IMG/VR virus record: IMGVR_UViG_3300025724_000001
Coordinates: 1-64,000 of that record
DNA: 64,000 nt
DNA from: a virus
Taxonomy: Duplodnaviria > Caudoviricetes
Strand: one strand, 5' to 3'
Shown here: positions 1 through 64,000 of the stretch, in pieces
Layout: each line of letters opens with the position of its first letter
Position numbering within the stretch: position 1 is the first letter of the stretch
The notes under the pieces: model-generated
Database searches by the model: none
Seen by the model: the letters and a program-made list of their open reading frames with translations, nothing else
What the model was told of the DNA's origin: nothing
Translations under genes and position numbers: made by a program

Positions 1-2
1 CA

Positions 3-566
3 CCAAGTGTTTCATTTTCACAAACACCAACTATTACACCGAGTATATCATTCAGTAGAACGCCAAGTATTACACCAAGTATTTCATTTTCGCAAACACC
101 AACCAGAACGCCAAGTGTTTCATTTTCAAGAACTCCATCTATAACTCCATCAATAAGTATATCAATATCATTTACACCTTCTCGAACGCCAACACTAACT
201 CCAACAGAAAGTCAAGGAACAATACATAGTCATTGGGGAGTAAAATATAGTACTATAAGTGTTCCAAATACTATAAAAAATAAAAATATGGTTTTTGGCT
301 ATCATGGCGATGCAGATTTTGGTCCAACAGAAATCACAGGTTTTTGGAATGGAATTGATCCGCCAATTGGAGGTTATACAATTTATCATGTAACTGCATC
401 AAGGCAAGAGCCAAGTATACATATTGCTCATAACGATGCCGAATGTATAAATTTCGCACGATTATTTGGCGGAGTTGGAATTAACACAATTGGTGACGCT
501 ATAACATATTTTTCCACAATTAATCCCGATACAAACATATTCAACAGTAGCGGCATAATAACGTAA
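3..566 (+). CDS. 3' part of a virion/fibre-type protein with an S/T/P-rich linker (gene begins upstream of the window)
   Basis: The frame of the listed 288..566 ORF is open back to the window edge. It reads PSVSFSQTPTITPSISFSRTPSITPS...TPSRTPTLTPTE, the same linker type as in the 50675 protein, followed by a ~120-aa domain. Confidence 0.75.
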   Translation, partial: PSVSFSQTPTITPSISFSRTPSITPSISFSQTPTRTPSVSFSRTPSITPSISISISFTPSRTPTLTPTESQGTIHSHWGVKYSTISVPNTIKNKNMVFGYHGDADFGPTEITGFWNGIDPPIGGYTIYHVTASRQEPSIHIAHNDAECINFARLFGGVGINTIGDAITYFSTINPDTNIFNSSGIIT

Positions 567-606
567 AAATTTTCCTTGAAATCTATTTAGAGATATTTAT
601 TTAAAT

Positions 607-1995
607 ATGAATACTCAGGATATTTTATATCGTGGTGGGATAAATATTGATATAACATTAGACTCATCAGAATATTACGATTTCATTCTTGCAAATGATG
701 ATCGTGAATGTGTATTTTTGGGAAAACCTAATAATACTACATTAATAGAACCTATATATGAAAAAAGTTTTGATGGTCATTTATGTCAATATGATGGTAT
801 TGGTTTAATCGAATACGATAATACAATTAATGATAGTGGTTATACGTACTCCGGTTTAACATTACTTCTTAACTATGAAAATTTTACATCACATTTCGAC
901 ACAACAGGACACACATATTCAAATATAATTTTAAATAATGATACATATACCTTTACTGGTATAACTGATGAAACACACTATTTTGTTATTGACGATTTTT
1001 ATTCTGGTGCAACATATTCTATTGATCCACAACTGTCAGGCTTTACCGAAAATGATATTATTTCCGGTTTCACAACAGATATTATTTCATGTGTTGATCT
1101 TCTAAATGGTTTTTCGGGAACTTGTTGCACAACGCAACAAGTTAAATCAAACATTCCCTGGGTTGCAATAACAAATACTGGTGGTGGTGAAGATAATTGT
1201 TCAGAATTTATTTCACGAAGACCACCACTGGGATGGACGCTTGATCTTGTTTTTAATAGAGAAGGTTTGCCTTGGGATGATGTAATATTTTTCTATACCG
1301 GTGTTAGAGATGAATATGATCCGGCTAATTTTATGGATAATGGACTTGGGTTCGGATTTACATCGGATGGTAGAATCGCTTGGTATGCTTCAAGGTATTC
1401 GGGATTTTGTGGTGAGTCCGGTTATGAACAAATAAATTATATTGATTCAGGTACAACAGCTAATCCTTTATGTATCAACGGTGTTGAAAATGATTTTAAT
1501 ATAACAATAACATTTGAAAGATATTACGAATATTCTGGATGTGCAATATCAAATGAGGGTGGATGGAACGATCTAATCATTGATGAAACAATGATTGAAA
1601 CATTAAATCAAAAATGGATATCGGAAAGACATAAAAGACTCGGTACTTTAAAAATATATTTTAACGGAAGATTATTACAAATTGCCGACAATCAGATGGA
1701 TGTTATTCCTTATTTACGAAATATTCCAAAATTTAAAGTTAGGAATTTTGAAGAAGTTGTGCTTTCTGATAGAGGATTTCAACCATTTACACATGTTGTT
1801 GGTGGTGGAGTGACCGGTTCTAATGATTTATACAAAAGTATTTGTTGTTATAATATCAAATATGCAGCATATTTCGAAACACCAATGAATTTTATTGACA
1901 TTCGCAATCGATATACTACCATAACAAAAAATAATTTTAATATTTCTGAATGTTCTGATAATAATTGTGTAGATGTTTTACATCTTATAATATAA
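607..1995 (+). CDS. Hypothetical virion structural protein (462 aa; C-terminal half possibly LamG/ConA-like beta-sandwich)
   Basis: Long ORF preceded by TATTTAT (594-600). Beta-rich, with 'GTLKIYFNG' resembling the LamG-type 'lyvNG' strand. Confidence 0.5.
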   Translation: MNTQDILYRGGINIDITLDSSEYYDFILANDDRECVFLGKPNNTTLIEPIYEKSFDGHLCQYDGIGLIEYDNTINDSGYTYSGLTLLLNYENFTSHFDTTGHTYSNIILNNDTYTFTGITDETHYFVIDDFYSGATYSIDPQLSGFTENDIISGFTTDIISCVDLLNGFSGTCCTTQQVKSNIPWVAITNTGGGEDNCSEFISRRPPLGWTLDLVFNREGLPWDDVIFFYTGVRDEYDPANFMDNGLGFGFTSDGRIAWYASRYSGFCGESGYEQINYIDSGTTANPLCINGVENDFNITITFERYYEYSGCAISNEGGWNDLIIDETMIETLNQKWISERHKRLGTLKIYFNGRLLQIADNQMDVIPYLRNIPKFKVRNFEEVVLSDRGFQPFTHVVGGGVTGSNDLYKSICCYNIKYAAYFETPMNFIDIRNRYTTITKNNFNISECSDNNCVDVLHLII

Positions 1996-2030
1996 AATCT
2001 TTCAGATATATTTATAATAAAATAACATAC

Positions 2031-2399
2031 ATGGATTTTTATATAAGACAAGGCGCGAGTGAACCGATAATCAAAATGAGATTAATTGATGATGGTAAAA
2101 ATGACAAATCACAATTCAATGATTTATTGGTAAATTCACAAATAACATTTGAAATGTCAGATGTTAAAAATGGTTTTCCGGTTATTCTTAATGGTCAATG
2201 TTCATTGGCATTGAGAACCAAAAAATATCAACAAACAACCGATGAGTTATATATAATCTATCAATTTTCTGAAGAAGAAACATCTATTACTGGTAAATTT
2301 GAAGGAAAGTTTATTATTCAATTTACCGATGAAGAAGGCAATAATACTAATAAATTAATTGTTCCAATTCGCGAAAAACTTTTTATTCATGTTATTTAA
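2031..2399 (+). CDS. Small virion protein, BppU-N-like baseplate/fibre adaptor
   Basis: Start re-called at ATG 2031 (MDFYIRQGASEP), after TATTTATA at 2009-2016. The pattern 'F.I.Q....P' ... 'Y.F...ET..TG.FEG.F.I.F' resembles BppU N-terminal domains. Confidence 0.5.
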   Translation: MDFYIRQGASEPIIKMRLIDDGKNDKSQFNDLLVNSQITFEMSDVKNGFPVILNGQCSLALRTKKYQQTTDELYIIYQFSEEETSITGKFEGKFIIQFTDEEGNNTNKLIVPIREKLFIHVI

Positions 2400-2401
2400 G
2401 T

Positions 2402-5400
2402 TTATGTCGGTTCGGCATGATATGCATAATCATTACCATCGGTTTCAATAATTTCATCTTCATTAAGCTTTTTACTATTAACTTCAGATTTTAATACTTT
2501 TTTATTATAATTAACCCAATATTCGTCAACCAATTCTAATGTTCCTTCTGGATACATAAAGAATGGATCCATATTTATTTTATTCCAGAATATCACCTCA
2601 GTATCAGATAATGTCATGACATCGTCTAACTTGTCCTGTCCGCTTTCTTTCAAAGGTGTACCACTGTCAAGTTCACATTGAAGATCTGTAAAATATTGTC
2701 TGTCTTCAGGTTTTTCAATTAATATACTATCTCGTATTTCTGGTTTAAATACAACAAGTAATGGTTGTATACGTTTATTAAATGTTGATACATAACGAGC
2801 AACGTTATATTCACCAGTTTTATCTGGAAAAAGTGCAATGTCAGATTCAGATATTCTATAACAATTAATTTCAATTTCAGTTATTGTTGATGGTTTTTTC
2901 TTATGTTTCTGATAATATTCTTCTAATTCTTTTCTTGTGTATTTTTTTTCATATCTTGTTTTCCTTTGAACATCACCAGAAGATTTTGTTCGTCCGTTAT
3001 TAACATAGTAAATTGTTTCACCAAGGGTTGCCGGATATTCATCTTTCATTATAAGTTCCATATGCGCTTGTCGAGCCATTAATGAACCAGATTTCGTTTT
3101 TTTCTTTATATATTTTTTATAATCATCAACACTTTGTTTTACACGAGCTTTGTTTGCTATTTTTGAAAGTGGTATTTGTTGATTATAGATTTTTTCAAAA
3201 TATTCATAATAATAGTTAATAAAACCTTTACCATCACCATTTAATAAAAGTCTAAATCCTTCATCTATAAATTCTTCAATATATTGTGGTAATTTTTTTG
3301 ATTTAATTGTATTGCCGGTAAGTTTTATTTTTTCTTTTCCTTTTTTTATTAATTTAATTGCATAATTTTTTCTTGCAATGTTTATACATGCAGGTGATAA
3401 ATAATCAATATCAAGCCCCATAACACCTCTCATAAATGTATCATTAAACTCGGCCATATCAGCATTGATGCCGACATACTCTTTTCCTTTTTCAACGGAG
3501 CTATTTAACCCTTTTCCGATATAAACATGTGAATTAACATCATCAGGTGTCGAAAAGTTTACACCATCAGTATTTTTTAATAAGATACCACCAATTCCAC
3601 CAACAAAAGTTCCGTCTTCAGTTGATATATCATAAACATATCTTTCTTCATTATGTAAAATTTCATTAAACCATATTTCGCTTGGCCTTCTTTTGGTTTT
3701 TTGACTTTTAATTGTGTTGTTTTTATCTTTTCCAATAATTAAAGACTGTGTGTTCGAATTATTCTTTCGTATAGTGATATTATATTCAATCTGTAGTCGT
3801 TTTAAAATATATGATAATGCTGCAATACATACTTTTGATTTTTGGGTTATATTAAAATTGTCATACCAAACGTCATTATTGTGATACCCAGATATAAATG
3901 CTTTTAATATTTTTTCAGTACCATTTAAAATTTCTTTAGGTATCATTTTTTGTTTATATGATGTGTAGCAATTTTTATTAAACCATTTACACAATTCAAT
4001 ATATTCTTCTTTTGTGAAATCTTTATATTTTTTTAAAATTTCTTTGTCATTATCATTAAGAGCAAAATTACCTTCCCTATAAACAATTGTATCATCACCA
4101 ATAAAATACCCAATTAATTTGGCGTTCTTATCCGTAATATAATTTTCAGACTTTAAAACGGGTATTTCAATAATGTCTATCTTATCACCCCTTAAAAGTT
4201 CCGTGGGTTTAATCTGTTCTCCATTTTGAAATACAGAATGATCTGATGTACAACATACTAATCTATCTTTTGTAACTAATTTATGTATTGGTTTATCTGT
4301 CATATGACGATAAACATACTTAATTTCTTTCCATCCATTTTTAGTTAAAATTTCATAATCCTTTTTTGAAAAATCTCTTAAATTATCTGGACTCATATAT
4401 TTCGAATTATATGAGTTTTCATTGAATAAATCACAAATAGGTAAAATAACTAAATTATTATTACAATCTTTCAGATAGACAGGGGTGTCAAATTCAACAC
4501 TATCCATAACTAACGGTACATATTTTTTCTTCATAAACCACATAATCATCATACGAAGAAACTGACGACCAGTACATGTGGTAAATTCACCATTATCCAT
4601 ATCACCCCATAAGAAAACTAGTGGTGCTGAAACAGAACCAAAATATGCATTAATAAAAATTTTTAAAGGTAATTGTTTTCTATCATAAAATTCTGATAAT
4701 TCTGTATTTGTTTTTTCATATTCAATATTGAGTTGTCTATAATGAAAACGTATTCTAAGAAAATATTCTAACAATGCTTTTTGTACTCCAGTAACATCAC
4801 AATCAGGAAAATTATCAAATACAATATGAATTGAAGGATAAAGAGATTTATAGTCAAATTTTACAATATTTTTTGAATAACCGACTTTTAATAATCGAGA
4901 TAACCCCCCAGTAATACTTCGTTTTTCACCTTTTTCTGGTAATGCTAAATTATGATCATAAGACCAAGCAAGCATAATGATTTTCCATAATGTTGCCGTA
5001 CCCATTGTAGCTACTCTTTCATATGTCGTAGGAACTAATTTTGATAGTAAAAATGTTGACTGGCTAAATGAGTCGTCGGCTACCATTGTTTCATATAAGT
5101 CATCATCAAGATATTGTTCAACAAGTTTTCTTCCCGACCATATTTCATATTTACCAGGAAATCTTTCTTGTAATCTTTCAGTACCCGGATCTCCAATTTT
5201 TCTCCAACCGCCAGATTTTGGATTTACGTAATAACTATCCTTACCTAAATAAATTCGTGAAATATGGGCACCATCAATATAAATTCGATTTGGTTTTTCT
5301 TTTTCAAGATATTTGGTTATATACTTTAATCCCCATGATTTTATTTCGGAATTAATTGCCTGTGCTCTACGAACAGAATGTGATGTATCTATAACATTAA

Positions 5401-6244
5401 AACCCCACAATTTGTATTGATCATAAGGTTCAATTTCACTCGCTAATTTTAATATACCTTTTTTAATTCTTAAACCATTATTTGATATAATTTTTGTGAT
5501 TTCATCAACATTCATTTTGTTTATTTCCATTCGTCGTTTAATGAATGGAAAGTCGAAAGATGCTGAATTGTGACCACCAATAATAGTTGGATTTATTTCT
5601 CTAATAACATTAAAAAAGGTTTCTATACATCTTTTTTCACCATCTTCACCATGAGCATTAATCAATAAACGAAATCCACGATTGTCTTTAACACCAATTA
5701 GATTTATTTTATGTATTTCAGGATCAAGACCTTCTGTTTCAATATCAAACACCATCTTATGTACCTCAGAATACTCTTCAATACCTTTAAATAAGCGCTT
5801 TTTTTTCTGTACAAGATATTGTTCTTCCACAGAAAGAATTTGAAATAAATGTTTGTACTTTTCACCCCAAGGATCAATACCACCTTGTTTAAAAAAATTA
5901 ATGAGAGCAGAATATCCTTTATATGACTTAACAAGATAACGAAGACCAGCTTCAAGTCTAACATTTCCATGTGTATCTAATGGACTAATCATAATACTAT
6001 ATTCAACCATTTTTCTTTTTTGTAAAGATTTACTGTTTTTATAAAAATCTAGTCCAGTTAGATCGCCAACCCATAAAAACGGTACAAAAGTATCTGTTTT
6101 AACAATTTTTCCCTTTACAGGGTCTTGTATTATTTTATAAATTCTGTTTGATCTGTAATCGTATTCAATCGCTACGATATATTTTTCGGAATCTTCTCCA
6201 TGAAGAAAGTTTTCGATAACTTCCTGTGTAATTGCTTTACTCAT
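2402..6244 (-). CDS. polB: Family B DNA polymerase with one intein
   Basis: Exo motifs FDIET, HNSASFDFP and YLDDDL. Pol motif A KFDYKSLYPS and motif B QLPLKIFINAYFG. Motif C (VMD|TDG) is split by an intein. Confidence 0.95.
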   Translation of the reverse strand: MSKAITQEVIENFLHGEDSEKYIVAIEYDYRSNRIYKIIQDPVKGKIVKTDTFVPFLWVGDLTGLDFYKNSKSLQKRKMVEYSIMISPLDTHGNVRLEAGLRYLVKSYKGYSALINFFKQGGIDPWGEKYKHLFQILSVEEQYLVQKKKRLFKGIEEYSEVHKMVFDIETEGLDPEIHKINLIGVKDNRGFRLLINAHGEDGEKRCIETFFNVIREINPTIIGGHNSASFDFPFIKRRMEINKMNVDEITKIISNNGLRIKKGILKLASEIEPYDQYKLWGFNVIDTSHSVRRAQAINSEIKSWGLKYITKYLEKEKPNRIYIDGAHISRIYLGKDSYYVNPKSGGWRKIGDPGTERLQERFPGKYEIWSGRKLVEQYLDDDLYETMVADDSFSQSTFLLSKLVPTTYERVATMGTATLWKIIMLAWSYDHNLALPEKGEKRSITGGLSRLLKVGYSKNIVKFDYKSLYPSIHIVFDNFPDCDVTGVQKALLEYFLRIRFHYRQLNIEYEKTNTELSEFYDRKQLPLKIFINAYFGSVSAPLVFLWGDMDNGEFTTCTGRQFLRMMIMWFMKKKYVPLVMDSVEFDTPVYLKDCNNNLVILPICDLFNENSYNSKYMSPDNLRDFSKKDYEILTKNGWKEIKYVYRHMTDKPIHKLVTKDRLVCCTSDHSVFQNGEQIKPTELLRGDKIDIIEIPVLKSENYITDKNAKLIGYFIGDDTIVYREGNFALNDNDKEILKKYKDFTKEEYIELCKWFNKNCYTSYKQKMIPKEILNGTEKILKAFISGYHNNDVWYDNFNITQKSKVCIAALSYILKRLQIEYNITIRKNNSNTQSLIIGKDKNNTIKSQKTKRRPSEIWFNEILHNEERYVYDISTEDGTFVGGIGGILLKNTDGVNFSTPDDVNSHVYIGKGLNSSVEKGKEYVGINADMAEFNDTFMRGVMGLDIDYLSPACINIARKNYAIKLIKKGKEKIKLTGNTIKSKKLPQYIEEFIDEGFRLLLNGDGKGFINYYYEYFEKIYNQQIPLSKIANKARVKQSVDDYKKYIKKKTKSGSLMARQAHMELIMKDEYPATLGETIYYVNNGRTKSSGDVQRKTRYEKKYTRKELEEYYQKHKKKPSTITEIEINCYRISESDIALFPDKTGEYNVARYVSTFNKRIQPLLVVFKPEIRDSILIEKPEDRQYFTDLQCELDSGTPLKESGQDKLDDVMTLSDTEVIFWNKINMDPFFMYPEGTLELVDEYWVNYNKKVLKSEVNSKKLNEDEIIETDGNDYAYHAEPT
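3572..4501 (-). mobile_element. Intein (310 aa) in PolB motif C, with a degenerate LAGLIDADG domain
   Basis: Starts S-VEFDTPV; block B CTSDHSVF; block F YVYDISTEDGTF; ends GILLKN followed by +1 Thr. Removing it restores MDTDG. Confidence 0.9.
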
Positions 6245-6310
6245 TGTATATTATGTTAAGTTTGACATATTATCTTACGAATTTTACGTTCGTAGTTTGT
6301 CTTGTCTATA

Positions 6311-6342
6311 AAAATATACAGAAAAAAAATAAAAAAAACAAA
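6311..6342 (-). promoter_or_regulatory. Early-type promoter of polB (TTTG-N20-TATATTTT)
   Basis: Minus strand: TTTG at 6342-6339, a 20-bp spacer, then TATATTTT at 6318-6311. Same architecture as the promoters at 7510, 33664 and 41612. Confidence 0.55.
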
Positions 6343-6359
6343 AAAAGTCTATCTAATTT

Positions 6360-7484
6360 TTAAATAACTTGAATTGGATATGGCATTGCTCTATATTTAA
6401 GACTTGTATTCAAATTTTCAGCTTCTTTTGCCTTTCTTTCAAGCATTTTGTCCGGACGCAATCTTTCAAGTCTTAACATTAATTCTTCCACCGCTTTGGT
6501 TTTATCATCTCTTGCTTCAGTCAATAATGATTGATAATCTAATCTAACTTGACTATCAGGAACTTGTAATTCACCAGAAAACTTACCCCATATTCTACCA
6601 AGTGTTTCTTTACAATAAGCAATAAAATACTTCCTCACCCAGTTTTGTGATGGACCATTTAACTTATGCCACACAAGACGATCTGTCATAATATCTGATG
6701 GTAATTTAACAATATCATCCATATTATTTCTGTCCAAACATGTATCCATTTCAGTCGTATCATAATACCAATACCAAACATGGTAATTGTTACTTCGTAA
6801 CGAACCAAAATCAAACCGTCCACCTGGCGTATTATATAAATGAACTAGTTTTTCGCCAGTTGGAAGAGCTGTTATTCTATATGTTAATTCACCACCAATT
6901 AATCTGTTTTTAAGGTTTCTATCTTGCATTCTTAATAAAAGGTCATAGGCTGGTAACATAAAATATGAACCAGACGTACCAACTTGAGCAAAACCACCAA
7001 CGCCACCGAAACCAACACCACCAAGACCACCAAAACCACCCAAGAATGGGTCGACAATTGAATCAGTTAATTCGGCTCTGGTAAACCATAATAATTCATT
7101 AATTTCTCTTCCTGCTGGTATTACATATGTTTGAGTGTTAGCAGATAGTGCGAAATAATCTTTATGTAAAACATATGGACCACCGGCTTGTAAACCAACA
7201 ATTTTCGAATATGCATATGTGTATTGTGTCATATAATCTAAACTTCTTGTTGTGAATGCCCTGGCTAGTGATTGTGAATCAATATCAAGTCCAGCTAATG
7301 ATGCCCATTGTGATTCAATAAGCCAATCATTCACATATTGTTCATATTCTGCAATTGATAACTCTAGAAGTGAATCCATTTGCTCTTCAGTTAGTTCTAC
7401 ACCCCTAACTGGTACACCTAAAAGATGAAGAACTTGTGTAAAAAGTTTTTCCCGTTCGTCTGCATTAATTACTGTGGTTGCCAT
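6360..7484 (-). CDS. Neck/head-tail adaptor protein, T4 gp13-like
   Basis: N-terminal LLGVPVRGVELTEEQMD and C-terminal WVRKYFIAYCKETLGRIWGKF...LDYQSLLTEA match the gp13 pattern. TATTTATA lies upstream on the minus strand (7509-7502). Confidence 0.8.
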   Translation of the reverse strand: MATTVINADEREKLFTQVLHLLGVPVRGVELTEEQMDSLLELSIAEYEQYVNDWLIESQWASLAGLDIDSQSLARAFTTRSLDYMTQYTYAYSKIVGLQAGGPYVLHKDYFALSANTQTYVIPAGREINELLWFTRAELTDSIVDPFLGGFGGLGGVGFGGVGGFAQVGTSGSYFMLPAYDLLLRMQDRNLKNRLIGGELTYRITALPTGEKLVHLYNTPGGRFDFGSLRSNNYHVWYWYYDTTEMDTCLDRNNMDDIVKLPSDIMTDRLVWHKLNGPSQNWVRKYFIAYCKETLGRIWGKFSGELQVPDSQVRLDYQSLLTEARDDKTKAVEELMLRLERLRPDKMLERKAKEAENLNTSLKYRAMPYPIQVI

Positions 7485-7509
7485 GCTATTAATTTCTTTA
7501 TTATAAATA

Positions 7510-7541
7510 TTTGATATTTTTATTTAATAATCGTATATTTG
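7510..7541 (+). promoter_or_regulatory. Bacteroidota-type housekeeping promoter (TTTG-N20-TATATTTG)
   Basis: TTTG at 7510-7513 and TATATTTG at 7534-7541 match the -33/-7 TTTG / TAnnTTTG consensus. The ATG is at 7547. Confidence 0.65.
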
Positions 7542-7546
7542 TTTAT

Positions 7547-7759
7547 ATGACAAACTCAGAGATTTTAAAAGAGATTCTAATTGAATGTAACAAAAGACGT
7601 ATCGATTTTACTATATCTCAAGAAGAAGATGAAATTAATGTAAAATATGTGGAAGGTGACCCTAATAGTGTTTACTTAAATATCCCTGACTTTGATAATG
7701 AAAATCTCCCAAATATTTTAATGAATTGTTTAGAAAAAATTAAAACAATTCCTTCATGA
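7547..7759 (+). CDS. Small acidic hypothetical protein (70 aa)
   Basis: ATG 7547 directly follows the promoter. The ORF-track start at 7511 lies inside that promoter. Confidence 0.6.
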   Translation: MTNSEILKEILIECNKRRIDFTISQEEDEINVKYVEGDPNSVYLNIPDFDNENLPNILMNCLEKIKTIPS

Positions 7760-10595
7760 GTTCCTTTCCGAAACTTTCAGAATATTCACCGTCACCCATT
7801 ACTTGATCAATCACATCTTTTTTTCTCATTAAAATGTTATAGATAATTTGTTCAATTGTGTTTTCAAAAATTGGATAATATATTAAAACATTGTTTTGCT
7901 GACCCTGACGACAAGCTCTATCCTCAGCCTGACTGTGATGTGATGGTACAAAAGATAAATCATTCATAATAACAACTTCTGCTGCTGTTAAATTTATACC
8001 AATACCAGCCGCAATGATATTACCAATTAAAATTTTAATCTTAGGATCATTTTGAAATTTATCTATAGCAACATCACGTTTTGATGGTGACATCCTACCA
8101 TCGTATATTACTGAATTTCTAGGATATTTTTCATGCAACATATCTAAAGGTAATGTAAAATTAGTAAAAACAATAACCTTTTTATTTAATTCAAGACATT
8201 TATCGATCAATTCACACGTATATGGAATTTTTTCGTTTGCAATTATTTGCCTAACTTTGACGAGACGATTAATCGTAATTGCAATGCTTTCTTTTTTTCT
8301 CTCATCTTCAGCTATCCTCATAAATTCCTCTAATTCTTCATTATAGAAAGTACTTTGTAATTCTAGAAAAATAGGAGAAATTGTTTTTTCTGGTAATCCG
8401 GGTATTTCAGTTTTTAATCTTCTTAATACAATATTTTTGGTTCTTTCTCGTAATTCATCCAAATTGCTATGACCACTAGTATTCCAGATTGTTCTACCAT
8501 GAGCCTTAAAACGAAATCCTTTACAATATCTCTTCACGTAATGTTGCCAATTCAATGCAACTGGAGAATTAACAATTTTTAAAAGATTATAATAATTTAT
8601 TGGCCTGTTTGTCATTGGTGTCCCAGTTAACAACCATACTTTTGGTATTTTTTTAAGAATATCATTCATCAGTTTTGTCCGTTGGCTTGATGGATTACTA
8701 AGATAATGTGCTTCGTCTACAATTACAAGTTCAAAATTTTCTTTTTGTATTAAATTAATATCATTTTCTTCATCATTTTTCTTGGTTGTATGATAATTTT
8801 TAAGAATATCATAATTTATAATATAAAAATCAAATGTAGAACCCCATTTTCTACCTTCGACTATTAACACCGGACGATCAGTATAATTTTTTATCTCTCT
8901 TTTCCAATTAATTTTAACACTTGCCGGACAAACTATCAAAATTTTCTTTGCTTCCGACTCTAATGCAGCAATTATTGCTGATGTTGTGTTATGAGTCACG
9001 ATGCCATGATTAACAACATATAATTTATCGGGAGAATCCACCGCAATACACACCGATTCGCCCTGTTTTTCAAATTTTATGTCTTTTATGTATCTTCCGA
9101 CCTGGTATTTTTCGGGTTCATGGTATCTTTCAGCTTTTCGTTTTAATCTAAAAGGATTCATTCCTTTAGCCAATTTCATATTTACCCTATATGATATGTT
9201 ACATTCTTTACGAGTCCCATTTTTAACATAAAACGACCTACGAGTTCGTTTCCTAGCGACACCACCCAAAGAATGTACTATCTCAATTAAATCATCACAT
9301 AATCTTTCAGAGATTGTTGAGTATTCCGTTGATAAAAACGATCCAGTTTTACTAAAAGCACAGTATCCATCAGTATCCATTAACCCCTGTAGTAGCGATA
9401 TCCGATTCTCAATCGATGAATATTTGTAAATGTCAGGAATAAATTTATTATTTGAACGACAATTTTGTATGTTTAACTTTTCCAGTATATCTCCAACATT
9501 AATATATCCTGTTTTTATGTGTGGCCTTGTACGACATTCAATCGGATGTAAGTTATATGACTCAAATAACTCGTTATAATCGTCCTTATGAACTGAAAAT
9601 CTTATTTTTTTTTCATCTAAATACCCGTCACCGAGAAATAAACCAAAAAGATATGGATCAATAGGAAGCGGATTAGTGTTATCAAATTCTATAGGATCAA
9701 CCATAGGAATTTGCCACTTTGAATCTCCATTTTTAACTTTATAATATGTTGAAAATTTATATTTTTTATCTTTATTATATCCTGATCCGTTTATCTCCAA
9801 AACAAGATCTTTATCCATCATTTGTTCAACACTTAAAATAATATCTTTTTCTTCCCTATTATTTTTTGTGTTTTTACCAAAATTACTCGAATATACTTTA
9901 AATAAATGACTTTTATCTGCTAATATTGAATAACCATCATTAAATGTTATTCTATATAAATCCATAACACCCTGTGGGAATACGCCTATTATCTTACATT
10001 TTTTACCATTCGAACCAATTACTTCATCACCAGCTTTTAGTTTTCCTATTTCAACTTTTCCTTTAGGCGTTATTACTAATTCATTAATACTTAGACCTTT
10101 ACCTAACCCCATATCATCAGCCAAAATGAACCTATTATTAGCCAAAAGTGACTCAATTGCTTTAGGTTGCCATGGTTTTGGTGGTCTATGACTATATTTT
10201 GAATAATCGATTTCTCTTTTTAATTTTTTTTCAGGTTGTAAAACAGCCCCTTTAGGTAACCATATTGCTTTTAATGATTCATTATCAAAATATTTTCCCC
10301 AAATATGATACGCCTTTTCAGTTTCACATAATAATTTCTCACACCATATTTTTTCAACAGGATTTGGTAATTGTTTATCTTCTTGTAATTTTTCACCAAA
10401 AGAAGAAACAATCATTATATGTTTTCTAGCTACTTTTGGTACTATTTCATGAAATTTTAACACATATTCAGCTTGTGATCGTGTTAATTTGAAATTTTTG
10501 TTTCTTAAAAATTTTAATTTCCATTCAAGTAGCTGATTATTGGCTCCTTCGTAGACTAAAAGTATATTTTTTGCATCAATTTCAGGTATATTCAT
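7740..10595 (-). CDS. SNF2-family (HARP/SMARCAL1-like) helicase with an intein
   Basis: Motifs LADDMGLGK|T, IVCPASVKINW, DEAH, LTGTPMTN, GIGINLT and QAEDRACRQGQ. Start re-called at ATG 10595 (MNIPEID) to avoid overlap with the divergent 10675 gene. Confidence 0.9.
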   Translation of the reverse strand: MNIPEIDAKNILLVYEGANNQLLEWKLKFLRNKNFKLTRSQAEYVLKFHEIVPKVARKHIMIVSSFGEKLQEDKQLPNPVEKIWCEKLLCETEKAYHIWGKYFDNESLKAIWLPKGAVLQPEKKLKREIDYSKYSHRPPKPWQPKAIESLLANNRFILADDMGLGKGLSINELVITPKGKVEIGKLKAGDEVIGSNGKKCKIIGVFPQGVMDLYRITFNDGYSILADKSHLFKVYSSNFGKNTKNNREEKDIILSVEQMMDKDLVLEINGSGYNKDKKYKFSTYYKVKNGDSKWQIPMVDPIEFDNTNPLPIDPYLFGLFLGDGYLDEKKIRFSVHKDDYNELFESYNLHPIECRTRPHIKTGYINVGDILEKLNIQNCRSNNKFIPDIYKYSSIENRISLLQGLMDTDGYCAFSKTGSFLSTEYSTISERLCDDLIEIVHSLGGVARKRTRRSFYVKNGTRKECNISYRVNMKLAKGMNPFRLKRKAERYHEPEKYQVGRYIKDIKFEKQGESVCIAVDSPDKLYVVNHGIVTHNTTSAIIAALESEAKKILIVCPASVKINWKREIKNYTDRPVLIVEGRKWGSTFDFYIINYDILKNYHTTKKNDEENDINLIQKENFELVIVDEAHYLSNPSSQRTKLMNDILKKIPKVWLLTGTPMTNRPINYYNLLKIVNSPVALNWQHYVKRYCKGFRFKAHGRTIWNTSGHSNLDELRERTKNIVLRRLKTEIPGLPEKTISPIFLELQSTFYNEELEEFMRIAEDERKKESIAITINRLVKVRQIIANEKIPYTCELIDKCLELNKKVIVFTNFTLPLDMLHEKYPRNSVIYDGRMSPSKRDVAIDKFQNDPKIKILIGNIIAAGIGINLTAAEVVIMNDLSFVPSHHSQAEDRACRQGQQNNVLIYYPIFENTIEQIIYNILMRKKDVIDQVMGDGEYSESFGKELMKELF
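8988..10097 (-). mobile_element. Intein (370 aa) in the helicase Walker A motif, class-3 type, with LAGLIDADG endonuclease
   Basis: Inserted at GLGK|T. Starts G-LSINELV and ends HGIVTHN. LAGLIDADG motifs are PYLFGLFLGDG and SLLQGLMDTDG. Block F reads SVCIAV. Confidence 0.9.
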
Positions 10596-10674
10596 AAAAT
10601 TTAATAAATAATAATATACATAAATAGAACTATTTTGTAAAGTATTTATTGGCGTATGATATTGAATATAAAAC

Positions 10675-11187
10675 ATGGAAAATAAATTACCAATAACAAG
10701 ATTAAACAAATTTTTTTCTGAAGACGACTATAATTTACATATCGAAATGGGGATGGAATATCTTCATGGAGATTTGAACATGAAAGTTGTTCTTTATCAG
10801 GTTGACCGAACAATAACAGGCAACGACGATGTTTATGGTGAAGCCGGAAAAGATGATATAAAATTTAAACCACCAATTGAATTTAATGCTTTGGTTCATG
10901 TTGTTGCTGCAGAAAATAAGTCTTACAAATCAGGGTTATTAAGATATCTTGAACCTGGTAATATGGTAATATCTGTTTATACTAAAACATTAGAAGATCT
11001 TCAAATTGATGTAAGATTTGGTGATTATATTGGTTATGCCGATAGTGAAAAAAGAATAAGATTTTATAATGTTGTGAATGATGGAAAGGTTAATGCTGAT
11101 AATAAACACCACCACTTCGGTTATAAACCTTCTTATAGAACAATAATTTGTGCACCAGTACAAGAAAACGAATTTAGAGGAATTTAA
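10675..11187 (+). CDS. Head-closure/neck protein, gp14-like (putative)
   Basis: 'DDVYGEA...KFKPPIEF' and 'GDYI' patterns, size, position before the tail terminator, and TATTTAT upstream (10643). Confidence 0.5.
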   Translation: MENKLPITRLNKFFSEDDYNLHIEMGMEYLHGDLNMKVVLYQVDRTITGNDDVYGEAGKDDIKFKPPIEFNALVHVVAAENKSYKSGLLRYLEPGNMVISVYTKTLEDLQIDVRFGDYIGYADSEKRIRFYNVVNDGKVNADNKHHHFGYKPSYRTIICAPVQENEFRGI

Positions 11188-11188
11188 T

Positions 11189-11794
11189 ATGAAAAAAATC
11201 ATTATAAATGAACAACAATTAAACTTTTTATTGGAACAACAAGGAATTGATGATTTTTTTGAAATGATGTCTGAAACATTCCCTGATTCAGTTTATATTA
11301 TGCAATTTATAAAAGATTTTATAACCAAATCTGGTTGTAAATCTATTAAAGTTGATTCGTTTAAATATCCTGCGCTAGGCTTATCAACAATAAACGGAAT
11401 TGTCCTCAATATAAAGGTATTTTCATTAGAATTATCATATTTTCTTTATGTTTTATTTCATGAAATTGCACATCAATATCAATATAAAAAATATGGTATC
11501 GATAAAATGTATGGTTGTTATACTAGGGATTTATCATTGAGAGAGGGGGCGTTATTTATGAAATATTGTGAAAATATTGCTGATGAATTTGCAATGAGAA
11601 AATTAAGAGAATTAAAAAAATATTTTGGTGATAAACTAAAAATCACAAATCAAGAATCTAAAGTATACCAAGATACTCCTATTGAATATTTTGAAAAACT
11701 TATTGAAAAATTCATTAAAATAATAGAACAAAAAGGATATAATGATAAAAATGAAATTACTGAAATATTATATAATTTTATAAAAAACGGATAA
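11189..11794 (+). CDS. Putative zinc metallopeptidase (HExxH)
   Basis: VLFHEIAHQYQY with a downstream CENIADEFA (third-ligand E..A..FA pattern). Start re-called at ATG 11189 (MKKIIINEQQL). Confidence 0.65.
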   Translation: MKKIIINEQQLNFLLEQQGIDDFFEMMSETFPDSVYIMQFIKDFITKSGCKSIKVDSFKYPALGLSTINGIVLNIKVFSLELSYFLYVLFHEIAHQYQYKKYGIDKMYGCYTRDLSLREGALFMKYCENIADEFAMRKLRELKKYFGDKLKITNQESKVYQDTPIEYFEKLIEKFIKIIEQKGYNDKNEITEILYNFIKNG

Positions 11795-11795
11795 A

Positions 11796-13046
11796 ATGAC
11801 ATTGCCAAGAAAAACAAATATTAATGTATATCGACAAATTGGAACTGAGCCAACAGAAAAAGAACTTATTCCGAGAAGGCAAGAACTACTCGATAGAATA
11901 ACAAAATCTGACACATATTTACCAGATCCGATTTTACATGACGATTTGGATAAAGGAATGTTAGAATATATTAACGATAATTTAAAAGTAGTTTCAGATG
12001 GCGTTCAAATTCCAATTATTCCAAAAATTTTAACAGTACAAAGATGGGGTGAAATATCAAACACTTGGACATTCACAGATGAAGATGGTAATATGAAAGT
12101 CCCTTTTGTTGGTGTTATCCGTAAACCAGACGTTCAACCCGGTACAAATCCCGTCATACAACGAACTATTCCTGATAGAAGACAAGTTTTTTATGCTACA
12201 GTTAAAACATGGGATGGACAACAAAACGGTGCTGATGTTTATAAAATACCACAGCCTGTCGCTGTTGATATAGGATACGAAGTCACCATTGTTTGTCAAA
12301 AATTTAGAGATTTAAACAGATTTAATAGAATTGTTCTTCAAAAATTTGCATCAAGACAATCATACACAAAAGTCAAAGGACATTATATTCCAATTATATT
12401 AGAAAGAATTAGTGATAATTCACCAATTGAAGCACTAGAAGGTCGTAGGTTTTATTTGCAAACATATGAATTTACAATGCTTGGATTTTTAATTGATCCC
12501 GATGAATTCGAAGTGAAACCAGCAATTAATAGAGTATTGTTATTACATGAATTTATGGGTGGTAAATCAATACAAAAAGATATACACCAAAGAGGTATTG
12601 AAGTAAAAACCGCAACATTTATTAGTGATGGTGTTACTACATCATATAGTGTTGGTGAACTTATTGGTTATTTATTCTTTGTTTCAATAAATGGATTGGT
12701 ACAACAAAAAGATATTGATTATTATTGGATAGGACAAACATCACGAATTTCTTTTGTTACACCACCAGTCGAGGGTAGCCGAATAATGGTAATGTATTAT
12801 GCTGGAAGAAGTGGTGTATTTTATGATAATTATGGTGAAATTTTACGATTAACACATCAAAATTTTGTTTATACCGATTCACTCTCTTTCACAGTTACCA
12901 ATGATATAAAAAGTGTTGTTTATATTGAAATTAACGGTCTTGTTGATGAAATTGAAATTGGATATGAGGTTTCAGATGTAAATACAGTAACACTATTAGA
13001 TACCCCAATAGTAGGATCGCGAATTAGTATTTGTTATTTGTATTAA
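11796..13046 (+). CDS. Tail terminator/sheath stabiliser (gp15-like) with a duplicated C-terminal domain
   Basis: PQPVAVDIGYEVTIV motif and position before the sheath gene. Two C-terminal 'INGLV...P..GSRI..Y' repeats. Confidence 0.6.
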   Translation: MTLPRKTNINVYRQIGTEPTEKELIPRRQELLDRITKSDTYLPDPILHDDLDKGMLEYINDNLKVVSDGVQIPIIPKILTVQRWGEISNTWTFTDEDGNMKVPFVGVIRKPDVQPGTNPVIQRTIPDRRQVFYATVKTWDGQQNGADVYKIPQPVAVDIGYEVTIVCQKFRDLNRFNRIVLQKFASRQSYTKVKGHYIPIILERISDNSPIEALEGRRFYLQTYEFTMLGFLIDPDEFEVKPAINRVLLLHEFMGGKSIQKDIHQRGIEVKTATFISDGVTTSYSVGELIGYLFFVSINGLVQQKDIDYYWIGQTSRISFVTPPVEGSRIMVMYYAGRSGVFYDNYGEILRLTHQNFVYTDSLSFTVTNDIKSVVYIEINGLVDEIEIGYEVSDVNTVTLLDTPIVGSRISICYLY

Positions 13047-13050
13047 AAAA

Positions 13051-13218
13051 TTATTCGTCATACAAATCCTTTTTTTTACTTCTGTTTGGTGTCTTATCAA
13101 GCGTCTCAATCCACTTTTCAATTACTCGATACATTTTTAAACCAGTTTTTTCACAATAAGCTTTCAATATTTCATGATGTTTCTTACTGATTTTAATATT
13201 TTTACTTGGTGTTCCCAT
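13051..13218 (-). CDS. Small ribbon-helix-helix-like DNA-binding protein (55 aa; absent from the ORF track)
   Basis: Translated by hand: MGTPSKNIKISKKHHEILKAYCEKTGLKMYRVIEKWIETLDKTPNRSKKKDLYDE. It has an alternating beta-strand (KNIKIS) followed by helix-G-helix, and TATTTAT upstream on the minus strand (13232-13226). Confidence 0.7.
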   Translation of the reverse strand: MGTPSKNIKISKKHHEILKAYCEKTGLKMYRVIEKWIETLDKTPNRSKKKDLYDE

Positions 13219-13347
13219 ATTATAGATAAATAATAGTAAAAAAAGATAAATTACTATCTTTTAATTTTTTTTCATTTGACCCTTTGATAAAAACAAAGAT
13301 ATTTATCTGTAATAACAGTAATAAATAATTTAACTAAATAAAAATCA

Positions 13348-16164
13348 ATGGCTACATCAAAAAGAGTTTTCGTTTCTCCAGGTGTTTATACCTCTGAGAA
13401 AGATTTAACATTCGTTGCTCAAAGCGTTGGTGTGACAACACTGGGTTTAGTTGGTGAAACACTAAAAGGTCCAGCTTTTGAGCCAGTTTTAATAAAAACA
13501 TATGACGAATTCAGAACATTTTTTGGATCAACTTCTCCTTTAAAAGACGGTAATGGTAATCCTGCCTATGAACTCCCATATTTTGCAAAATCATATCTAC
13601 GGGAATCAAATCAATTATTTGTAACAAGAATACTTGGTTTAACTGGATACTTACCAAATAAAACATTTGCTCTAAAAACTATTGGTGGTGTAATTGTAAA
13701 CACAGAATCAACACCAACACAAACCAACGGTACACTTGATTTACTTAATGTTGAATCATTCGAGTTTTATAATGTTTTAAGCGGAAAAACAGCAAATGAC
13801 GGTAGTTCAATTATTGACTGGATTAGTGAACAAACTTTTGTAAATGAATCATGGTTCACAATTGGACTAGTTCCTACAGCATCAATTGAAACATTAACCG
13901 GTGAACAAGTAAATGGTCCTATTGGTAATGTAACTAATTTCGCATGGGCAAATAATTTTCTCAATCCAACTGGTGATGGTGTTTTTTCTTACTTGTTTGT
14001 TTATGATGATGGTATGGATAGATTTATTGTAAGCCAATTTGAATATCCATCAACAACAAACGAATATGATAATATAGCTGTCGCTGAATTTAGACCAAGA
14101 GGCCGTTATGTTACATCAACATTAACTTTAACAGTTACTAATAATACAGGATTTACAATGTCTTCAAATGACATTGAAACGAATCCGTTAGGTGAATTTA
14201 TTTTAACTATTAATCCTGATGACGCAAATATGCCAGCAAAAACATTTACTTGTTCAATGGATAGAACATCTAGTAAATATGTGACAAAAGTATTGGGTAC
14301 TGGTGTATTTGATAGAAATTATATGGATTATCCTATTTATGTGTTTGAATCTTATCCAATATTAGTTGAATCACTATATAAACGTGGTTTAATTAGGGGA
14401 TTAAGCCTTGATGTGGTTTATCATCCGGTTGGTAATGATTTTATGACAGAATGGAAAACAGCAGAATCACCATTTATTGTTTCAGAAGTGCGTGGTGGTG
14501 TTGTTAATGATTTGTTTAAATTTATTGCAATATCTGATGGTAATGCATCAAACGTACAAGTAAAAGTTTCAATATTAAATATTGACCTTGATACTGCAGA
14601 ATTTGACGTTCTTATTCGCGATTTTAATGATACCGATGATAATATGGTTGTTCTTGAAAGATTTTCAAGATGTTCAATGAACCCAGATCTTCCTGGCTTT
14701 ATCGGTTTAAAAATTGGAACGTATGATACTGAATATGAACTTAAATCCAAATATGTGATGTTAGAATTAGCGGAAGATTTCCCAATAGATGCTGTTCCAT
14801 CAGGATTTAGAGGTTATGCCACTGATCAACTATCTGGCGATGCAATTTTGGGTGGTGTGCTTTATAAAACACAATATTACATTGCAGGTGATATTGTCAC
14901 ATATGATGCAACTGGTGTACCAGAAGATCAATCAGGTGATAGAATCAAAAGGGTTATGTTAGGATTATCAACACAATTTGGATATGATAACAGTATGTTT
15001 AATTTTAAAGGTGTAAACCCAACAACAACCACAACAGGATTCCACCTTTCATCACAAGCATCAACTTTAACTGGTAATACAAATACTGGTTTTGAATTTG
15101 ATTGTACACCATATGACCTTGAAGGAATAAATAAAGGCGAACTCGAATCGGTATCAAAACGCAAATTTACTCTAGCATTGGCAGGTGGATTTGATGGCTG
15201 GGATATATACAGAGATGTTAGAACATTTGGTGATGCATATAAATTTGGAAAAACAACATATGATGATAATAACACTAATAATGGTGGTGTGTTTAATTCT
15301 ACTGTCGGTAATTCTGACTATTATGCATATAAGGCAGGTATTGACACGTTTAACAACCCGGAAGCAATTGATATAAATCTCTTTGCAACACCTGGTATTA
15401 ACTTTTATGAACACGCATCATTAACTGAAGAAGCTATTGATATGGTTGAAAACGAGAGAGCTGACTCACTTTATATTATATCAACACCAAACGTAACAAC
15501 AGCTGATGAAATTATTGATATGATGGATACAATTGATTTGGATTCTAATTATTCCGCCACATACTGGCCATGGATACAAGTTAGAGACAATGAAAATTCA
15601 ACACAATTATATATTCCACCAACTGGTGAAGTTCTCAGAAATATGGCATTAACAGATAACGTTTCGTATCCTTGGTTTGCAACTGCAGGATATTCAAGAG
15701 GTATTGTTAACGCAATCAAAGCTCTTAAAAAATTAACACTTGATGAAAGAGATGAACTTTATAAAATGAGAATTAATCCAATAGCAACTTTTTCTGATAC
15801 TGGCCCTATTATTTGGGGTAATAAAACACTTCAAATACGAGAATCTGCTCTTGATAGAATTAATGTTAGAAGATTATTATTAAGAGCAAGAAAACTCATA
15901 GCAGCGGTCGCTGTCCGATTACTATTTGAACAAAATGACGAACAAGTTAGAAACGAATTTACTAGACTTGTTAACCCAATTCTTGAGGCTATTAAAAAAG
16001 AAAGAGGACTTTATGATTTCAGATTAGTAGTATCTAATGATCCTGAAGATATTGATGCAAATACTCTTAGAGGTAAAATTTACATTAAACCAACAAGATC
16101 ATTAGAATATATTGATATTGAATTTATCATAACACCAACAGGAGCTTCATTTGAGAATATCTAA
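13348..16164 (+). CDS. Contractile tail sheath protein (gp18-like)
   Basis: N-terminal FVSPGVYTSEKDLT; GETLKGPAFEP; C-terminal PWFATAGYSRG, INPI, WGNKTL, RINVRRL and IKPTRSLEYIDIEF. Confidence 0.95.
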   Translation: MATSKRVFVSPGVYTSEKDLTFVAQSVGVTTLGLVGETLKGPAFEPVLIKTYDEFRTFFGSTSPLKDGNGNPAYELPYFAKSYLRESNQLFVTRILGLTGYLPNKTFALKTIGGVIVNTESTPTQTNGTLDLLNVESFEFYNVLSGKTANDGSSIIDWISEQTFVNESWFTIGLVPTASIETLTGEQVNGPIGNVTNFAWANNFLNPTGDGVFSYLFVYDDGMDRFIVSQFEYPSTTNEYDNIAVAEFRPRGRYVTSTLTLTVTNNTGFTMSSNDIETNPLGEFILTINPDDANMPAKTFTCSMDRTSSKYVTKVLGTGVFDRNYMDYPIYVFESYPILVESLYKRGLIRGLSLDVVYHPVGNDFMTEWKTAESPFIVSEVRGGVVNDLFKFIAISDGNASNVQVKVSILNIDLDTAEFDVLIRDFNDTDDNMVVLERFSRCSMNPDLPGFIGLKIGTYDTEYELKSKYVMLELAEDFPIDAVPSGFRGYATDQLSGDAILGGVLYKTQYYIAGDIVTYDATGVPEDQSGDRIKRVMLGLSTQFGYDNSMFNFKGVNPTTTTTGFHLSSQASTLTGNTNTGFEFDCTPYDLEGINKGELESVSKRKFTLALAGGFDGWDIYRDVRTFGDAYKFGKTTYDDNNTNNGGVFNSTVGNSDYYAYKAGIDTFNNPEAIDINLFATPGINFYEHASLTEEAIDMVENERADSLYIISTPNVTTADEIIDMMDTIDLDSNYSATYWPWIQVRDNENSTQLYIPPTGEVLRNMALTDNVSYPWFATAGYSRGIVNAIKALKKLTLDERDELYKMRINPIATFSDTGPIIWGNKTLQIRESALDRINVRRLLLRARKLIAAVAVRLLFEQNDEQVRNEFTRLVNPILEAIKKERGLYDFRLVVSNDPEDIDANTLRGKIYIKPTRSLEYIDIEFIITPTGASFENI

Positions 16165-16187
16165 TATTCATTTTTTTAATTAATGAG

Positions 16188-16219
16188 AAAAGAGGTGATT
16201 TAAACACCTCTTTTTTTTT
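16188..16219 (+). terminator. Intrinsic terminator after the sheath gene (possibly bidirectional)
   Basis: AAAAGAGGTG-atttaaa-CACCTCTTTT followed by a T run. Confidence 0.8.
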
Positions 16220-16231
16220 ATTTAAAAATCC

Positions 16232-16365
16232 CCAGAATACTAGTTCCAGAATACTAGTTCCAGAATACTAGTTCCAGAATACTAGTTCCAGAATACTAGT
16301 TCCAGAATACTAGTTCCAGAATACTAGTTCCAGAATACTAGTTCCAGAATACTAGTTCCAGAATA
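16232..16365. repeat. Perfect tandem repeat, 14-bp unit CCAGAATACTAGTT, 9 full copies plus 8 bp
   Basis: Units start at 16232, 16246 ... 16344, with a partial copy at 16358. Each unit contains the palindrome ACTAGT. There are no spacers. Confidence 0.97.
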
Positions 16366-16407
16366 TTAATACTAGAAAAAATAATTAAAATATATAAAAT
16401 CTAGTAT

Positions 16408-16501
16408 CTGGGTTCCAGTACCTGGGTTCCAGTACCTGGGTTCCAGTACCTAGGTTCCGATATATAGATTCTAGTATACTAGTATTATTACTGGAACCTA
16501 G
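16408..16501. repeat. Second 14-bp tandem repeat (CTGGGTTCCAGTAC x3 plus partial), a 12-bp palindrome and an inverted copy
   Basis: Units at 16408, 16422 and 16436, with a partial CTAGGTTCC at 16450. Palindrome CTAGTATACTAG at 16471-16482. Inverted TACTGGAACCTAG at 16489-16501. Shares the GTTCCAG core with the first array. Confidence 0.92.
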
Positions 16502-16514
16502 TTGCTGGGCCGAA

Positions 16515-16543
16515 AAAATACAATTTTTTTCTGAGAAAGTCAA
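16515..16543 (-). promoter_or_regulatory. Leftward promoter (TTGACT-N17-TATTTT) firing into the repeat arrays
   Basis: Minus strand: TTGACT at 16543-16538 and TATTTT at 16520-16515, with a 17-bp spacer. Same layout as the 17181 promoter. Confidence 0.5.
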
Positions 16544-16673
16544 GTTTTTTTGAAAAATTTTAAAAATTATTGAATATATACTATTTATAGTAATAATATT
16601 ATAAACAAAAAATTTTTTTTAGTTTGAATATATTTATAGGAAAACAATAAACAAATTAATATAAAAATGCACA

Positions 16674-17162
16674 ATGGCTGACTTATTAATGAAGATGCCC
16701 GTACCTTACGAGCCTAAAAGAAAAAATAGATTTATTTTAAGATTTCCTTCAAGTTTAGGAATTAATGAATGGTATGTGTTTTCTGCTAATAGACCTAGTA
16801 TGAAAATTAACTCTACTGAAATCCAATTTTTAAATACATCAACTTATGTTGCAGGTAGATTTGTATGGGATGAATTACGTGTTCAATTTAGAGATCCGAT
16901 TGGTCCTTCAGCATCACAGGCGTTAATGGAATGGGTACGTTTACATGCAGAATCTGTTACGGGGAGAATGGGGTATTCTTGTGGCTATAAAAAAGACATA
17001 GAGTTAGATATGTTAGATCCAACAGGAGTTGTTGTTGAAAAATGGATACTTCAAGGAACATTTTTAACTAATATAAATTTTGGTGATCTTGATTATTCAA
17101 GAGATGATATAGCAACTATTGAATGTAGTTTACGAATGGATCGTTGTATACAAGTATATTAA
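16674..17162 (+). CDS. Tail tube protein (gp19-like)
   Basis: YEPKRKNRF, YVAGRFVWDEL, EW, YKKDIEL.MLDPTG.VVEKW.LQG.F and FGDLDYS motifs; follows the sheath gene. Confidence 0.92.
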   Translation: MADLLMKMPVPYEPKRKNRFILRFPSSLGINEWYVFSANRPSMKINSTEIQFLNTSTYVAGRFVWDELRVQFRDPIGPSASQALMEWVRLHAESVTGRMGYSCGYKKDIELDMLDPTGVVVEKWILQGTFLTNINFGDLDYSRDDIATIECSLRMDRCIQVY

Positions 17163-17180
17163 AATAATTCTCGTATATCC

Positions 17181-17236
17181 TTGACATCCTAAAAAAAAAT
17201 CCATATTTTTACGAAAATGTAAATATATGGATTTTT
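17181..17236 (+). promoter_or_regulatory. Promoter (TTGACA-N17-TATTTT) overlapping an 18-bp hairpin that covers the endonuclease start codon
   Basis: TTGACA at 17181-86 and TATTTT at 17204-09. Inverted repeat 17195-17212 / 17219-17236 (17 of 18 pairs) includes ATG 17227. Confidence 0.7.
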
Positions 17237-18810
17237 CATTTTTCACAACAGATAATAAATCTGGTTATAAAACCAACGAAAAATGGTTAAAACATCACCA
17301 GCCAGAATTATATAATAAAATTATAAATTATTCTAAAGAATTTAAATATGATTTAAGTTTTAAAGAAAAAATATGGTTTTATTTTAATAATTTAACCGAA
17401 CGTCCAAAATGTAAAACATGTGGAAAAGAAATTAAATTTAGGGAAAGATTTGATAAACCATATGGTGATTTTTGTTCATTAAATTGTATTAATAATAATA
17501 AAAATGAAATGATTAAAAGGCAAAAGGCAACATTTCAACGAAAATATAATGTTGATTTTTATCCTGAACATGAAGATTTCATTAAAAAACAACGAAAAAC
17601 AAAATTAGAAAAATATGGGAATGAAAATTATAATAATCCAAAAAAAATGGCCAAAACAAAATTAATTAAATATGGTTCTCAAAAATATTGTAATCATAAA
17701 AAATATATTGAAACTTGTAAAGAAAAATATGGTGTGGAAAATTTTTCAAAATCAAATGAATATAAAGATATTATTGATAAAAAATTTCGAAACATATATC
17801 CAGATATTAATATTGTTAAAATAACAAAAAATAAGGTTAAAATTAAATGTAATTTGTGTAATAGAATAATTGAAATTGAAAAGCATTTATTACACGGAAG
17901 AGTAAAATATAATCAAATTATATGTCCTGAATGTAATCCAATAGGTCAAAGTCAAAAAAGTAGTCATGAAAATGATTTGTCTAATTTCCTTAATGGTTTG
18001 TCAATAAAATACATATCATCTGATAGAAGCTTATTAAATAGACAGGAATTAGATATTTTGATACCAGATTATAAATTGGCAATAGAATTTGATGGTTTAT
18101 ATTGGCATAATGAATTATTTGTACCATCAGATTATCATTTAAAAAAAACTATTAGATGTCAAGAAAAAAATGTTGATTTAATTCATGTTTTTGAAGATGA
18201 ATGGCTATTTAAAAAAGAAATTGTTGAATCAATAATCAAAAATAGACTGGGTAAACTAGATGATAATATTTTTGCTGAAAAATGTGAAATTAAAGAAATC
18301 GATTCAAATACATGTAAGGATTTTCTTATTAATAATCATATTCAAGGAAATGTTAATTCCAAAATTAAAATTGGTTTATATTATAAAAATGATTTGGTTT
18401 CTGTTATGACTTTTTCAAAAGGCAGAATTGTTGTTGGTGGTAAAAATAATGAATGGAAATTGACGAGATTTTGTAACAAAATTAACGTCAATGTTATTGG
18501 TGGTGCTAGTAAATTATTTAATTATTTTCTTAAAACATATTCTCCCACAAAAATTATTTCTTATTCTGATATTAGATTATTTAATGGTAGTTTATATGAA
18601 AAATTGGGTTTCAAAAGAAAATCTCAATCAAAACCAAATTATTGGTATGTAATAAATAATCAAAGATATCATAGATTTAATTTTAGAAAATCAATACTAG
18701 TTAAAGAAGGTTATGATAAAAATAAAACAGAAAGGGATATTATGTTTAATAGGAAAATATATAGAATTTATGATTGTGGACACATTAAATGGGAATTTAA
18801 TGTACTTTAA
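17227..18810 (+). CDS. Free-standing homing endonuclease-like protein (Zn fingers, KYG repeats, Vsr/DUF559-like nuclease, GNAT/Mom-like C-terminal domain)
   Basis: CKTCG...FCSLNC, KYG repeats, CNLC/CPEC, ELDILIPDYKLAIEFDGLYWH...IHVFEDEW. C-terminal NHIQG...LTRFC...GGASKL...ISYSD...YEKLGF. More AT-rich than its neighbours. Confidence 0.75.
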   Translation: MDFSFFTTDNKSGYKTNEKWLKHHQPELYNKIINYSKEFKYDLSFKEKIWFYFNNLTERPKCKTCGKEIKFRERFDKPYGDFCSLNCINNNKNEMIKRQKATFQRKYNVDFYPEHEDFIKKQRKTKLEKYGNENYNNPKKMAKTKLIKYGSQKYCNHKKYIETCKEKYGVENFSKSNEYKDIIDKKFRNIYPDINIVKITKNKVKIKCNLCNRIIEIEKHLLHGRVKYNQIICPECNPIGQSQKSSHENDLSNFLNGLSIKYISSDRSLLNRQELDILIPDYKLAIEFDGLYWHNELFVPSDYHLKKTIRCQEKNVDLIHVFEDEWLFKKEIVESIIKNRLGKLDDNIFAEKCEIKEIDSNTCKDFLINNHIQGNVNSKIKIGLYYKNDLVSVMTFSKGRIVVGGKNNEWKLTRFCNKINVNVIGGASKLFNYFLKTYSPTKIISYSDIRLFNGSLYEKLGFKRKSQSKPNYWYVINNQRYHRFNFRKSILVKEGYDKNKTERDIMFNRKIYRIYDCGHIKWEFNVL

Positions 18811-18851
18811 TAAAAATTTTTCGTATAATATTTATAAAAAAAATAAAGTAA

Positions 18852-19604
18852 ATGAGTGAATTTAAGATTGATCCATCGATAGCATATGATGTCGTGGAAT
18901 TACCAAGTGGGGGTATACATTACAGTAATGGAAAAAAATCTGTTAGAGTTGCATATTTAACTGCGGCCGATGAAAATATTTTATCATCACCAAATTTAAT
19001 TGCTTCGAATAAAATTATCAATGAACTTCTAAAAAGAAAAGTTTTGGATAAAGATCTCCCAGTTGAAGAAATTGTTCAAGAAGATAAACAGGCTATTTTA
19101 ATATTTTTAAGAAATACTGCTTTTGGTTCAGAATATAATATGAATTTAATGGATCCAAAAACAGAAGAGAAATTTACAGTTATGGTAGATCTTTCCCGGT
19201 TAAAAGTAAAAGAATTTACATTAATTCCGGACCAGAATGGTGAATATCCTTATTTTATGAAAAAAAGTGGTGTTAATATCACTTTCAAGTTTTTGACACA
19301 AAAACAGGAAGACGAACTTCAAAAAATTGAGGAAACTTGGAATGGTGAGGGCGTTGCCCCAATAATGACAAAGCGTCTTGAATTTATGATTAAATCTATA
19401 AATGGTAATAGAAGTCAAATGGAAATTCATAATTTCATCGAATATAAGATGCCGATTAAAGATTCTCAGGATTTTCGAAAATATGTTTCAGAAAATAAAC
19501 CAGGTTTAGATTTATCACAAAAAGTAACGACCCCGTCAGGAGATGAAATCCAAGTTGATATTGGATTTGGGGTAGAATTTTTTCGCCCTTTCTACGGATT
19601 ATAG
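18852..19604 (+). CDS. Tail/baseplate-hub assembly chaperone (T4 gp26-like)
   Basis: ELPSGG.HY, LTAADENIL and D..AILIFLR..AFG..Y motifs; C-terminal FF.P; lies between tube and tape measure. Confidence 0.75.
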   Translation: MSEFKIDPSIAYDVVELPSGGIHYSNGKKSVRVAYLTAADENILSSPNLIASNKIINELLKRKVLDKDLPVEEIVQEDKQAILIFLRNTAFGSEYNMNLMDPKTEEKFTVMVDLSRLKVKEFTLIPDQNGEYPYFMKKSGVNITFKFLTQKQEDELQKIEETWNGEGVAPIMTKRLEFMIKSINGNRSQMEIHNFIEYKMPIKDSQDFRKYVSENKPGLDLSQKVTTPSGDEIQVDIGFGVEFFRPFYGL

Positions 19605-19737
19605 AAAAGGTCAATTAAATGAAATTTTATTTTTAGTTTATCGAGGTTTTTCATATTCTGATGTTATTGGTATGCCGATATACATAAGAAGATATTTAAT
19701 TCAGCATATTCAAGAAATAGAAAGTAAAAATAAATAA
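19576..19737 (+). CDS. Start-less gp51-like ORF, probably the frameshifted extension of the chaperone
   Basis: The +1 frame is open from 19576 to TAA 19735-37 and reads FALSTDYRKGQLNEILFLVYRGFSYSDVIGMPIYIRRYLIQHIQEIESKNK. There is no start codon before codon 33. Confidence 0.7.
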   Translation, partial: NFFALSTDYRKGQLNEILFLVYRGFSYSDVIGMPIYIRRYLIQHIQEIESKNK

Positions 19738-19754
19738 TTATCTATTTATAGGAT

Positions 19755-21668
19755 ATGGCAATTGGTCTCACAATAGAACAAGCAATACTCGACTCAAAGG
19801 GTGATTATATTAGATTGATGAAGTTATGGAATACTGCACATCCAGACGATATGATCACGGAGGATACTGCAAAAAGTTTATCACGGTTATATTCTGGTTT
19901 AAATAAACAAAGATTTCCAAATAGAAGTAGTGGTGGTAGTAGTGGAGGAAGACCAACAACTGTGGAAGGATGGATTGAAAGATTTGTTTCGACACAATTA
20001 CGAGAAAGGCCGGGTGAAAAAGGTGAATTTATTGATGTTCAAGACGCTCTTCAAACATTTTTTGACGAAAGTGGAAGATTTCGTGGAATACGTGGTGCTG
20101 GTGCAGAACTTGGTCGAAGATTGATACTTGATCAGGTAAATGTTTATTTAGAAGAGCAGGCTAGTCTTTTACGGAAAATAAATGAAGAAGCCGGTATGAC
20201 GGGTACTTTATCACGTTCATTTCGTGAAGAGATCATGGCCGCTTCTCCCGAAGCAATAAAATTGGGTATAAGCTTTGAGGAATTATCAGATTCAGTAACT
20301 GAAACTGTAGCACAATCAGGAAAATTTAAACTACTTAGCAAAGACACAATAGCAGAAATGGCTTTAGCTAGTAAATTCACAAGAGATATGAAGGAATTTG
20401 CTGGTATGGCGAAGGATTTTGAAAGGGTTGGTTATGGTGTTTTAGATATGTCTAAGATGATTGAAAGAATGGGTTTAAATTCGTTAACATTAGGATTAAA
20501 TGCCAGAGAAACAACTGCGGGTATTGACAAATATTTGGAAAAATTAAATCAATATGGTTTTAGAAATGGTGTTGAAGGATTAAATAGAATGGTTCAACGT
20601 TCCATTGAATTTAGGATGAATATGGAAAATGTCTTTAATCTAGCTGAAAAGGTTTGGGATCCAGATGGTGCGTTGGAAATTGTTGCTAATTTACAAATGA
20701 TTGGTGGTGCATATGGTGATTTAAATGATCCAATTCGAATGATGTATATGGCAACAAATGATGTTGAGGGGTTGCAAACAGCAATTATTGGTGCTGCAAG
20801 ATCATTAGTTACGTATAATGCAGAGCAAGGACGATTTGAAGTTACTGGTGCTAATTTAAGAAGAGCAAAAGAAATGGCCGAACTTTTTGGTATGTCGATG
20901 GAAGAATTGACAAGTACTGGAATTGCTGGTATGGAAAGGTTGCAAGCATCTACAGATTTAGCATTAGCCGGATTAGTTATGGAAGATGATGAAAAAGAAT
21001 TCATAACCAACCTTGCTCAAATGAAGGGTGGTAGAATGGTTATTGAAGTTCCAAAAGATATGAGAGAACAGATGGGACTAGACATGGGAGAAACCACATT
21101 GGAATTGTCTAAAATGAATGAACTTCAAAAAGATATCTTATTACAGGAGCAAGAACGATTCAAAGAAATGGATATGAAAGACATTGCAAGACAACAAGTC
21201 ACAATGATTGAAAATATTAGTCGGGATCTTTCTTATCTTGTTGCAGTTGCAAGGGTTGGTGTTGGTGAAACTATTCACGCTGCTATTGAAAGATATTTGG
21301 GTGTTAATTCACAAACAGTTAGTGGTGTTAGTGATAGATTTGCGATGAAAGGTGGTGAATGGATTGAAAATAAAACTGATTTTTTGGAGGGTGCTATAAA
21401 AAATAGTAATCTACCCGATTGGTTGAAATTACCAAAAAATAGGGGGGTTAGTAGTGTTGAAGAACAACGACCATTACCTGTAACCACAACTAGCACAACG
21501 CCAGTTACTAAAGTAAATGAAGGTGTAGAAGAACTAATAACAAAGAGAGTTATAGTTGATGTGAATCTTAATTCAAATTCACCATTAACCGATCCATTAC
21601 GAAGAATGTTATTTAGTGATCCTGAATATATGAGAGATTTCAGTAAAAGTTTTTTAAGTATAAAATAA
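19755..21668 (+). CDS. Tape-measure-like protein (637 aa)
   Basis: Helical, A/G/E/M-rich composition; position right after the chaperone; TATTTATA at 19743-50. Confidence 0.6.
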   Translation: MAIGLTIEQAILDSKGDYIRLMKLWNTAHPDDMITEDTAKSLSRLYSGLNKQRFPNRSSGGSSGGRPTTVEGWIERFVSTQLRERPGEKGEFIDVQDALQTFFDESGRFRGIRGAGAELGRRLILDQVNVYLEEQASLLRKINEEAGMTGTLSRSFREEIMAASPEAIKLGISFEELSDSVTETVAQSGKFKLLSKDTIAEMALASKFTRDMKEFAGMAKDFERVGYGVLDMSKMIERMGLNSLTLGLNARETTAGIDKYLEKLNQYGFRNGVEGLNRMVQRSIEFRMNMENVFNLAEKVWDPDGALEIVANLQMIGGAYGDLNDPIRMMYMATNDVEGLQTAIIGAARSLVTYNAEQGRFEVTGANLRRAKEMAELFGMSMEELTSTGIAGMERLQASTDLALAGLVMEDDEKEFITNLAQMKGGRMVIEVPKDMREQMGLDMGETTLELSKMNELQKDILLQEQERFKEMDMKDIARQQVTMIENISRDLSYLVAVARVGVGETIHAAIERYLGVNSQTVSGVSDRFAMKGGEWIENKTDFLEGAIKNSNLPDWLKLPKNRGVSSVEEQRPLPVTTTSTTPVTKVNEGVEELITKRVIVDVNLNSNSPLTDPLRRMLFSDPEYMRDFSKSFLSIK

Positions 21669-21703
21669 TTTCATTGGCTCATATTTATTATTAAAATAAT
21701 GAT

Positions 21704-24700
21704 ATGCCAAGTTATGTTGACTTTAATGCAAGTAAAAAATTTAGAGATTTTATATTAGCAAAAACTTTACCATCACCAAATGGACCACAAACATTCAGTA
21801 GTGAAAATTATGCTATTCATAATTTGAGTACAATGTCAAATGTTGATCCGGGTGCAGTTGACACTAATAGGCAAAATGATTTATTACGAACACAGAATTC
21901 CAATATTTTTAAACCTACCGAATATTTCATAAATGAAAATATTAATACTATTCCACGAAAAGCAAATTTAGAGTTATATCCGTATTTTGTTAAAGGACAA
22001 CATCATAGTTTTGTTAGTATTATGTCGTCAAAAAATTATGAAACTGAATCTGAATTAATGAAATTTGCGGCATGGAATATTAAAGATAACCCCGAAGGAC
22101 CGGTTTTTTCAAGAATTGCACAAAATTTATATAGCGCAACTGTTGGACGTGTAAGATTAATAGATGCGTTGGATGGTAATATAGCGACAGCAACAAATCT
22201 TGTTACAGGAAGAGAACCTTTAATTGAATTTAATTCAAAAATAACCGTCGCAAAAACATTACCTGGTAAAACCATTGATTTTTTACAAACAGTTAGTGGT
22301 GTTGAATTTCCGTGGGCTGAAATTCCTGGGGATTATTTGACGAACCCACAGAATCCGATTAATCCAAGACCATCAACTAGAAGTGAAGCTGTTTCAATAT
22401 ATCAAGATGCGACCGGAGTGTTAGGCTCGTTAATTGGTATTCAAAGACGGCCAATTTCATCTAGAAAGCCATCAGATTTACTTATTGAATATACTGGAAG
22501 TAGACAATTATCTATTTTATATGATAATTTATCATATTCAAAATATGCACCGAATTACACCACAACTGCCAGGTCTCAAAATACATCAAAACTTTTTAAT
22601 TTTATTGATAATGTTGGACAAAATATTAAAAACGCATTGGGTGTTGAAGCACCCGCTGGTATCGCTTATATTGGTGATGATAGAGGTAATGATGTAAAAT
22701 TTGCGATGAACGATTTTAATGATAGACCAGTAAGAAGTGGTTATTATCTGTCATTAATGTTTGACCCTATTCAAGCAAGATTATTTCAAAGAACAAAAAA
22801 TATTGGTGAGGGTGGTAGTATTAGTGGAAATTTAACATGGTATACAACGAAATCACGAAATAGATTGGGTGTTGGTAATGATGAATATAACACACAGGGA
22901 TCACAATTTGAAGATTCGTTATCAACAAATTATAAATTTAAGGATGGATCAATTTTAGGTATAACACAAGAAATACTTGAAACAATGCCGTTAGAAGGTG
23001 GACCCGCAAGATCTCACATTGCAAATGTTATTGATCAAACAAGTCGTGTGTTTATGGATGGTGATGTTAAAATGTCAAAAGGTTCGGCAATTAGATATAT
23101 TGACCAGTTTACTAATTCTGAAAGTGGTATTGAATATTGTAGGGTCTGGACAAAAGATAGATCATATATGAATTATTCTGACACCATGAAACGGACTGGT
23201 AATTATAGAAAATTAAAAAGCAGTGTTTTAACGAGACCATGGAATTTAAATATATATCCAAATTCAAATGGAAATGGTTCATTTGATACCACATCAGAAC
23301 AATGGGGTAAAAGTATTGGGGCACAGGGTTTTTATGCGAAAAAATATATGTTTTCTATTGAAAATCTTGCGTGGAAAATGTCGGATACACCGGGTTTTAC
23401 ATATAGTGATTTACCATATTGTGAAAGAGGACCAAATGGTGGAAGAATTATGTGGTTTCCACCTTATGGTTTAACAGTTAATGAGCAAAATTCAGCAAAC
23501 TGGACGGATAATGTTTTTCTGGGAAGGCCAGAACCAGTTTACACATATTCAAACACACAGAGATCGGGACAAGTTCAGTTTAAAGTTGTTGTTGATCATC
23601 CAAGTATATTAAATCTTTTAACACAAAAACATTTTAAAAATATGTCAAATGATGAAGCTGATAATTATATCAATGCTTTTTTTGCTGGTTGTAAAGATTT
23701 TGATTTATATGATTTGGTAAGAAATTATCCAACATTGACACCTGATGAACTTGAAACAATCATGGCATATTTGAATCAAAATAAAGATCCGAAGACAGTT
23801 TTACGTAATAAATCGGTATTTAATGAAATTGTGACTGATGTACCGACGCCCGTAAAAGAAGCCGAGATTAAACCCAAAGAGAATATTATGGGTAATTTCG
23901 TTTTATATTATAAAAATGATTTTCCAAAACCAAATGCGAATGTGCTACCTGGATTGTTATATACACCAAGCACATATAATGAGTTATATGATAACTATAT
24001 TGGAAGTAAAGACAAATATATAAAAGATTTAAATGATGGTTTAAGATTTTTAACTGGCAAAACAACATGGGGAATGAATGAAAAGCACGATTTTAGTGTT
24101 TTATCTAGAGGTATTGAAGTAACACAAAAACCAACAGATGATGTTTTAAATGAATTGGTTTTAGAAGTTAATAATGACATTGAAAAAGGTTTTAGTGTGT
24201 TACAAGATAATTATTCGTCGTATTGTCAGTATTTAGACAATGTTAAGACACAATTATTAGATAATACGATAGATAGTTTTGAGATTTTACTAAAATCAAG
24301 GACATCACCTATTGCAAATTCAGATTATAATTTGCGGCTTGCGTATCGAAGAAGTTATAGTATAATTAAGGATATTATAAAAAAATTAATTAACGATGGG
24401 GCTGATGTGAATGTTGCCATCGATGCAGTTCAATGGAAAATTAATGTGACAAATCAGGTGATTGAAACAGAACGAGATATTATACTCAGTTTTAAAGAAC
24501 ACCTTGGTTATCCTAATGATGGAAGATTAGTTTTTTCACTTATTATTAATCAAGGAGAACAAAATATTGATGATAACACACTTGACTGTTCTGATGCTAA
24601 ATTATTATTAACATCGTCACAATTAAAAGAAACGGCGCCATCGACATTCTGGTGTAGGCAAACACATGTTGCTATGGGATATGTTAAGAGAGAACAGTTG

Positions 24701-26512
24701 ACCACGTCTGTTGATGAAATAAAATCACAAGATTTGGCAATATCACAACCAACAACATTAATGACAGAACGTAAACTCGTTGAGGTTGAACATGATGTCC
24801 CAACAGGTAATAAACAAAGACCACCAATTGATGCTATAAAATCATTGATAATGAAATCGTTATCAGAATGTTATTATTTTAAACAATTAGAAGAGGAGTC
24901 ACCGTTACAATTTTCATCATTGAGAGAAAAATTAAGATATTTCCATCCTACTTTTCATTCAATGACACCAGAAGGATTAAATGCCAGATTAACATTTTTA
25001 CAACAATGTGTGAGGCCTGGTGATACGTTACCAATTAGGGGGATATCTGATGAAAGTGATTTAAATGCTAGGAATACCACATTTGGTCCTCCACCAGTAT
25101 GTATATTACGAATCGGAGATTTTTATCATTCCAAAATTATAATTCGAGACGTTAATATTTCATTTGAAGAAAATATTTGGGATTTAAATCCGGAAGGTAT
25201 TGGGGTGCAACCAATGATAGCTGATGTTACATTAATGATTAGTTTTATTGGTGGACAGGGATTAGAAAGACCTGTTGAAAGATTACAAAATGCACTTTCA
25301 TCTAATTTCTATGCAAATACTGAAATGTATGACCCACGGTCAATATCGACAGAAGATAGAACTGAATTTTATAAACAAGAATTTTCTAAAGAATTTTTGG
25401 ATGAACTTAGTAGAAATGCGGGGATTTCGGTTAAACCGGATCCGTTAGATAAAATTACAGATACTAATTTATTAACGGAAGGACAATATATTGGGACATT
25501 ATCTGATATGTCACTTGACTATACTGAAATAATTGATGGACTTTATGATGCTATAACTAATTATTTTAATCGATATCAAAATGTCTATAATATTATAACA
25601 ACAAAATATGGACATAAATTATCGTCAATATTTTTGTCACCAACATATAGACAAATATTTCAGTATGAAGTACAAACCGGCAACGGGATAGATTCATTTG
25701 AAATGTTAGGTAATTATCCTAAAAATAAGGAGTTAGACGTAATAACACTGGATTTTATAACAACATTTGATAATCAAATTAGTGGAGAAAATATTAGTAA
25801 TATTTTGGGTTTACATAAAGACATGCCGGGTTCATTATTAGAAAGAACTGAAATGATTATCAAACCATACATTATAAATAACATTAAAAATTTTGTTGAA
25901 ACGATGGTTTCAGATACGAAATCCATCTTATCGCTTGAAGAAAGTAGGAATAGAATAATTATGTTGTTAGATAAATTAAATTTTATTTTAAAACATCAAC
26001 AGGATGCGAAAAAAGTTGATAATAAATTTATGGGGGCAATTCTGAATGTTGGTGATGTTTCTGAGATTTACTATGAATATCAAAATTTAATATATTTCAT
26101 ACAAAATCAACAACATAAGTTTACTGAAGATTTAGATATTAGTTATGATTTTAGAAGTAAGACTATGACAACAAATGATGTTTCATATTTTCTTTCAATC
26201 TTTTTGAGAGAAAGAAAAAATGAAATAATGAAATTGTTCGACTCAAATTCGGTTTTCACAGATAAAATAAAAGAAAACATTGATAAACGATTAGATAAGT
26301 TTTTCTTAAAAATGCCGAAAGAAAAGAATTTCAAAATTCCAGAATATCCAATTAGGGTAAATGGGAATAACATATTATATAAAATTAATGATGAGGTTGA
26401 AATTAATGATACTTCAATACAACAAGAGCTAATATTAGTTAATAAAACAAGAAAAAATGATGTGGAGAGTATATTAAATTATTATCGTCCATCTTTTGGA
26501 TTATCGGGATAA
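21704..26512 (+). CDS. Large baseplate/tube-initiation protein with an inserted OmpA-C-like domain
   Basis: The segments W....FLGRPEPVYTYSNTQR and PPVCILRIGDFYHSKIII.DV.ISFE...WD resemble tube-initiator proteins. Internal SRTSP...DYNLRLAYRR. Confidence 0.55.
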   Translation: MPSYVDFNASKKFRDFILAKTLPSPNGPQTFSSENYAIHNLSTMSNVDPGAVDTNRQNDLLRTQNSNIFKPTEYFINENINTIPRKANLELYPYFVKGQHHSFVSIMSSKNYETESELMKFAAWNIKDNPEGPVFSRIAQNLYSATVGRVRLIDALDGNIATATNLVTGREPLIEFNSKITVAKTLPGKTIDFLQTVSGVEFPWAEIPGDYLTNPQNPINPRPSTRSEAVSIYQDATGVLGSLIGIQRRPISSRKPSDLLIEYTGSRQLSILYDNLSYSKYAPNYTTTARSQNTSKLFNFIDNVGQNIKNALGVEAPAGIAYIGDDRGNDVKFAMNDFNDRPVRSGYYLSLMFDPIQARLFQRTKNIGEGGSISGNLTWYTTKSRNRLGVGNDEYNTQGSQFEDSLSTNYKFKDGSILGITQEILETMPLEGGPARSHIANVIDQTSRVFMDGDVKMSKGSAIRYIDQFTNSESGIEYCRVWTKDRSYMNYSDTMKRTGNYRKLKSSVLTRPWNLNIYPNSNGNGSFDTTSEQWGKSIGAQGFYAKKYMFSIENLAWKMSDTPGFTYSDLPYCERGPNGGRIMWFPPYGLTVNEQNSANWTDNVFLGRPEPVYTYSNTQRSGQVQFKVVVDHPSILNLLTQKHFKNMSNDEADNYINAFFAGCKDFDLYDLVRNYPTLTPDELETIMAYLNQNKDPKTVLRNKSVFNEIVTDVPTPVKEAEIKPKENIMGNFVLYYKNDFPKPNANVLPGLLYTPSTYNELYDNYIGSKDKYIKDLNDGLRFLTGKTTWGMNEKHDFSVLSRGIEVTQKPTDDVLNELVLEVNNDIEKGFSVLQDNYSSYCQYLDNVKTQLLDNTIDSFEILLKSRTSPIANSDYNLRLAYRRSYSIIKDIIKKLINDGADVNVAIDAVQWKINVTNQVIETERDIILSFKEHLGYPNDGRLVFSLIINQGEQNIDDNTLDCSDAKLLLTSSQLKETAPSTFWCRQTHVAMGYVKREQLTTSVDEIKSQDLAISQPTTLMTERKLVEVEHDVPTGNKQRPPIDAIKSLIMKSLSECYYFKQLEEESPLQFSSLREKLRYFHPTFHSMTPEGLNARLTFLQQCVRPGDTLPIRGISDESDLNARNTTFGPPPVCILRIGDFYHSKIIIRDVNISFEENIWDLNPEGIGVQPMIADVTLMISFIGGQGLERPVERLQNALSSNFYANTEMYDPRSISTEDRTEFYKQEFSKEFLDELSRNAGISVKPDPLDKITDTNLLTEGQYIGTLSDMSLDYTEIIDGLYDAITNYFNRYQNVYNIITTKYGHKLSSIFLSPTYRQIFQYEVQTGNGIDSFEMLGNYPKNKELDVITLDFITTFDNQISGENISNILGLHKDMPGSLLERTEMIIKPYIINNIKNFVETMVSDTKSILSLEESRNRIIMLLDKLNFILKHQQDAKKVDNKFMGAILNVGDVSEIYYEYQNLIYFIQNQQHKFTEDLDISYDFRSKTMTTNDVSYFLSIFLRERKNEIMKLFDSNSVFTDKIKENIDKRLDKFFLKMPKEKNFKIPEYPIRVNGNNILYKINDEVEINDTSIQQELILVNKTRKNDVESILNYYRPSFGLSG

Positions 26513-26525
26513 AATAGTAAAAATA

Positions 26526-26849
26526 ATGAATAACCAATATTTTGATAGATATCAGTATTTTTTTGATGACGGAAAACATAAGATTGTGCCGGGTATTGAA
26601 ATTCCCATTAAACCGACAGATAAATATATTGAATTTAAACGTAACAAGGATAGATTAGATAAATTATCTCAAGAATATTATAATTCACCTTTATTCGGCT
26701 GGTTGATACTGTTGGCAAATCCAACATGTGGTGGGATTGAATTTACAATACCGGATCATTTTATATTGAGAATACCATATCCACTTATTCCGTCTTTACA
26801 AGATTATAGGAAAAGTATAGATTTGTATAGATTATATTATGGCGAATAA
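26526..26849 (+). CDS. LysM-like baseplate wedge protein (gp53/gpX-like)
   Basis: DRLDKLSQEYYNSPLFGWLILLANP...LRIP motif; start re-called at ATG 26526. Confidence 0.75.
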   Translation: MNNQYFDRYQYFFDDGKHKIVPGIEIPIKPTDKYIEFKRNKDRLDKLSQEYYNSPLFGWLILLANPTCGGIEFTIPDHFILRIPYPLIPSLQDYRKSIDLYRLYYGE

Positions 26850-29800
26850 CAATTTAAAAACAACAAATGAAATACTAGTAAAGGTCGATCAAAATAATTT
26901 AATTTATATCGATCCTAATAGCATATTGGATAATGGTGAAGTCAAACCACGAGGCGTTGAACCGGAAAATTATATAATGTTTGTTAATTTGGAAGCTGAT
27001 TTAGTTCCGAGATCTGTTTTAATAAATAATGACACTAAAAGTACGTTAATATCGGTTGCTAAAGGAACATTAAATTTTATGCGTAACGCTAATGGTCGCG
27101 ACTATGATACAACTTGGACAGATGCATATTTCGAACGAAAGGCGACATCGTTATCTAATGACGCAACGTATTATACCAATGATGAAACAACACAAAGTTT
27201 TGGAATAGATAGTGTTTCAATACAAGTACGTGGTGCGAACTTTATTCCAAGAGTTGTTATGAGATTTGTTGATGTTAGGGGAAAAACATTATTTGAATCG
27301 CCCGAGCATTCACCATATTCAGCGTTTTTTCATTTACCATGGCCATTGTTTTATCTTACAGTAAAAGGTTATTATGGAAAGGCGATACGGTATAGATTAC
27401 ATATGATTAAATTTAATGCTAGATATAATTCATCAACCGGTAATTTTGATATTGAATGTAATTTTGTTGGATCAACGTATGCATATCTTGCTGATATTCC
27501 GATGGATGCTGTATTAAACGCACCATATTTTTATGCAACAGAGAATAAAATTTCTGAAACATATAATGAAAAAACCAAACAAACGGATGTTTTAATAAGT
27601 AAGACAACAAAAGGTTATCGAGTATTAAAGTCAGTGTATCAAGAATATATTAGCAAGGGCTTATTACCACCCGATTTTCCCGTTAAAACGTTAAGGGAGA
27701 TTATTTCTGTTGCAGGTGAGTTAGAAAAAATTTTAGAAAGAGAAATATTTCCTAAAGTAATCCATCATCGTGTTTTGGGGGCAATAAAAGATTATGAAGA
27801 CAAATTAAGATTTTTGGTTGAGGGGTGTGATACGTGGAGGAAAATGAATTTGGTGACAGCATCACCAATAACAACAACTAAGACAAGAGAAAATGTGTTT
27901 ACAGGTGAATCAGAATTTATTCCATATTACACATTGAATAGTACCGACAAAGGGTCATTAACAAACATCACCGGAGATCAAGTTGGATCGATTGCTTTAA
28001 TATTAAGTAGAGCAATTGATGAACTTGAGCAGAATCTAGCGTTTGGAATTTATAGAGATGAAACTATTTTAAAAGGAGAGGAAATTCAACCTAAAATTAT
28101 TTCATGTTCATCAATAAAGCGATTAAGTGATTTTTATATTATTTCAAATGGAATCGTTGGGTTTGATTTTGATGGTTTAATGATGAGAATAGATGATATT
28201 CGAAAAGATTATGTTGAACAAAGAAATCAAATTGAAATTGAAATAGAAAGAAAGATGAATGATTTTGTTTCAAGTAAACGAGATCCAAAAATCGGTATTG
28301 GTTTTGTCCCAACAGTTAGAAATATTACTGGTGTTTTACTTGCAAATGCTGAAACCTTTTTAAGATTAATGAAAGATGTTCATTTTAAAGCGTTTGAACG
28401 AGCGGAAGATAGAAAAAAAATATTAAATTCAGTTTTAACTGATACAGACAATAGAAATAATGCGATTTATCCGTGGCCCGAGGTAAAGGTACAAAATTAT
28501 GGTAATAAAAGTATGGTACTTTTATATCCGGGTGATAAGTCTATATCAAATAAATTACAGTCATATGATGCAACATTATGGCCTGAAGTAGATTTTATTG
28601 AAAATTTTTATGCAATAGCAACAAGTCAAAAAGATAATCTTGGAGGTAAAGAAAATAGTCCGGATAATATTAATTATATTTTTGATACCAGCCTAAACAT
28701 GAAGAACTATAACTTAAGTGTTTTGACTGATATTATAAATATGATGCCGTATACTGATAAATCTATTGGTTCAATCATTTATGAGTTATATGAGAGAGCA
28801 AAATATACAACATTATTTACACCATATAATGATAAAGCCGTACTTGAACTAGCCGAAATTGAATATCAAAATCTTAAAAACCAGCTTGGTGAGGATATAG
28901 ATGTGGTTGATGTATTAAAAAGAAATATAACGAGTTTCTCGAAATTAATACAAGAATTAGAAACATTATCATATCGTTATCCTTATTATGAAGATCAAAT
29001 ACCATCAGTAGAATATATAAAAAACGCAACAGAAAAAGATTATACTATTCAGAAACATACTGGAAAAAGTGGTGCGTTTAGTAAGACTAAGACATATCCG
29101 GAAGTTAAAAATTTTCTTGAAAACTATAAAGCTGAAAATTATAGAAAATCAATATATCCTTTTAATTCACCACTTTATTTATCATATCTTGGGCAAACCA
29201 CTTATGAATCAAATAATTTGGATTTAAATATGTTATTAACCATTAACGAACCAACAGATTTTATTACATCATATAGTAGTGGTCATATGTGGGTTAAGGA
29301 CAATAAGCCCGAATGTGGAAAAAATTTATTTTTAAATACAATAGATTTAAGGGTATCTGACACAATAACAATTGAAAAACATATATTAAATACACCATAT
29401 TTTCATAATCAGTTATATAAAGAATTTATCAATAATGAATCATCAGGGAAATATGTTGGTTCTGCTTATTTGTTATTAAATTCTTTACCGTTTAAAGATC
29501 TTGATGATAGAATTACATATGCTGGTGGGGGTACAAGTACTTTAGTGTCAACATTAATAAAAGAATTACCAGCAACACATTATATACCATATCATATGAT
29601 ATTAAAATGGGGCTCAATATATCATAGATATAAAAAATGGATTATTGATAGTGTTGATATTATTGGTAATGTAACAGATAGCATTGATGGTGGAAATTTT
29701 TTTGATCAAAATAATGGTTACACATTTAATACGGGAATTTCTGAAAAGCCCATGATAAATAGAACAACACAAAGTGATGTTGGGTGTCATCCTCTATATG

Positions 29801-32625
29801 AAACCATCTTTTATCAAATTGTAAATGGACAGTCATTTCTTAATATTGATGATATTGTTGATGATTATTATAGAATGATAACGTCTGGCGTTACTAGATT
29901 ATCATATAGAGAAGTTCATGGTGGGAATGCTTGGACATCAGTGATTGATAATCAAAAACTTTATCCGTCATTAAGCGGATATACGTTATTACCAACGAAT
30001 GGTTATATAAATGTTAATGCCAGTGATTTTAATATGTCAGAACAAGATAATTTTAGAATTATATGGAATGTTAATGACTCAGAAAGATCATTGGTTGATT
30101 ATACACAATTTACATTTCCTTCACCATATGAATATTTTAATTTAACTGGTGATAGTTCGTATTCATTATCGACAAATTATAAAAAGGTGTTGGATCTTAT
30201 TGCTGTATTTAAGCCGAATATTTTGGAACAGTTTGAATTGGCGTTTTTGGATTTTGCGAGTGAAAAATTAAATGAAGAAATTCCATTTAATCCATATAAA
30301 ACACCATATTCAAAATTTCAAGATTTATTAAAAGAAATTGTAACGATTGATAATATTTTACCGTCAGAATTTGAACAAACAACAACCACAAATAATAATA
30401 AGTTTATGGGTTTTATGAAAATAAAACAAAATGAAAAACTTAATAATTTAACGAATACGTTATTAGGTAATGATTGTCTAATTAAACTGGCATTATCAAA
30501 TCCAAGAGAAATTGATCCACATATATTTGGTGGATTTACAAATACTGATGTTATGAGATTTGATTCTGGTTCTTTTAATGTGAATCAAGTTACTTCGGAA
30601 AATTTAAATTATATTCGATTATATTTGGGTTTGAATGGAATTACTGGAGAAGAAAATGATGATTATTATTTGGATTTCTTTTCTGTTAATGACATAGAAC
30701 TCAATGAAGAGAACATAAAAAGATTTAGGCCGTTAATTTATCTATATGCGGGATTAAGATCAAATGGTATGACAGGTCTTACTAATTCTGATTTTGTGAC
30801 GTATGTAAAAGATAATATTGTAGATCCACCACCGGTAACAATTGGTGTTGATCGTTTTCAAGGACCAACTGAAAGAATGGTTATGTTTTTGGAATATATT
30901 ATTCGAAAGATACAATCTAGTGATTTTGGTACTAGAATAGAAGTTGAAGACTCTTCAATTGTGAGGGGATATAATGATGATCCGACACTTAAATTAGAAT
31001 TATATAATTTATTTAAATCATTTAATGATAAATGGACATCTGGAAATTCAATTGGGCAGAGAACATTAATGGAAGAGTTTCTTTTCCTTGATAAAGCCAA
31101 TCGGGATATAGGTAGTCAAGTATTCCTTGACATGTCAAAATTACTAAGACTCAATCGTCCAGAAAATAAAAAAATTAATTTGTATGGTGCAATAAGTTTG
31201 TTATTTCAAGATACGGGTTTTGACATAAGAGCGTTGCCGGCTTATGTAAATTTTTATGGTACAAATTTCAATAATAATTCTAAATTATTACCATCAAAGA
31301 CAGTAGCACAAAATATGTTTGGTATTTTTACTGATATAGATTATCAAGATTCATCACCAAGAATAATTTTACAATATATAGGTCCAAATTCCAAACATTT
31401 AGAATTATCTGATCTTTATAAATACAAAAGCGAATATAAGAATGATGGATTTTATATTGCAGATACACATAATAATCCTATTGTTGTTGCATCTGAGGTA
31501 TTTAATAGAACAGATTTCGGAAAATCAAATAAATGTGTGGCATTTGAAGTTAGTTTTGGAGATCAAAATCAATCTATATTTAAGACTGTGGAGGTTGATC
31601 AATCGAGTATTAAAAACACATCAGAATCATTTGAAGTATTGGATAGATTAGGGAAAAGTGAGAGTGGTGCTAGTGCAGCACAAGTTGATATTGGGTTATG
31701 GGACATTTATAGACAGTCTTCATATCAATGCACTGTGACTTGTATGGGAAATGTTATGATACAACCAACAATGTTTTTTTATTTAAAGAATGTTCCATTA
31801 TTTAGAGGTTCGTATTGGATTACCGAAGTAAATCATGAAATTAAGACATCTGGGATTGAAACATCGTTTACTGGTACGAGAATTCCACAAGAATCACTTC
31901 CAGATCCGAAGGACTCATTTATGGCCAGTTATAGATCTTTGTTTGATAGGTTAGTAAATAAGGCTTTGGTTAAAATTAAAGATGATGAACGATTGAGTGA
32001 ACCTGGAATTACTAAGAATATTACGACTGCCGAAGGTACGTTTACAAGCTCGGTTGATAATATAATAATACAAGGTGAAAAACAAGTAATTCGTGTTGGA
32101 TATACGTCATATGGAATACCATATAATGGATATAAAAAAGAAATTGATGATGATATACAATTAGTTGTATATGGTGGTAGTGAATGGTTAAGGGTTAGGG
32201 TTGTTGAAATGGGAGGAAAAAATTATCCTATTGATGATAATATAGATATGAGTATTATTTCAAGTCTTACCACACCCATAGTTAATACTCCTCGAATTGT
32301 TAAATGGAATGAGCTTAAAGAACGAACAAAAGTGGACGATTTTTATGTGACTAGATTTGATCGTAATTTAATATCTGACAACACAATTGTTTCAAAATTT
32401 AAAAACACCGAGTTTTTACGTCCAAAACAAAGAAATTTAACATCGGATAAGACATTCACACTTATAACTAATATAATTATGGAATCAGGAAATGGTGTTT
32501 ATAATGGACCTGTTAGTGTTGGTCCACCCAAATTGAAGGGGGGGTATGGTATTGGAATGTCGTGGTCATTAATGAAAAAACTAGATTTGTGGGATGGTGA
32601 CGTTGTATATTTTAGAATGAGATAG
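26839..32625 (+). CDS. Large baseplate hub protein (gp27/VgrG-like fold, split by large insertions)
   Basis: N-terminal FGI.SV...P.V...FVDVRG..LF; C-terminal SYQCTVTCMGNVMIQPTM.F.L..VPLFRGSYWITEVNHEI...ET.F.G.R, typical of late-control D/hub proteins. Confidence 0.6.
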   Translation: MANNNLKTTNEILVKVDQNNLIYIDPNSILDNGEVKPRGVEPENYIMFVNLEADLVPRSVLINNDTKSTLISVAKGTLNFMRNANGRDYDTTWTDAYFERKATSLSNDATYYTNDETTQSFGIDSVSIQVRGANFIPRVVMRFVDVRGKTLFESPEHSPYSAFFHLPWPLFYLTVKGYYGKAIRYRLHMIKFNARYNSSTGNFDIECNFVGSTYAYLADIPMDAVLNAPYFYATENKISETYNEKTKQTDVLISKTTKGYRVLKSVYQEYISKGLLPPDFPVKTLREIISVAGELEKILEREIFPKVIHHRVLGAIKDYEDKLRFLVEGCDTWRKMNLVTASPITTTKTRENVFTGESEFIPYYTLNSTDKGSLTNITGDQVGSIALILSRAIDELEQNLAFGIYRDETILKGEEIQPKIISCSSIKRLSDFYIISNGIVGFDFDGLMMRIDDIRKDYVEQRNQIEIEIERKMNDFVSSKRDPKIGIGFVPTVRNITGVLLANAETFLRLMKDVHFKAFERAEDRKKILNSVLTDTDNRNNAIYPWPEVKVQNYGNKSMVLLYPGDKSISNKLQSYDATLWPEVDFIENFYAIATSQKDNLGGKENSPDNINYIFDTSLNMKNYNLSVLTDIINMMPYTDKSIGSIIYELYERAKYTTLFTPYNDKAVLELAEIEYQNLKNQLGEDIDVVDVLKRNITSFSKLIQELETLSYRYPYYEDQIPSVEYIKNATEKDYTIQKHTGKSGAFSKTKTYPEVKNFLENYKAENYRKSIYPFNSPLYLSYLGQTTYESNNLDLNMLLTINEPTDFITSYSSGHMWVKDNKPECGKNLFLNTIDLRVSDTITIEKHILNTPYFHNQLYKEFINNESSGKYVGSAYLLLNSLPFKDLDDRITYAGGGTSTLVSTLIKELPATHYIPYHMILKWGSIYHRYKKWIIDSVDIIGNVTDSIDGGNFFDQNNGYTFNTGISEKPMINRTTQSDVGCHPLYETIFYQIVNGQSFLNIDDIVDDYYRMITSGVTRLSYREVHGGNAWTSVIDNQKLYPSLSGYTLLPTNGYINVNASDFNMSEQDNFRIIWNVNDSERSLVDYTQFTFPSPYEYFNLTGDSSYSLSTNYKKVLDLIAVFKPNILEQFELAFLDFASEKLNEEIPFNPYKTPYSKFQDLLKEIVTIDNILPSEFEQTTTTNNNKFMGFMKIKQNEKLNNLTNTLLGNDCLIKLALSNPREIDPHIFGGFTNTDVMRFDSGSFNVNQVTSENLNYIRLYLGLNGITGEENDDYYLDFFSVNDIELNEENIKRFRPLIYLYAGLRSNGMTGLTNSDFVTYVKDNIVDPPPVTIGVDRFQGPTERMVMFLEYIIRKIQSSDFGTRIEVEDSSIVRGYNDDPTLKLELYNLFKSFNDKWTSGNSIGQRTLMEEFLFLDKANRDIGSQVFLDMSKLLRLNRPENKKINLYGAISLLFQDTGFDIRALPAYVNFYGTNFNNNSKLLPSKTVAQNMFGIFTDIDYQDSSPRIILQYIGPNSKHLELSDLYKYKSEYKNDGFYIADTHNNPIVVASEVFNRTDFGKSNKCVAFEVSFGDQNQSIFKTVEVDQSSIKNTSESFEVLDRLGKSESGASAAQVDIGLWDIYRQSSYQCTVTCMGNVMIQPTMFFYLKNVPLFRGSYWITEVNHEIKTSGIETSFTGTRIPQESLPDPKDSFMASYRSLFDRLVNKALVKIKDDERLSEPGITKNITTAEGTFTSSVDNIIIQGEKQVIRVGYTSYGIPYNGYKKEIDDDIQLVVYGGSEWLRVRVVEMGGKNYPIDDNIDMSIISSLTTPIVNTPRIVKWNELKERTKVDDFYVTRFDRNLISDNTIVSKFKNTEFLRPKQRNLTSDKTFTLITNIIMESGNGVYNGPVSVGPPKLKGGYGIGMSWSLMKKLDLWDGDVVYFRMR

Positions 32626-32666
32626 AAATTACCAAAATAACTGATATTTATATAGAAATTAAAACT

Positions 32667-32867
32667 ATGGAAGATACAACTAAACTTTTGGATGATTTCC
32701 TGGCAGGACCAACGGTTGTGAAAAAGACATCATTAGACGGAAAAGAGGAAGAAGTTTGTGATTTAGAGACTGGTGAGTGTTATATTATCAGAACGCGAGA
32801 TGGTATAGTTGAAAGAATAAATAAAAAATTTATTACCGAAGATGGTAGACAATTATTAATGGATTAA
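32667..32867 (+). CDS. Small hypothetical late protein (66 aa)
   Basis: Clean ORF with TATTTATA upstream (32645-52); contains CDLETGEC. Confidence 0.65.
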   Translation: MEDTTKLLDDFLAGPTVVKKTSLDGKEEEVCDLETGECYIIRTRDGIVERINKKFITEDGRQLLMD

Positions 32868-32879
32868 ATATAAAATAAA

Positions 32880-33575
32880 ATGGATGCTTTACAAGAAGAA
32901 TTAAAAAGATTTAACGCCATATATAAATATGGTAAAACTTTCATTACTGAACAAGAACCACCATTACCTCAAGCTGGTGGTACACCAACTCCACCACCTG
33001 CAGGTGCAGATGCGGCACCGGCGGATCCAATGGCGACAGATCCTGGTGCAGCGGGATTAAGTCCTGAAACGGAACCACCGGCTGATGCTGAAGAATTTGA
33101 TCCGGAAGCTGGTGCGGAGATTAATCCTGAAACAGAGAGTGATGATACAACAGAAGAAATAGATATTACTGATCTGGTTAATATGACAAAAAGTATAAAA
33201 AAACAGCTTGATAACACTCAAAGTCAAGAAAATACCGAGGTCACGCAAAAAATGGGTGATGTATTCACAAAACTTGGTGAACTTGAAGGAAAATTAGCTG
33301 AGATGGATAATATTATTTCAAAAATAGATCAATTGGGTTCAAAAATTGAAGAAATGAGGCCAAAAACGCCAGTTGAAAAATTGGAAATGAGGTCTTTAGA
33401 TTCTTATCCATTTAATGTTAAACCGGATCAATTTTTTGATGAAAAACAATATGAAATGAAAACATCAGGAAAAAACGAATATGTTTTAACAAAAGGTGAT
33501 GTTGAAAATTATGGGAAAAATGAGATAATGAAATCGTTCAATCCAAAGTCTTATGAAGATACATATGGGATTTAA
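32880..33575 (+). CDS. Acidic Pro/Ala-rich coiled-coil virion or scaffold-like protein
   Basis: N-terminal EELKRF...ITEQ, a disordered P/A/D/E segment, then a heptad region. Confidence 0.5.
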   Translation: MDALQEELKRFNAIYKYGKTFITEQEPPLPQAGGTPTPPPAGADAAPADPMATDPGAAGLSPETEPPADAEEFDPEAGAEINPETESDDTTEEIDITDLVNMTKSIKKQLDNTQSQENTEVTQKMGDVFTKLGELEGKLAEMDNIISKIDQLGSKIEEMRPKTPVEKLEMRSLDSYPFNVKPDQFFDEKQYEMKTSGKNEYVLTKGDVENYGKNEIMKSFNPKSYEDTYGI

Positions 33576-33597
33576 AATATATATTTTCGAACGAATT

Positions 33598-33629
33598 AAA
33601 GCCTGACTTTGAAATCAGGCTTTTTTTTT
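33598..33629 (+). terminator. Intrinsic terminator ending the tail operon
   Basis: AAAGCCTGA-ctttgaaa-TCAGGCTTT followed by a T run. Confidence 0.85.
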
Positions 33630-33663
33630 GTATATTTTATTTTGAGATGAATACGCTTTATAT

Positions 33664-33694
33664 TTTGAAAATTGAAAATTATTATTTATATTTT
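33664..33694 (+). promoter_or_regulatory. Early-type promoter of the replication operon (TTTG-N19-TATATTTT)
   Basis: TTTG at 33664-67 and TATATTTT at 33687-94. A second copy (33608-11 / 33631-38) overlaps the terminator. Confidence 0.55.
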
Positions 33695-33735
33695 ACATAA
33701 TTAACATTATTTACAAACAAATTAATTTAAGATTT

Positions 33736-34569
33736 ATGAGTGTTATTGAAGCAGTACAAGCACAGTACGAAAGAAGTAGAGCCGCAAGCGGCAGCAAATT
33801 TGCCTCGCAGGAGGAACGGATGAAAAAGTATTTCACGACAGTAATACCCAAAGGGTCTTCTAGTCAGGAAAAACGTATCAGGATTCTACCTACTAGTGAT
33901 GGTTCATCACCGTTTGTAGAAGTTTATTTCCACGAAGTTCAGGTGGATGGAAAATGGGTTAAACTCTATGACCCCAGACAAGAAGGTAAACGATCACCAT
34001 TAAATGAAGTAAAAGAAAGTCTCGAAGCGACAGGATTAGATTCTGACAAAGAGTTATCAAAAACTTATCGTGCACGTAAGTTTTATATCGTTAAAGTTAT
34101 TGATCGAGAAAATGAACAAGACGGACCTAAGTTTTGGAGATTTAAACACAACTCCAAAGGTGAAGGTATTTTTGATAAGATTTTTCCTATTTTTAAAAAT
34201 AGGGGTGATATTACCGACATAACAAAGGGTAGGGATATAACTCTCTCGTTATCACTCACGAAGTCTGCAACAGGAAGAGAATATACTCAAGTTAGTTCAA
34301 TTCTTCCTGAAGATCCGAGTCCGTTAAGTACGGATGCGGAACAGCTTAATGCGTGGGTTACGGATACACTTGTGTGGTCGGATGTTTATTCAAAGAAACC
34401 AGAGGAATATCTTGAAATGGTTGCTAATGGAGAAACACCAAAATGGGATAGTACTCTTAATAAGTGGATATCTTCAGTACATTCCGAATCAACAATTAGT
34501 GATGATGAAGAAATTGATGATCCTCAAATAGATGAAGAACCATCCGACGTTGACGATCTACCATTTTAA
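33736..34569 (+). CDS. Single-stranded DNA-binding protein (T4 gp32-like)
   Basis: IRILP...PF.EVYFH, YIVKVIDR, G.KFWRF and DITD...GRDI motifs; acidic tail ending DDLPF. Confidence 0.85.
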   Translation: MSVIEAVQAQYERSRAASGSKFASQEERMKKYFTTVIPKGSSSQEKRIRILPTSDGSSPFVEVYFHEVQVDGKWVKLYDPRQEGKRSPLNEVKESLEATGLDSDKELSKTYRARKFYIVKVIDRENEQDGPKFWRFKHNSKGEGIFDKIFPIFKNRGDITDITKGRDITLSLSLTKSATGREYTQVSSILPEDPSPLSTDAEQLNAWVTDTLVWSDVYSKKPEEYLEMVANGETPKWDSTLNKWISSVHSESTISDDEEIDDPQIDEEPSDVDDLPF

Positions 34570-34582
34570 TTAACATTTGTAG

Positions 34583-34621
34583 AATCTTCCCGTTTCAATA
34601 TTGGGGCGGGAAGATTTTTTT
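34583..34621 (+). terminator. Hairpin/terminator between ssb and recA
   Basis: AATCTTCCCGTTTCAA-ta-TTGGGGCGGGAAGATT (with G:U pairs) followed by a T run. Confidence 0.75.
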
Positions 34622-34633
34622 AACTAAAAAAAC

Positions 34634-35650
34634 ATGGCGATTAAAAAAGTTGATTTTTCTGCAATAAAAAAAGAGTTTTCACAGGTTGCGGCTTATAAAC
34701 CTGAAAGATATTTTGATTTAGGGGATGCTTTTACGGATGCTTGTGGTCTTCCCGGACCGGCAATGGGACATTTAAATATGTTTCTTGGACATACTGATAC
34801 AGGTAAAACTACAGCATTGATAAAAACAGCAATTGATGCTCAGAGAAAAGGGATATTACCTGTTTTTGTTATTACAGAACAGAAATGGGGTTTTGAACAC
34901 GCTAAACTTATGGGTCTTGAGTGTGAAAAAACCATTAATTCAGAAACAAATGAAACAACATGGGATGGGTTTTTTCTATTCAACAACCATTTTGAATATA
35001 TCGAACAAATTACGGATTACATTAATGACTTACTGGACGCACAAGATAAAGGTAAAATACCATATGATCTTTGTTTTTTATGGGATTCTATTGGCTCTGT
35101 TCCATGTAAAATGACTTGGGAAGGTAAAGGTGGAAAACAACATAATGCGTCTGTTTTGTCAGACAAAATAGGCATGGGATTAAACCAGAGGATAACTGGT
35201 TCACGTAGAATTGATAAAAAGCACACTAACACTATGGTTGTGTGTAATCAGCCTTGGGTAGAATTACCAGACAACCCATTTGGTCAGCCGAGAATTAAGG
35301 CTAAAGGTGGTGAAGCAGTTTGGCTTAATTCAAGTTTGGTTTTTTTATTTGGTAACCAAAAAAATGGTGGTATTACAAAAATTTCTATAACTAAAGGTGG
35401 AAGAACAATTAAAATTGCAACCAGAACAAAAGTTGGAATTTTAAAAAATCATATAAGTGGGTCGGGATATGAGGATGGTAAAATTATGATTACTGCTCAT
35501 GATTTTATGAGATGTAAAACAAAGGAAGAGGAAAAGAAATCTCGTGAAGAATATGTAAAAAATTATGGAACATATATAAGCGAGTTATTGGGGGTTAATG
35601 TTTCGGGTTTATCAGATGTCGAAATTTATGAAGAAGATGTAGAGGGATAA
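34634..35650 (+). CDS. uvsX: RecA/UvsX-like recombinase
   Basis: Walker A GHTDTGKT, catalytic TE, Walker B-like FLWDSIG, NQ, KGGEA, and KNH. Confidence 0.85.
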   Translation: MAIKKVDFSAIKKEFSQVAAYKPERYFDLGDAFTDACGLPGPAMGHLNMFLGHTDTGKTTALIKTAIDAQRKGILPVFVITEQKWGFEHAKLMGLECEKTINSETNETTWDGFFLFNNHFEYIEQITDYINDLLDAQDKGKIPYDLCFLWDSIGSVPCKMTWEGKGGKQHNASVLSDKIGMGLNQRITGSRRIDKKHTNTMVVCNQPWVELPDNPFGQPRIKAKGGEAVWLNSSLVFLFGNQKNGGITKISITKGGRTIKIATRTKVGILKNHISGSGYEDGKIMITAHDFMRCKTKEEEKKSREEYVKNYGTYISELLGVNVSGLSDVEIYEEDVEG

Positions 35651-35666
35651 TTTAAATTAATGGTGA

Positions 35667-36683
35667 ATGCCAACTTTAATTGTTGATGGTGATAATTTAT
35701 TAACCATTGGATTTTACGGACTTAAGAATTATTTTTATAAAGGTTCACATATTGGGGGGATATTTCATTTTCTAAACACACTTAGATTGTCGTTTGAAAC
35801 ATATCGTCTTGATAAAATAGTGGTGTTTTGGGATGGAGAAGATGCTGCCAGATCTAGAAAACGGATATATCATCATTATAAAGAAAATCGTCAAAATAGG
35901 TTTAAAACAGAAGAAGAAAATAATTCTTATGAATACCAGAGAAATCGTGTAAAACAATATCTAGAAGAAGTTTATGTGAGACAGGGTGAATTTTCTAATT
36001 GTGAAACTGATGATTGTGTTGCATATTATGTTCAAAATTCACCCGAAGAGAAAAAAATTATATATTCATCAGATGGTGATCTTACACAGTTAGTTTCGAA
36101 AGACACACAACTTTATAACCCATCACACAGGAAATTATATAAGCCAAAAGATACATTTGTTTATAATCAGGAAAAATTGCTGATTGAAAACATTAAGATA
36201 GTTAAAATGTTATGTGGTGATCCTTCAGATAATATTGCGGGTATAAGAAGTCTAGGTATTAAACGACTTTTGTCTTTATTTCCAGAAATCTCTAGTCAAC
36301 CACTTACTCTGGATTATGTGAAAAATAAAGCAAATTATCTTTTTGAACAAGATAAAGAGGACAAACTTATTCAAAATTTATTGACTGGGGTTACAAAATA
36401 CGGGGTTTTTGGTGAAGAGTTTTTTCAGATAAATAATAGTATTGTGAATTTGGAAAATCCAATTTTAACGGAAGAAGCTAAAGTTGGGATAATTGCGTTG
36501 ATAAATGAAAATTTGGACAGTGAAGGAAGGTCATATAAAAATACGATGAGAATGATGATGGAAGATGGTTTATTTCATGTTTTACCAAAATCAGATGACG
36601 CATGGATTAGATTTCTCAATCCTTTTCTTAGGCTTACAAGAAAGGAAAAAAATAAAAAATTTATAAAATTTAAAAATAAATGA
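35667..36683 (+). CDS. 5'-3' exonuclease / flap endonuclease (T4 RNase H, PolI-N-like)
   Basis: LIVDGDNL, VFWDG, YKENR, ETDD, SSDGDLTQL, and the H3TH motif GDPSDNIAGI. Confidence 0.9.
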   Translation: MPTLIVDGDNLLTIGFYGLKNYFYKGSHIGGIFHFLNTLRLSFETYRLDKIVVFWDGEDAARSRKRIYHHYKENRQNRFKTEEENNSYEYQRNRVKQYLEEVYVRQGEFSNCETDDCVAYYVQNSPEEKKIIYSSDGDLTQLVSKDTQLYNPSHRKLYKPKDTFVYNQEKLLIENIKIVKMLCGDPSDNIAGIRSLGIKRLLSLFPEISSQPLTLDYVKNKANYLFEQDKEDKLIQNLLTGVTKYGVFGEEFFQINNSIVNLENPILTEEAKVGIIALINENLDSEGRSYKNTMRMMMEDGLFHVLPKSDDAWIRFLNPFLRLTRKEKNKKFIKFKNK

Positions 36684-37126
36684 ATATGCAAATTCAAGAT
36701 GTAAATAGGTTTGAATTTCTCTTAACATTAGAGAATAATATTGTTATACAGAGGTTTTTTAACGTACCTAATTATGGTTCTAAATCTTTAGTGGGGCTGG
36801 AATTGTATGAGTGTGTTAGAGATATATGTAATGAAATTGCTATGGACTTGAAATGGAAGACGTTAGACTATCTGAATGATAATGCGGATTATTTTTTTGA
36901 CATGGAACCAAGTGAGGCAATAAAAGAAAAAGAAGAGTGGTTTTCATTAAGTATAAAACTAGGTGAGAAGGTATTTATAACTAGAATATTTCCGGCTCAT
37001 GTTTACCATCCAAAGGTAAGATATGCTGTTGACATCAGACCTAAAGTTAGAAAATTTTTAACCGATTTGACGAATGTATTATCGTCTAGTGAGGTGACTA
37101 CCGAATATTTGGAAACTGAGTTGTGA
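36680..37126 (+). CDS. Hypothetical protein in the replication operon (148 aa)
   Basis: ATGA overlap with the exonuclease gene; no recognised motif. Confidence 0.65.
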   Translation: MNMQIQDVNRFEFLLTLENNIVIQRFFNVPNYGSKSLVGLELYECVRDICNEIAMDLKWKTLDYLNDNADYFFDMEPSEAIKEKEEWFSLSIKLGEKVFITRIFPAHVYHPKVRYAVDIRPKVRKFLTDLTNVLSSSEVTTEYLETEL

Positions 37127-37144
37127 AAAATGATTTAATTAAAA

Positions 37145-38863
37145 ATGAACGAAAAGAATTTTGGATATTTGGGGTCTGGTTTTCAACAATCACTATTAAA
37201 AACCATAATTGAAGATAAAAGATTTGCCATAACGATAATTGATGTTATTGAAAGCAAGTATTTTGATGGGCCATATTTTAGGTATATAATGGAAAATATC
37301 AAAGAATTATATGAAACCTTTGGTAGTATACCTAATTATGAAACGTTAACACAAAAAATACTGGCAGAAAACAATAATGTATCGTCAAAGGTACATATTG
37401 ATACAATAAATGCTATCAAGGATAAAGAGTTAGACAATGATGGTGGTTATGTTAAAAAGATTGCATTAAATTTTTGTCGTCAACAAGTTTTGAAAGCGTC
37501 TTTAAAAGAAGCTGAAGAAATTATGAGTAGTGGTGATTTTGAAAATTATGATAAAATTGAAAGTAAGATTCAGGACGCATTACAAGTAGGTACATTTGTT
37601 GATGATATAGAAGATATTACCGAAAATATTTTAAGTTCATTAGAAGAGGATTCGAGGATACCGTTTAGTACTGGTATTAAAGGTATTGACGATGCATTGA
37701 GAGGTGGTGTTGCTCGTGGGGAACTAGCCGTGTTTCTTGCACCAACAGGTATTGGCAAAACAACATGGTTAACGAAAATGGCAAATTCGGCATATGAAAA
37801 TGGTGCTAATGTTTTACAAATATTCTTTGAAGATGGTATGAGTGAAATTCGTCGAAAACATTATACAATATGGACGGGTATTCCATCGCATGAACAACCG
37901 GAACGAAAGTATGAGGTGAAAGAAAAAGTCGAAAACGTAATTTCCAAACGCACTAATTTTTTAAAACTTATTAAATATCCGTCAGGTAAAATAACAATAA
38001 ATGACATAAGAAATAAGATTAGAAAGTTAGAATCTGAGGGTTTAAAACTTGATTTTTTAGTTCTTGATTATATTGATTGTATTGCCGGTGATGGGATAAT
38101 AAGTGGCGAGGAATGGAAGGGCGAAGGCGCAATTATGAGAGCTTTAGAATCAATGACAGGTGAGTTTAATATTGCTATTTGGACAGCAACACAGGGGAAT
38201 AGATTTAGTATTAGCTCTGATGTTGTTACAACCGATCAAATGGGGGGATCGATTAAAAAAGGCCAAGTTGGTCATATAGTTATATCTGCAGCAAAAACAT
38301 TGGAACAGAAAGAAAATAATCTTGCCAATGTGACATTATTAAAATCTCGTATTGGTAAAGATGGTATCGTTTTTCAAAATTGTAAATTTAATAATGAATA
38401 TTTGGAATTCGATACTGATACACAAAACACAATACTTGGACATCAGGAAGATAGAGCTGAGGCCAGAAAATTACGAGCCTCAACAGTTTATAAACAAGGA
38501 AAGAAGGAGAAAGAAGAAGAGGATATTGGTAAAGTTCAAGATGGGGGTAGATCTAGAATTGAAGCTGCAATTAGTAATTCACCTATTGTAGTAGAAAATC
38601 TTTTAAATGAATTACAAAATCTAGATGATATGACAGTTGGTGATGTAAAATTTAATCCTGCGAATGAAATAAAAGAAGATATTATTGATATAATAGATGA
38701 ATCTAATGATATACATGAAACTGTTTATGAGTCTTTTGATAACACAATAACAGATACTATGGTTGAAGCTAAAATAGAAACAAAACTTACACCAACCAAA
38801 ACTGTTTTTACTCAAGAAGATATAAATCGAAGACTAAGAGCATTAAAAAAAATGAATAAATAA
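37145..38863 (+). CDS. dnaB: Replicative DnaB/gp41-like helicase
   Basis: STGIKGIDDAL.GG, Walker A APTGIGKT, FFED, LDYID, WTATQGNR and KSR.G motifs; acidic C-terminal extension. Confidence 0.9.
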   Translation: MNEKNFGYLGSGFQQSLLKTIIEDKRFAITIIDVIESKYFDGPYFRYIMENIKELYETFGSIPNYETLTQKILAENNNVSSKVHIDTINAIKDKELDNDGGYVKKIALNFCRQQVLKASLKEAEEIMSSGDFENYDKIESKIQDALQVGTFVDDIEDITENILSSLEEDSRIPFSTGIKGIDDALRGGVARGELAVFLAPTGIGKTTWLTKMANSAYENGANVLQIFFEDGMSEIRRKHYTIWTGIPSHEQPERKYEVKEKVENVISKRTNFLKLIKYPSGKITINDIRNKIRKLESEGLKLDFLVLDYIDCIAGDGIISGEEWKGEGAIMRALESMTGEFNIAIWTATQGNRFSISSDVVTTDQMGGSIKKGQVGHIVISAAKTLEQKENNLANVTLLKSRIGKDGIVFQNCKFNNEYLEFDTDTQNTILGHQEDRAEARKLRASTVYKQGKKEKEEEDIGKVQDGGRSRIEAAISNSPIVVENLLNELQNLDDMTVGDVKFNPANEIKEDIIDIIDESNDIHETVYESFDNTITDTMVEAKIETKLTPTKTVFTQEDINRRLRALKKMNK

Positions 38864-38883
38864 TTAAAAATTAATGATATAAT

Positions 38884-41523
38884 ATGGCGGATAAAACGTT
38901 AAAAATCTACACTAAAGAAGAAGTCCAAAAAGCAACCTTAGAATATTTTAAGGGTGATGAATTAGCAACAGATGTTTGGATTAAGAAGTATTGTTTAAAA
39001 GATGAAAATAATTATTATGAATTAACACCGGATGACATGCATCGAAGAATCGCAAAAGAACTTGCGAGAATCGAAAAAAAATATCCAAATCCAATTTCAG
39101 AAGATGAAATTTATGAAACACTTAAAGAATTTAAAAGAATCATACCACAAGGATCACCAATGTCAGGTATTGGTAATGATTTTCAAGTTATTTCATTATC
39201 AAACTGTTATGTGATCGGCAATAAAGGAACAAGTGATAGTTATGGTGGTATTCTTAAAATTGACCAAGAGCAAATTCAATTAATGAAACGTAGGGGTGGT
39301 GTTGGTCATGATTTATCTCATATTCGTCCTGCAGGAAGTCCTGTTAAAAATTCTGCAATAACGAGTACGGGTATTGTTCCTTTCATGGAACGGTATTCAA
39401 ACAGTACAAAAGAGGTTGCTCAGGATGGTAGGCGTGGGGCACTTATGTTGAGTATATCTATTGAACATCCTGATGCTGAAAAATTTATTGATGCTAAGCT
39501 TGAACAAGGTAAAGTTACGGGGGCGAATATTTCGGTTAAGCTTACTGATGAATTTATGCGACGTGCTACGCAACTTGAAGATAATGAGTTTTGGCAAACA
39601 TATCCTATTGATTTAAAAATTCCATTGGGTGAAGAATATGATAAATTAATTATTAATGCAAAAGAAGGTGATTTAATATATCTACCGGATGTAGGATATT
39701 TGAAAAAAATTAATGCAAAAAAATTATGGAAAAAGATTATTCATAATGCGTGGAAGTCGGCTGAACCCGGTATTCTTTTTTGGGATAAAATTATTGGTGA
39801 AAGTATTCCTGATTGCTATGCTGATGAAGGGTTTACAACTGTTAGTACAAATCCGTGTGCCGAGTTACCCCTTTGTCCCTATGATAGTTGCAGGTTATTT
39901 GCTATTAATCTTTATGGTTATGTGGTAAATCCATTTACAAAAGATGCTCATTTTAATTGGGAATTATTTAAATCCGATGTTCAAATAGCTCAAAGGTATA
40001 TGGATGACATAGTTGATCTTGAACTTGAAAAAATTGATGCAATTTTAAGAAAAATTGATTCCGATCCAGAGGATGATTTTATAAAAATTTATGAAAGAAG
40101 ATTATGGGAAAATATAAAAGATATGGCATCAAAGGGTCGTAGGACTGGTCTTGGTATAACCGCAGAAGGTGACATGTTGGCCGCATTAGGACTAACTTAT
40201 GGAACAGATAAAGCGATTGAGTTTAGTGAAAATGTTCATAGGTTATTAAAACTCATGGCATATCGTTCAAGTACTGTAATGTCGTTAGAACGTGGGTCAT
40301 TTCCAATTTATAATAAAAAGAACGAAATGAACAATCCTTTCATTAATAGGATAAGAGAAGAAGATAAACAGTTATATGATGATATGATTGCTCATGGTCG
40401 TAGAAACATTGCACTTTTAACGATTGCACCAACTGGAAGTGTTTCAATTATGTCTCAGACAACATCGGGTATTGAACCGGCTTTTGAGGTGTTTTATAAA
40501 CGTAGGCGTAAAATTAATGCTCAAGAAAAAGACATTCGAATTGATTTTGTTGATGATGAGGGTGTTGCCTGGCAGGAGTATCCGGTTTTTCATCATAAAT
40601 TTGAAACTTGGCTTGAATTGAATGGTTATGATATTGAACAAGTGAAAAATATGTCTGATAATGAACTTAATGAAATACTAAAAAAATCACCATATTATAA
40701 AGCAACAGCAAATGATGTTGATTGGGTTAAAAAAGTTGAAATGCAAGGACGAATACAGCAGCATGTGGATCATTCTATTTCCGTGACAGTTAATCTTCCA
40801 AAAGATATAACTGAAGAAATGGTTGCAAAGGTTTATGAAACAGGATGGAAGAGTGGCTGCAAGGGGCTTACAGTTTATCGTGATGGTAGTCGTAGTGGTG
40901 TTTTGATAAGTTCAGAAAAAAAGACAGAAACACCATATGAAATTCACGTTCCCAAACGTCCAAAGAGATTGAAAGCACACATTCATCGTTTTCAAAATAA
41001 TCTGGAGAAATGGATTGCTGTAGTAGGATTGATGGATGGAAGACCATATGAAATATTTACCGGTAAACTTGAAAATGGACTTAGTTATTTACCTAGTAAT
41101 ATAAAGGAATGTGAAGTTGTAAAAAATAAATTTGAAGTTGAAGAGATCAATGAAGAAGGAAAAACTATAAAGGTCACGAAAAAACGTTATGATATTGAAT
41201 ATATTGATAGTAATAGTGAAAGACAAGTTCATACGGGTTTAAATCAAGCTTTCAATCCTGAATTTTGGAATTATGCCAAGTTAGTATCTGGTGTTTTAAG
41301 ACAACGTATGCCGATTTATTATGTTTGGAATTTGGTGGATTCTCTTAATTTCAGGGAAGATCATATCAACACATGGAAAAATGGGGTTGCGCGTGTGATT
41401 AAAAAATATATAAAAGATGGTGTTGAGGTGAATAAAAAATGCCCTAATTGTGGTAGCAATCATCTTGAATTTAAAGAGGGGTGTTTAACTTGCATGGGAT
41501 GTGGAAATTCAAAATGTGGCTAA
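38884..41523 (+). CDS. nrdJ: Class II (B12-dependent) ribonucleotide reductase
   Basis: SLSNC, RRGA, EPG, TNPCAE, APTGS, SGIEP, KGLTVYRDGSR, and a C-terminal CPNC...EGCLTCMGCG zinc ribbon. No nrdB is adjacent. Confidence 0.92.
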   Translation: MADKTLKIYTKEEVQKATLEYFKGDELATDVWIKKYCLKDENNYYELTPDDMHRRIAKELARIEKKYPNPISEDEIYETLKEFKRIIPQGSPMSGIGNDFQVISLSNCYVIGNKGTSDSYGGILKIDQEQIQLMKRRGGVGHDLSHIRPAGSPVKNSAITSTGIVPFMERYSNSTKEVAQDGRRGALMLSISIEHPDAEKFIDAKLEQGKVTGANISVKLTDEFMRRATQLEDNEFWQTYPIDLKIPLGEEYDKLIINAKEGDLIYLPDVGYLKKINAKKLWKKIIHNAWKSAEPGILFWDKIIGESIPDCYADEGFTTVSTNPCAELPLCPYDSCRLFAINLYGYVVNPFTKDAHFNWELFKSDVQIAQRYMDDIVDLELEKIDAILRKIDSDPEDDFIKIYERRLWENIKDMASKGRRTGLGITAEGDMLAALGLTYGTDKAIEFSENVHRLLKLMAYRSSTVMSLERGSFPIYNKKNEMNNPFINRIREEDKQLYDDMIAHGRRNIALLTIAPTGSVSIMSQTTSGIEPAFEVFYKRRRKINAQEKDIRIDFVDDEGVAWQEYPVFHHKFETWLELNGYDIEQVKNMSDNELNEILKKSPYYKATANDVDWVKKVEMQGRIQQHVDHSISVTVNLPKDITEEMVAKVYETGWKSGCKGLTVYRDGSRSGVLISSEKKTETPYEIHVPKRPKRLKAHIHRFQNNLEKWIAVVGLMDGRPYEIFTGKLENGLSYLPSNIKECEVVKNKFEVEEINEEGKTIKVTKKRYDIEYIDSNSERQVHTGLNQAFNPEFWNYAKLVSGVLRQRMPIYYVWNLVDSLNFREDHINTWKNGVARVIKKYIKDGVEVNKKCPNCGSNHLEFKEGCLTCMGCGNSKCG

Positions 41524-41547
41524 ATTGAATGTCATTTGAAAAAGAAT

Positions 41548-41583
41548 AAAAAAGTTGTTTACTATTACCGAACAACTTTTTTT
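41548..41583 (+). terminator. Hairpin/terminator after nrdJ
   Basis: AAAAAAGTTGTTT-actattacc-GAACAACTTTTTT. Confidence 0.65.
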
Positions 41584-41611
41584 GTTTTTAGTCAAAATTT
41601 TTGGGTTTTTA

Positions 41612-41642
41612 TTTGTTTATTTGAAAAACATTTGTATATTTG
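41612..41642 (+). promoter_or_regulatory. Bacteroidota-type promoter (TTTG-N19-TATATTTG)
   Basis: TTTG at 41612-15 and TATATTTG at 41635-42, followed by CA. Confidence 0.7.
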
Positions 41643-41668
41643 CAATGAATAACTTAAATATTAAAATT

Positions 41669-41887
41669 ATGAATTTAATAGTTTATTTTTTCGTCTCTTA
41701 TTTTGTATGTGTTATTTTGTATTCAGTAATTGCAAGATATACAATATACAAGGGAAATGTGTATGTTAAATTATCCGCCATTGTTAAAGAGGGCGCGGTT
41801 GATTTTGGGAAAATATTCACAGTGATTCTTTCAATTTGTGGTGTCATAATTGGAATAAATTATGTTAGGGTTTTGTGGTTTATATGA
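41669..41887 (+). CDS. Small two-TM membrane protein (72 aa)
   Basis: Two hydrophobic stretches. Start re-called downstream of the promoter; ATG 41645 is an alternative. Confidence 0.6.
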   Translation: MNLIVYFFVSYFVCVILYSVIARYTIYKGNVYVKLSAIVKEGAVDFGKIFTVILSICGVIIGINYVRVLWFI

Positions 41888-42075
41888 TTGTTTTAGAAAA
41901 TAAAATAGTCAAAATAAACGATATTAATCACTATGAATATAGGGCGGGCTATTTTTTAACATTGGAATTGTTAAAAAAATTAGTCAGAGATTTTCAGATA
42001 GATTGCGTAAATAGTTTTGTTAGTAATGATGAAACATATATTGAACAATGGTTGAAAAATAATAAAATTGAATGA
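41884..42075 (+). CDS. Hypothetical protein (63 aa)
   Basis: ATGA translational coupling with the previous gene. Confidence 0.6.
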   Translation: MIVLENKIVKINDINHYEYRAGYFLTLELLKKLVRDFQIDCVNSFVSNDETYIEQWLKNNKIE

Positions 42076-42439
42076 GGATATTGGAATGTCTAATAGAAAC
42101 AAATTAATTCGTGCTATAGAAACTGCTCATCCAAAACTTAAAGAAGAAATTATGTATCATCTTGAAAATGTTGATCATGGACAAGATGAGGGTAAAAACT
42201 TGGATTATGATATAGTTAATGCGTTTGAGGATGCTATGGATACTATAGAAGATAATGATGAGTTTAAGGACTTAATACCACATTTAAAAAATTTATTTAT
42301 TAAAATTGGCTATGCTATTCCAATATCTAAAGAAGTTTTTTCTAGAACAGTAGTAACATCAGGAAAGAAATATTGGTTTAAAAGAAATGGAATTTATTAT
42401 GATGTTGCTGATTCTTGGGAAAATTGGTTGAAACAATAA
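42068..42439 (+). CDS. Hypothetical protein (~120 aa)
   Basis: Overlaps the previous stop codon; alternative ATG at 42086. Confidence 0.6.
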   Translation: MNEDIGMSNRNKLIRAIETAHPKLKEEIMYHLENVDHGQDEGKNLDYDIVNAFEDAMDTIEDNDEFKDLIPHLKNLFIKIGYAIPISKEVFSRTVVTSGKKYWFKRNGIYYDVADSWENWLKQ

Positions 42440-42469
42440 GAATAATTCATATATATTACGTTCATTTTG

Positions 42470-42498
42470 AATCGCGATAATTTCGCGATTTTTTTTTT
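42470..42498 (+). terminator. Intrinsic terminator
   Basis: AATCGCGA-taatt-TCGCGATT followed by a T run. Confidence 0.8.
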
Positions 42499-42515
42499 CT
42501 TAATATTTATGAAAT

Positions 42516-42968
42516 ATGGCAACTACTTATGGTATAGATTATCCATTTAGGGATAGTGCGATCGGAAATTATGTAAAGATGACTTCAACTCCTGAAAGGG
42601 AAGTACGGGCAAATCTTATACATTTATTATTGACAAGAAAAGGTAGTAGATATTTTCTTCCTGATTTTGGTACAAGATTATATGAATATATTTTTGATCA
42701 AAATGATATTGTGACATTTAATAATATTGAGGATGAAATACGAGAGGGCGTGCGAAAATATATTCCGAATTTGGATATAAATTCAATAAATATAATGCCA
42801 GCTGAAGAAGATCCTGAAACTCCATCAATGCCGGCTGAAGATGAGGATAAAAGATTATTTCGAATTGCAGATAATGCTGCAAAACCATATACGGCTAGGG
42901 TAAAAATAGATTATACAGTTAATAACGGAACATTTTCATCGTCCGATTTTGTAATTATTAATATATAA
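42516..42968 (+). CDS. Baseplate wedge / sheath initiator, gp25-like
   Basis: GIDYPF...VRANLIHLLLTRKGSRYFLPDFGTRLYEYIFD...YIPNL. Confidence 0.92.
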   Translation: MATTYGIDYPFRDSAIGNYVKMTSTPEREVRANLIHLLLTRKGSRYFLPDFGTRLYEYIFDQNDIVTFNNIEDEIREGVRKYIPNLDINSINIMPAEEDPETPSMPAEDEDKRLFRIADNAAKPYTARVKIDYTVNNGTFSSSDFVIINI

Positions 42969-43651
42969 TGAGCAGACTTAAATTATATGATATTGTGTGT
43001 GAATCGAGGGATATGTTTGAGGGATTCGATGAAACTGAATTAACTGAAGAGTATCCAACTGATTTTGATATCTCTAAATTTAAAATTTTACCATCATATG
43101 CGGCTAAATTGAGATATGCTGAAGAACATTTGGGGAAACCAATAGGGAGGGGTTCGTCACGAGTAGTTTATCGTGTTGACGAGAATAAAGTTCTTAAATT
43201 GGCAAAGAATCGACGAGGTGTTGCACAAAATGAAGTTGAAATTGATTGGGCGGGTGATGGTTATTATGAAAGTATTGTTGCAAATATTTTTGATTTTGAT
43301 CGTTATGATCATTTATGGGTTGAAATGGAGTTGGCAATTAGAGCTAAACCAACAGATTTTAGAAGATTGTGGGGTGTGGAACAACAATATTTGGATTTAT
43401 ATCTATTAAACAAAGACGTTGAAAATCGGGGACGTCGTTCTCCATTTTATTTGGATGAACCAATACAGAAGAAATTAGATGAAAATGATAATGTACAATT
43501 ATTAATTTCATTTATGTTGGATTCAGATTCACCAGCAAATGATTTGGGACGAATAAGTTCATGGGGAATTGTAAAAAGAAACGGAAAAGATCATTTGGTT
43601 TTAATTGATTTTGGGCTAACAAATGAGGTTTATGATACATATTATCATTAA
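42968..43651 (+). CDS. Protein-kinase-like fold protein (227 aa)
   Basis: Gly loop IGRGSSRVVY, VLKLAK lysine, helix-C QNEVE, hinge WVEME, catalytic loop NDLGRISSWG, and LVLIDFG. Confidence 0.8.
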   Translation: MSRLKLYDIVCESRDMFEGFDETELTEEYPTDFDISKFKILPSYAAKLRYAEEHLGKPIGRGSSRVVYRVDENKVLKLAKNRRGVAQNEVEIDWAGDGYYESIVANIFDFDRYDHLWVEMELAIRAKPTDFRRLWGVEQQYLDLYLLNKDVENRGRRSPFYLDEPIQKKLDENDNVQLLISFMLDSDSPANDLGRISSWGIVKRNGKDHLVLIDFGLTNEVYDTYYH

Positions 43652-43662
43652 AAATAAATAAA

Positions 43663-45495
43663 ATGTCAAAACAAATAACATACGCAACAAGAGATTTTGC
43701 CGGACTTCGAGATGAGCTGGTTAAATTAACGAAGCAATATTATCCTGATTTAATTTCAAATTTCAATGATGCTTCGATTTATTCTGTATTGATGGATTTA
43801 AATGCTGCGGTTGCAGATAATTTACATTTTCACATAGATAGAGTTTGGCAAGAGACTATGTTGGATTTTGCACAACAAAGACAATCATTATTTCATATAG
43901 CCAAAACGTATGGTCTAAAAATACCCGGTCCTAGACCGTCTGTTGCTTTATGTGATTTTAGTATAAATGTACCGGTAAGAGGCGATAAAGATGATGAAAG
44001 ATATGAAGGTGTTTTAAAAGCTGGCTCTCAAATATCTGGTGGTGGTCAAGTTTTTGAAATTGTTGAAGATGTTGATTTTTCAAGTCCATTTAATAGTAGA
44101 GGAGAATCAAATAGGCTTAAATTACCAAATTTTGATAATAATAATAAATTAATTTCATATACAATAGTAAAACGGGAAGCTGTTATTAATGGTGTTTCAA
44201 GAATATATAGAAAAGTAATTACAGATTTGGATCAAAAACCATTTTTAAAACTATATCTTCCTGAGCGAAATGTTTTGGGCGTTACTGCTGTTATTCACAA
44301 AGACGGTACTGGATATGGTGCAAATCCAACATCAGATGAATTTATGTTATCAAAAAATAAATGGTATGAGGTGAAGTCGTTAATTGAGGACAAAGTATTT
44401 ATTCAAAATCCAACAGCTGCTTCAGATAGAGATAATTTTAAAGCCGGTGATTGGGTAAATGTTACTAAAAAGTTTTATACGGAATACACTCCAGAGGGAT
44501 ATTTTTCATTAACATTTGGTTCGGGGAATGTGGATCCTATGACAAATTTGGATAATTACATGACAAGAAATTTAAGAGTTAATCTTGCGACATTTTTAAA
44601 TAATACATCATTAGGTGAAATACCAAAATCAAACACAACATTATTTGTTAAGTATCGTGTTGGTGGTGGTAAAGAGACGAATATTGGAGTCAATGTTCTT
44701 ACTGTAATGGATACTTATGAATTAATTGTAAACGGTCCAAATTCGTCAATAAATACCCAAGTAAGTCAGTCAATTCGTGTAACAAATATAACACCAGCTA
44801 TTGGTGGGTCAGACATTCCCACAATAGAGGAAATAAGAAATATGATAGCATATAACTTTTCAGCACAAAATAGGGCAGTTACGTTAAATGATTATAAATC
44901 GTTAATTGAAAATATGCCAAGTACATATGGTGCACCAGCAAAGGTGAGTGTTATGGAAGAGGATAATAAAGTGAAAATAACGTTGTTATCTTATGATGAA
45001 AACGGGGCGTTAATTGAGACAGTTTCTAACACATTAAAACATAATATTTTAAATTATCTTTCTAATTATAGGATGTTAAATGATTATATTGACATTCAAA
45101 GTGGTGAGGTCATTGATTTGGGGTTAGAAATTGATTTAGTTATTAATAAAAATGAAATTTCTACAGAAATATTAAAATCGATAATAGAACAAACAATATC
45201 ATTCTTTTCGATATCAAAAAGAAAAATGGGAGATCCGTTATTTGTTGGAGATTTAATGAGGGAAATTGGTAATGTTACGGGCGTTGTTAACGTGGTGGAT
45301 ATTAGGGTATTTAATAAAGTGGGTGGTAAATATTCATCAAGTGAGGTTGTTCAAGCTTATGTTGATAATGAAACTAAAGAAATACAACAATCAGATAGTA
45401 CAATTTATATGAAGTCCAATCAAATATTTCAGATTAGATTTCCTAATACAGATATAAAAATTCGTACTAAAAATCTCACTTCAGCTACATATTAA
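43663..45495 (+). CDS. Baseplate wedge protein (gp6 / baseplate J-like)
   Basis: RDF..LR.EL, L.FGSG, YRVGGG..TN, GGSD..TIEEIR and AQNRAVTLNDY motifs. Confidence 0.92.
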   Translation: MSKQITYATRDFAGLRDELVKLTKQYYPDLISNFNDASIYSVLMDLNAAVADNLHFHIDRVWQETMLDFAQQRQSLFHIAKTYGLKIPGPRPSVALCDFSINVPVRGDKDDERYEGVLKAGSQISGGGQVFEIVEDVDFSSPFNSRGESNRLKLPNFDNNNKLISYTIVKREAVINGVSRIYRKVITDLDQKPFLKLYLPERNVLGVTAVIHKDGTGYGANPTSDEFMLSKNKWYEVKSLIEDKVFIQNPTAASDRDNFKAGDWVNVTKKFYTEYTPEGYFSLTFGSGNVDPMTNLDNYMTRNLRVNLATFLNNTSLGEIPKSNTTLFVKYRVGGGKETNIGVNVLTVMDTYELIVNGPNSSINTQVSQSIRVTNITPAIGGSDIPTIEEIRNMIAYNFSAQNRAVTLNDYKSLIENMPSTYGAPAKVSVMEEDNKVKITLLSYDENGALIETVSNTLKHNILNYLSNYRMLNDYIDIQSGEVIDLGLEIDLVINKNEISTEILKSIIEQTISFFSISKRKMGDPLFVGDLMREIGNVTGVVNVVDIRVFNKVGGKYSSSEVVQAYVDNETKEIQQSDSTIYMKSNQIFQIRFPNTDIKIRTKNLTSATY

Positions 45496-45556
45496 TTTGT
45501 TTTTTGTTTATCTTTTAGAAAATTGTTTAGTTTCCTATTTATATTAGTAAAAGGTA

Positions 45557-48500
45557 ATGCAAAAACATAGAATACATACAGATATTGGCCGAGATCATAA
45601 AATAACTGTACAGATTTCTAGCACGTATGATTTAATGGAGATATTATCTCTTAAATTTTCTCAAAAAGACATATATGCCTCTGGAAAATGTTCAGATTAT
45701 GGTGTTGTTGTGGGTCGAGTCACAGCTAATAGTGGTTTTGGAATACCAAATGCTAAAGTTTCAATTTTTGTGCCTTTATCTGAAATGGATGAAAATGATC
45801 CAGTAATTTCTGCTCTTTATCCATATAAAGATATTAATGATAAAGATGTTAATGGGTATCGATATAATTTATTACCACAAAGAAAACAACATGGGGGACA
45901 TGCACCAACAGGTACCTTTATGGATCAACAAGATATTTTAACACGAGAAGAATGTCTTGAAGTTTTTGAAAAATATTACAATTATACGGTAAAAACAAAT
46001 GATTCTGGTGATTTTATGATATGGGGTGTTCCGATCGGGACACAGGTTTTACATATTGACATTGATTTGTCCGATATGGGTTGTTTTTCCTTGAGACCAT
46101 ATGACTTTATAAAAAAAGGATATGCTACTGATGATTTTGACAGAGTATATGCATTTAAATCAAGTTCTGATATAGATAGTTTACCACAAATTATAACATT
46201 TGATAAAACAATAGATGTTTATCCATTTTGGGGGAATGAGGAATTGTGTGAGATTGGTATTACTAGGACGGATTTTGATTTATCTGAAAGAAATATAAAA
46301 ATAGATCCAGTTGCTTTAATACTCGTTTCAACTATAACGGACGATACTAATGACGCTGTTAAGAGAAATGGGAGAATTAAAAAGAAATCCGGATATAAGT
46401 GTAATTTACAAACAATACCGGGTACTGTTGAGTGTGTTCGTTTTACTGGTAAGTCTGTAATAGGATCAGATGGAATAACAGAGTATCCGGAACTCGAATA
46501 TTTAAACATAACGGACACAATTAATGATGATGGCGTGGTAATGATAGCATTACCAATGAATTTAGATTATATATACACGAATGAATTCGGTGAACAAGAA
46601 ATAACAAACGATTCAAGTAAAGGAATACCAACATCGTCTATTGCAAGATTTAGATTTGACTTGGATTTTAATACATATAAACATGCAACGGCAAAATATC
46701 TTGTTCCAAATATTCGAGAATTTAATCCAAATAATAATGGAACGTCTAATGGTGTTTTAAGTGACAGTGCATTAAGATATGGTGTTCAGTATAGTGAAGG
46801 GATGCTGGCAACATACACCTTTTCGGATGTGTTTGAAGATTATATAAATGTCGTTCCACCAATATCAGGAATGACATTAAGTGATTTAAACTATGATACG
46901 GATGTAAAGGAACACAAAAAAGATTTAATGCTGGGCACGAACAACACACTTAGTCCCGGATCTCCTGAAGATTATTTTTATAAGTTCATTTCAAATAAAG
47001 TATATACTGTTTCGTCATTTCAAGGTACTCATTATGAAACGGCAAAAATACGAGACGCATTTTTAGGGATTAAAGAAATACAACCGAATGTTGAAGATGA
47101 TTGTGCATCAAACACGAATTATTTTCCAACGAATTTTGCGTTTAAGAATCGAACGAAATTTACATTATTATTATCACAAGTTTTATTATTCATACAATTT
47201 ATTTTTTCTGTAATAACAGTAAAATTTGCCGAAATTATTGGAAGAATAGCTTATAGTATTGGAAGAACATTTTTAAGTATCAATATTATGGGTGCTAAAG
47301 TTTTTCCAAAAGTTGGTCAACAACTTATTGATTTTTCTTATAGAACACAAGATAAATATACACAACAATTACCATTAACAATTTATCCTGATTGTGAGGA
47401 ATGTACGGCTGATGATGAAACATTAATTCAAGAATGGACATCATTTAGCGATAGATATTGTCGAATAGCGGAGGTTAAGTTTAAAGTTAACGTAACTCCT
47501 ATTATGGTAGAATTATCAGCAACGGTAGATCAATTACAAACAAGTGGTTCTACGGAACCTGGTGCCAATTTTTATTCGGTATCACCTAATGTGTTTTCTA
47601 GTTTATTGAGTGTGAATGTATATGATTCGTTTTATGGTGATTCTGCTCGGCAAAATACGGATTTGTGCTCGGGAACAACAGAAATGCATTACACACAATT
47701 AAGTGATTTACATAATATAACACTACCATCATCAAATGAACCGAGGTATGGCGCTGAAGTATATTCGTGGTCGTCAAATGTTACTGGAACAACAATAACT
47801 GGAATGACAAGTTTTAGTTCGTTTAGTGGATATTTTAAACCGATAAATAGTAATGAGCCCGAAAATATTGTGATACTTTCACTACCCATGGCTGCTATGT
47901 ATGTTTATTTTAGTAAAGAAGTATGGAATGAGTTAACTGGGATGGATTTTATCCATAATCCAGAACTTGAAGATGAAATATATGATTTATATGCTGTTAT
48001 TAGAATATATGATAGGGCTTTAGTTTCTGAGGAATTTCCGATTACTGGCGAAACAATAAATGTTGAAGTTGGATGTCAAAAATATGATAAATTATATAAT
48101 GAAAATATAATGTTTCAATATTTGTGGACAAATGATCCGGCTTTAGGTTATAATCCTTCATTACCAATTTTACCACCTAATTATTCAGATGATACCGGAT
48201 TTAATGAAAATCGTAATATGCCGTCAACACATCCGTATTTAGTTTCAACGATAATAGGTACAAATAGTACTAGACGATTACCATTTATGCATGATTTTAC
48301 GAGGTATTCAAAAAGACGAAATATTGGTATTCAATACTATGATAGAAAAACCAAATCTGGCTTAAGTGAATTTAGAGACGGATTATTTACAATAATACCC
48401 GTCATTCAGGGTAAGAGTTACAATTTAAAGGCTATTCAAGAATGGTATAGAAGAAAAAGAGTCGGTTTAACGTTTTGTGGTGGTGTTATTAATTATTCAT

Positions 48501-50665
48501 TTATTGATAATTGGATTCATGGTTTACTTTATTTCTTTAAATTCCATAAAAGAATTAGGTGGGATGATGAAAATAATTATGATTTAAATCAACGAGGATC
48601 AAAATATCCAAAAGAGCTTGTTTTTTATAATATTAGAGAAAAAGAGTTTTATTATAGATGTTGTCCTTATGTTTATGTAAACGAACAAGGAATTTTTACA
48701 GGACAAACATATATTCATGATGGACATAATGTACAGGAAATATTACACCCAACAACATTTTTTGATCTTGGTGTTCGAGATGAATTTTTATCTGAAATAT
48801 GTACTGAAGCAATATTTGATCCGACATGTTCTGTGGTAAGAGATATAACATCAACATCATATCAAGATCCGGGGGGTATTGTTGAACATGCAATTAATTA
48901 CCGATTAGATACTACTGGTGCGAAATTTAAAGTTGATGATTTTTTTAGTAACACTCATTATGGTTCAAATATAAAAGTTTTTGATGGTGATGTTACACAA
49001 TTATTATCAATTAATTGTGAAACGGGAATAGAAGCTTTTGATACAGATAGTCCACATTATTCAATGTACAATGGTGAGTATATGGATCCAGAATCACCAG
49101 AATTTGATAATTATTTTTGTTTTGGTTCATTGTTCGGGCCCACACCGATAGATTTTAAATTTGATTTTAATGGAAAACGTATAAGATTATGTTTGAATTA
49201 TAGGCTGGGTGATTTTACTCAAATTGTACCGTTTTATTTGTGGAATAAAAAAGGTGAGGGGTTTGGTCAATATGGGAATGATTCTGATAAACAAACATGG
49301 GATAGGACACAAATAGCCTCAATGCCATTACAACGAATATTTTCTATAAGTGATGTATCTGGTACTACAACAAATTATCTTATGGCGGACGGAGAAGAAG
49401 AATATCTTCTTAAACCGATGACTATAACCCATAACACATTTAGTATGACAGGTGCCACAGAAGATATGTTAGAAAGATTTGAGGTAATTAGTTTAGAACC
49501 ACCAAGCGATTTGAATAATACTATTGGATTTATTGAGGGTGATTTGTGGTTACAAGTTTTAACTTATAGCGGAAGTGATTATCGAAAAGATCCGATAACT
49601 GGTATAATATATGTCGTTGTTAATAAAATGTGGGTACCACAATTCAATAACATTTATGAAGATAATTACAGAGAGAATTTTATACCTCAAACAGCATTGA
49701 ATTATAGTGGTGAAAAACAAGTTCTTTCAACACCATTTTTATTTTATTTTGGTTTAAGGCCGGGCAAAACAGCACTCGATCTTCTAATAAAATCATTTGG
49801 TGATAGTGATGCGTTTATTTCGGATGAATTTGATGAATGCATTATTTCTGATATAATAACACCTACACCACCACCAACACCATCAATTTCGACACCTATA
49901 CCATCAATTTCGATTCCAATACCTTCAGCTTCACTTCCTACACCATCATCACTGCCACCTGATTATGTTACAGTTAATATATTAAATAATGCGTCATCAT
50001 CACTATCAATATCTGAATTATGGATTGGTGGAGAACAACAGCATCCGGATCCACCATCACCAGATTTCCCATATTATCCTGGTGATAGTGGTGTGTTAAT
50101 GTATTATGGTGGTGGGAGATACACAATTGTGGTGGTTATAAATGGGGTATATACAATACCATCATATTTGTCATTAGTCGATAGTAGTGGTGATGTCATT
50201 AATACGACTATAACTAATGAAGCATCTTTCCCATATAGTATTGTTCATTATGGTAGATTAGTAGTTAGTTCTGCACCTGTCACAATATCACTTAATGATG
50301 GTTATCAACCAGTACCATCACCAACACGAACACCATCAATAACAGTATCACGCTCATCTGGCGCGCCACCACCCTCGCCGACACCAACAGTAACACCGAC
50401 TCCGACACCTATTAGTGGGTATATATATGAGGTTATATCTTATGGTTGTTATGATGGTACTAATTGTGATCCACCATCAATGGAAACAGAATATATTATA
50501 AATGAAAATCCTTTAGATGAAGGAATGTATTATAAAGACGGTATTGAACAAAAAGTTTATTATATAATAAAAGAAGAAAGTGGTTTTTTAAATCCTAAAG
50601 TTACACATATTTCTGGATTTGGATATTCATCGTGTAATGGGGCTTGTCAAGAATTACCTGATTAA
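45557..50665 (+). CDS. Large baseplate/fibre-associated protein with C-terminal linker-delimited modules (1702 aa)
   Basis: N-terminal prealbumin/carboxypeptidase-regulatory-like strands (GVVVGRV...GIPNAKVSI; KTNDSGDFMIWGVP.G). A hydrophobic segment and two P/T/S linkers near the C-terminus. Confidence 0.55.
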   Translation: MQKHRIHTDIGRDHKITVQISSTYDLMEILSLKFSQKDIYASGKCSDYGVVVGRVTANSGFGIPNAKVSIFVPLSEMDENDPVISALYPYKDINDKDVNGYRYNLLPQRKQHGGHAPTGTFMDQQDILTREECLEVFEKYYNYTVKTNDSGDFMIWGVPIGTQVLHIDIDLSDMGCFSLRPYDFIKKGYATDDFDRVYAFKSSSDIDSLPQIITFDKTIDVYPFWGNEELCEIGITRTDFDLSERNIKIDPVALILVSTITDDTNDAVKRNGRIKKKSGYKCNLQTIPGTVECVRFTGKSVIGSDGITEYPELEYLNITDTINDDGVVMIALPMNLDYIYTNEFGEQEITNDSSKGIPTSSIARFRFDLDFNTYKHATAKYLVPNIREFNPNNNGTSNGVLSDSALRYGVQYSEGMLATYTFSDVFEDYINVVPPISGMTLSDLNYDTDVKEHKKDLMLGTNNTLSPGSPEDYFYKFISNKVYTVSSFQGTHYETAKIRDAFLGIKEIQPNVEDDCASNTNYFPTNFAFKNRTKFTLLLSQVLLFIQFIFSVITVKFAEIIGRIAYSIGRTFLSINIMGAKVFPKVGQQLIDFSYRTQDKYTQQLPLTIYPDCEECTADDETLIQEWTSFSDRYCRIAEVKFKVNVTPIMVELSATVDQLQTSGSTEPGANFYSVSPNVFSSLLSVNVYDSFYGDSARQNTDLCSGTTEMHYTQLSDLHNITLPSSNEPRYGAEVYSWSSNVTGTTITGMTSFSSFSGYFKPINSNEPENIVILSLPMAAMYVYFSKEVWNELTGMDFIHNPELEDEIYDLYAVIRIYDRALVSEEFPITGETINVEVGCQKYDKLYNENIMFQYLWTNDPALGYNPSLPILPPNYSDDTGFNENRNMPSTHPYLVSTIIGTNSTRRLPFMHDFTRYSKRRNIGIQYYDRKTKSGLSEFRDGLFTIIPVIQGKSYNLKAIQEWYRRKRVGLTFCGGVINYSFIDNWIHGLLYFFKFHKRIRWDDENNYDLNQRGSKYPKELVFYNIREKEFYYRCCPYVYVNEQGIFTGQTYIHDGHNVQEILHPTTFFDLGVRDEFLSEICTEAIFDPTCSVVRDITSTSYQDPGGIVEHAINYRLDTTGAKFKVDDFFSNTHYGSNIKVFDGDVTQLLSINCETGIEAFDTDSPHYSMYNGEYMDPESPEFDNYFCFGSLFGPTPIDFKFDFNGKRIRLCLNYRLGDFTQIVPFYLWNKKGEGFGQYGNDSDKQTWDRTQIASMPLQRIFSISDVSGTTTNYLMADGEEEYLLKPMTITHNTFSMTGATEDMLERFEVISLEPPSDLNNTIGFIEGDLWLQVLTYSGSDYRKDPITGIIYVVVNKMWVPQFNNIYEDNYRENFIPQTALNYSGEKQVLSTPFLFYFGLRPGKTALDLLIKSFGDSDAFISDEFDECIISDIITPTPPPTPSISTPIPSISIPIPSASLPTPSSLPPDYVTVNILNNASSSLSISELWIGGEQQHPDPPSPDFPYYPGDSGVLMYYGGGRYTIVVVINGVYTIPSYLSLVDSSGDVINTTITNEASFPYSIVHYGRLVVSSAPVTISLNDGYQPVPSPTRTPSITVSRSSGAPPPSPTPTVTPTPTPISGYIYEVISYGCYDGTNCDPPSMETEYIINENPLDEGMYYKDGIEQKVYYIIKEESGFLNPKVTHISGFGYSSCNGACQELPD

Positions 50666-50674
50666 ATTATGTAA

Positions 50675-53600
50675 ATGAAGAAAAAGAAGATCATATTACC
50701 AAAGCTAAGGTATGAAAACGCACCTGAAACAGATAGTCAAATTTCGATTGGATTCGAGTCTGATAAATCTCTTTTGAGAGGGGATGATAGGGATGTTGTT
50801 TTAAACTTATCTGAACAATTTACAGAAGAACGTGCAAATTGTAAACGATATAAGTTATATGGTAAGATGAGAATGGTTTTTAGAAACCTATATGCTGGTG
50901 CAACATCATATGATTATTTACGTGAAAGATTATCCTTAGTTAGTGATGGGTCGGATAATAATTTCTGTGGTTATCTACCATATAACGAATTTGCGTTTTT
51001 AAGAGATGATATATATTATGAAACCACCGAATCATTGTCGGTTACTTCATTGAGTGGATTTACAGGATTTACCATGGTTACAAGTGGTCCAACTGAACAT
51101 CAAACAATCACATCAGTTACAGCACCATATCACAACTGGAATCTTTATACGAGTTATATTTCGGGTCAAGTTGATAATTTTCCAATGAAATATACATTGT
51201 CTGGCCGAACAAAAATTGAGGGTGAAAATGTTATAACATTTACTAGTGGTGATGGTATACCATTTAGGGTTGAAGAGACTGAAATACATTATGTTTTAAC
51301 AAGTCCGGTACGACATGGAATTAGTCGGGGTGAATACATCTTGATTGATGGAAGGTATTATTATGTGAATTCAGTTGGTGACAACATATTTGATTCTGAA
51401 CATTATGTTATTAATATATTAAAATCACAGTTAAGTGGTGTTACTTTTAATCCGTTAGTTATTGGAAAACGTTGTATAGACATTAAAGATACTGAAAATT
51501 CCACGTCAAAATATTATGTACATAAACATACAATATTAACATCATTGGGTGATTGTATTATTGATAAAGTAGGATTTGAATCACCAATTTGGGAAGACGA
51601 GAAAAAAGTTTTATATGAAAATAGTGTGGGGGATAATGATGTTCTTGTTGTTCGAAATAGGATGGAAGCCGTGTTATTTGATTCATTGGAACCGTTTATT
51701 TTAACTGGAATAACAAATAATTTAGGCCACACACCGATAGAACTTTATACTACAATTATTTTTAGAAATGGAAACGGATATTTCGAATATCCACCAAAAG
51801 TTGGTTATTCGTTTCATATGCATGATTCATGGATAGATGAACATTTTGATGGTTCAAATTCAATTGAAACTGGGTTAACGTCAACGTCATTTACAAGAGA
51901 AGGTTTTGTATATCCATTTTTTTCTGGAAATTCATTATCTAAAGGTTCAGAATTATATGGGGCGTTTGTTGAATATAATCCGAAGGAATTAAAAGAAAGA
52001 ATAATATCAGAATCTTACCATAAAATTGTTAGTAATAAAAATATTTTTAATCATGGCCAAGATCTTGATGAGGTATTTTCTGGTGCAAGTGAAACGAATC
52101 AAATTGGACTTCTATATCAACCACATCATAGATTTAAGTTAAAGGAATTATCACCTTATATTGAAATAGCCGATGATAGTACACCAATATATAATCTTCC
52201 AGAAAACGCAAAGTATTTTCCTAATGAAAAACTTTGGAGGTGGCGAGATGTATATGAAGACGGATATATTGATCCAGATGGTTATGGTGTAGATCATCCA
52301 TATTTAAATAATATTCATTTTGTACATAAAGATATTAATTTTTATATAAGAAACGAAAAAATTTATAAAAATAAAAAAGATGGGGTTATTAATTTTTATA
52401 GGAGAAAGGATGTTGATGAATGTGTTGACGATTCGGTAATTATTAAACGTGGAGACGCCGAAATACCCGAACCATCTATATCGGTTTCCCCATCAGTGTC
52501 GTTAAGTGTAATGCCATCTATTACACCTACGCCAACATTATCTGTTAGCATATCTATAACACCATCAATATCGATGTCATCATCTCAAGGTACGTCGTCG
52601 ACACCGTCACCATCATTGTCATTAACAAGAACTCCGTCGGTTACTAGAACACCAACAATAACACGAACACCAACAATATCATTATCTGCAATTCCGAGTC
52701 AAACACCGAGTGTAACACCCACACAAATTTATCTTCAAATTTATTATATTGATCCGTCTGGTGTGGATGATGCTAGTCGTAGTGGTGGTGTGGGTGAAGA
52801 ATGGGCAACATTATCATATGCTACTAGTAGAGTAACAACACCCGGAAGTCTTATATATGTAAATGCAGGAACTTATTATGAAACATCACAAAGTAATTTA
52901 TCTGCGGGTGTTTCTATTGATGGCGCTGGTAGAACATCTTGTATATTAAGTGCAACAACATCTTTATCGTATTTTGTGTATGCCGCAAGTTCTGCTGGAA
53001 CAAATGGTAATCAATCAATTTCTAATGTAACGTTTGATTGTAATTTATTGGTTGATCGTGGAGTAAGATTTGCCGGTCGAAGTAATGTAACAGTACACGA
53101 TTGTGGTATTGATAATGCAATTTATTATGGATTAATTTTTTCGGATACAACAAGTAGAAGTGTTCATGTAGAACCAACATACTGGGCGACGAACAATAAT
53201 ATATATAATAATTATCTTGTTAATTGTGGTGGTGATAGATGGAATACGAATGATTCGTATTGGGAGGCATATGGTGCTATAGATATATCTGGTCAAGATG
53301 GAATGTTGATATATAATAATAATATCGATAATCAAACTGGTGGTAGATATGCTTATGGTATTAAGGGGTTGAGTTTTGGTGGTTATCATAAAGGATTAAA
53401 GATTTATAATAACAAAATAAGAACAAATATTAGAGATAATGTTGGTGAACAATCATTTGGTTTCAATTTAGAATTATGGACAGGTGTTGGTGGTATTGAA
53501 ATATATGATAATGATTTGAATGGTGCAATTGATATGGGTGGTTATGGTTATTGGGACGACTATTCATATGGATTTGCAATGAAAGTTCATCATAATACTA

Positions 53601-56600
53601 TTATTCAAGATAATTGGCCGACAAATCAACCAGAAACCGGAATAATACTTGAATGTGGCGCAAGAGATGGATGTTATTTTTACAGTAACTGGGTTGAAAA
53701 ATTCTCTACTGGATTTAGTTTGGGCACTACTGCAGCATCTTTAATTCAAGGTTTTAATGGTGTTTGGGTTTATTATAATGTATTTTGTAATTTGGGTTAT
53801 ACATCAGGTGGTGCTGGCGCGGGATTTTATGGTTATAATTTATCTACTGGTGTGACAATTCAGAATTTCAACATATTAAACAACGTCATACATAAAGTAA
53901 ATAACAGCGGGGGTTTGGGTATTGCATATGAATATTCCACACCAAATACATGGGTAAATACAAACATTAAAAATAACATAATATATAATGCATATAGCCC
54001 AATTCAGTTTAGAAATCAAATAGTAAATAGTGTATATATACATAATAATTTAACATATGGTGCAACAAGAACCATTGATAATTCCACATCATGGGGAAAT
54101 AGTACAATAATCACCAGAGAAATATTAAATAATCAAGAAGGTGTAGATCCGTTATTTACTTTGGTTGGAACTGATTTTACACTTACAAGTAATAGTCCTT
54201 GCATAAATACTGGTGTAGATGTAGGATTAATTGAAGATTTTACTGGACAACCGGTTAGTAGTCCACCAGAGATTGGGGCTTATGAATATGTGGTTGTTGT
54301 TTCACAAACACCAACAATCACACCAAGTATTTCTATTAGTAAAACACCGACTAGGACACCAAGTTTATCTGTGTCAAGAACACCTACTATATCATTGTCC
54401 AATACTCCGAGTATAACAATTAGTAGAACGCCAACTATAACGCCAACTATAACACCAACTACAACACCAAGCATAACAATAAGTGTTACTCCAAGTAGTA
54501 CTATTTTGACTGCACGATATGTTTCAAGTAGTGGAGATGATTCAAATGATGGATTAACCGAATCAACACCTTGGAGAACAATAACTAAGGTTAATAACGA
54601 GTTTTCTTCTTTATCGCCAGGAACTGGTATTTTATTTAAACGAGGTGATGTATTTTATGGTACATTAACTATTGGTAGATCAGGCACATTGGGTAATCCA
54701 ATAACGATAGGCTCATATGGTACTGGTTTTAAACCAATTATAGAAGGGTTTACAACGCTTAATTCATGGACGAGGGTTGGTACATCGTCAATATTTTATG
54801 CGTCAGCATCATTTAATATTAATCCAAATGTAGGACCACTAGTAACTATAGATGGTATGATAATAGAAAAGGGAAAATATCCAAATATGGGGTATAATAC
54901 AATTTCAACAGTAGTAACAAGTCCTGCACCACCGATTGGCAGTCCAGTGACGATTACTGATTCTTCTTTATCATCAACACCTAATTGGACGGGAGCTGAA
55001 ATTGTTATAAGATATGATAGATGGACATTAATTAGATCTATTATTACCGATCATTCTGGAACATCATTAACGTTTAACACACCGTATGCTAATTTACCAT
55101 ATACTGGATGGGGATATTTTATACAAAATCATATTGACACATTAAATGAATTGGGTGATTGGTATTATGATTCTGTGAATCAAAGGATATATATGCATTT
55201 TGGTTCAGGAACACCTGGGGAACATATTATACGGGCAACAACATTAGATCATACTGTTTATAATAATGGTTATTTAAGAAGGTTTATTATAATTGATGGT
55301 ATTCATTTTAGAGGTACAGCTGGAGATAATATTCATATATGGAATAATGTATCAAATATAGATATTAAAAAATGTCGAATAGAATATTCTGGTGGTAATG
55401 CTATCTATCAACATGGTGGTAGTGGTAGTATGATTGATAATAATGACATTTTATTTTCTAGTCATAATGCTGTTCATATATTATTCCCAAATACTACAAC
55501 AATAATCAATAATAGAATTTATTATACAGGACATTATCTTGGATATACTACCACTGGAGATACAGCTTGTTTTGTTGGAATTAAATGTGGATCATCATCT
55601 AATGGTAATAATCTCATTGAGAATAATAAAATATATAATACGGGTTATTTACCAATTAATTTTGGTGGTGCGGGTAGTATTGTTAGGAGAAATTATATAC
55701 ACACATATTGTTATAATAAAGATGATGGGGCGGGAATTTACATATTTAATGACAGATCAGGTGGGAAGTTAGTTGAAGAGAATATAGTATTAAATGCTGT
55801 TGGTGCTGGTGCAGGTACAAATAATCCTAATTCATCATCAGCGAATGGATTATATACTGATGGTGGAACTGCAAATGTTACATTTATAAGAAATATTGTT
55901 GGAAATGTAACCAGACAAGGTTATCATGGAAATCTTCCCGTAAATGTTACTTTAACAGGAAATACGTTCTTCCAATGTAGAGAATTAATGGGTTTATGGA
56001 AATTTGGTAATGCAGGATTTTGGGATGGAACTGGCACATTTATTACAGGATTAAATATTCAACATAATAAGTTTATTTCTACAGATCTTAATAGAAATTT
56101 AGCAAAGGGTATATTTTATGAAAATTCTACAACTGAGTTAAATGGTGCTGACATCTACGATGAAATAGAACGTTTGGGCGTTTGGAATAATAACTACTAT
56201 TATACTAATGAAGAGTGTTTTGTATATATAGCACATAATTTATATCAAACAAACGCACCATATAATCTAGAAAGATGGAAAAGTGATTTTGGACAAGATC
56301 TAAATTCAAGTGTGGTTGTTAGTGAAAATCAATATACATTAAATTCTATAGGTCCTAATTTGATTACAAATGGAACATTTACTTCTGGTATAACGGGTTG
56401 GACGGCTTCTTCATCAGATTTAACTCTTGACTGGTATTCACCAGGAATTGGCGATGGGGGTGCTTTAAGTTTAACAAGTACACAAAATAATTTTTATTAT
56501 TGGTGGTGGAATAATATTAATGCTGCTGTAGCACATATTATTGGGGGTGTCGTGAATAATTCAAAACATTATTTATTACGTTTTCTTGGTAGAAGTACAA

Positions 56601-59600
56601 TTAATAACAAAACATTATCATTTAGATTAAGAAATACTGGCACTGGTTTTGAAAAACAAAGATTTTTTACGGTTTATAATACTAATACACAAAAGGATGT
56701 TTTACTTAGTAATCCCGATGAAGTTACTACCGGGGCAACCTTGAGAATTGTTGCTTGTGATGATCCTGTGACAACATACTTGGATAATATTGGGTTATAT
56801 GAGGCGAATATTACTATAATTGATCCGTATGATTATTTACATTTTATTTATAATGAAACTGAGACTGTTAAATATTATCAATTATCAGCATCAATGGAAG
56901 ATGTTGATGGTACGATATATTCGGGAACCATTAGTTTACTTCCATGGACTGGTTTAGTTCTTATTGGTTTTGGAACTGTAACTGATGCACCGCCGCCTGA
57001 AACACCAACACCAAGTGTTAGTATTTCTTTAAGTAGAACTCCTACAATTAGCGTAACACCATCGATTTCAAGAACACCGTCGGTTTCGTTTAGTCTAACA
57101 CCAACAATTAGTGTAACGCCATCGATTTCGATAACACCAAGTAATACCCCACCATATCCATCTTCAGGTGTGTTGGGATATTGGAGAATGGATGAAAATA
57201 GTGGTAATTTAGAAGATGTTTTGGGTAGATGTCCAGCAATTCCATATTCAGATTATCCAATAATATACAATGTTGATGGTAAGATTAATACCGCAATTAA
57301 TTTTAGTGGTACTACTTGTGGTGCTCGCATTAGTGAAACGAATGCTCAAACATATTTGAATCCGAATGGTGATGAATATAGTATTCAAGCATGGGTAAAA
57401 TTAAATGAATTACCAAGTGTTTCCGGTAGAACTTGTACAATACTTAGAAGCTCACTCGCTACTGCACCTTGGGAAAATATTGTGGTTAGGGCTGATAGTT
57501 ATGATAGGTTCAGTATGAGGTTTACAGGACCAAGTGATAATAATTACGCATACACAACAGATAATTTAATTCAAGCTAATACATGGTATCATCTTGTATT
57601 TGTTATTTCTGGTATTGGAAAAAGACCAGTAATATATGTTAATAATACACCATATAGTGGTACAACAACACAGGGTGGTAATATTTGGAATGTTACCGGT
57701 ACTACTGCCGGTTATAACATTGGTGGTGCTTATAATGGTGTTCCATTGTCGTTTAATGGTGTTATTGATGAATTGTGTGTGTGGGGACGAGCAGTAACAC
57801 CCGAAGAGGTTTCTGCGTTGTATAATAATGGTAATGGCTTACCTTTTGATGGACAAATTTTACCATCAGTCACACCGACAATATCTATTAGTAGAACTCC
57901 TAGTATAACGCCTAGTATTTCATTCAGTAGAACACCAACTAGAACGCCTAGTTTATCAATTAGTAGAACACCGTCCAGAACGCCTAGTATAACACCTAGT
58001 AGTTCAGTTTTAACTGCTCGATACGTCTCAAGTAGTGGAAGTGACACAAATAATGGATTAACAGAATCCACACCATGGAGAACGTTAGATAAAGTTAATG
58101 CTGAGTTTTCGAATTTAAATCCTGGTACAGAAATATTATTAAAAAAGGGTGATTCGTTTTATGGTACACTTGTAATAACTAAAAGTGGTACAAGTGGATC
58201 TAATAGTCCGTTTGTGTTTGGTACTTACGGTGATGGTAATGATCCCATTATACATGGTTTTACTACAATAACTGATGGATGGACACATGTTGGTAATAAT
58301 GTTTATTCACATGATATAATTGCTGATGAGCAAACTAATATGGTTCTTGTTAATGGTGTTCAAGTACCAATGGGTAGATGGCCAAACGGAACAACATATA
58401 GAACTTATGAGTCGTTTAATGGTGCTAGTTCAATAACAGATAATACGTTATCAGAAGAAACGCCATACAATTGGGTTGGTGCTGAGGTCGTGATTAGAAT
58501 GACTTACTGGATATTGGGTAGGTTTACTATAACTGGTCATACTGGTAATACAATATCATATAGTGGTAATACAATTGATTATTTATATAACAATTTCGGA
58601 TATTTTATACAGAATGATATAAGAACACTTGATGTTGAAAATGAATGGTATCATGATCATGCTGCCGGTAAGTTTTATATATATGGTAATCCCGCAGGTA
58701 AAACAATTCAAATTGCAACAAAAACAAATATAATTCAAAATCATGGTGGTTATGATTATATAACACTTGAGAATCTTTCATTACAAGGATCAATTGGTGA
58801 TATTATTTCATTTGATGGTGGTAATTGGTATAACGCGGCCAATACAATAATACGAAACTGTATTTTAAAATTTGGCGGATCTCGTGGTATTGATATATAC
58901 GGTAGTAATGGTTTTATTGTAGATAATATTATTGAACAATGTAATGATAATGCCATACATATTGTATCTGGTAGTAATACGATTGTTACTGGAAACACAA
59001 TAACAAATATTGGATTACTGCTTGGTCAATCAAAGAGATTGTCTGCAAATGGAATATATAACGGTGGAACAAATTCATTAATTGATCATAATATTATAAA
59101 TAATATCGGATTAAATGGTATAACTGCTGGTAGTGGAACAAGTGGCATTGTTAAACATAATTTTATTAATAACTATTGTTTAACACTTACAGATGGTGGT
59201 GGAATTTATCACGGGCCTAGTAATCGCTCAATGCCATCTGATTATACAATAGAAAACAATATATGTCTTAATGGTTACGGGAATTATAATGGAACAACAA
59301 GTTCAAGTACCTATCTAGCTGAGGGTATATATCTTGATAGTTATTGTACTGGTCATACAGTACAATATAATATATGTGCACATAACGCAGGTAATGGTAT
59401 TAAACTTAGTTCCAGTCATGATAATATTTTACAATATAATTTGTGTTTTGATAATAAAGAAGCACAGTTATTCTCAAGTGGTTTTTGGTCAGAATATGCG
59501 ACATTATATAATAACACAATAAGATATAATCAGTTTATTGGAAAAGAAATAAATCATTATACATTAAAAGTTTATTTAACAATCGCAGATAATATTTCAA

Positions 59601-60964
59601 ATTATGGTATATCAAATTATAACTATTATGCGAGACCTATAAATCAAGGGTCGAATGATGTTATAATTAGAACAGGACAAAACAGTAATTGGGTTAATCG
59701 TACATTATCTGAATGGCGTTCGTATTCAAATCAGGATGCCAATTCAAACAATTCACTTGCAGGATCGGTGTCAAATTTGGATGATATTCATTTTATTTAT
59801 AATGAAACGGACGAAAATAAATATTATTCATTGTCAGCACCGATGAAAGATGTTGCAAATACAACATATTCGGGTATTATCACACTATCTCCATGGTCGG
59901 GATTAGTTCTTCTCGGGCCAGGAACCGTAACACTGGAGACATCACCAACAATTAGTAGCACACCAACTCCAACTAGAACAACTAGTGTGTCTATTACTAG
60001 AACACCGACAAGAACACCTAGTTTATCGTTTAGTAGGACACCAACTAGAACACCAAGTGTTTCAATAAGTAGGACACCATCAGTTTCATTATCAACACCA
60101 ACATCAAATTCGATTATTGCAGATCATAATATAGCAAAACTTTCTAATTTATTAGCAATTCCAAGTAGCGCGATAACCAATGCGAAGTCAAATCTTCACA
60201 TAGCATATGAACACACATCGCACGGTGAACAATTGGTTCAGGGTATGACCGGACTGGTTAATTGGAGAGGTTCGACATATTCATTTAATAATGGTGGGTC
60301 TGGTGGTGCGTTAGATTTAAGAGATCACGCAATTGCCCAAATGTTTAGTTGTTGGGGAATGGACCTTGGTAATACAAGATGTCCAAATAACGAACAATAT
60401 CATTTGTGGGCGGAAAACACTCGTACATATTTAGAGACTAATCCTGGTGTTAACGTTGTTATATGGTCTTGGTGTGGGCAAGTAAGTTATGCAACACAAG
60501 CTAATATTAACACTTATTTGACATTAATGAATCAATTGGAGATTGATTATCCATCAATTAAGTTTGTATATATGACAGGTCATGTTGATGGACAACCATT
60601 ATCAGGTACATTATTTACTAATAATACAATTATAAGAAATTATTGTATTAATAATAATAAAATATTATTTGATTTTGCAGATATTGAAAGTTATGATCCT
60701 GATGGTAATTATTATGCAGATAAGCGAGTAACAGATTGTTGTAATTATGATTATAATGGAGATGGTATTGTTAGTACTGATGGTGGTGATCCTGGATTAC
60801 CAACAAATGGAGATAGAAACTGGGCGTTAGACTGGCAAAACACACATCAGGTGAATGTTGATTGGTATAATTGTAACTCATCACATTCATATCCACTTAA
60901 TGCGAATATGAAAGCATATGCGGCATGGTGGTTATGGGCTAGATTGGGTGGTTGGAGTGGATAA
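50675..60964 (+). CDS. Giant modular tail fibre/adhesin-depolymerase (3429 aa)
   Basis: ~590-aa anchor, then beta-helix, beta-helix with CBM-like insert, LamG, beta-helix and SGNH-like domains, separated by five TPS/TPT linkers. Confidence 0.75.
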   Translation: MKKKKIILPKLRYENAPETDSQISIGFESDKSLLRGDDRDVVLNLSEQFTEERANCKRYKLYGKMRMVFRNLYAGATSYDYLRERLSLVSDGSDNNFCGYLPYNEFAFLRDDIYYETTESLSVTSLSGFTGFTMVTSGPTEHQTITSVTAPYHNWNLYTSYISGQVDNFPMKYTLSGRTKIEGENVITFTSGDGIPFRVEETEIHYVLTSPVRHGISRGEYILIDGRYYYVNSVGDNIFDSEHYVINILKSQLSGVTFNPLVIGKRCIDIKDTENSTSKYYVHKHTILTSLGDCIIDKVGFESPIWEDEKKVLYENSVGDNDVLVVRNRMEAVLFDSLEPFILTGITNNLGHTPIELYTTIIFRNGNGYFEYPPKVGYSFHMHDSWIDEHFDGSNSIETGLTSTSFTREGFVYPFFSGNSLSKGSELYGAFVEYNPKELKERIISESYHKIVSNKNIFNHGQDLDEVFSGASETNQIGLLYQPHHRFKLKELSPYIEIADDSTPIYNLPENAKYFPNEKLWRWRDVYEDGYIDPDGYGVDHPYLNNIHFVHKDINFYIRNEKIYKNKKDGVINFYRRKDVDECVDDSVIIKRGDAEIPEPSISVSPSVSLSVMPSITPTPTLSVSISITPSISMSSSQGTSSTPSPSLSLTRTPSVTRTPTITRTPTISLSAIPSQTPSVTPTQIYLQIYYIDPSGVDDASRSGGVGEEWATLSYATSRVTTPGSLIYVNAGTYYETSQSNLSAGVSIDGAGRTSCILSATTSLSYFVYAASSAGTNGNQSISNVTFDCNLLVDRGVRFAGRSNVTVHDCGIDNAIYYGLIFSDTTSRSVHVEPTYWATNNNIYNNYLVNCGGDRWNTNDSYWEAYGAIDISGQDGMLIYNNNIDNQTGGRYAYGIKGLSFGGYHKGLKIYNNKIRTNIRDNVGEQSFGFNLELWTGVGGIEIYDNDLNGAIDMGGYGYWDDYSYGFAMKVHHNTIIQDNWPTNQPETGIILECGARDGCYFYSNWVEKFSTGFSLGTTAASLIQGFNGVWVYYNVFCNLGYTSGGAGAGFYGYNLSTGVTIQNFNILNNVIHKVNNSGGLGIAYEYSTPNTWVNTNIKNNIIYNAYSPIQFRNQIVNSVYIHNNLTYGATRTIDNSTSWGNSTIITREILNNQEGVDPLFTLVGTDFTLTSNSPCINTGVDVGLIEDFTGQPVSSPPEIGAYEYVVVVSQTPTITPSISISKTPTRTPSLSVSRTPTISLSNTPSITISRTPTITPTITPTTTPSITISVTPSSTILTARYVSSSGDDSNDGLTESTPWRTITKVNNEFSSLSPGTGILFKRGDVFYGTLTIGRSGTLGNPITIGSYGTGFKPIIEGFTTLNSWTRVGTSSIFYASASFNINPNVGPLVTIDGMIIEKGKYPNMGYNTISTVVTSPAPPIGSPVTITDSSLSSTPNWTGAEIVIRYDRWTLIRSIITDHSGTSLTFNTPYANLPYTGWGYFIQNHIDTLNELGDWYYDSVNQRIYMHFGSGTPGEHIIRATTLDHTVYNNGYLRRFIIIDGIHFRGTAGDNIHIWNNVSNIDIKKCRIEYSGGNAIYQHGGSGSMIDNNDILFSSHNAVHILFPNTTTIINNRIYYTGHYLGYTTTGDTACFVGIKCGSSSNGNNLIENNKIYNTGYLPINFGGAGSIVRRNYIHTYCYNKDDGAGIYIFNDRSGGKLVEENIVLNAVGAGAGTNNPNSSSANGLYTDGGTANVTFIRNIVGNVTRQGYHGNLPVNVTLTGNTFFQCRELMGLWKFGNAGFWDGTGTFITGLNIQHNKFISTDLNRNLAKGIFYENSTTELNGADIYDEIERLGVWNNNYYYTNEECFVYIAHNLYQTNAPYNLERWKSDFGQDLNSSVVVSENQYTLNSIGPNLITNGTFTSGITGWTASSSDLTLDWYSPGIGDGGALSLTSTQNNFYYWWWNNINAAVAHIIGGVVNNSKHYLLRFLGRSTINNKTLSFRLRNTGTGFEKQRFFTVYNTNTQKDVLLSNPDEVTTGATLRIVACDDPVTTYLDNIGLYEANITIIDPYDYLHFIYNETETVKYYQLSASMEDVDGTIYSGTISLLPWTGLVLIGFGTVTDAPPPETPTPSVSISLSRTPTISVTPSISRTPSVSFSLTPTISVTPSISITPSNTPPYPSSGVLGYWRMDENSGNLEDVLGRCPAIPYSDYPIIYNVDGKINTAINFSGTTCGARISETNAQTYLNPNGDEYSIQAWVKLNELPSVSGRTCTILRSSLATAPWENIVVRADSYDRFSMRFTGPSDNNYAYTTDNLIQANTWYHLVFVISGIGKRPVIYVNNTPYSGTTTQGGNIWNVTGTTAGYNIGGAYNGVPLSFNGVIDELCVWGRAVTPEEVSALYNNGNGLPFDGQILPSVTPTISISRTPSITPSISFSRTPTRTPSLSISRTPSRTPSITPSSSVLTARYVSSSGSDTNNGLTESTPWRTLDKVNAEFSNLNPGTEILLKKGDSFYGTLVITKSGTSGSNSPFVFGTYGDGNDPIIHGFTTITDGWTHVGNNVYSHDIIADEQTNMVLVNGVQVPMGRWPNGTTYRTYESFNGASSITDNTLSEETPYNWVGAEVVIRMTYWILGRFTITGHTGNTISYSGNTIDYLYNNFGYFIQNDIRTLDVENEWYHDHAAGKFYIYGNPAGKTIQIATKTNIIQNHGGYDYITLENLSLQGSIGDIISFDGGNWYNAANTIIRNCILKFGGSRGIDIYGSNGFIVDNIIEQCNDNAIHIVSGSNTIVTGNTITNIGLLLGQSKRLSANGIYNGGTNSLIDHNIINNIGLNGITAGSGTSGIVKHNFINNYCLTLTDGGGIYHGPSNRSMPSDYTIENNICLNGYGNYNGTTSSSTYLAEGIYLDSYCTGHTVQYNICAHNAGNGIKLSSSHDNILQYNLCFDNKEAQLFSSGFWSEYATLYNNTIRYNQFIGKEINHYTLKVYLTIADNISNYGISNYNYYARPINQGSNDVIIRTGQNSNWVNRTLSEWRSYSNQDANSNNSLAGSVSNLDDIHFIYNETDENKYYSLSAPMKDVANTTYSGIITLSPWSGLVLLGPGTVTLETSPTISSTPTPTRTTSVSITRTPTRTPSLSFSRTPTRTPSVSISRTPSVSLSTPTSNSIIADHNIAKLSNLLAIPSSAITNAKSNLHIAYEHTSHGEQLVQGMTGLVNWRGSTYSFNNGGSGGALDLRDHAIAQMFSCWGMDLGNTRCPNNEQYHLWAENTRTYLETNPGVNVVIWSWCGQVSYATQANINTYLTLMNQLEIDYPSIKFVYMTGHVDGQPLSGTLFTNNTIIRNYCINNNKILFDFADIESYDPDGNYYADKRVTDCCNYDYNGDGIVSTDGGDPGLPTNGDRNWALDWQNTHQVNVDWYNCNSSHSYPLNANMKAYAAWWLWARLGGWSG

Positions 60965-60977
60965 TTAAATTAATTAA

Positions 60978-61793
60978 ATGGATATATTAAAAAGTAAATC
61001 GAATAGAAATATCCTTATTAGTGAGGAAACGAGGTTTGGGATTGACCTTGGATGGGAAGAGAATTTTCAAGAATTTGAACGTGAAACATTAAAATCTATT
61101 ATAAACCCAATAGATAATTTTGAAACTGTTCGTTATATTCATAATGAATATATTGGTATAAGTGGAATATCTCAAAATGATATTTGGTATCATTTTTATT
61201 TTTTTAATAGTGATAATCCACCAACATATTTTGGTGGTTTAAATTATGAGTATGTCGGGTTATCTCCTGAACAAAACTCAATAATAACAAAGTCGGAAAA
61301 CACTAGTTTTTTTAGCCTTGAATTTTATAAAGCACCGAGTGGTGAAATTATTGATAGTAATAATAGGAAATTAGTTTTCACAAAACACCTACCAATTCCA
61401 TTAGGTGAAAAAGTGTTTTATACACCAATAGGTCGGGAGATTTATTTACCAATTTTTACTGGAAACAATTATAGAAATAAAGAAAATATGTTTTTATTCT
61501 GGTTTCAAGATGATACAGTTTTGAAGGGTTCGATTTATAAAGGTGATACTTTTTACGTAACAGCAAAATATTATAATGCTATAGATGGTACGATATTAAG
61601 TTTTTTGAATTCACCTAAATCATATTATGATATTGTAAATGAATCTACAGACATTTATCATAGAATGGTGGTAGATAAAAATGATTATTCGTATATTGTT
61701 TATTCTGGAAATACTAGTGAAGAAAGAATAGGTTTAGACAATCAACCAGTATCATTTTATGCCTACGGATATTACACAAAATCTTTAATATAA
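60978..61793 (+). CDS. Hypothetical structural protein (271 aa)
   Basis: Tightly packed in the late operon; aromatic- and beta-rich. Confidence 0.55.
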   Translation: MDILKSKSNRNILISEETRFGIDLGWEENFQEFERETLKSIINPIDNFETVRYIHNEYIGISGISQNDIWYHFYFFNSDNPPTYFGGLNYEYVGLSPEQNSIITKSENTSFFSLEFYKAPSGEIIDSNNRKLVFTKHLPIPLGEKVFYTPIGREIYLPIFTGNNYRNKENMFLFWFQDDTVLKGSIYKGDTFYVTAKYYNAIDGTILSFLNSPKSYYDIVNESTDIYHRMVVDKNDYSYIVYSGNTSEERIGLDNQPVSFYAYGYYTKSLI

Positions 61794-61795
61794 AA

Positions 61796-62905
61796 ATGAA
61801 AAAAGAAGTATATCAAATATTAAGAAAGACAATACCCGAAGTTGAATTGGTATCACTGGATAGTCAAAATTGGTATGATTCAAATCACAATTTAATTCCG
61901 TGGTCTGGTGGTACAAATTTGGCACCTCAAAATGGTGATGTCATTTATAATATAAAGGGTACTGTACAGATTGGTTGGTATATGTGGTCTGGAAATACAT
62001 GGATAACAATTAATAAATCACAAGCATATGATAGTTATCAAATACCAATATTTTTAGTAGATACAATTGATGAAATGGGTATTATGGTTGGTTTTGATGG
62101 GGAAATTGAACAGGTTGAACAGTTTTCTAATTTTACATATACCATAAATAATCAAACAATTACCATTTACAATACGGTTAACACAAATAAATTAAATACA
62201 CTAGTTGATTCCATATATACGATTTCATGGGGAGATGGTGAACCTGATAGTAATTTATTATCACCAACAATTTATGATACAGTATTACCAAATGTTACAC
62301 ACACATATGATGTTCCTGGTAATTATGTTATTGAAATTACCATTGACTCACCATGGAAAATAGAGAAATTAAAACGAACAATTGAGGTACCATTTAACGG
62401 AGCAATAATGCCTACAGATCTAGGTACATTACAATTCGAAATACCCTATTCTAATCCATTAATCATTGAAACTCAAGATTATTTACAGGATTACACTACG
62501 TTAACTGGTAACACAAATGATACAATAATATCTTTTATTGCAATAGGAAAAAGTCGAATTGATGAATTTAAATTATATGGTTTATCTGCTTATAGTGGTA
62601 TAACAATTACTTCTGAATATACGGGTTATACCATTGATGGGTTATATTATATGGATTATTCTGATGGGTACACATATATAACGGGAAACACATCGGATTA
62701 TAATCATGAAGAGGTATACAATGGAATGATAACTAGAAATGAACATTTAATTGGTTTTCTTGATCAGCCAGCGATATATTCTGATATTTTTGTGGAAAGG
62801 GGTAAACTTGGTGTTATGGAGCGGAATCTTAGACTAGGTGAAATTGATAACGTTGGTGAATTAGAAATATATGGGGGTGGGTTTTTTAAAGTGAAAAATC
62901 AATAA
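61796..62905 (+). CDS. Structural protein with a PKD-like domain (369 aa)
   Basis: YTISWGDG...VTHTYDVPGNYVIEIT PKD signature. Confidence 0.65.
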   Translation: MKKEVYQILRKTIPEVELVSLDSQNWYDSNHNLIPWSGGTNLAPQNGDVIYNIKGTVQIGWYMWSGNTWITINKSQAYDSYQIPIFLVDTIDEMGIMVGFDGEIEQVEQFSNFTYTINNQTITIYNTVNTNKLNTLVDSIYTISWGDGEPDSNLLSPTIYDTVLPNVTHTYDVPGNYVIEITIDSPWKIEKLKRTIEVPFNGAIMPTDLGTLQFEIPYSNPLIIETQDYLQDYTTLTGNTNDTIISFIAIGKSRIDEFKLYGLSAYSGITITSEYTGYTIDGLYYMDYSDGYTYITGNTSDYNHEEVYNGMITRNEHLIGFLDQPAIYSDIFVERGKLGVMERNLRLGEIDNVGELEIYGGGFFKVKNQ

Positions 62906-62936
62906 TTTCATATTTATATAAATAAAAGAGATAGAA

Positions 62937-63869
62937 ATGGCAATTGGATCTTATGGGACAATAAGGGCGGCTGACGTATCGCCAGAAGATGTAGAAATTT
63001 TATATCATTTTACACCCGATAGAAAAACTAGTTCACCTGTTACATTAAGAACATTGAACGCAACGTCAATTTTAACACCTGTTTTTCATAATGCAGAAAC
63101 GGCATTATCATCTGAATCTGATCGGCCACCTGTTGCAGATGTGGAAATTCTAGGTGGTATGTATAATTTAAAATTAGAGTCCGAAGATTTTTCTGATTTG
63201 GGATACTATACATTACATTTAAGACCAAAACAAATCAGAACTATTATTAGCGATTGTGGTGTGTTGGCATCATTACCATCGGTTAGGGGTCTTATAATTG
63301 ATATGTCTAATGTTGTTACGTCAGATAGAAATAAATTTTCACCACAAAATCTTGTTGGTTATCGTATAGAATATATTAATCCAACAGATAATAAAAAAAT
63401 TCCTAATTTTTATCGAATGATAACATCGAATTTTTATTGTGAACCAATTACAACTAATTTGGTAAATACAAGTCAAAAAGCTATTCGGTATAGGTATTCT
63501 GATAATGCAACGAATCTGATGTTTTTAACAATAACACCAAGCGCAGCTCCATCGACAAGACCGACAACAGTACCGTATATTGGCCAACCAAATCAAACGA
63601 TTATTATATCTAATACATATTTTAATCCGACAACGATTGAAATTGAGATGGTTGAACATGATATTTCAACGTTGGCGTATGCTCTTTATGGTAATCAGAG
63701 CAAGGCCATGTCAAGTGGTATTTACACCATTTATGATAAGGATAATAATATTTATAAACAATTTAATTTATACGAAATTAAAGACGAATTTAATGAAACA
63801 TTATATGAAATTAGAGAAAAAAGAGATGATATTGATGAATCATTAAATTTTGATACAATTACAGAATAA
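62937..63869 (+). CDS. Hypothetical structural protein (310 aa)
   Basis: TATTTATA upstream (62911-18); late-operon context. Confidence 0.6.
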   Translation: MAIGSYGTIRAADVSPEDVEILYHFTPDRKTSSPVTLRTLNATSILTPVFHNAETALSSESDRPPVADVEILGGMYNLKLESEDFSDLGYYTLHLRPKQIRTIISDCGVLASLPSVRGLIIDMSNVVTSDRNKFSPQNLVGYRIEYINPTDNKKIPNFYRMITSNFYCEPITTNLVNTSQKAIRYRYSDNATNLMFLTITPSAAPSTRPTTVPYIGQPNQTIIISNTYFNPTTIEIEMVEHDISTLAYALYGNQSKAMSSGIYTIYDKDNNIYKQFNLYEIKDEFNETLYEIREKRDDIDESLNFDTITE

Positions 63870-64000
63870 TGGCACGTTACAAAGTACCTAGTCAAGCCGC
63901 AAGCGGCGCGGATTCATTTAGTGACGATTTAGTTGGTCGTCAAATTACCGAAGGTTCAAGCCTAATGACAGGTACTAATTTTATTATTGAAAAAACTATA
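63869..64000 (+). CDS. 5' end of the next structural gene (truncated by the window)
   Basis: TAATG overlap with the previous stop. MARYKVPSQAASGADSFSDDLVGRQITEG... is open to the window edge. Confidence 0.65.
   Translation, partial: MARYKVPSQAASGADSFSDDLVGRQITEGSSLMTGTNFIIEKTI

Follow-up and report, generated by a model that had tools for sequence, protein, structure and literature searches.

In this uncultured, T4-like giant phage, the gap between the tail sheath and tail tube genes holds a non-coding module built of short CTAG-type boxes. Each genome has a single such module, and here it contains two arrays of 14-bp units. As a tentative best explanation, it would be an origin-type, protein-coated box element resembling oriE and oriF of phage T4. 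It lies at the sharpest change of strand composition in the genome, which makes it a credible candidate for a replication start. The window (the whole stretch analysed, 64,000 nucleotides) comprises positions 1-64,000 of IMG/VR record IMGVR_UViG_3300025724_000001 (Caudoviricetes), which is 104.7 kb long in full. The features of the locus are listed in Table 1. The DNA of the gap region has no match among 50,697 phage records, and relatives were found through their proteins and not through DNA. Related gaps were compared in 87 contigs for box counts, and in 99 distinct relatives for the promoter block, the late promoter and parS.

Table 1. Features of the sheath-tube gap and its bordering genes (positions in the window)
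Feature	Position	Strand	Description
Tail sheath gene	13348..16164	+	PHROG 23 tail sheath, E 6e-63; Pfam Phage_sheath_1, Phage_sheath_1C
Hairpin terminator of sheath gene (predicted)	16185..16217		13-pair stem and T run on the + strand
Array 1	16232..16365		9.6 copies, period 14, 100% matches (Tandem Repeats Finder)
AT-rich spacer between box clusters	16366..16400		An AT-rich spacer of variable length lies here in relatives
Array 2	16403-16458 (feature 16401..16458)		4.0 copies, period 14, 95% matches (Tandem Repeats Finder)
Perfect 12-bp palindrome, CYAG-N4-CTRG type	16471-16482 (feature 16469..16484)		Basic site of the family
Box cluster B	16488..16509		CTGG, CTAG, CTGG; homologous to cluster B of relatives; adjoins promoter block
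Leftward promoter-like block	16515..16543	-	TTGACT 16543-16538, 17-nt spacer, TATTTT 16520-16515
Imperfect first copy of late-promoter region	16570..16590	+	Direct repeat: duplicated 10-mer, then TATTTATA-type motif
Late promoter of tube gene (predicted)	16624..16640	+	Motif ATATTTATA then A or G; ~35-45 nt before start codon
Tail tube gene	16674..17162	+	PHROG 4542 tail tube, E 1e-23; right border of gap

Both arrays, and their equal period, had been described in a sequence-only reading of this DNA, and Tandem Repeats Finder recovers them independently of it. The unit of array 1 holds one CCAG and one CTAG box, with core spacings of 8 and 6. In array 2, CTGG and CCAG boxes alternate at 7 bp, and GGTTCC is present in every unit. 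Together with the neighbouring sites they bring the gap to 33 CYAG/CTRG boxes within 277 bp. The array 1 unit has 9 exact matches where shuffled sequence gives 0.59 (0 of 100 shuffles reach 9), and the core of array 2 has 4 against 0.51 expected from shuffles; the array 1 unit is absent from the rest of the 104.7-kb record. Array 1 starts at the position where cluster A starts in relatives and is, judging from this alignment of positions, the amplified first palindrome of box cluster A. The AT-rich spacer, the palindrome and the inverted copy of the array 2 core that the same reading had listed are all present, the inverted core (16488-16498) lying within cluster B. Its statement that stops fall in all frames of both strands applies to array 1, but array 2 leaves one frame of the minus strand open, giving a 52-aa ORF at 16385-16543.

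Comparable repeats in relatives, also expected by that reading, were found as box clusters in the same gap across related contigs. At least 4 boxes are present in 76 of the 87 related gaps, with a median of 7 per gap. Box density in these 87 gaps is 21.4/kb, compared with 3.2/kb in the flanks, and for CTAG alone the values are 12.1/kb and 0.7/kb, an enrichment of ~17-fold. The order of elements runs from a bidirectional terminator through cluster A, an AT-rich spacer, cluster B and a leftward promoter-like block to the tube late promoter. The comparison shows that the boxes are part of a non-coding module found throughout the clade, once per genome, between the predicted sheath terminator and the predicted late promoter of the tube gene. 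Among relatives, core spacings of 6 bp and of 7-9 bp are the most frequent, and the spacers consist of A and T only; boxes often form pairs of the CYAG-N4-CTRG palindrome type, with spacers rich in A and T. When eight long records were searched, all matches to this palindrome type fell in the sheath-tube gap; the promoter block, searched in three long records, matches essentially just there, with one weaker second site. From this arrangement we infer that the boxes are candidate DNA sites for a sequence-specific dimeric protein that would coat the array. Genes have been inserted into the gap in relatives, including homing endonuclease genes, a TnpB gene, a resolvase fragment, and YkuD and GDSL genes. 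These foreign genes land outside the module, which stays on the tube-gene side.

The number of copies in the arrays varies between strains. In strain L009, assembled independently from a different sample, these units are present in 5.4 and 2.6 copies, compared with 9.6 and 4 here, and the sheath region of L009 is 99.75% identical to this genome at the DNA level. L009 is the sole other carrier in an exact-unit scan of viral contigs, and the equivalent scan of metagenome contigs gave no match. In L095, which belongs to the same subclade, box arrays of 12 x 15 bp and 7.8 x 14 bp have been amplified independently, and a CTGG-plus-GGTCC unit is amplified at the place equivalent to array 2. Independent box amplification is also seen in L075/L070, L039, L111 and L028. 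Among contigs that end inside the gap, L028 alone clearly ends within an array. These observations show the arrays to be recent, strain-variable tandem amplifications of CYAG/CTRG boxes. Array copy number could serve as a practical strain marker, and the variability is also a caution that assemblies can break or collapse at such a locus.

Perfect copies whose number differs between near-identical strains are typical of slippage, and an insertion hot spot suggests tolerance to change. The gap could on these grounds be an ordinary terminator followed by a late promoter, with arrays that are functionless slippage products of the AT-rich spacer or partly an assembly effect. The cultured but distant relative Mel-JY01, in which the sheath-tube gap is just 94 bp, fits such a view. 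We nonetheless regard it as distinctly improbable: box content and order, the promoter block and single-copy status are all conserved while the sheath protein diverges down to ~60% identity among relatives. The CTAG enrichment over the flanks and the placement of insertions outside the module also argue against it, as does the fact that several lineages amplified boxes and not other spacer sequence.

The hairpin that the sequence-only reading placed at the far side of the arrays exists. The family consensus has a run of A before the stem and a run of T after it, which is terminator-like on both strands, and the hairpin probably terminates transcription in both directions. The minus-strand promoter TTGACT-N17-TATTTT is likewise present, with a predicted start at ~16508 facing the boxes. 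As a bare match it is no better than chance (8 sites in the window, 8.6 expected), so the weight of the block comes from its conservation in relatives only. There, 83 of the 99 distinct relatives keep the pattern TTGAnn-N16-18-TAnWTT on the minus strand, and the invariant columns (T1 T2 G3 A4 and T24 A25 T27-T31) are promoter positions. A reading of the conserved block as a + strand TTGACA promoter was rejected, having no -10 partner (8/99). Relatives have no conserved ORF downstream of the leftward block, and the bidirectional terminator lies ~200 nt away. Minus-strand cargo genes (YkuD and GDSL, in three relatives) were considered as support for the leftward promoter and discarded, since the YkuD gene of L164 has a late-promoter motif of its own. 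The tube late promoter is the best-conserved block of the gap in the 99 relatives, and its motif is also found upstream of the baseplate hub gene, the 6360-7484 gene and the sheath gene.

A conserved promoter-like block facing a terminator with no ORF between them could be the signature of a non-coding RNA. Such an RNA would be ~200-300 nt long, would end at the bidirectional terminator, and would bind protein or pair with targets through its repeated motifs, of which the minus-strand transcript in this genome would carry 13 (CUGGAA). Its folding energy is below that of shuffles (z -6.4). However, the + strand folds almost equally here (z -6.0), and the means for 45 relatives are -2.0 for the minus strand and -2.3 for the plus strand; strand-equal values of this kind indicate that the signal comes from DNA palindromes. 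RNAalifold gives no consensus pair in 34 relatives, and within the palindromes U.G and C.A combinations are equally common (15 and 16). No Rfam 15 family reaches its gathering score, the best being sraA over the terminator hairpin at 31.9 bits versus 56. The GGA motifs are on opposite strands in this genome and in relatives. Sponges of the CsrB/RsmZ type display GGA in conserved hairpin loops, and neither a conserved fold nor a strand asymmetry was seen here. The decoy or sponge RNA proposed by the sequence-only reading gains no support from the Rfam, folding, base-combination or strand results, and we consider an RNA function for this locus highly improbable.

The same lack of strand asymmetry in the palindrome pairs is expected of sites in duplex DNA. 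In a rival reading the boxes are operators, and a regulator of phage or host origin would coat both clusters, loop the AT-rich spacer and gate the leftward promoter, the tube late promoter (~120 bp away) or both; the arrays would be extra operators, and the change in composition described below would have another cause. Cluster B starts at the predicted start site of the leftward promoter and adjoins the promoter block in all relatives, and the module keeps with the tube-gene side when foreign genes enter the gap. The CYAG-N4-CTRG palindromes share the geometry of the 18-bp E. coli trp operator, CTAG-N4-CTAG (PMC13762905); the palindrome at 16471-16482, like every array 1 unit, shows palindromic CTAG boxes at an 8-bp distance. 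The boxes also recall the arrays of 4-bp boxes with AT-rich spacers that the ribbon-helix-helix repressor ParG coats at OF and parH (PMC3130281). As in arrays for proteins of that fold, omega heptads among them, the 33 boxes are short, separated by AT-rich spacers, both direct and inverted in orientation, and extended into long arrays.

No candidate regulator was found for such operators. A ribbon-helix-helix gene does occur by the sheath gene (13051-13218, 55 aa), 3 kb from the module and conserved in 119 loci, with Pfam matches to RepB-RCR_reg at the cut-off and, weakly, to Omega_Repress. In its own control region, boxes are of the AGATA type, with no CYAG boxes in 72 of 76 relatives, and its DNA-reading strand stays constant where the boxes of the module differ (e.g. 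in L071); on these grounds it was rejected as the box binder. A cognate ribbon-helix-helix protein with a partner ATPase beside the array, autoregulated through the same boxes, was looked for and not found. A TrpR-family gene (PF01371) is absent from the four partial phage records, which are 34-63% complete, and the binder could also be a protein of the host. It is hard to see why a single promoter for a ~200-nt non-coding RNA should have a regulator of its own, and the late promoter of the sheath gene functions with no module of this kind. The operator reading also leaves the compositional change-point unexplained. Regulation through operators is thus a possible but unlikely account of the module.

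Approximately half of the relatives (52/99) have a module with a 16-bp palindrome at most 3 mismatches from chromosomal parS, and some of these forms are identical to natural parS variants of Pseudomonas aeruginosa (PMC4368675). The module, which is single-copy in each genome, might by analogy recruit a partition or condensation protein, be it ParB of the host or a counterpart from the phage, that positions or compacts the large genome, with amplified boxes as a larger loading platform. The pairing of two neighbouring box arrays is reminiscent of parH and OF in plasmid TP228 (PMC3130281). Against this, the parS-like palindrome is absent from this genome and its subclade, the best match here having 7 mismatches in 16 positions, and a gene with the ParB N-terminal domain (ParB_N) is absent from the four partial phage records. 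There is also no sign that this lytic-type, T4-like phage is maintained as a plasmid. We attach very little credence to a centromere-like role for the module in this phage.

Strand composition changes at the gap. Over the 104.7 kb, the best single change-point in third-position G/C is at 16682-16691 (support 15975-16898, log-likelihood gain 104), and the G fraction among third-position G + C is 0.42 to the left of the gap and 0.68 to the right. The sheath gene (G 61 / C 86 at third positions) is the last gene of the low-G regime, and the tube gene (G 22 / C 7) is the first of the G-rich regime. The + strand skew at four-fold sites changes from -0.20 left of the gap, for genes of both orientations, to between +0.33 and +0.40 right of it (Fisher 2e-7). 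From these sites alone the change-point is best placed at 21.9 kb, with a support interval of 16.7-22.75 kb that has the gap at its edge. The region 10675-16164 is filled by four + strand genes, sheath among them, so that the gene-strand switch lies at ~10.7 kb and not at the locus as the sequence-only reading had supposed. The cumulative minimum of whole-position GC skew at ~10 kb corresponds to this switch. Its use as a refutation of an origin at the gap was dropped because the third-position and four-fold analyses separate out the coding effect.

The skew inflection predicted near 16.2-16.5 kb is borne out in this genome. It is also seen in the related 83-kb genome G004, where the change-point at 34465 (gain 75) has a support interval of 34285-36389 that includes its own gap, but not in six more distant relatives. 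These six other long genomes have the module and no step at the gap, with forced-split gains of 0.1-10.6 and best change-points elsewhere. The step is one-sided, the left arm being near neutral and the right arm strongly G-rich, and the left minus-strand genes of G004 do not fit a symmetric bidirectional origin. The third-position skew of the sheath gene is negative in all relatives, which makes the apparent step sharper. The same point is a recombination junction relative to L009 (99.75% identity on the left, 90-95% on the right), and part of the composition step may be of mosaic origin. The idea that more boxes give a stronger step was rejected, since L011 and L012, of the same subclade and unamplified, show the same step (G fraction ~0.45 left, 0.61-0.65 right).

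A start of replication at the module would explain the change in third-position G/C at the gap. For the origin element proposed here in the subclade of this phage, a promoter of the early (oriE-like) or middle (oriF- or oriG-like) mode would make a short non-coding transcript, which would enter the repeat-flanked AT-rich stretch and prime replication or open the DNA there; extra box copies would represent iteron amplification by slippage. Consistent with this, evenly spaced direct repeats occur at a syntenic non-coding site (period 14; 76/87 gaps), and the candidate promoter block, where present (83/99 relatives), faces the AT-rich spacer. The bidirectional origin suggested by the sequence-only reading gains from the repeats of relatives, the promoter block and the composition step, and loses from the position of the gene-strand switch, the six relatives with no step, the unequal arms and the misfit of the left genes of G004.

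A bolder version, which is speculative and which we think improbable, takes the module as the principal origin of a large clade of T4-like giant phages, in which a leftward promoter provides the primer and the CYAG boxes are coated with protein. A host-type parS would have been added in one branch, so as to borrow the segregation or condensation machinery of the host; the branch of this phage would have lost parS and amplified the boxes, and would have a strong replication-type strand bias starting from the module.

To our knowledge, the replication origins of uncultured giant phages have not been described, and origins are poorly defined even in T4. The module is a concrete candidate that can be cloned to study how replication is initiated or organised in such phages: it is single-copy and clade-wide, its box grammar is simple, and the opposing promoter is conserved. 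The sharpest compositional boundary of the genome falls at the module in one subclade, and half of the relatives have a parS-like site in it. Even if its role turned out to be that of an operator or of a centromere-like site, the module would be a new cis-element, and the protein that binds it would be a target for further search.

Among known systems, chromosomal parS is a 16-bp palindrome bound by ParB, with sites described in Pseudomonas aeruginosa (PMC4368675). The GGTTCC of array 2 resembles one parS arm, and a parS-like palindrome lies in the module of about half of the relatives, whereas this genome has no parS. TrpR binds the E. coli trp operator, a near-palindrome of 18 bp in which two CTAG boxes are spaced by 8 bp (PMC13762905). 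The CTAG-N4-CTAG geometry of this operator is matched by ACTAGT-type half-sites at the 12-bp palindrome and in each array 1 unit. However, the module has dozens of boxes instead of two or three and allows C or T at box position 2.

In plasmid TP228, dimers of the ribbon-helix-helix protein ParG coat the parH centromere and the OF operator, both of which are made up of arrayed 4-bp boxes and AT-rich spacers (PMC3130281). Like parH and OF, the module has two adjoining arrays of degenerate 4-bp boxes with short AT-rich spacers, and the boxes are direct and inverted, flexible in number and located beside a promoter. Unlike those of TP228, the boxes are CYAG and not ACTC, the spacers alternate between 2 bp and 3-5 bp in place of a regular 4 bp, and no ParF/ParG-type genes lie beside the module.

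The locus as a whole corresponds to the junction of genes 18 and 19 in T4-type phages, with a terminator after the sheath gene and a separate late promoter for the tube gene; here a further ~300 conserved non-coding bases carry boxes and an opposing promoter-like block. In T4, oriF and oriG need a promoter and an AT-rich downstream unwinding element, and in oriE an early promoter is accompanied by 12-nt repeats at even spacing (PMC3016281). In T4-type phages, several origins operate alongside recombination-dependent replication, and the role of the oriE repeats is unproven (PMC3016281); these points count against the origin reading here. The module also differs from T4 origins in lying between two co-oriented late genes and not at a divergence of transcription, and in having no repE-like or MotA-type gene context. 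Its 4-bp boxes in 14-bp units are often palindromic and unrelated in sequence to the repeats of oriE. What it shares with the T4 origins is a T4-type virion gene set, a promoter-like block directed into a short non-coding stretch with even direct repeats and an AT-rich segment, repeats at a syntenic place in relatives, and a shift in composition at the site, both here and in one relative.

The tandem arrays between the tail sheath and tail tube genes are a strain-variable amplification of boxes (CTAG, CCAG or CTGG) from a conserved, single-copy module. Searches of the viral collection with the sheath and tube proteins each returned at least ~590 related contig stretches, and at least 138 loci carry both genes flanking one gap, usually of 250–440 nt. 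Comparison of this gap among relatives, proposed in the sequence-only reading of the locus, revealed one common box architecture in the 88 distinct gaps read among the matches listed. It begins with a terminator hairpin, preceded by an A run and trailed by a T run; in about half of the relatives a parS-like palindrome comes next. Box cluster A, headed by a CYAG-N4-CTRG palindrome, leads on to an AT-rich spacer of varying length, box cluster B and a strongly conserved block. Approximately 45 nt beyond the block, conservation in the gap is highest at the motif ATATTTATA with A or G as the next base. Boxes occur at 21.4 per kb in the gaps versus 3.2 per kb in the flanks (12.1 versus 0.7 per kb for CTAG alone). 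The commonest core-to-core distances are 6 bp and 7–9 bp, and the spacers consist of A and T. In eight long records all matches to the palindrome type fall in the sheath-tube gap. A search of three of these records for the conserved block likewise gave matches in the gap, and one of the three has a single, weaker second site.

In the window, 33 boxes lie within 16232–16508. Both 14-bp arrays described from the sequence were recovered by Tandem Repeats Finder, with copy counts far above chance expectation, and the AT-rich spacer, palindrome, inverted core copy and hairpin described with them were each found in the gap. The 14-bp unit has no match elsewhere in the 104,720-bp record. Array 1 starts exactly where cluster A starts in relatives, and its unit is the first cluster A palindrome plus a 2-bp spacer. 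Array 2 has the CTGG-plus-GGNCC flavour by which cluster B is recognised in the subclade of the window. The arrays are absent from L089, the closest non-identical relative among the matches listed (90% for the tube protein). L009, assembled from another sample and 99.75% identical to the window in DNA across the sheath region, has 5.4 and 2.6 copies against 9.6 and 4, and in one of the L009 copies CCAG is changed to CTAG. Near-identical strains thus differ in copy number. Boxes have been amplified independently, with different units, in L095 (12 × 15 bp, then 7.8 × 14 bp), L075, L070, L039, L111 and L028, and the arrays of L075 and L070 are not alike. That the locus is simply a neutral repeat seems improbable. 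All other CTAG clusters of the record are period-12 and period-36 coding repeats of giant virion proteins.

Features of the sheath-tube gap and its surroundings (window coordinates unless marked)
Feature	Position	Strand	Description
Polymerase and SNF2 helicase genes	within 2402–10709 (2402–6244, 7740–10709)	-	both intein-bearing
Tail sheath gene	13348–16164	+	left of gap
Gap	16165–16673		between tail sheath and tail tube genes
Hairpin	16185–16217
Array 1	16232–16365		9.6 perfect copies of a 14-bp unit (Tandem Repeats Finder)
Array 2	16403–16458		4 copies of a second 14-bp unit (Tandem Repeats Finder)
12-bp palindrome	16471–16482
Inverted core copy	16488–16498
Tail tube gene	16674–17162	+	right of gap
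Free-standing homing endonuclease gene	17227–18810	+	after tube gene
Coding repeats, period 12 and 36	1–170, 54427–54478, 57881–58002, 59969–60079; record 67.8–71 kb, 97–104 kb

Of 99 relatives, 52 (L113, L143 and L107 among them) have the parS-like palindrome as part of the module; it is 16 bp long and differs from chromosomal parS at no more than three positions. Some of its forms exactly match parS variants that occur naturally in Pseudomonas aeruginosa (PMC4368675). It is absent from the window and is notable as a feature in its own right. A centromere-like role of the module is unlikely. The gap also carries genes in some relatives: members of the family of the window's homing endonuclease in either orientation (L152, L097, L037, L039, L033), a TnpB-type gene (L010) and a resolvase fragment (L095). 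Minus-strand cargo between terminator and module encodes a YkuD-type L,D-transpeptidase (L164, L165) or a GDSL-type hydrolase (L080). The window's endonuclease combines DUF7487 with Vsr-like and Mom-like regions. Immediately upstream of its gene is the sole other strict TTGAC(A/T)-N16-18-TA-type site of the 104-kb record (17181–17209, +), with a similar A-rich spacer.

A minus-strand promoter had also been proposed in the gap. Taken alone, the match in the window (16543–16515) is not better than shuffled sequence, but it is the window's copy of the conserved block, at which TTGAnn-N16-18-TAnWTT on the minus strand is kept in 83 of 99 distinct relatives. A + strand TTGACA reading of the block was rejected, as just 8 of 99 have a -10 partner for it, and most of these lie elsewhere. 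The invariant columns in an alignment of 34 relatives (T1 T2 G3 A4 and T24 A25 T27–T31) are the ones that count in a promoter, and the block reads as a leftward promoter-like element. A Bacteroidota-type -7 box has the form TAnnTTTG, and the invariant T run after TA suits such a box and a sigma-70 -10 box about equally. No conserved ORF is found downstream of the leftward block in the relatives' gaps. Opposite the block is a bidirectional terminator that it faces at a distance of about 200 nt in relatives and about 300 nt in the window. The ATATTTATA-plus-A/G motif also occurs ahead of the sheath, the baseplate hub and another virion gene, its sites (7510 (-), 13296–13310, 16630, 18828 (+)) lying 25–45 nt upstream of four virion genes. 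Its presence ahead of several virion genes besides the tube makes it the probable late promoter of the clade, and its sequence corresponds to the T4 late motif in reverse complement.

The sequence-only reading had offered a decoy or sponge RNA as one function of the locus. No Rfam family reached threshold on the gap, and RNAalifold called no consensus pair. In mixed palindromes on the minus strand, U.G wobbles show no excess over C.A mismatches (15 versus 16), and the two strands have similar folding z-scores both across 45 relatives (-2.0 and -2.3) and in the window (-6.4 and -6.0). With all of these RNA-level tests empty, the decoy proposal has no support and a non-coding RNA of any kind has a slim chance. 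The symmetry of the boxes is the one expected of duplex DNA sites, which makes a protein-binding role the simplest reading, and the boxes likely bind a protein. An operator switch ranks second among readings of the module, although it is doubtful. Searches of four partial phage records gave neither TrpR-like nor ParB-like genes. Next to the sheath gene, and oriented divergently to it, is an unlisted gene for a 55-aa ribbon-helix-helix protein (13051–13218, -), which about 119 related loci conserve. AGATA-type boxes recur in the gene's control region, which also holds an inverted repeat right before the sheath late promoter; as CYAG boxes are lacking there, the protein was rejected as the box binder.

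The source record is 104,720 bp long, with the window as its first 64 kb, and its estimated completeness of about 34% points to a giant phage with a genome of roughly 300 kb (G+C 30%). Intein segments of the LAGLIDADG type occur in the family B DNA polymerase as well as in the SNF2 helicase. The locus had been placed at a switch in gene strand; four + strand genes, the sheath among them, occupy 10675–16164, so the switch is at 10.7 kb instead.

Whole-position skew tracks gene orientation, with a minimum near 10 kb. Third-position skew to the left of the gap ranges from -0.17 to +0.10 in + strand genes and from -0.09 to -0.32 in minus-strand genes (referred to the + strand), while 47 of the 49 genes in the 88 kb to the right fall between +0.19 and +0.73. 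A single-change-point fit to the whole record gives 16682–16691 (support 15975–16898; log-likelihood gain 104), with a third-position G fraction of 0.42 on the left and 0.68 on the right. Four-fold sites show -0.20 on the left, in genes of both orientations, and +0.33 to +0.40 on the right (Fisher 2e-7); being fewer, they yield a less sharp change-point (best 21.9 kb, support 16.7–22.75 kb). In G004, an 83-kb relative from the window's subclade, composition changes at 34465 (support 34285–36389, which includes its own gap; gain 75), and the 13-kb loci L011 and L012 have a step as in the window. The expected skew change is present at the gap in the record and in G004, but not in the long relatives G001–G003 and G006–G008, which have little asymmetry overall and change-points elsewhere; as evidence for an origin it holds for one subclade only. 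The excess of third-position G over C, seen in nearly all genes across 88 kb (16674 to 104 kb; skew 0.2–0.7), far exceeds that of six more distant relatives, whose gene order is the same.

Several cautions apply to this step. The compositional arms of the record are unequal, the left minus-strand genes of G004 do not fit a symmetric bidirectional model, and the sheath gene has intrinsically low third-position skew in every relative. In addition, the window and L009 have a recombination junction at the gap (16160–16240), with DNA identity of 99.75% over the sheath gene and 90–95% from the arrays rightward. Since two genomes with the same boundary have sheath proteins only 70% identical, we infer that it reflects an ongoing strand-specific process and not a recent import.

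An origin-type element is ranked first, tentatively, as the sole reading that covers the promoter without a gene, the AT-rich spacer flanked by repeats, the single copy and the compositional boundary. Features known from oriE, oriF and oriG of phage T4 match this origin reading of the module (PMC3016281).

Follow-up and report, generated by a model that had tools for sequence, protein, structure and literature searches.

A conserved out-of-frame extension suggests programmed +1 frameshifting in a gp26/gp51-like gene of an uncultured phage

The gene that precedes the candidate tape measure gene in the window (the whole 64,000-nucleotide stretch analysed here, part of a 104.7-kb contig of an uncultured phage with 32% GC) is related to T4 gp26 and gp51, and its 3′ end is overlapped by a conserved open frame that lacks a start of its own. 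On the strength of the sequence data, the gene very probably contains a programmed ribosomal frameshift site, by which a short and a long form would be made from one mRNA in the manner of the lambda G/GT chaperone. We put the probability of this reading at about 0.8. The features of the locus and of its neighbourhood are listed in Table 1.

Table 1. Positions of the putative frameshift gene, its elements and the neighbouring tail genes in the window.
Feature	Positions	Strand	Remarks
Tail sheath gene	13348..16164	+	PF04984/PF17482, phrog_23
Tail tube gene	16674..17162	+	phrog_4542, E 1e-23
HNH homing endonuclease	17227-18810		phrog_3339, E 1e-119
Zero-frame ORF, short form, 250 aa	18852..19604	+	Putative gp26-like hub-assembly or tail-assembly chaperone
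GGGG (Gly GGG and the G of Val)	19569..19572	+	Invariant nucleotides, 5–8 nt upstream of the P-site codon
TAG closing the +1 frame just 5′ of the putative shift site	19573..19575	+	
Putative shift site TTT TTT CGC	19578..19586	+	T positions invariant in the clade
+1-frame extension, 50 codons and TAA	19585..19737	+	jackhmmer peptide matches, hhalign against the gp51 tail
Zero-frame stop TAG, 7 codons past the last TTT	19602..19604	+	
637-aa gene, candidate tape measure protein	19755..21668	+	ESM Atlas features, position

The zero frame ends with the codons GGG GTA (19572) GAA TTT (19578) TTT (19581) CGC (19584) CCT TTC TAC GGA TTA TAG (19602–19604). The +1 frame, which is closed by the TAG at 19573–19575, then reads AAT TTT TTC GCC CTT TCT ACG GAT TAT AGA and so on, and stays open for 53 codons up to the TAA at 19735–19737. 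When CGCC is read as one step, the two frames are joined into a fusion of 294 residues with the junction GVEFFALSTDYR, in which the extension, ALSTDYRKGQLNEILFLVYRGFSYSDVIGMPIYIRRYLIQHIQEIESKNK, forms a C-terminal module that resembles the tail of gp51. A first-pass annotation made from the sequence alone had described the same codons, the same TAG and the same open frame, and had predicted products of 250 and 294 residues; every detail of that description, both lengths and the junction are reproduced from the sequence. Downstream of the zero-frame stop there is also a mini-ORF of five codons in the −1 frame (ATG AAA TTT TAT TTT TAG at 19619, preceded by AAAGG, region 19606–19636), which is probably a product of chance and cannot start the conserved peptide.

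The extension is out of frame with the upstream gene throughout the family. The analysis covered 256 homologous loci at ~30–80% protein identity; about 240 of these loci were fetched from IMG/VR, translated in three frames around their zero-frame stops, and searched with jackhmmer seeded with the 53-residue peptide. The peptide is present in 239 of 239 IMG/VR and phage loci, where it lies in the +1 frame 230 times, in the −1 frame nine times and never in frame, and it is found in +1 in all 17 loci of giant phages (genomes of 200–390 kb). The extension is thus out of frame at all 256 loci (247 in +1, nine in −1), far more than chance would produce. It overlaps the 3′ end of the upstream gene, the homologous peptide starts at the same Phe-rich site across loci, and conservation of the peptide (alignment consensus FFGLTxxYKxxLLEEIYxCxxHxxFxYxDVxxMPxYERRxYL) begins exactly at the two phenylalanines.

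The lengths of the zero-frame proteins are equally uniform. The protein family is very large: one search gave 2458 matches, and another gave 1786 cluster representatives. Among 150 representatives of clusters at 50% identity, a few of which are fragments, almost all end no more than about 10 residues from the Phe-rich site. Nearly all representatives stop a few residues past the position that aligns with query P246, and not one runs on in the zero frame to give a long form. The best-matching proteins are 248–256 residues long, and the distance from the last TTT to the zero-frame stop is 21 nt at 147 of the 185 distinct loci.

Alignment of homologous loci had been put forward in the first-pass annotation as a check on the site and on the offset. 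Both TTT TTT CGN and the +1 offset are conserved in relatives. The offset is not universal, and in one clade of IMG/VR loci (L089–L098) it is −1. The sequence of this clade is GAT TTT TTT TTC CCA, a run of nine T that constitutes a classical slippery run, which means that the direction of the shift has switched within the family.

Searches among cultured phages returned little. The locus itself has no blastn match there, tblastn with the 53-residue peptide finds three distinct phages, with matches that start at Phe-Phe and lie in the +1 frame, and tblastn with the short form and with a second protein finds only 3–7 records, so cultured relatives are few. Two myoviruses of Firmicutes, LIS04 (locus L249, 4682–4919) and HSE3 (locus L250, 4688–4904), display the same +1 arrangement just 5′ of their tape measure genes. 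The extension is left without annotation in the record of Listeria phage LIS04, and the record of Bacillus phage HSE3 presents it as a 56-residue gene, gp075, that starts at an internal ATG. Conservation between HSE3 and LIS04 reaches upstream of this ATG, to the Phe site.

The site takes a limited number of forms. The majority of loci have TTT TTT TGG CCT, the window's clade and one further locus (L167) have TTT TTT CGN CCT, and several clades have TTT CTT TGG CCT (L002, L141, L144, L146, L149, L156, L158, L159 and L161). Other variants are TTC TTT CGT in HSE3, TTT CTA TTC in locus L003, TTT TTT AGT in LIS04, and ATT TTT CTC, GTT TTC CTC and ATT TTC CTT in giant phages. Of the cultured relatives, Flavobacterium phage immuto carries TTT CTT TGG and Microcystis phage Mel-JY01 carries TTT TTT TGG. 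In eight giant-phage loci (L259–L265 and L267), with sites such as GTT TTC CTC and ATT TTC CTT, good re-pairing of tRNA-Phe is available only by a −2 movement (UUC to UUU), and a plain +1 slip re-forms two of the three pairs.

Constraint at the nucleotide level was analysed in the clade of the window, with 48 distinct sequences. Entropy in this set is zero at each of the six T of the site, and a Phe codon four codons 5′ of the site varies between TTT and TTC (0.90 bits). The variable position is position 3 of the zero frame upstream of the site and position 3 of the +1 frame downstream of the zero-frame stop; in the overlap of seven codons both frames are constrained, and purifying selection is seen on both. 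The codon at the A site of the clade is an Arg codon of the CGN type (CGC, CGT or CGA), the third base of which sets the +1-frame residue to A, V or D. In the window it is CGC, which accounts for fewer of the 1239 Arg codons in the contig than any other triplet (19, or 0.58 per 1000 codons), in agreement with the emphasis that the first-pass annotation had placed on a GC-rich codon at this position, and the site is the only in-frame TTT_CGC of the 104.7-kb contig. CGT and CGA, at 4.8 per 1000 each, and UGG, at 10.7 per 1000, are not rare in this contig, so an argument from a “hungry codon” is weaker for the family as a whole, in which other sequences of the clade carry CGT or CGA and most other clades UGG.

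A second conserved element lies upstream of the six T. The third base of its Gly codon GGG has zero entropy in the 48 sequences, though GGG is a minor Gly codon here. Judged by its sequence, the GGGG element could act as a Shine-Dalgarno-like element or as a hairpin stem that pairs with GCCC(U). Within 19569–19590 of the window, GGGGU and GCCCU can pair into a small hairpin whose loop contains the T run. For the alignment, alifold gives a small consensus hairpin around the site with an energy of −6.8 kcal. Structure prediction found no significant or conserved stimulatory RNA structure downstream of the site (z ~0); the absence of such a structure is normal for +1 shifts. No tRNA genes were found in the 104.7-kb contig, so a phage-encoded tRNA that is shifty or reads four bases cannot be invoked from it.

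The following sequence of events is what we infer for the shift itself, for its direction (+1 rather than −2), for its efficiency and for the roles of the two products as chaperones. Most ribosomes would terminate at the TAG at 19602 and release the 250-residue short form, and a fraction would enter the +1 frame at UUU_UUU_CGC (19578–19586). The most likely event is a slip of the P-site tRNA-Phe from UUU (19581–19583) to UUC (19582–19584) during the time the rare CGC waits in the A site. The shifted ribosomes would go on to read GCC CUU and the codons that follow, as far as the TAA at 19735, and would produce the long form. The shared N-terminal part of the two proteins would bind the precursor of the tape measure or of the hub, and a further interaction would be contributed by the extension, on the model of lambda gpG/gpGT.

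The site has counterparts in other systems. UUU_CGN is the +1 frameshift motif of influenza A PA-X and of plant amalgaviruses (Nibert et al. 2016, PMC5052127). The core is identical: the P-site UUU would re-pair with UUC, and the A-site CGN is an Arg codon that is rare in the genome. The first-pass annotation had already drawn this parallel, and it is borne out by UUU UUU CGC at 19578–19586, where the A site holds the rarest Arg codon and CGN is kept in the clade. However, PA-X and the amalgaviruses involve eukaryotic ribosomes and RNA viruses, whereas the system of the window is bacterial, and the wider phage family mostly carries YUU_UGG in place of UUU_CGN. The +1 shift of prfB, the gene of RF2, takes place at CUU_UGA_C and has an upstream Shine-Dalgarno element 3 nt from the P-site codon. 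The TTT CTT TGG sites of several relatives would allow the same P-site slip as prfB, from CUU to UUU, with UGG in place of UGA. The window shares with prfB an element 5′ of the site, its invariant GGGG, but at 5–8 nt from the P-site codon and not at 3 nt. The A-site codon is the sense codon CGC and not a stop as in prfB, and the autoregulatory logic of prfB is absent from the window.

The same two products could also arise by a −2 slip, in which tRNA-Phe would move from UUU at 19581–19583 back to UUU at 19579–19581, after which UUC GCC would be read. The resulting frame is the same as after a +1 shift, and the long form would contain 295 residues with the junction GVEFFFALSTDYR. The run of six U permits perfect re-pairing in this direction, and re-pairing by −2 is better than by +1 both at the G_UUU_UCC and A_UUU_UCC sites of giant phages (L259–L265, L267) and at UUU_UUU_AGU of Listeria phage LIS04. 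On the other hand, the sites TTC TTT CGT of HSE3 and TTT CTA of L003 cannot re-pair by −2 and can do so by +1, the conserved zero-frame codon in the A site (CGN or UGG) fits a model in which the P-site tRNA slips at a slow A site, and UUU_CGN is an established motif of +1 shifting (PMC5052127). We therefore consider a −2 slip possible but doubtful.

Slippage could take place in transcription instead, if RNA polymerase left out a single U at the T6 run and so made an mRNA that encodes the long form directly. T runs of six to nine are known substrates of transcriptional slippage, and most members of the family have T6–T7 runs, with T9 in the −1 clade. A run of six is short for efficient slippage, however, and several independent clades keep the arrangement with runs of only three T (TTT CTT TGG, as well as HSE3 and L003). 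These sites without a T run favour a slip of the ribosome over a slip of the polymerase, and transcriptional slippage is unlikely as a general mechanism.

It is more improbable still that the locus contains two separate genes, the second of which would encode a small gp51-like protein initiated independently, for example from a non-canonical codon or by ribosomes that re-initiate once they have passed the zero-frame stop. The region is annotated in this way in several database records, with TTG or ATG starts in Mel-JY01, immuto and HSE3; some GTG or TTG occurs in the shifted frame 5′ of the site in ~70% of the loci, and the window has ATT codons at 19624 and 19666. However, the +1 frame of the window contains no ATG, GTG or TTG before codon 33, and the first ATG, that of codon 33 (19672), lies within the conserved MP motif. 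The TAG at 19573–19575, one codon 5′ of the site, leaves the extension with no start codon from which its conserved N-terminal part could be translated, and a TAG just 5′ of the site recurs in about 12–13 related loci. Of the 185 distinct loci, 172 lack an ATG in the shifted frame 5′ of the site, and 51 lack ATG, GTG and TTG alike, which rules out a conserved independent start; the first-pass remark that the extension has no usable start codon holds for the window, and elsewhere such a start is not conserved. The GTG and TTG codons that do occur are at scattered positions. The Val codon just 5′ of the site varies freely (GTT, GTA, GTC, GTG and also GCG), and in so doing makes or breaks a TTG of the +1 frame and creates the TAG in the window and in about 12 other loci; a codon free to make either TTG or TAG indicates that the +1 frame is not read there. 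Finally, the conserved stretch FF-x-L-S/T-x-D/E-Y-R/K begins at the site, 5′ of every annotated start.

An assembly or sequencing indel in the T run, named in the first-pass annotation as an outcome that would overturn its reading, or a decaying pseudogene, is effectively refuted, homopolymer runs being error-prone notwithstanding, by the identical arrangement in 256 independent loci from many samples, by best-matching proteins of 248–256 residues and by purifying selection on both frames. The +1 programmed frameshift proposed at the outset is thus supported by the conserved offset, the conserved site, the lack of an own start and the rare CGC.

The relationship to T4 gp26 and gp51 is evident at the level of profiles. 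The 250-residue protein matches PF12322 (T4_baseplate, the gp26/gp51 family) with an E-value of 9.5e-8 and 32.4 bits, above the gathering cut-off of 24.5, over residues 27–232 and profile positions 12–205 of 219, which confirms its description as gp26-like. It also matches phrog_150 (baseplate hub, E 1e-9), and in the fusion this match is extended from profile position 233 to 250. T4 gp26 (208 residues) and gp51 (249 residues) both match PF12322 end to end and are therefore paralogues; their genes are adjacent, on opposite strands and divergently transcribed. T4 gp26 ends with KEFFELL, three residues past its FF motif, compared with six for the short form of the window, and gp51 continues for 49 residues past the equivalent F, compared with 50 for the long form. 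Neither the extension nor the short form had a significant pairwise BLAST match to T4 gp26 or gp51, so that profiles were needed, and a Pfam and PHROGs scan with the extension alone gave no match. In hhalign, the extension profile aligns with the gp51 tail (extension 18–51 on gp51 218–250, E 3.5e-4) at a probability of only 37%, and whole long forms are collinear with gp51 (52–290 on 42–248, E 0.0023). With hhalign probabilities of 37% and 12%, the homology to the gp51 tail is weak. The gp51-like character ascribed to the extension in the first-pass annotation is thus reflected in the alignment of the profiles, at a low probability of the match. The precomputed annotation of gp51 homologues includes a second family, PF28602, beside PF12322, and PF28602 probably covers the C-terminal tail of gp51.

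T4 also differs from the window. T4 has two separate genes and no frameshift, whereas the window has one gene in two frames, and T4 gp26 and gp51 contain Cys pairs, whereas the protein of the window is devoid of cysteines. One of the T4 pairs, close to residue 85, forms a CxxC-like motif, and the other lies around residue 186. Residues 93–240 of the window protein have weak structural matches to zinc-ribbon-like domains (DnaJ, NrdR, Tim15), and this part of the model may represent a degenerate zinc ribbon.

The gene order around the locus is sheath, tube, HNH endonuclease, chaperone gene, 637-residue gene and then genes of very large proteins. No HNH gene separates tube and chaperone genes in L001, L002, L249 and L250, where the two are direct neighbours, so the endonuclease of the window looks like a mobile insertion. 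The 637-residue protein has no Pfam or PHROG match, and its BLAST comparison with T4 gp29 and with the tape measure protein of immuto was not significant. When its features were compared with the ESM Atlas, 24 of 30 hits belonged to clusters of PF10145 (PhageMin_Tail) and five of 30 to clusters of PF20155 (TMP_3), with scores of ~0.92, which is a lead towards a tape measure protein and is taken as a lead only. A tape measure protein is annotated as the product of the next gene in immuto (L002), LIS04 (L249) and HSE3 (L250).

The AlphaFold2 model of the short form has a mean pLDDT of 93.8. Foldseek found no match to it in the PDB at E ≤ 0.001, and an exhaustive structural search with VIA-align gave 48,161 matches, the best three of which all lie on residues 3–100. 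They are 3fgx (Z 6.3, rmsd 4.5, 88 aligned residues), the HK97 tail assembly chaperone gp10 (2ob9; Z 4.7, rmsd 3.9, 75 aligned residues) and prophage YqbN (3klu; Z 4.5), all with Z-scores in the range that chance can give. YqbN presumably occupies the tail-chaperone position in the gene order of its Bacillus prophage. With a named chaperone ranked second and YqbN third, the structural comparison of the model is suggestive of a tail assembly chaperone.

Genes of tail assembly chaperones are known to share a conserved frameshift (Xu, Hendrix and Duda 2004, as referred to in PMC2147016 and PMC9024508). As with lambda gpG/gpGT, the out-of-frame arrangement of the present family is kept across very divergent phages. 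Unlike that of lambda, the shift in the window would be +1 (or −2) and not −1, and there is no X_XXY_YYZ heptamer; a −1 slippery site, T_TTT_TTT_TTC, occurs only in the L089–L098 clade. At roughly double the length of gpG, the window protein carries an additional domain at its C terminus, and no sequence relationship between it and lambda gpG/gpGT is detectable. The link between gp26/gp51 and the G/GT scheme suggested in the first-pass annotation nonetheless fits the gene order, and the weak structural matches to tail assembly chaperones point the same way. By analogy, T4 genes 26 and 51 appear to be a G/GT frameshift replaced by two paralogous genes, in which gene 26 would supply the short form and gene 51 the long one. 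A precedent for such a replacement is the two-gene tail chaperonin of Bacillus phage 0305phi8-36 (Hardies et al. 2007, PMC2147016), which belongs to a different protein family and for which no frameshifted relatives are described in that paper.

T4 gp26 and gp51 have been listed as hub assembly chaperones with an unknown mechanism (Leiman et al. 2010, PMC3004832). In cyanophages and marine vibriophages, ORFs assigned to “gp51” have only ~20% of the length of the T4 protein and correspond to its C-terminal region, and no frameshift was proposed for them (Sullivan et al. 2010, PMC3037559). A gp26/gp51 frameshift was not found in the literature searched, the coverage of which leaves out many subscription journals. 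The frameshifted gp26/gp51 gene is very probably a new variant of the known G/GT principle, as far as sequence comparison can tell. We lean towards a broader view, in which the tail assembly chaperone throughout the lineage of T4-related phages and giant myoviruses is the gp26/gp51 “hub assembly” protein, the ancestral and still dominant form being one gene in two frames and T4, with two genes, the exception.

To our knowledge, T4 and its relatives had seemed to be without the otherwise near-universal two-form frameshifted tail assembly chaperone, and the roles of gp26 and gp51 have been unclear for decades. One frameshifted gene that corresponds to gp26 and gp51 together gives both proteins a specific model that can be tested. 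The puzzling “truncated gp51” ORFs of marine T4-like phages (PMC3037559) would be explained by it, and annotations would be corrected in thousands of phage genomes, in the current records of which the extension is unannotated or given an arbitrary start. If the reading is true, bacterial viruses contain a very widespread and undescribed class of +1 (or −2) sites (YUU_UGG, UUU_CGN) with occasional switches to −1. We know of only a few +1 frameshift sites that are well established in bacteria, and this family would add a large natural set of them.
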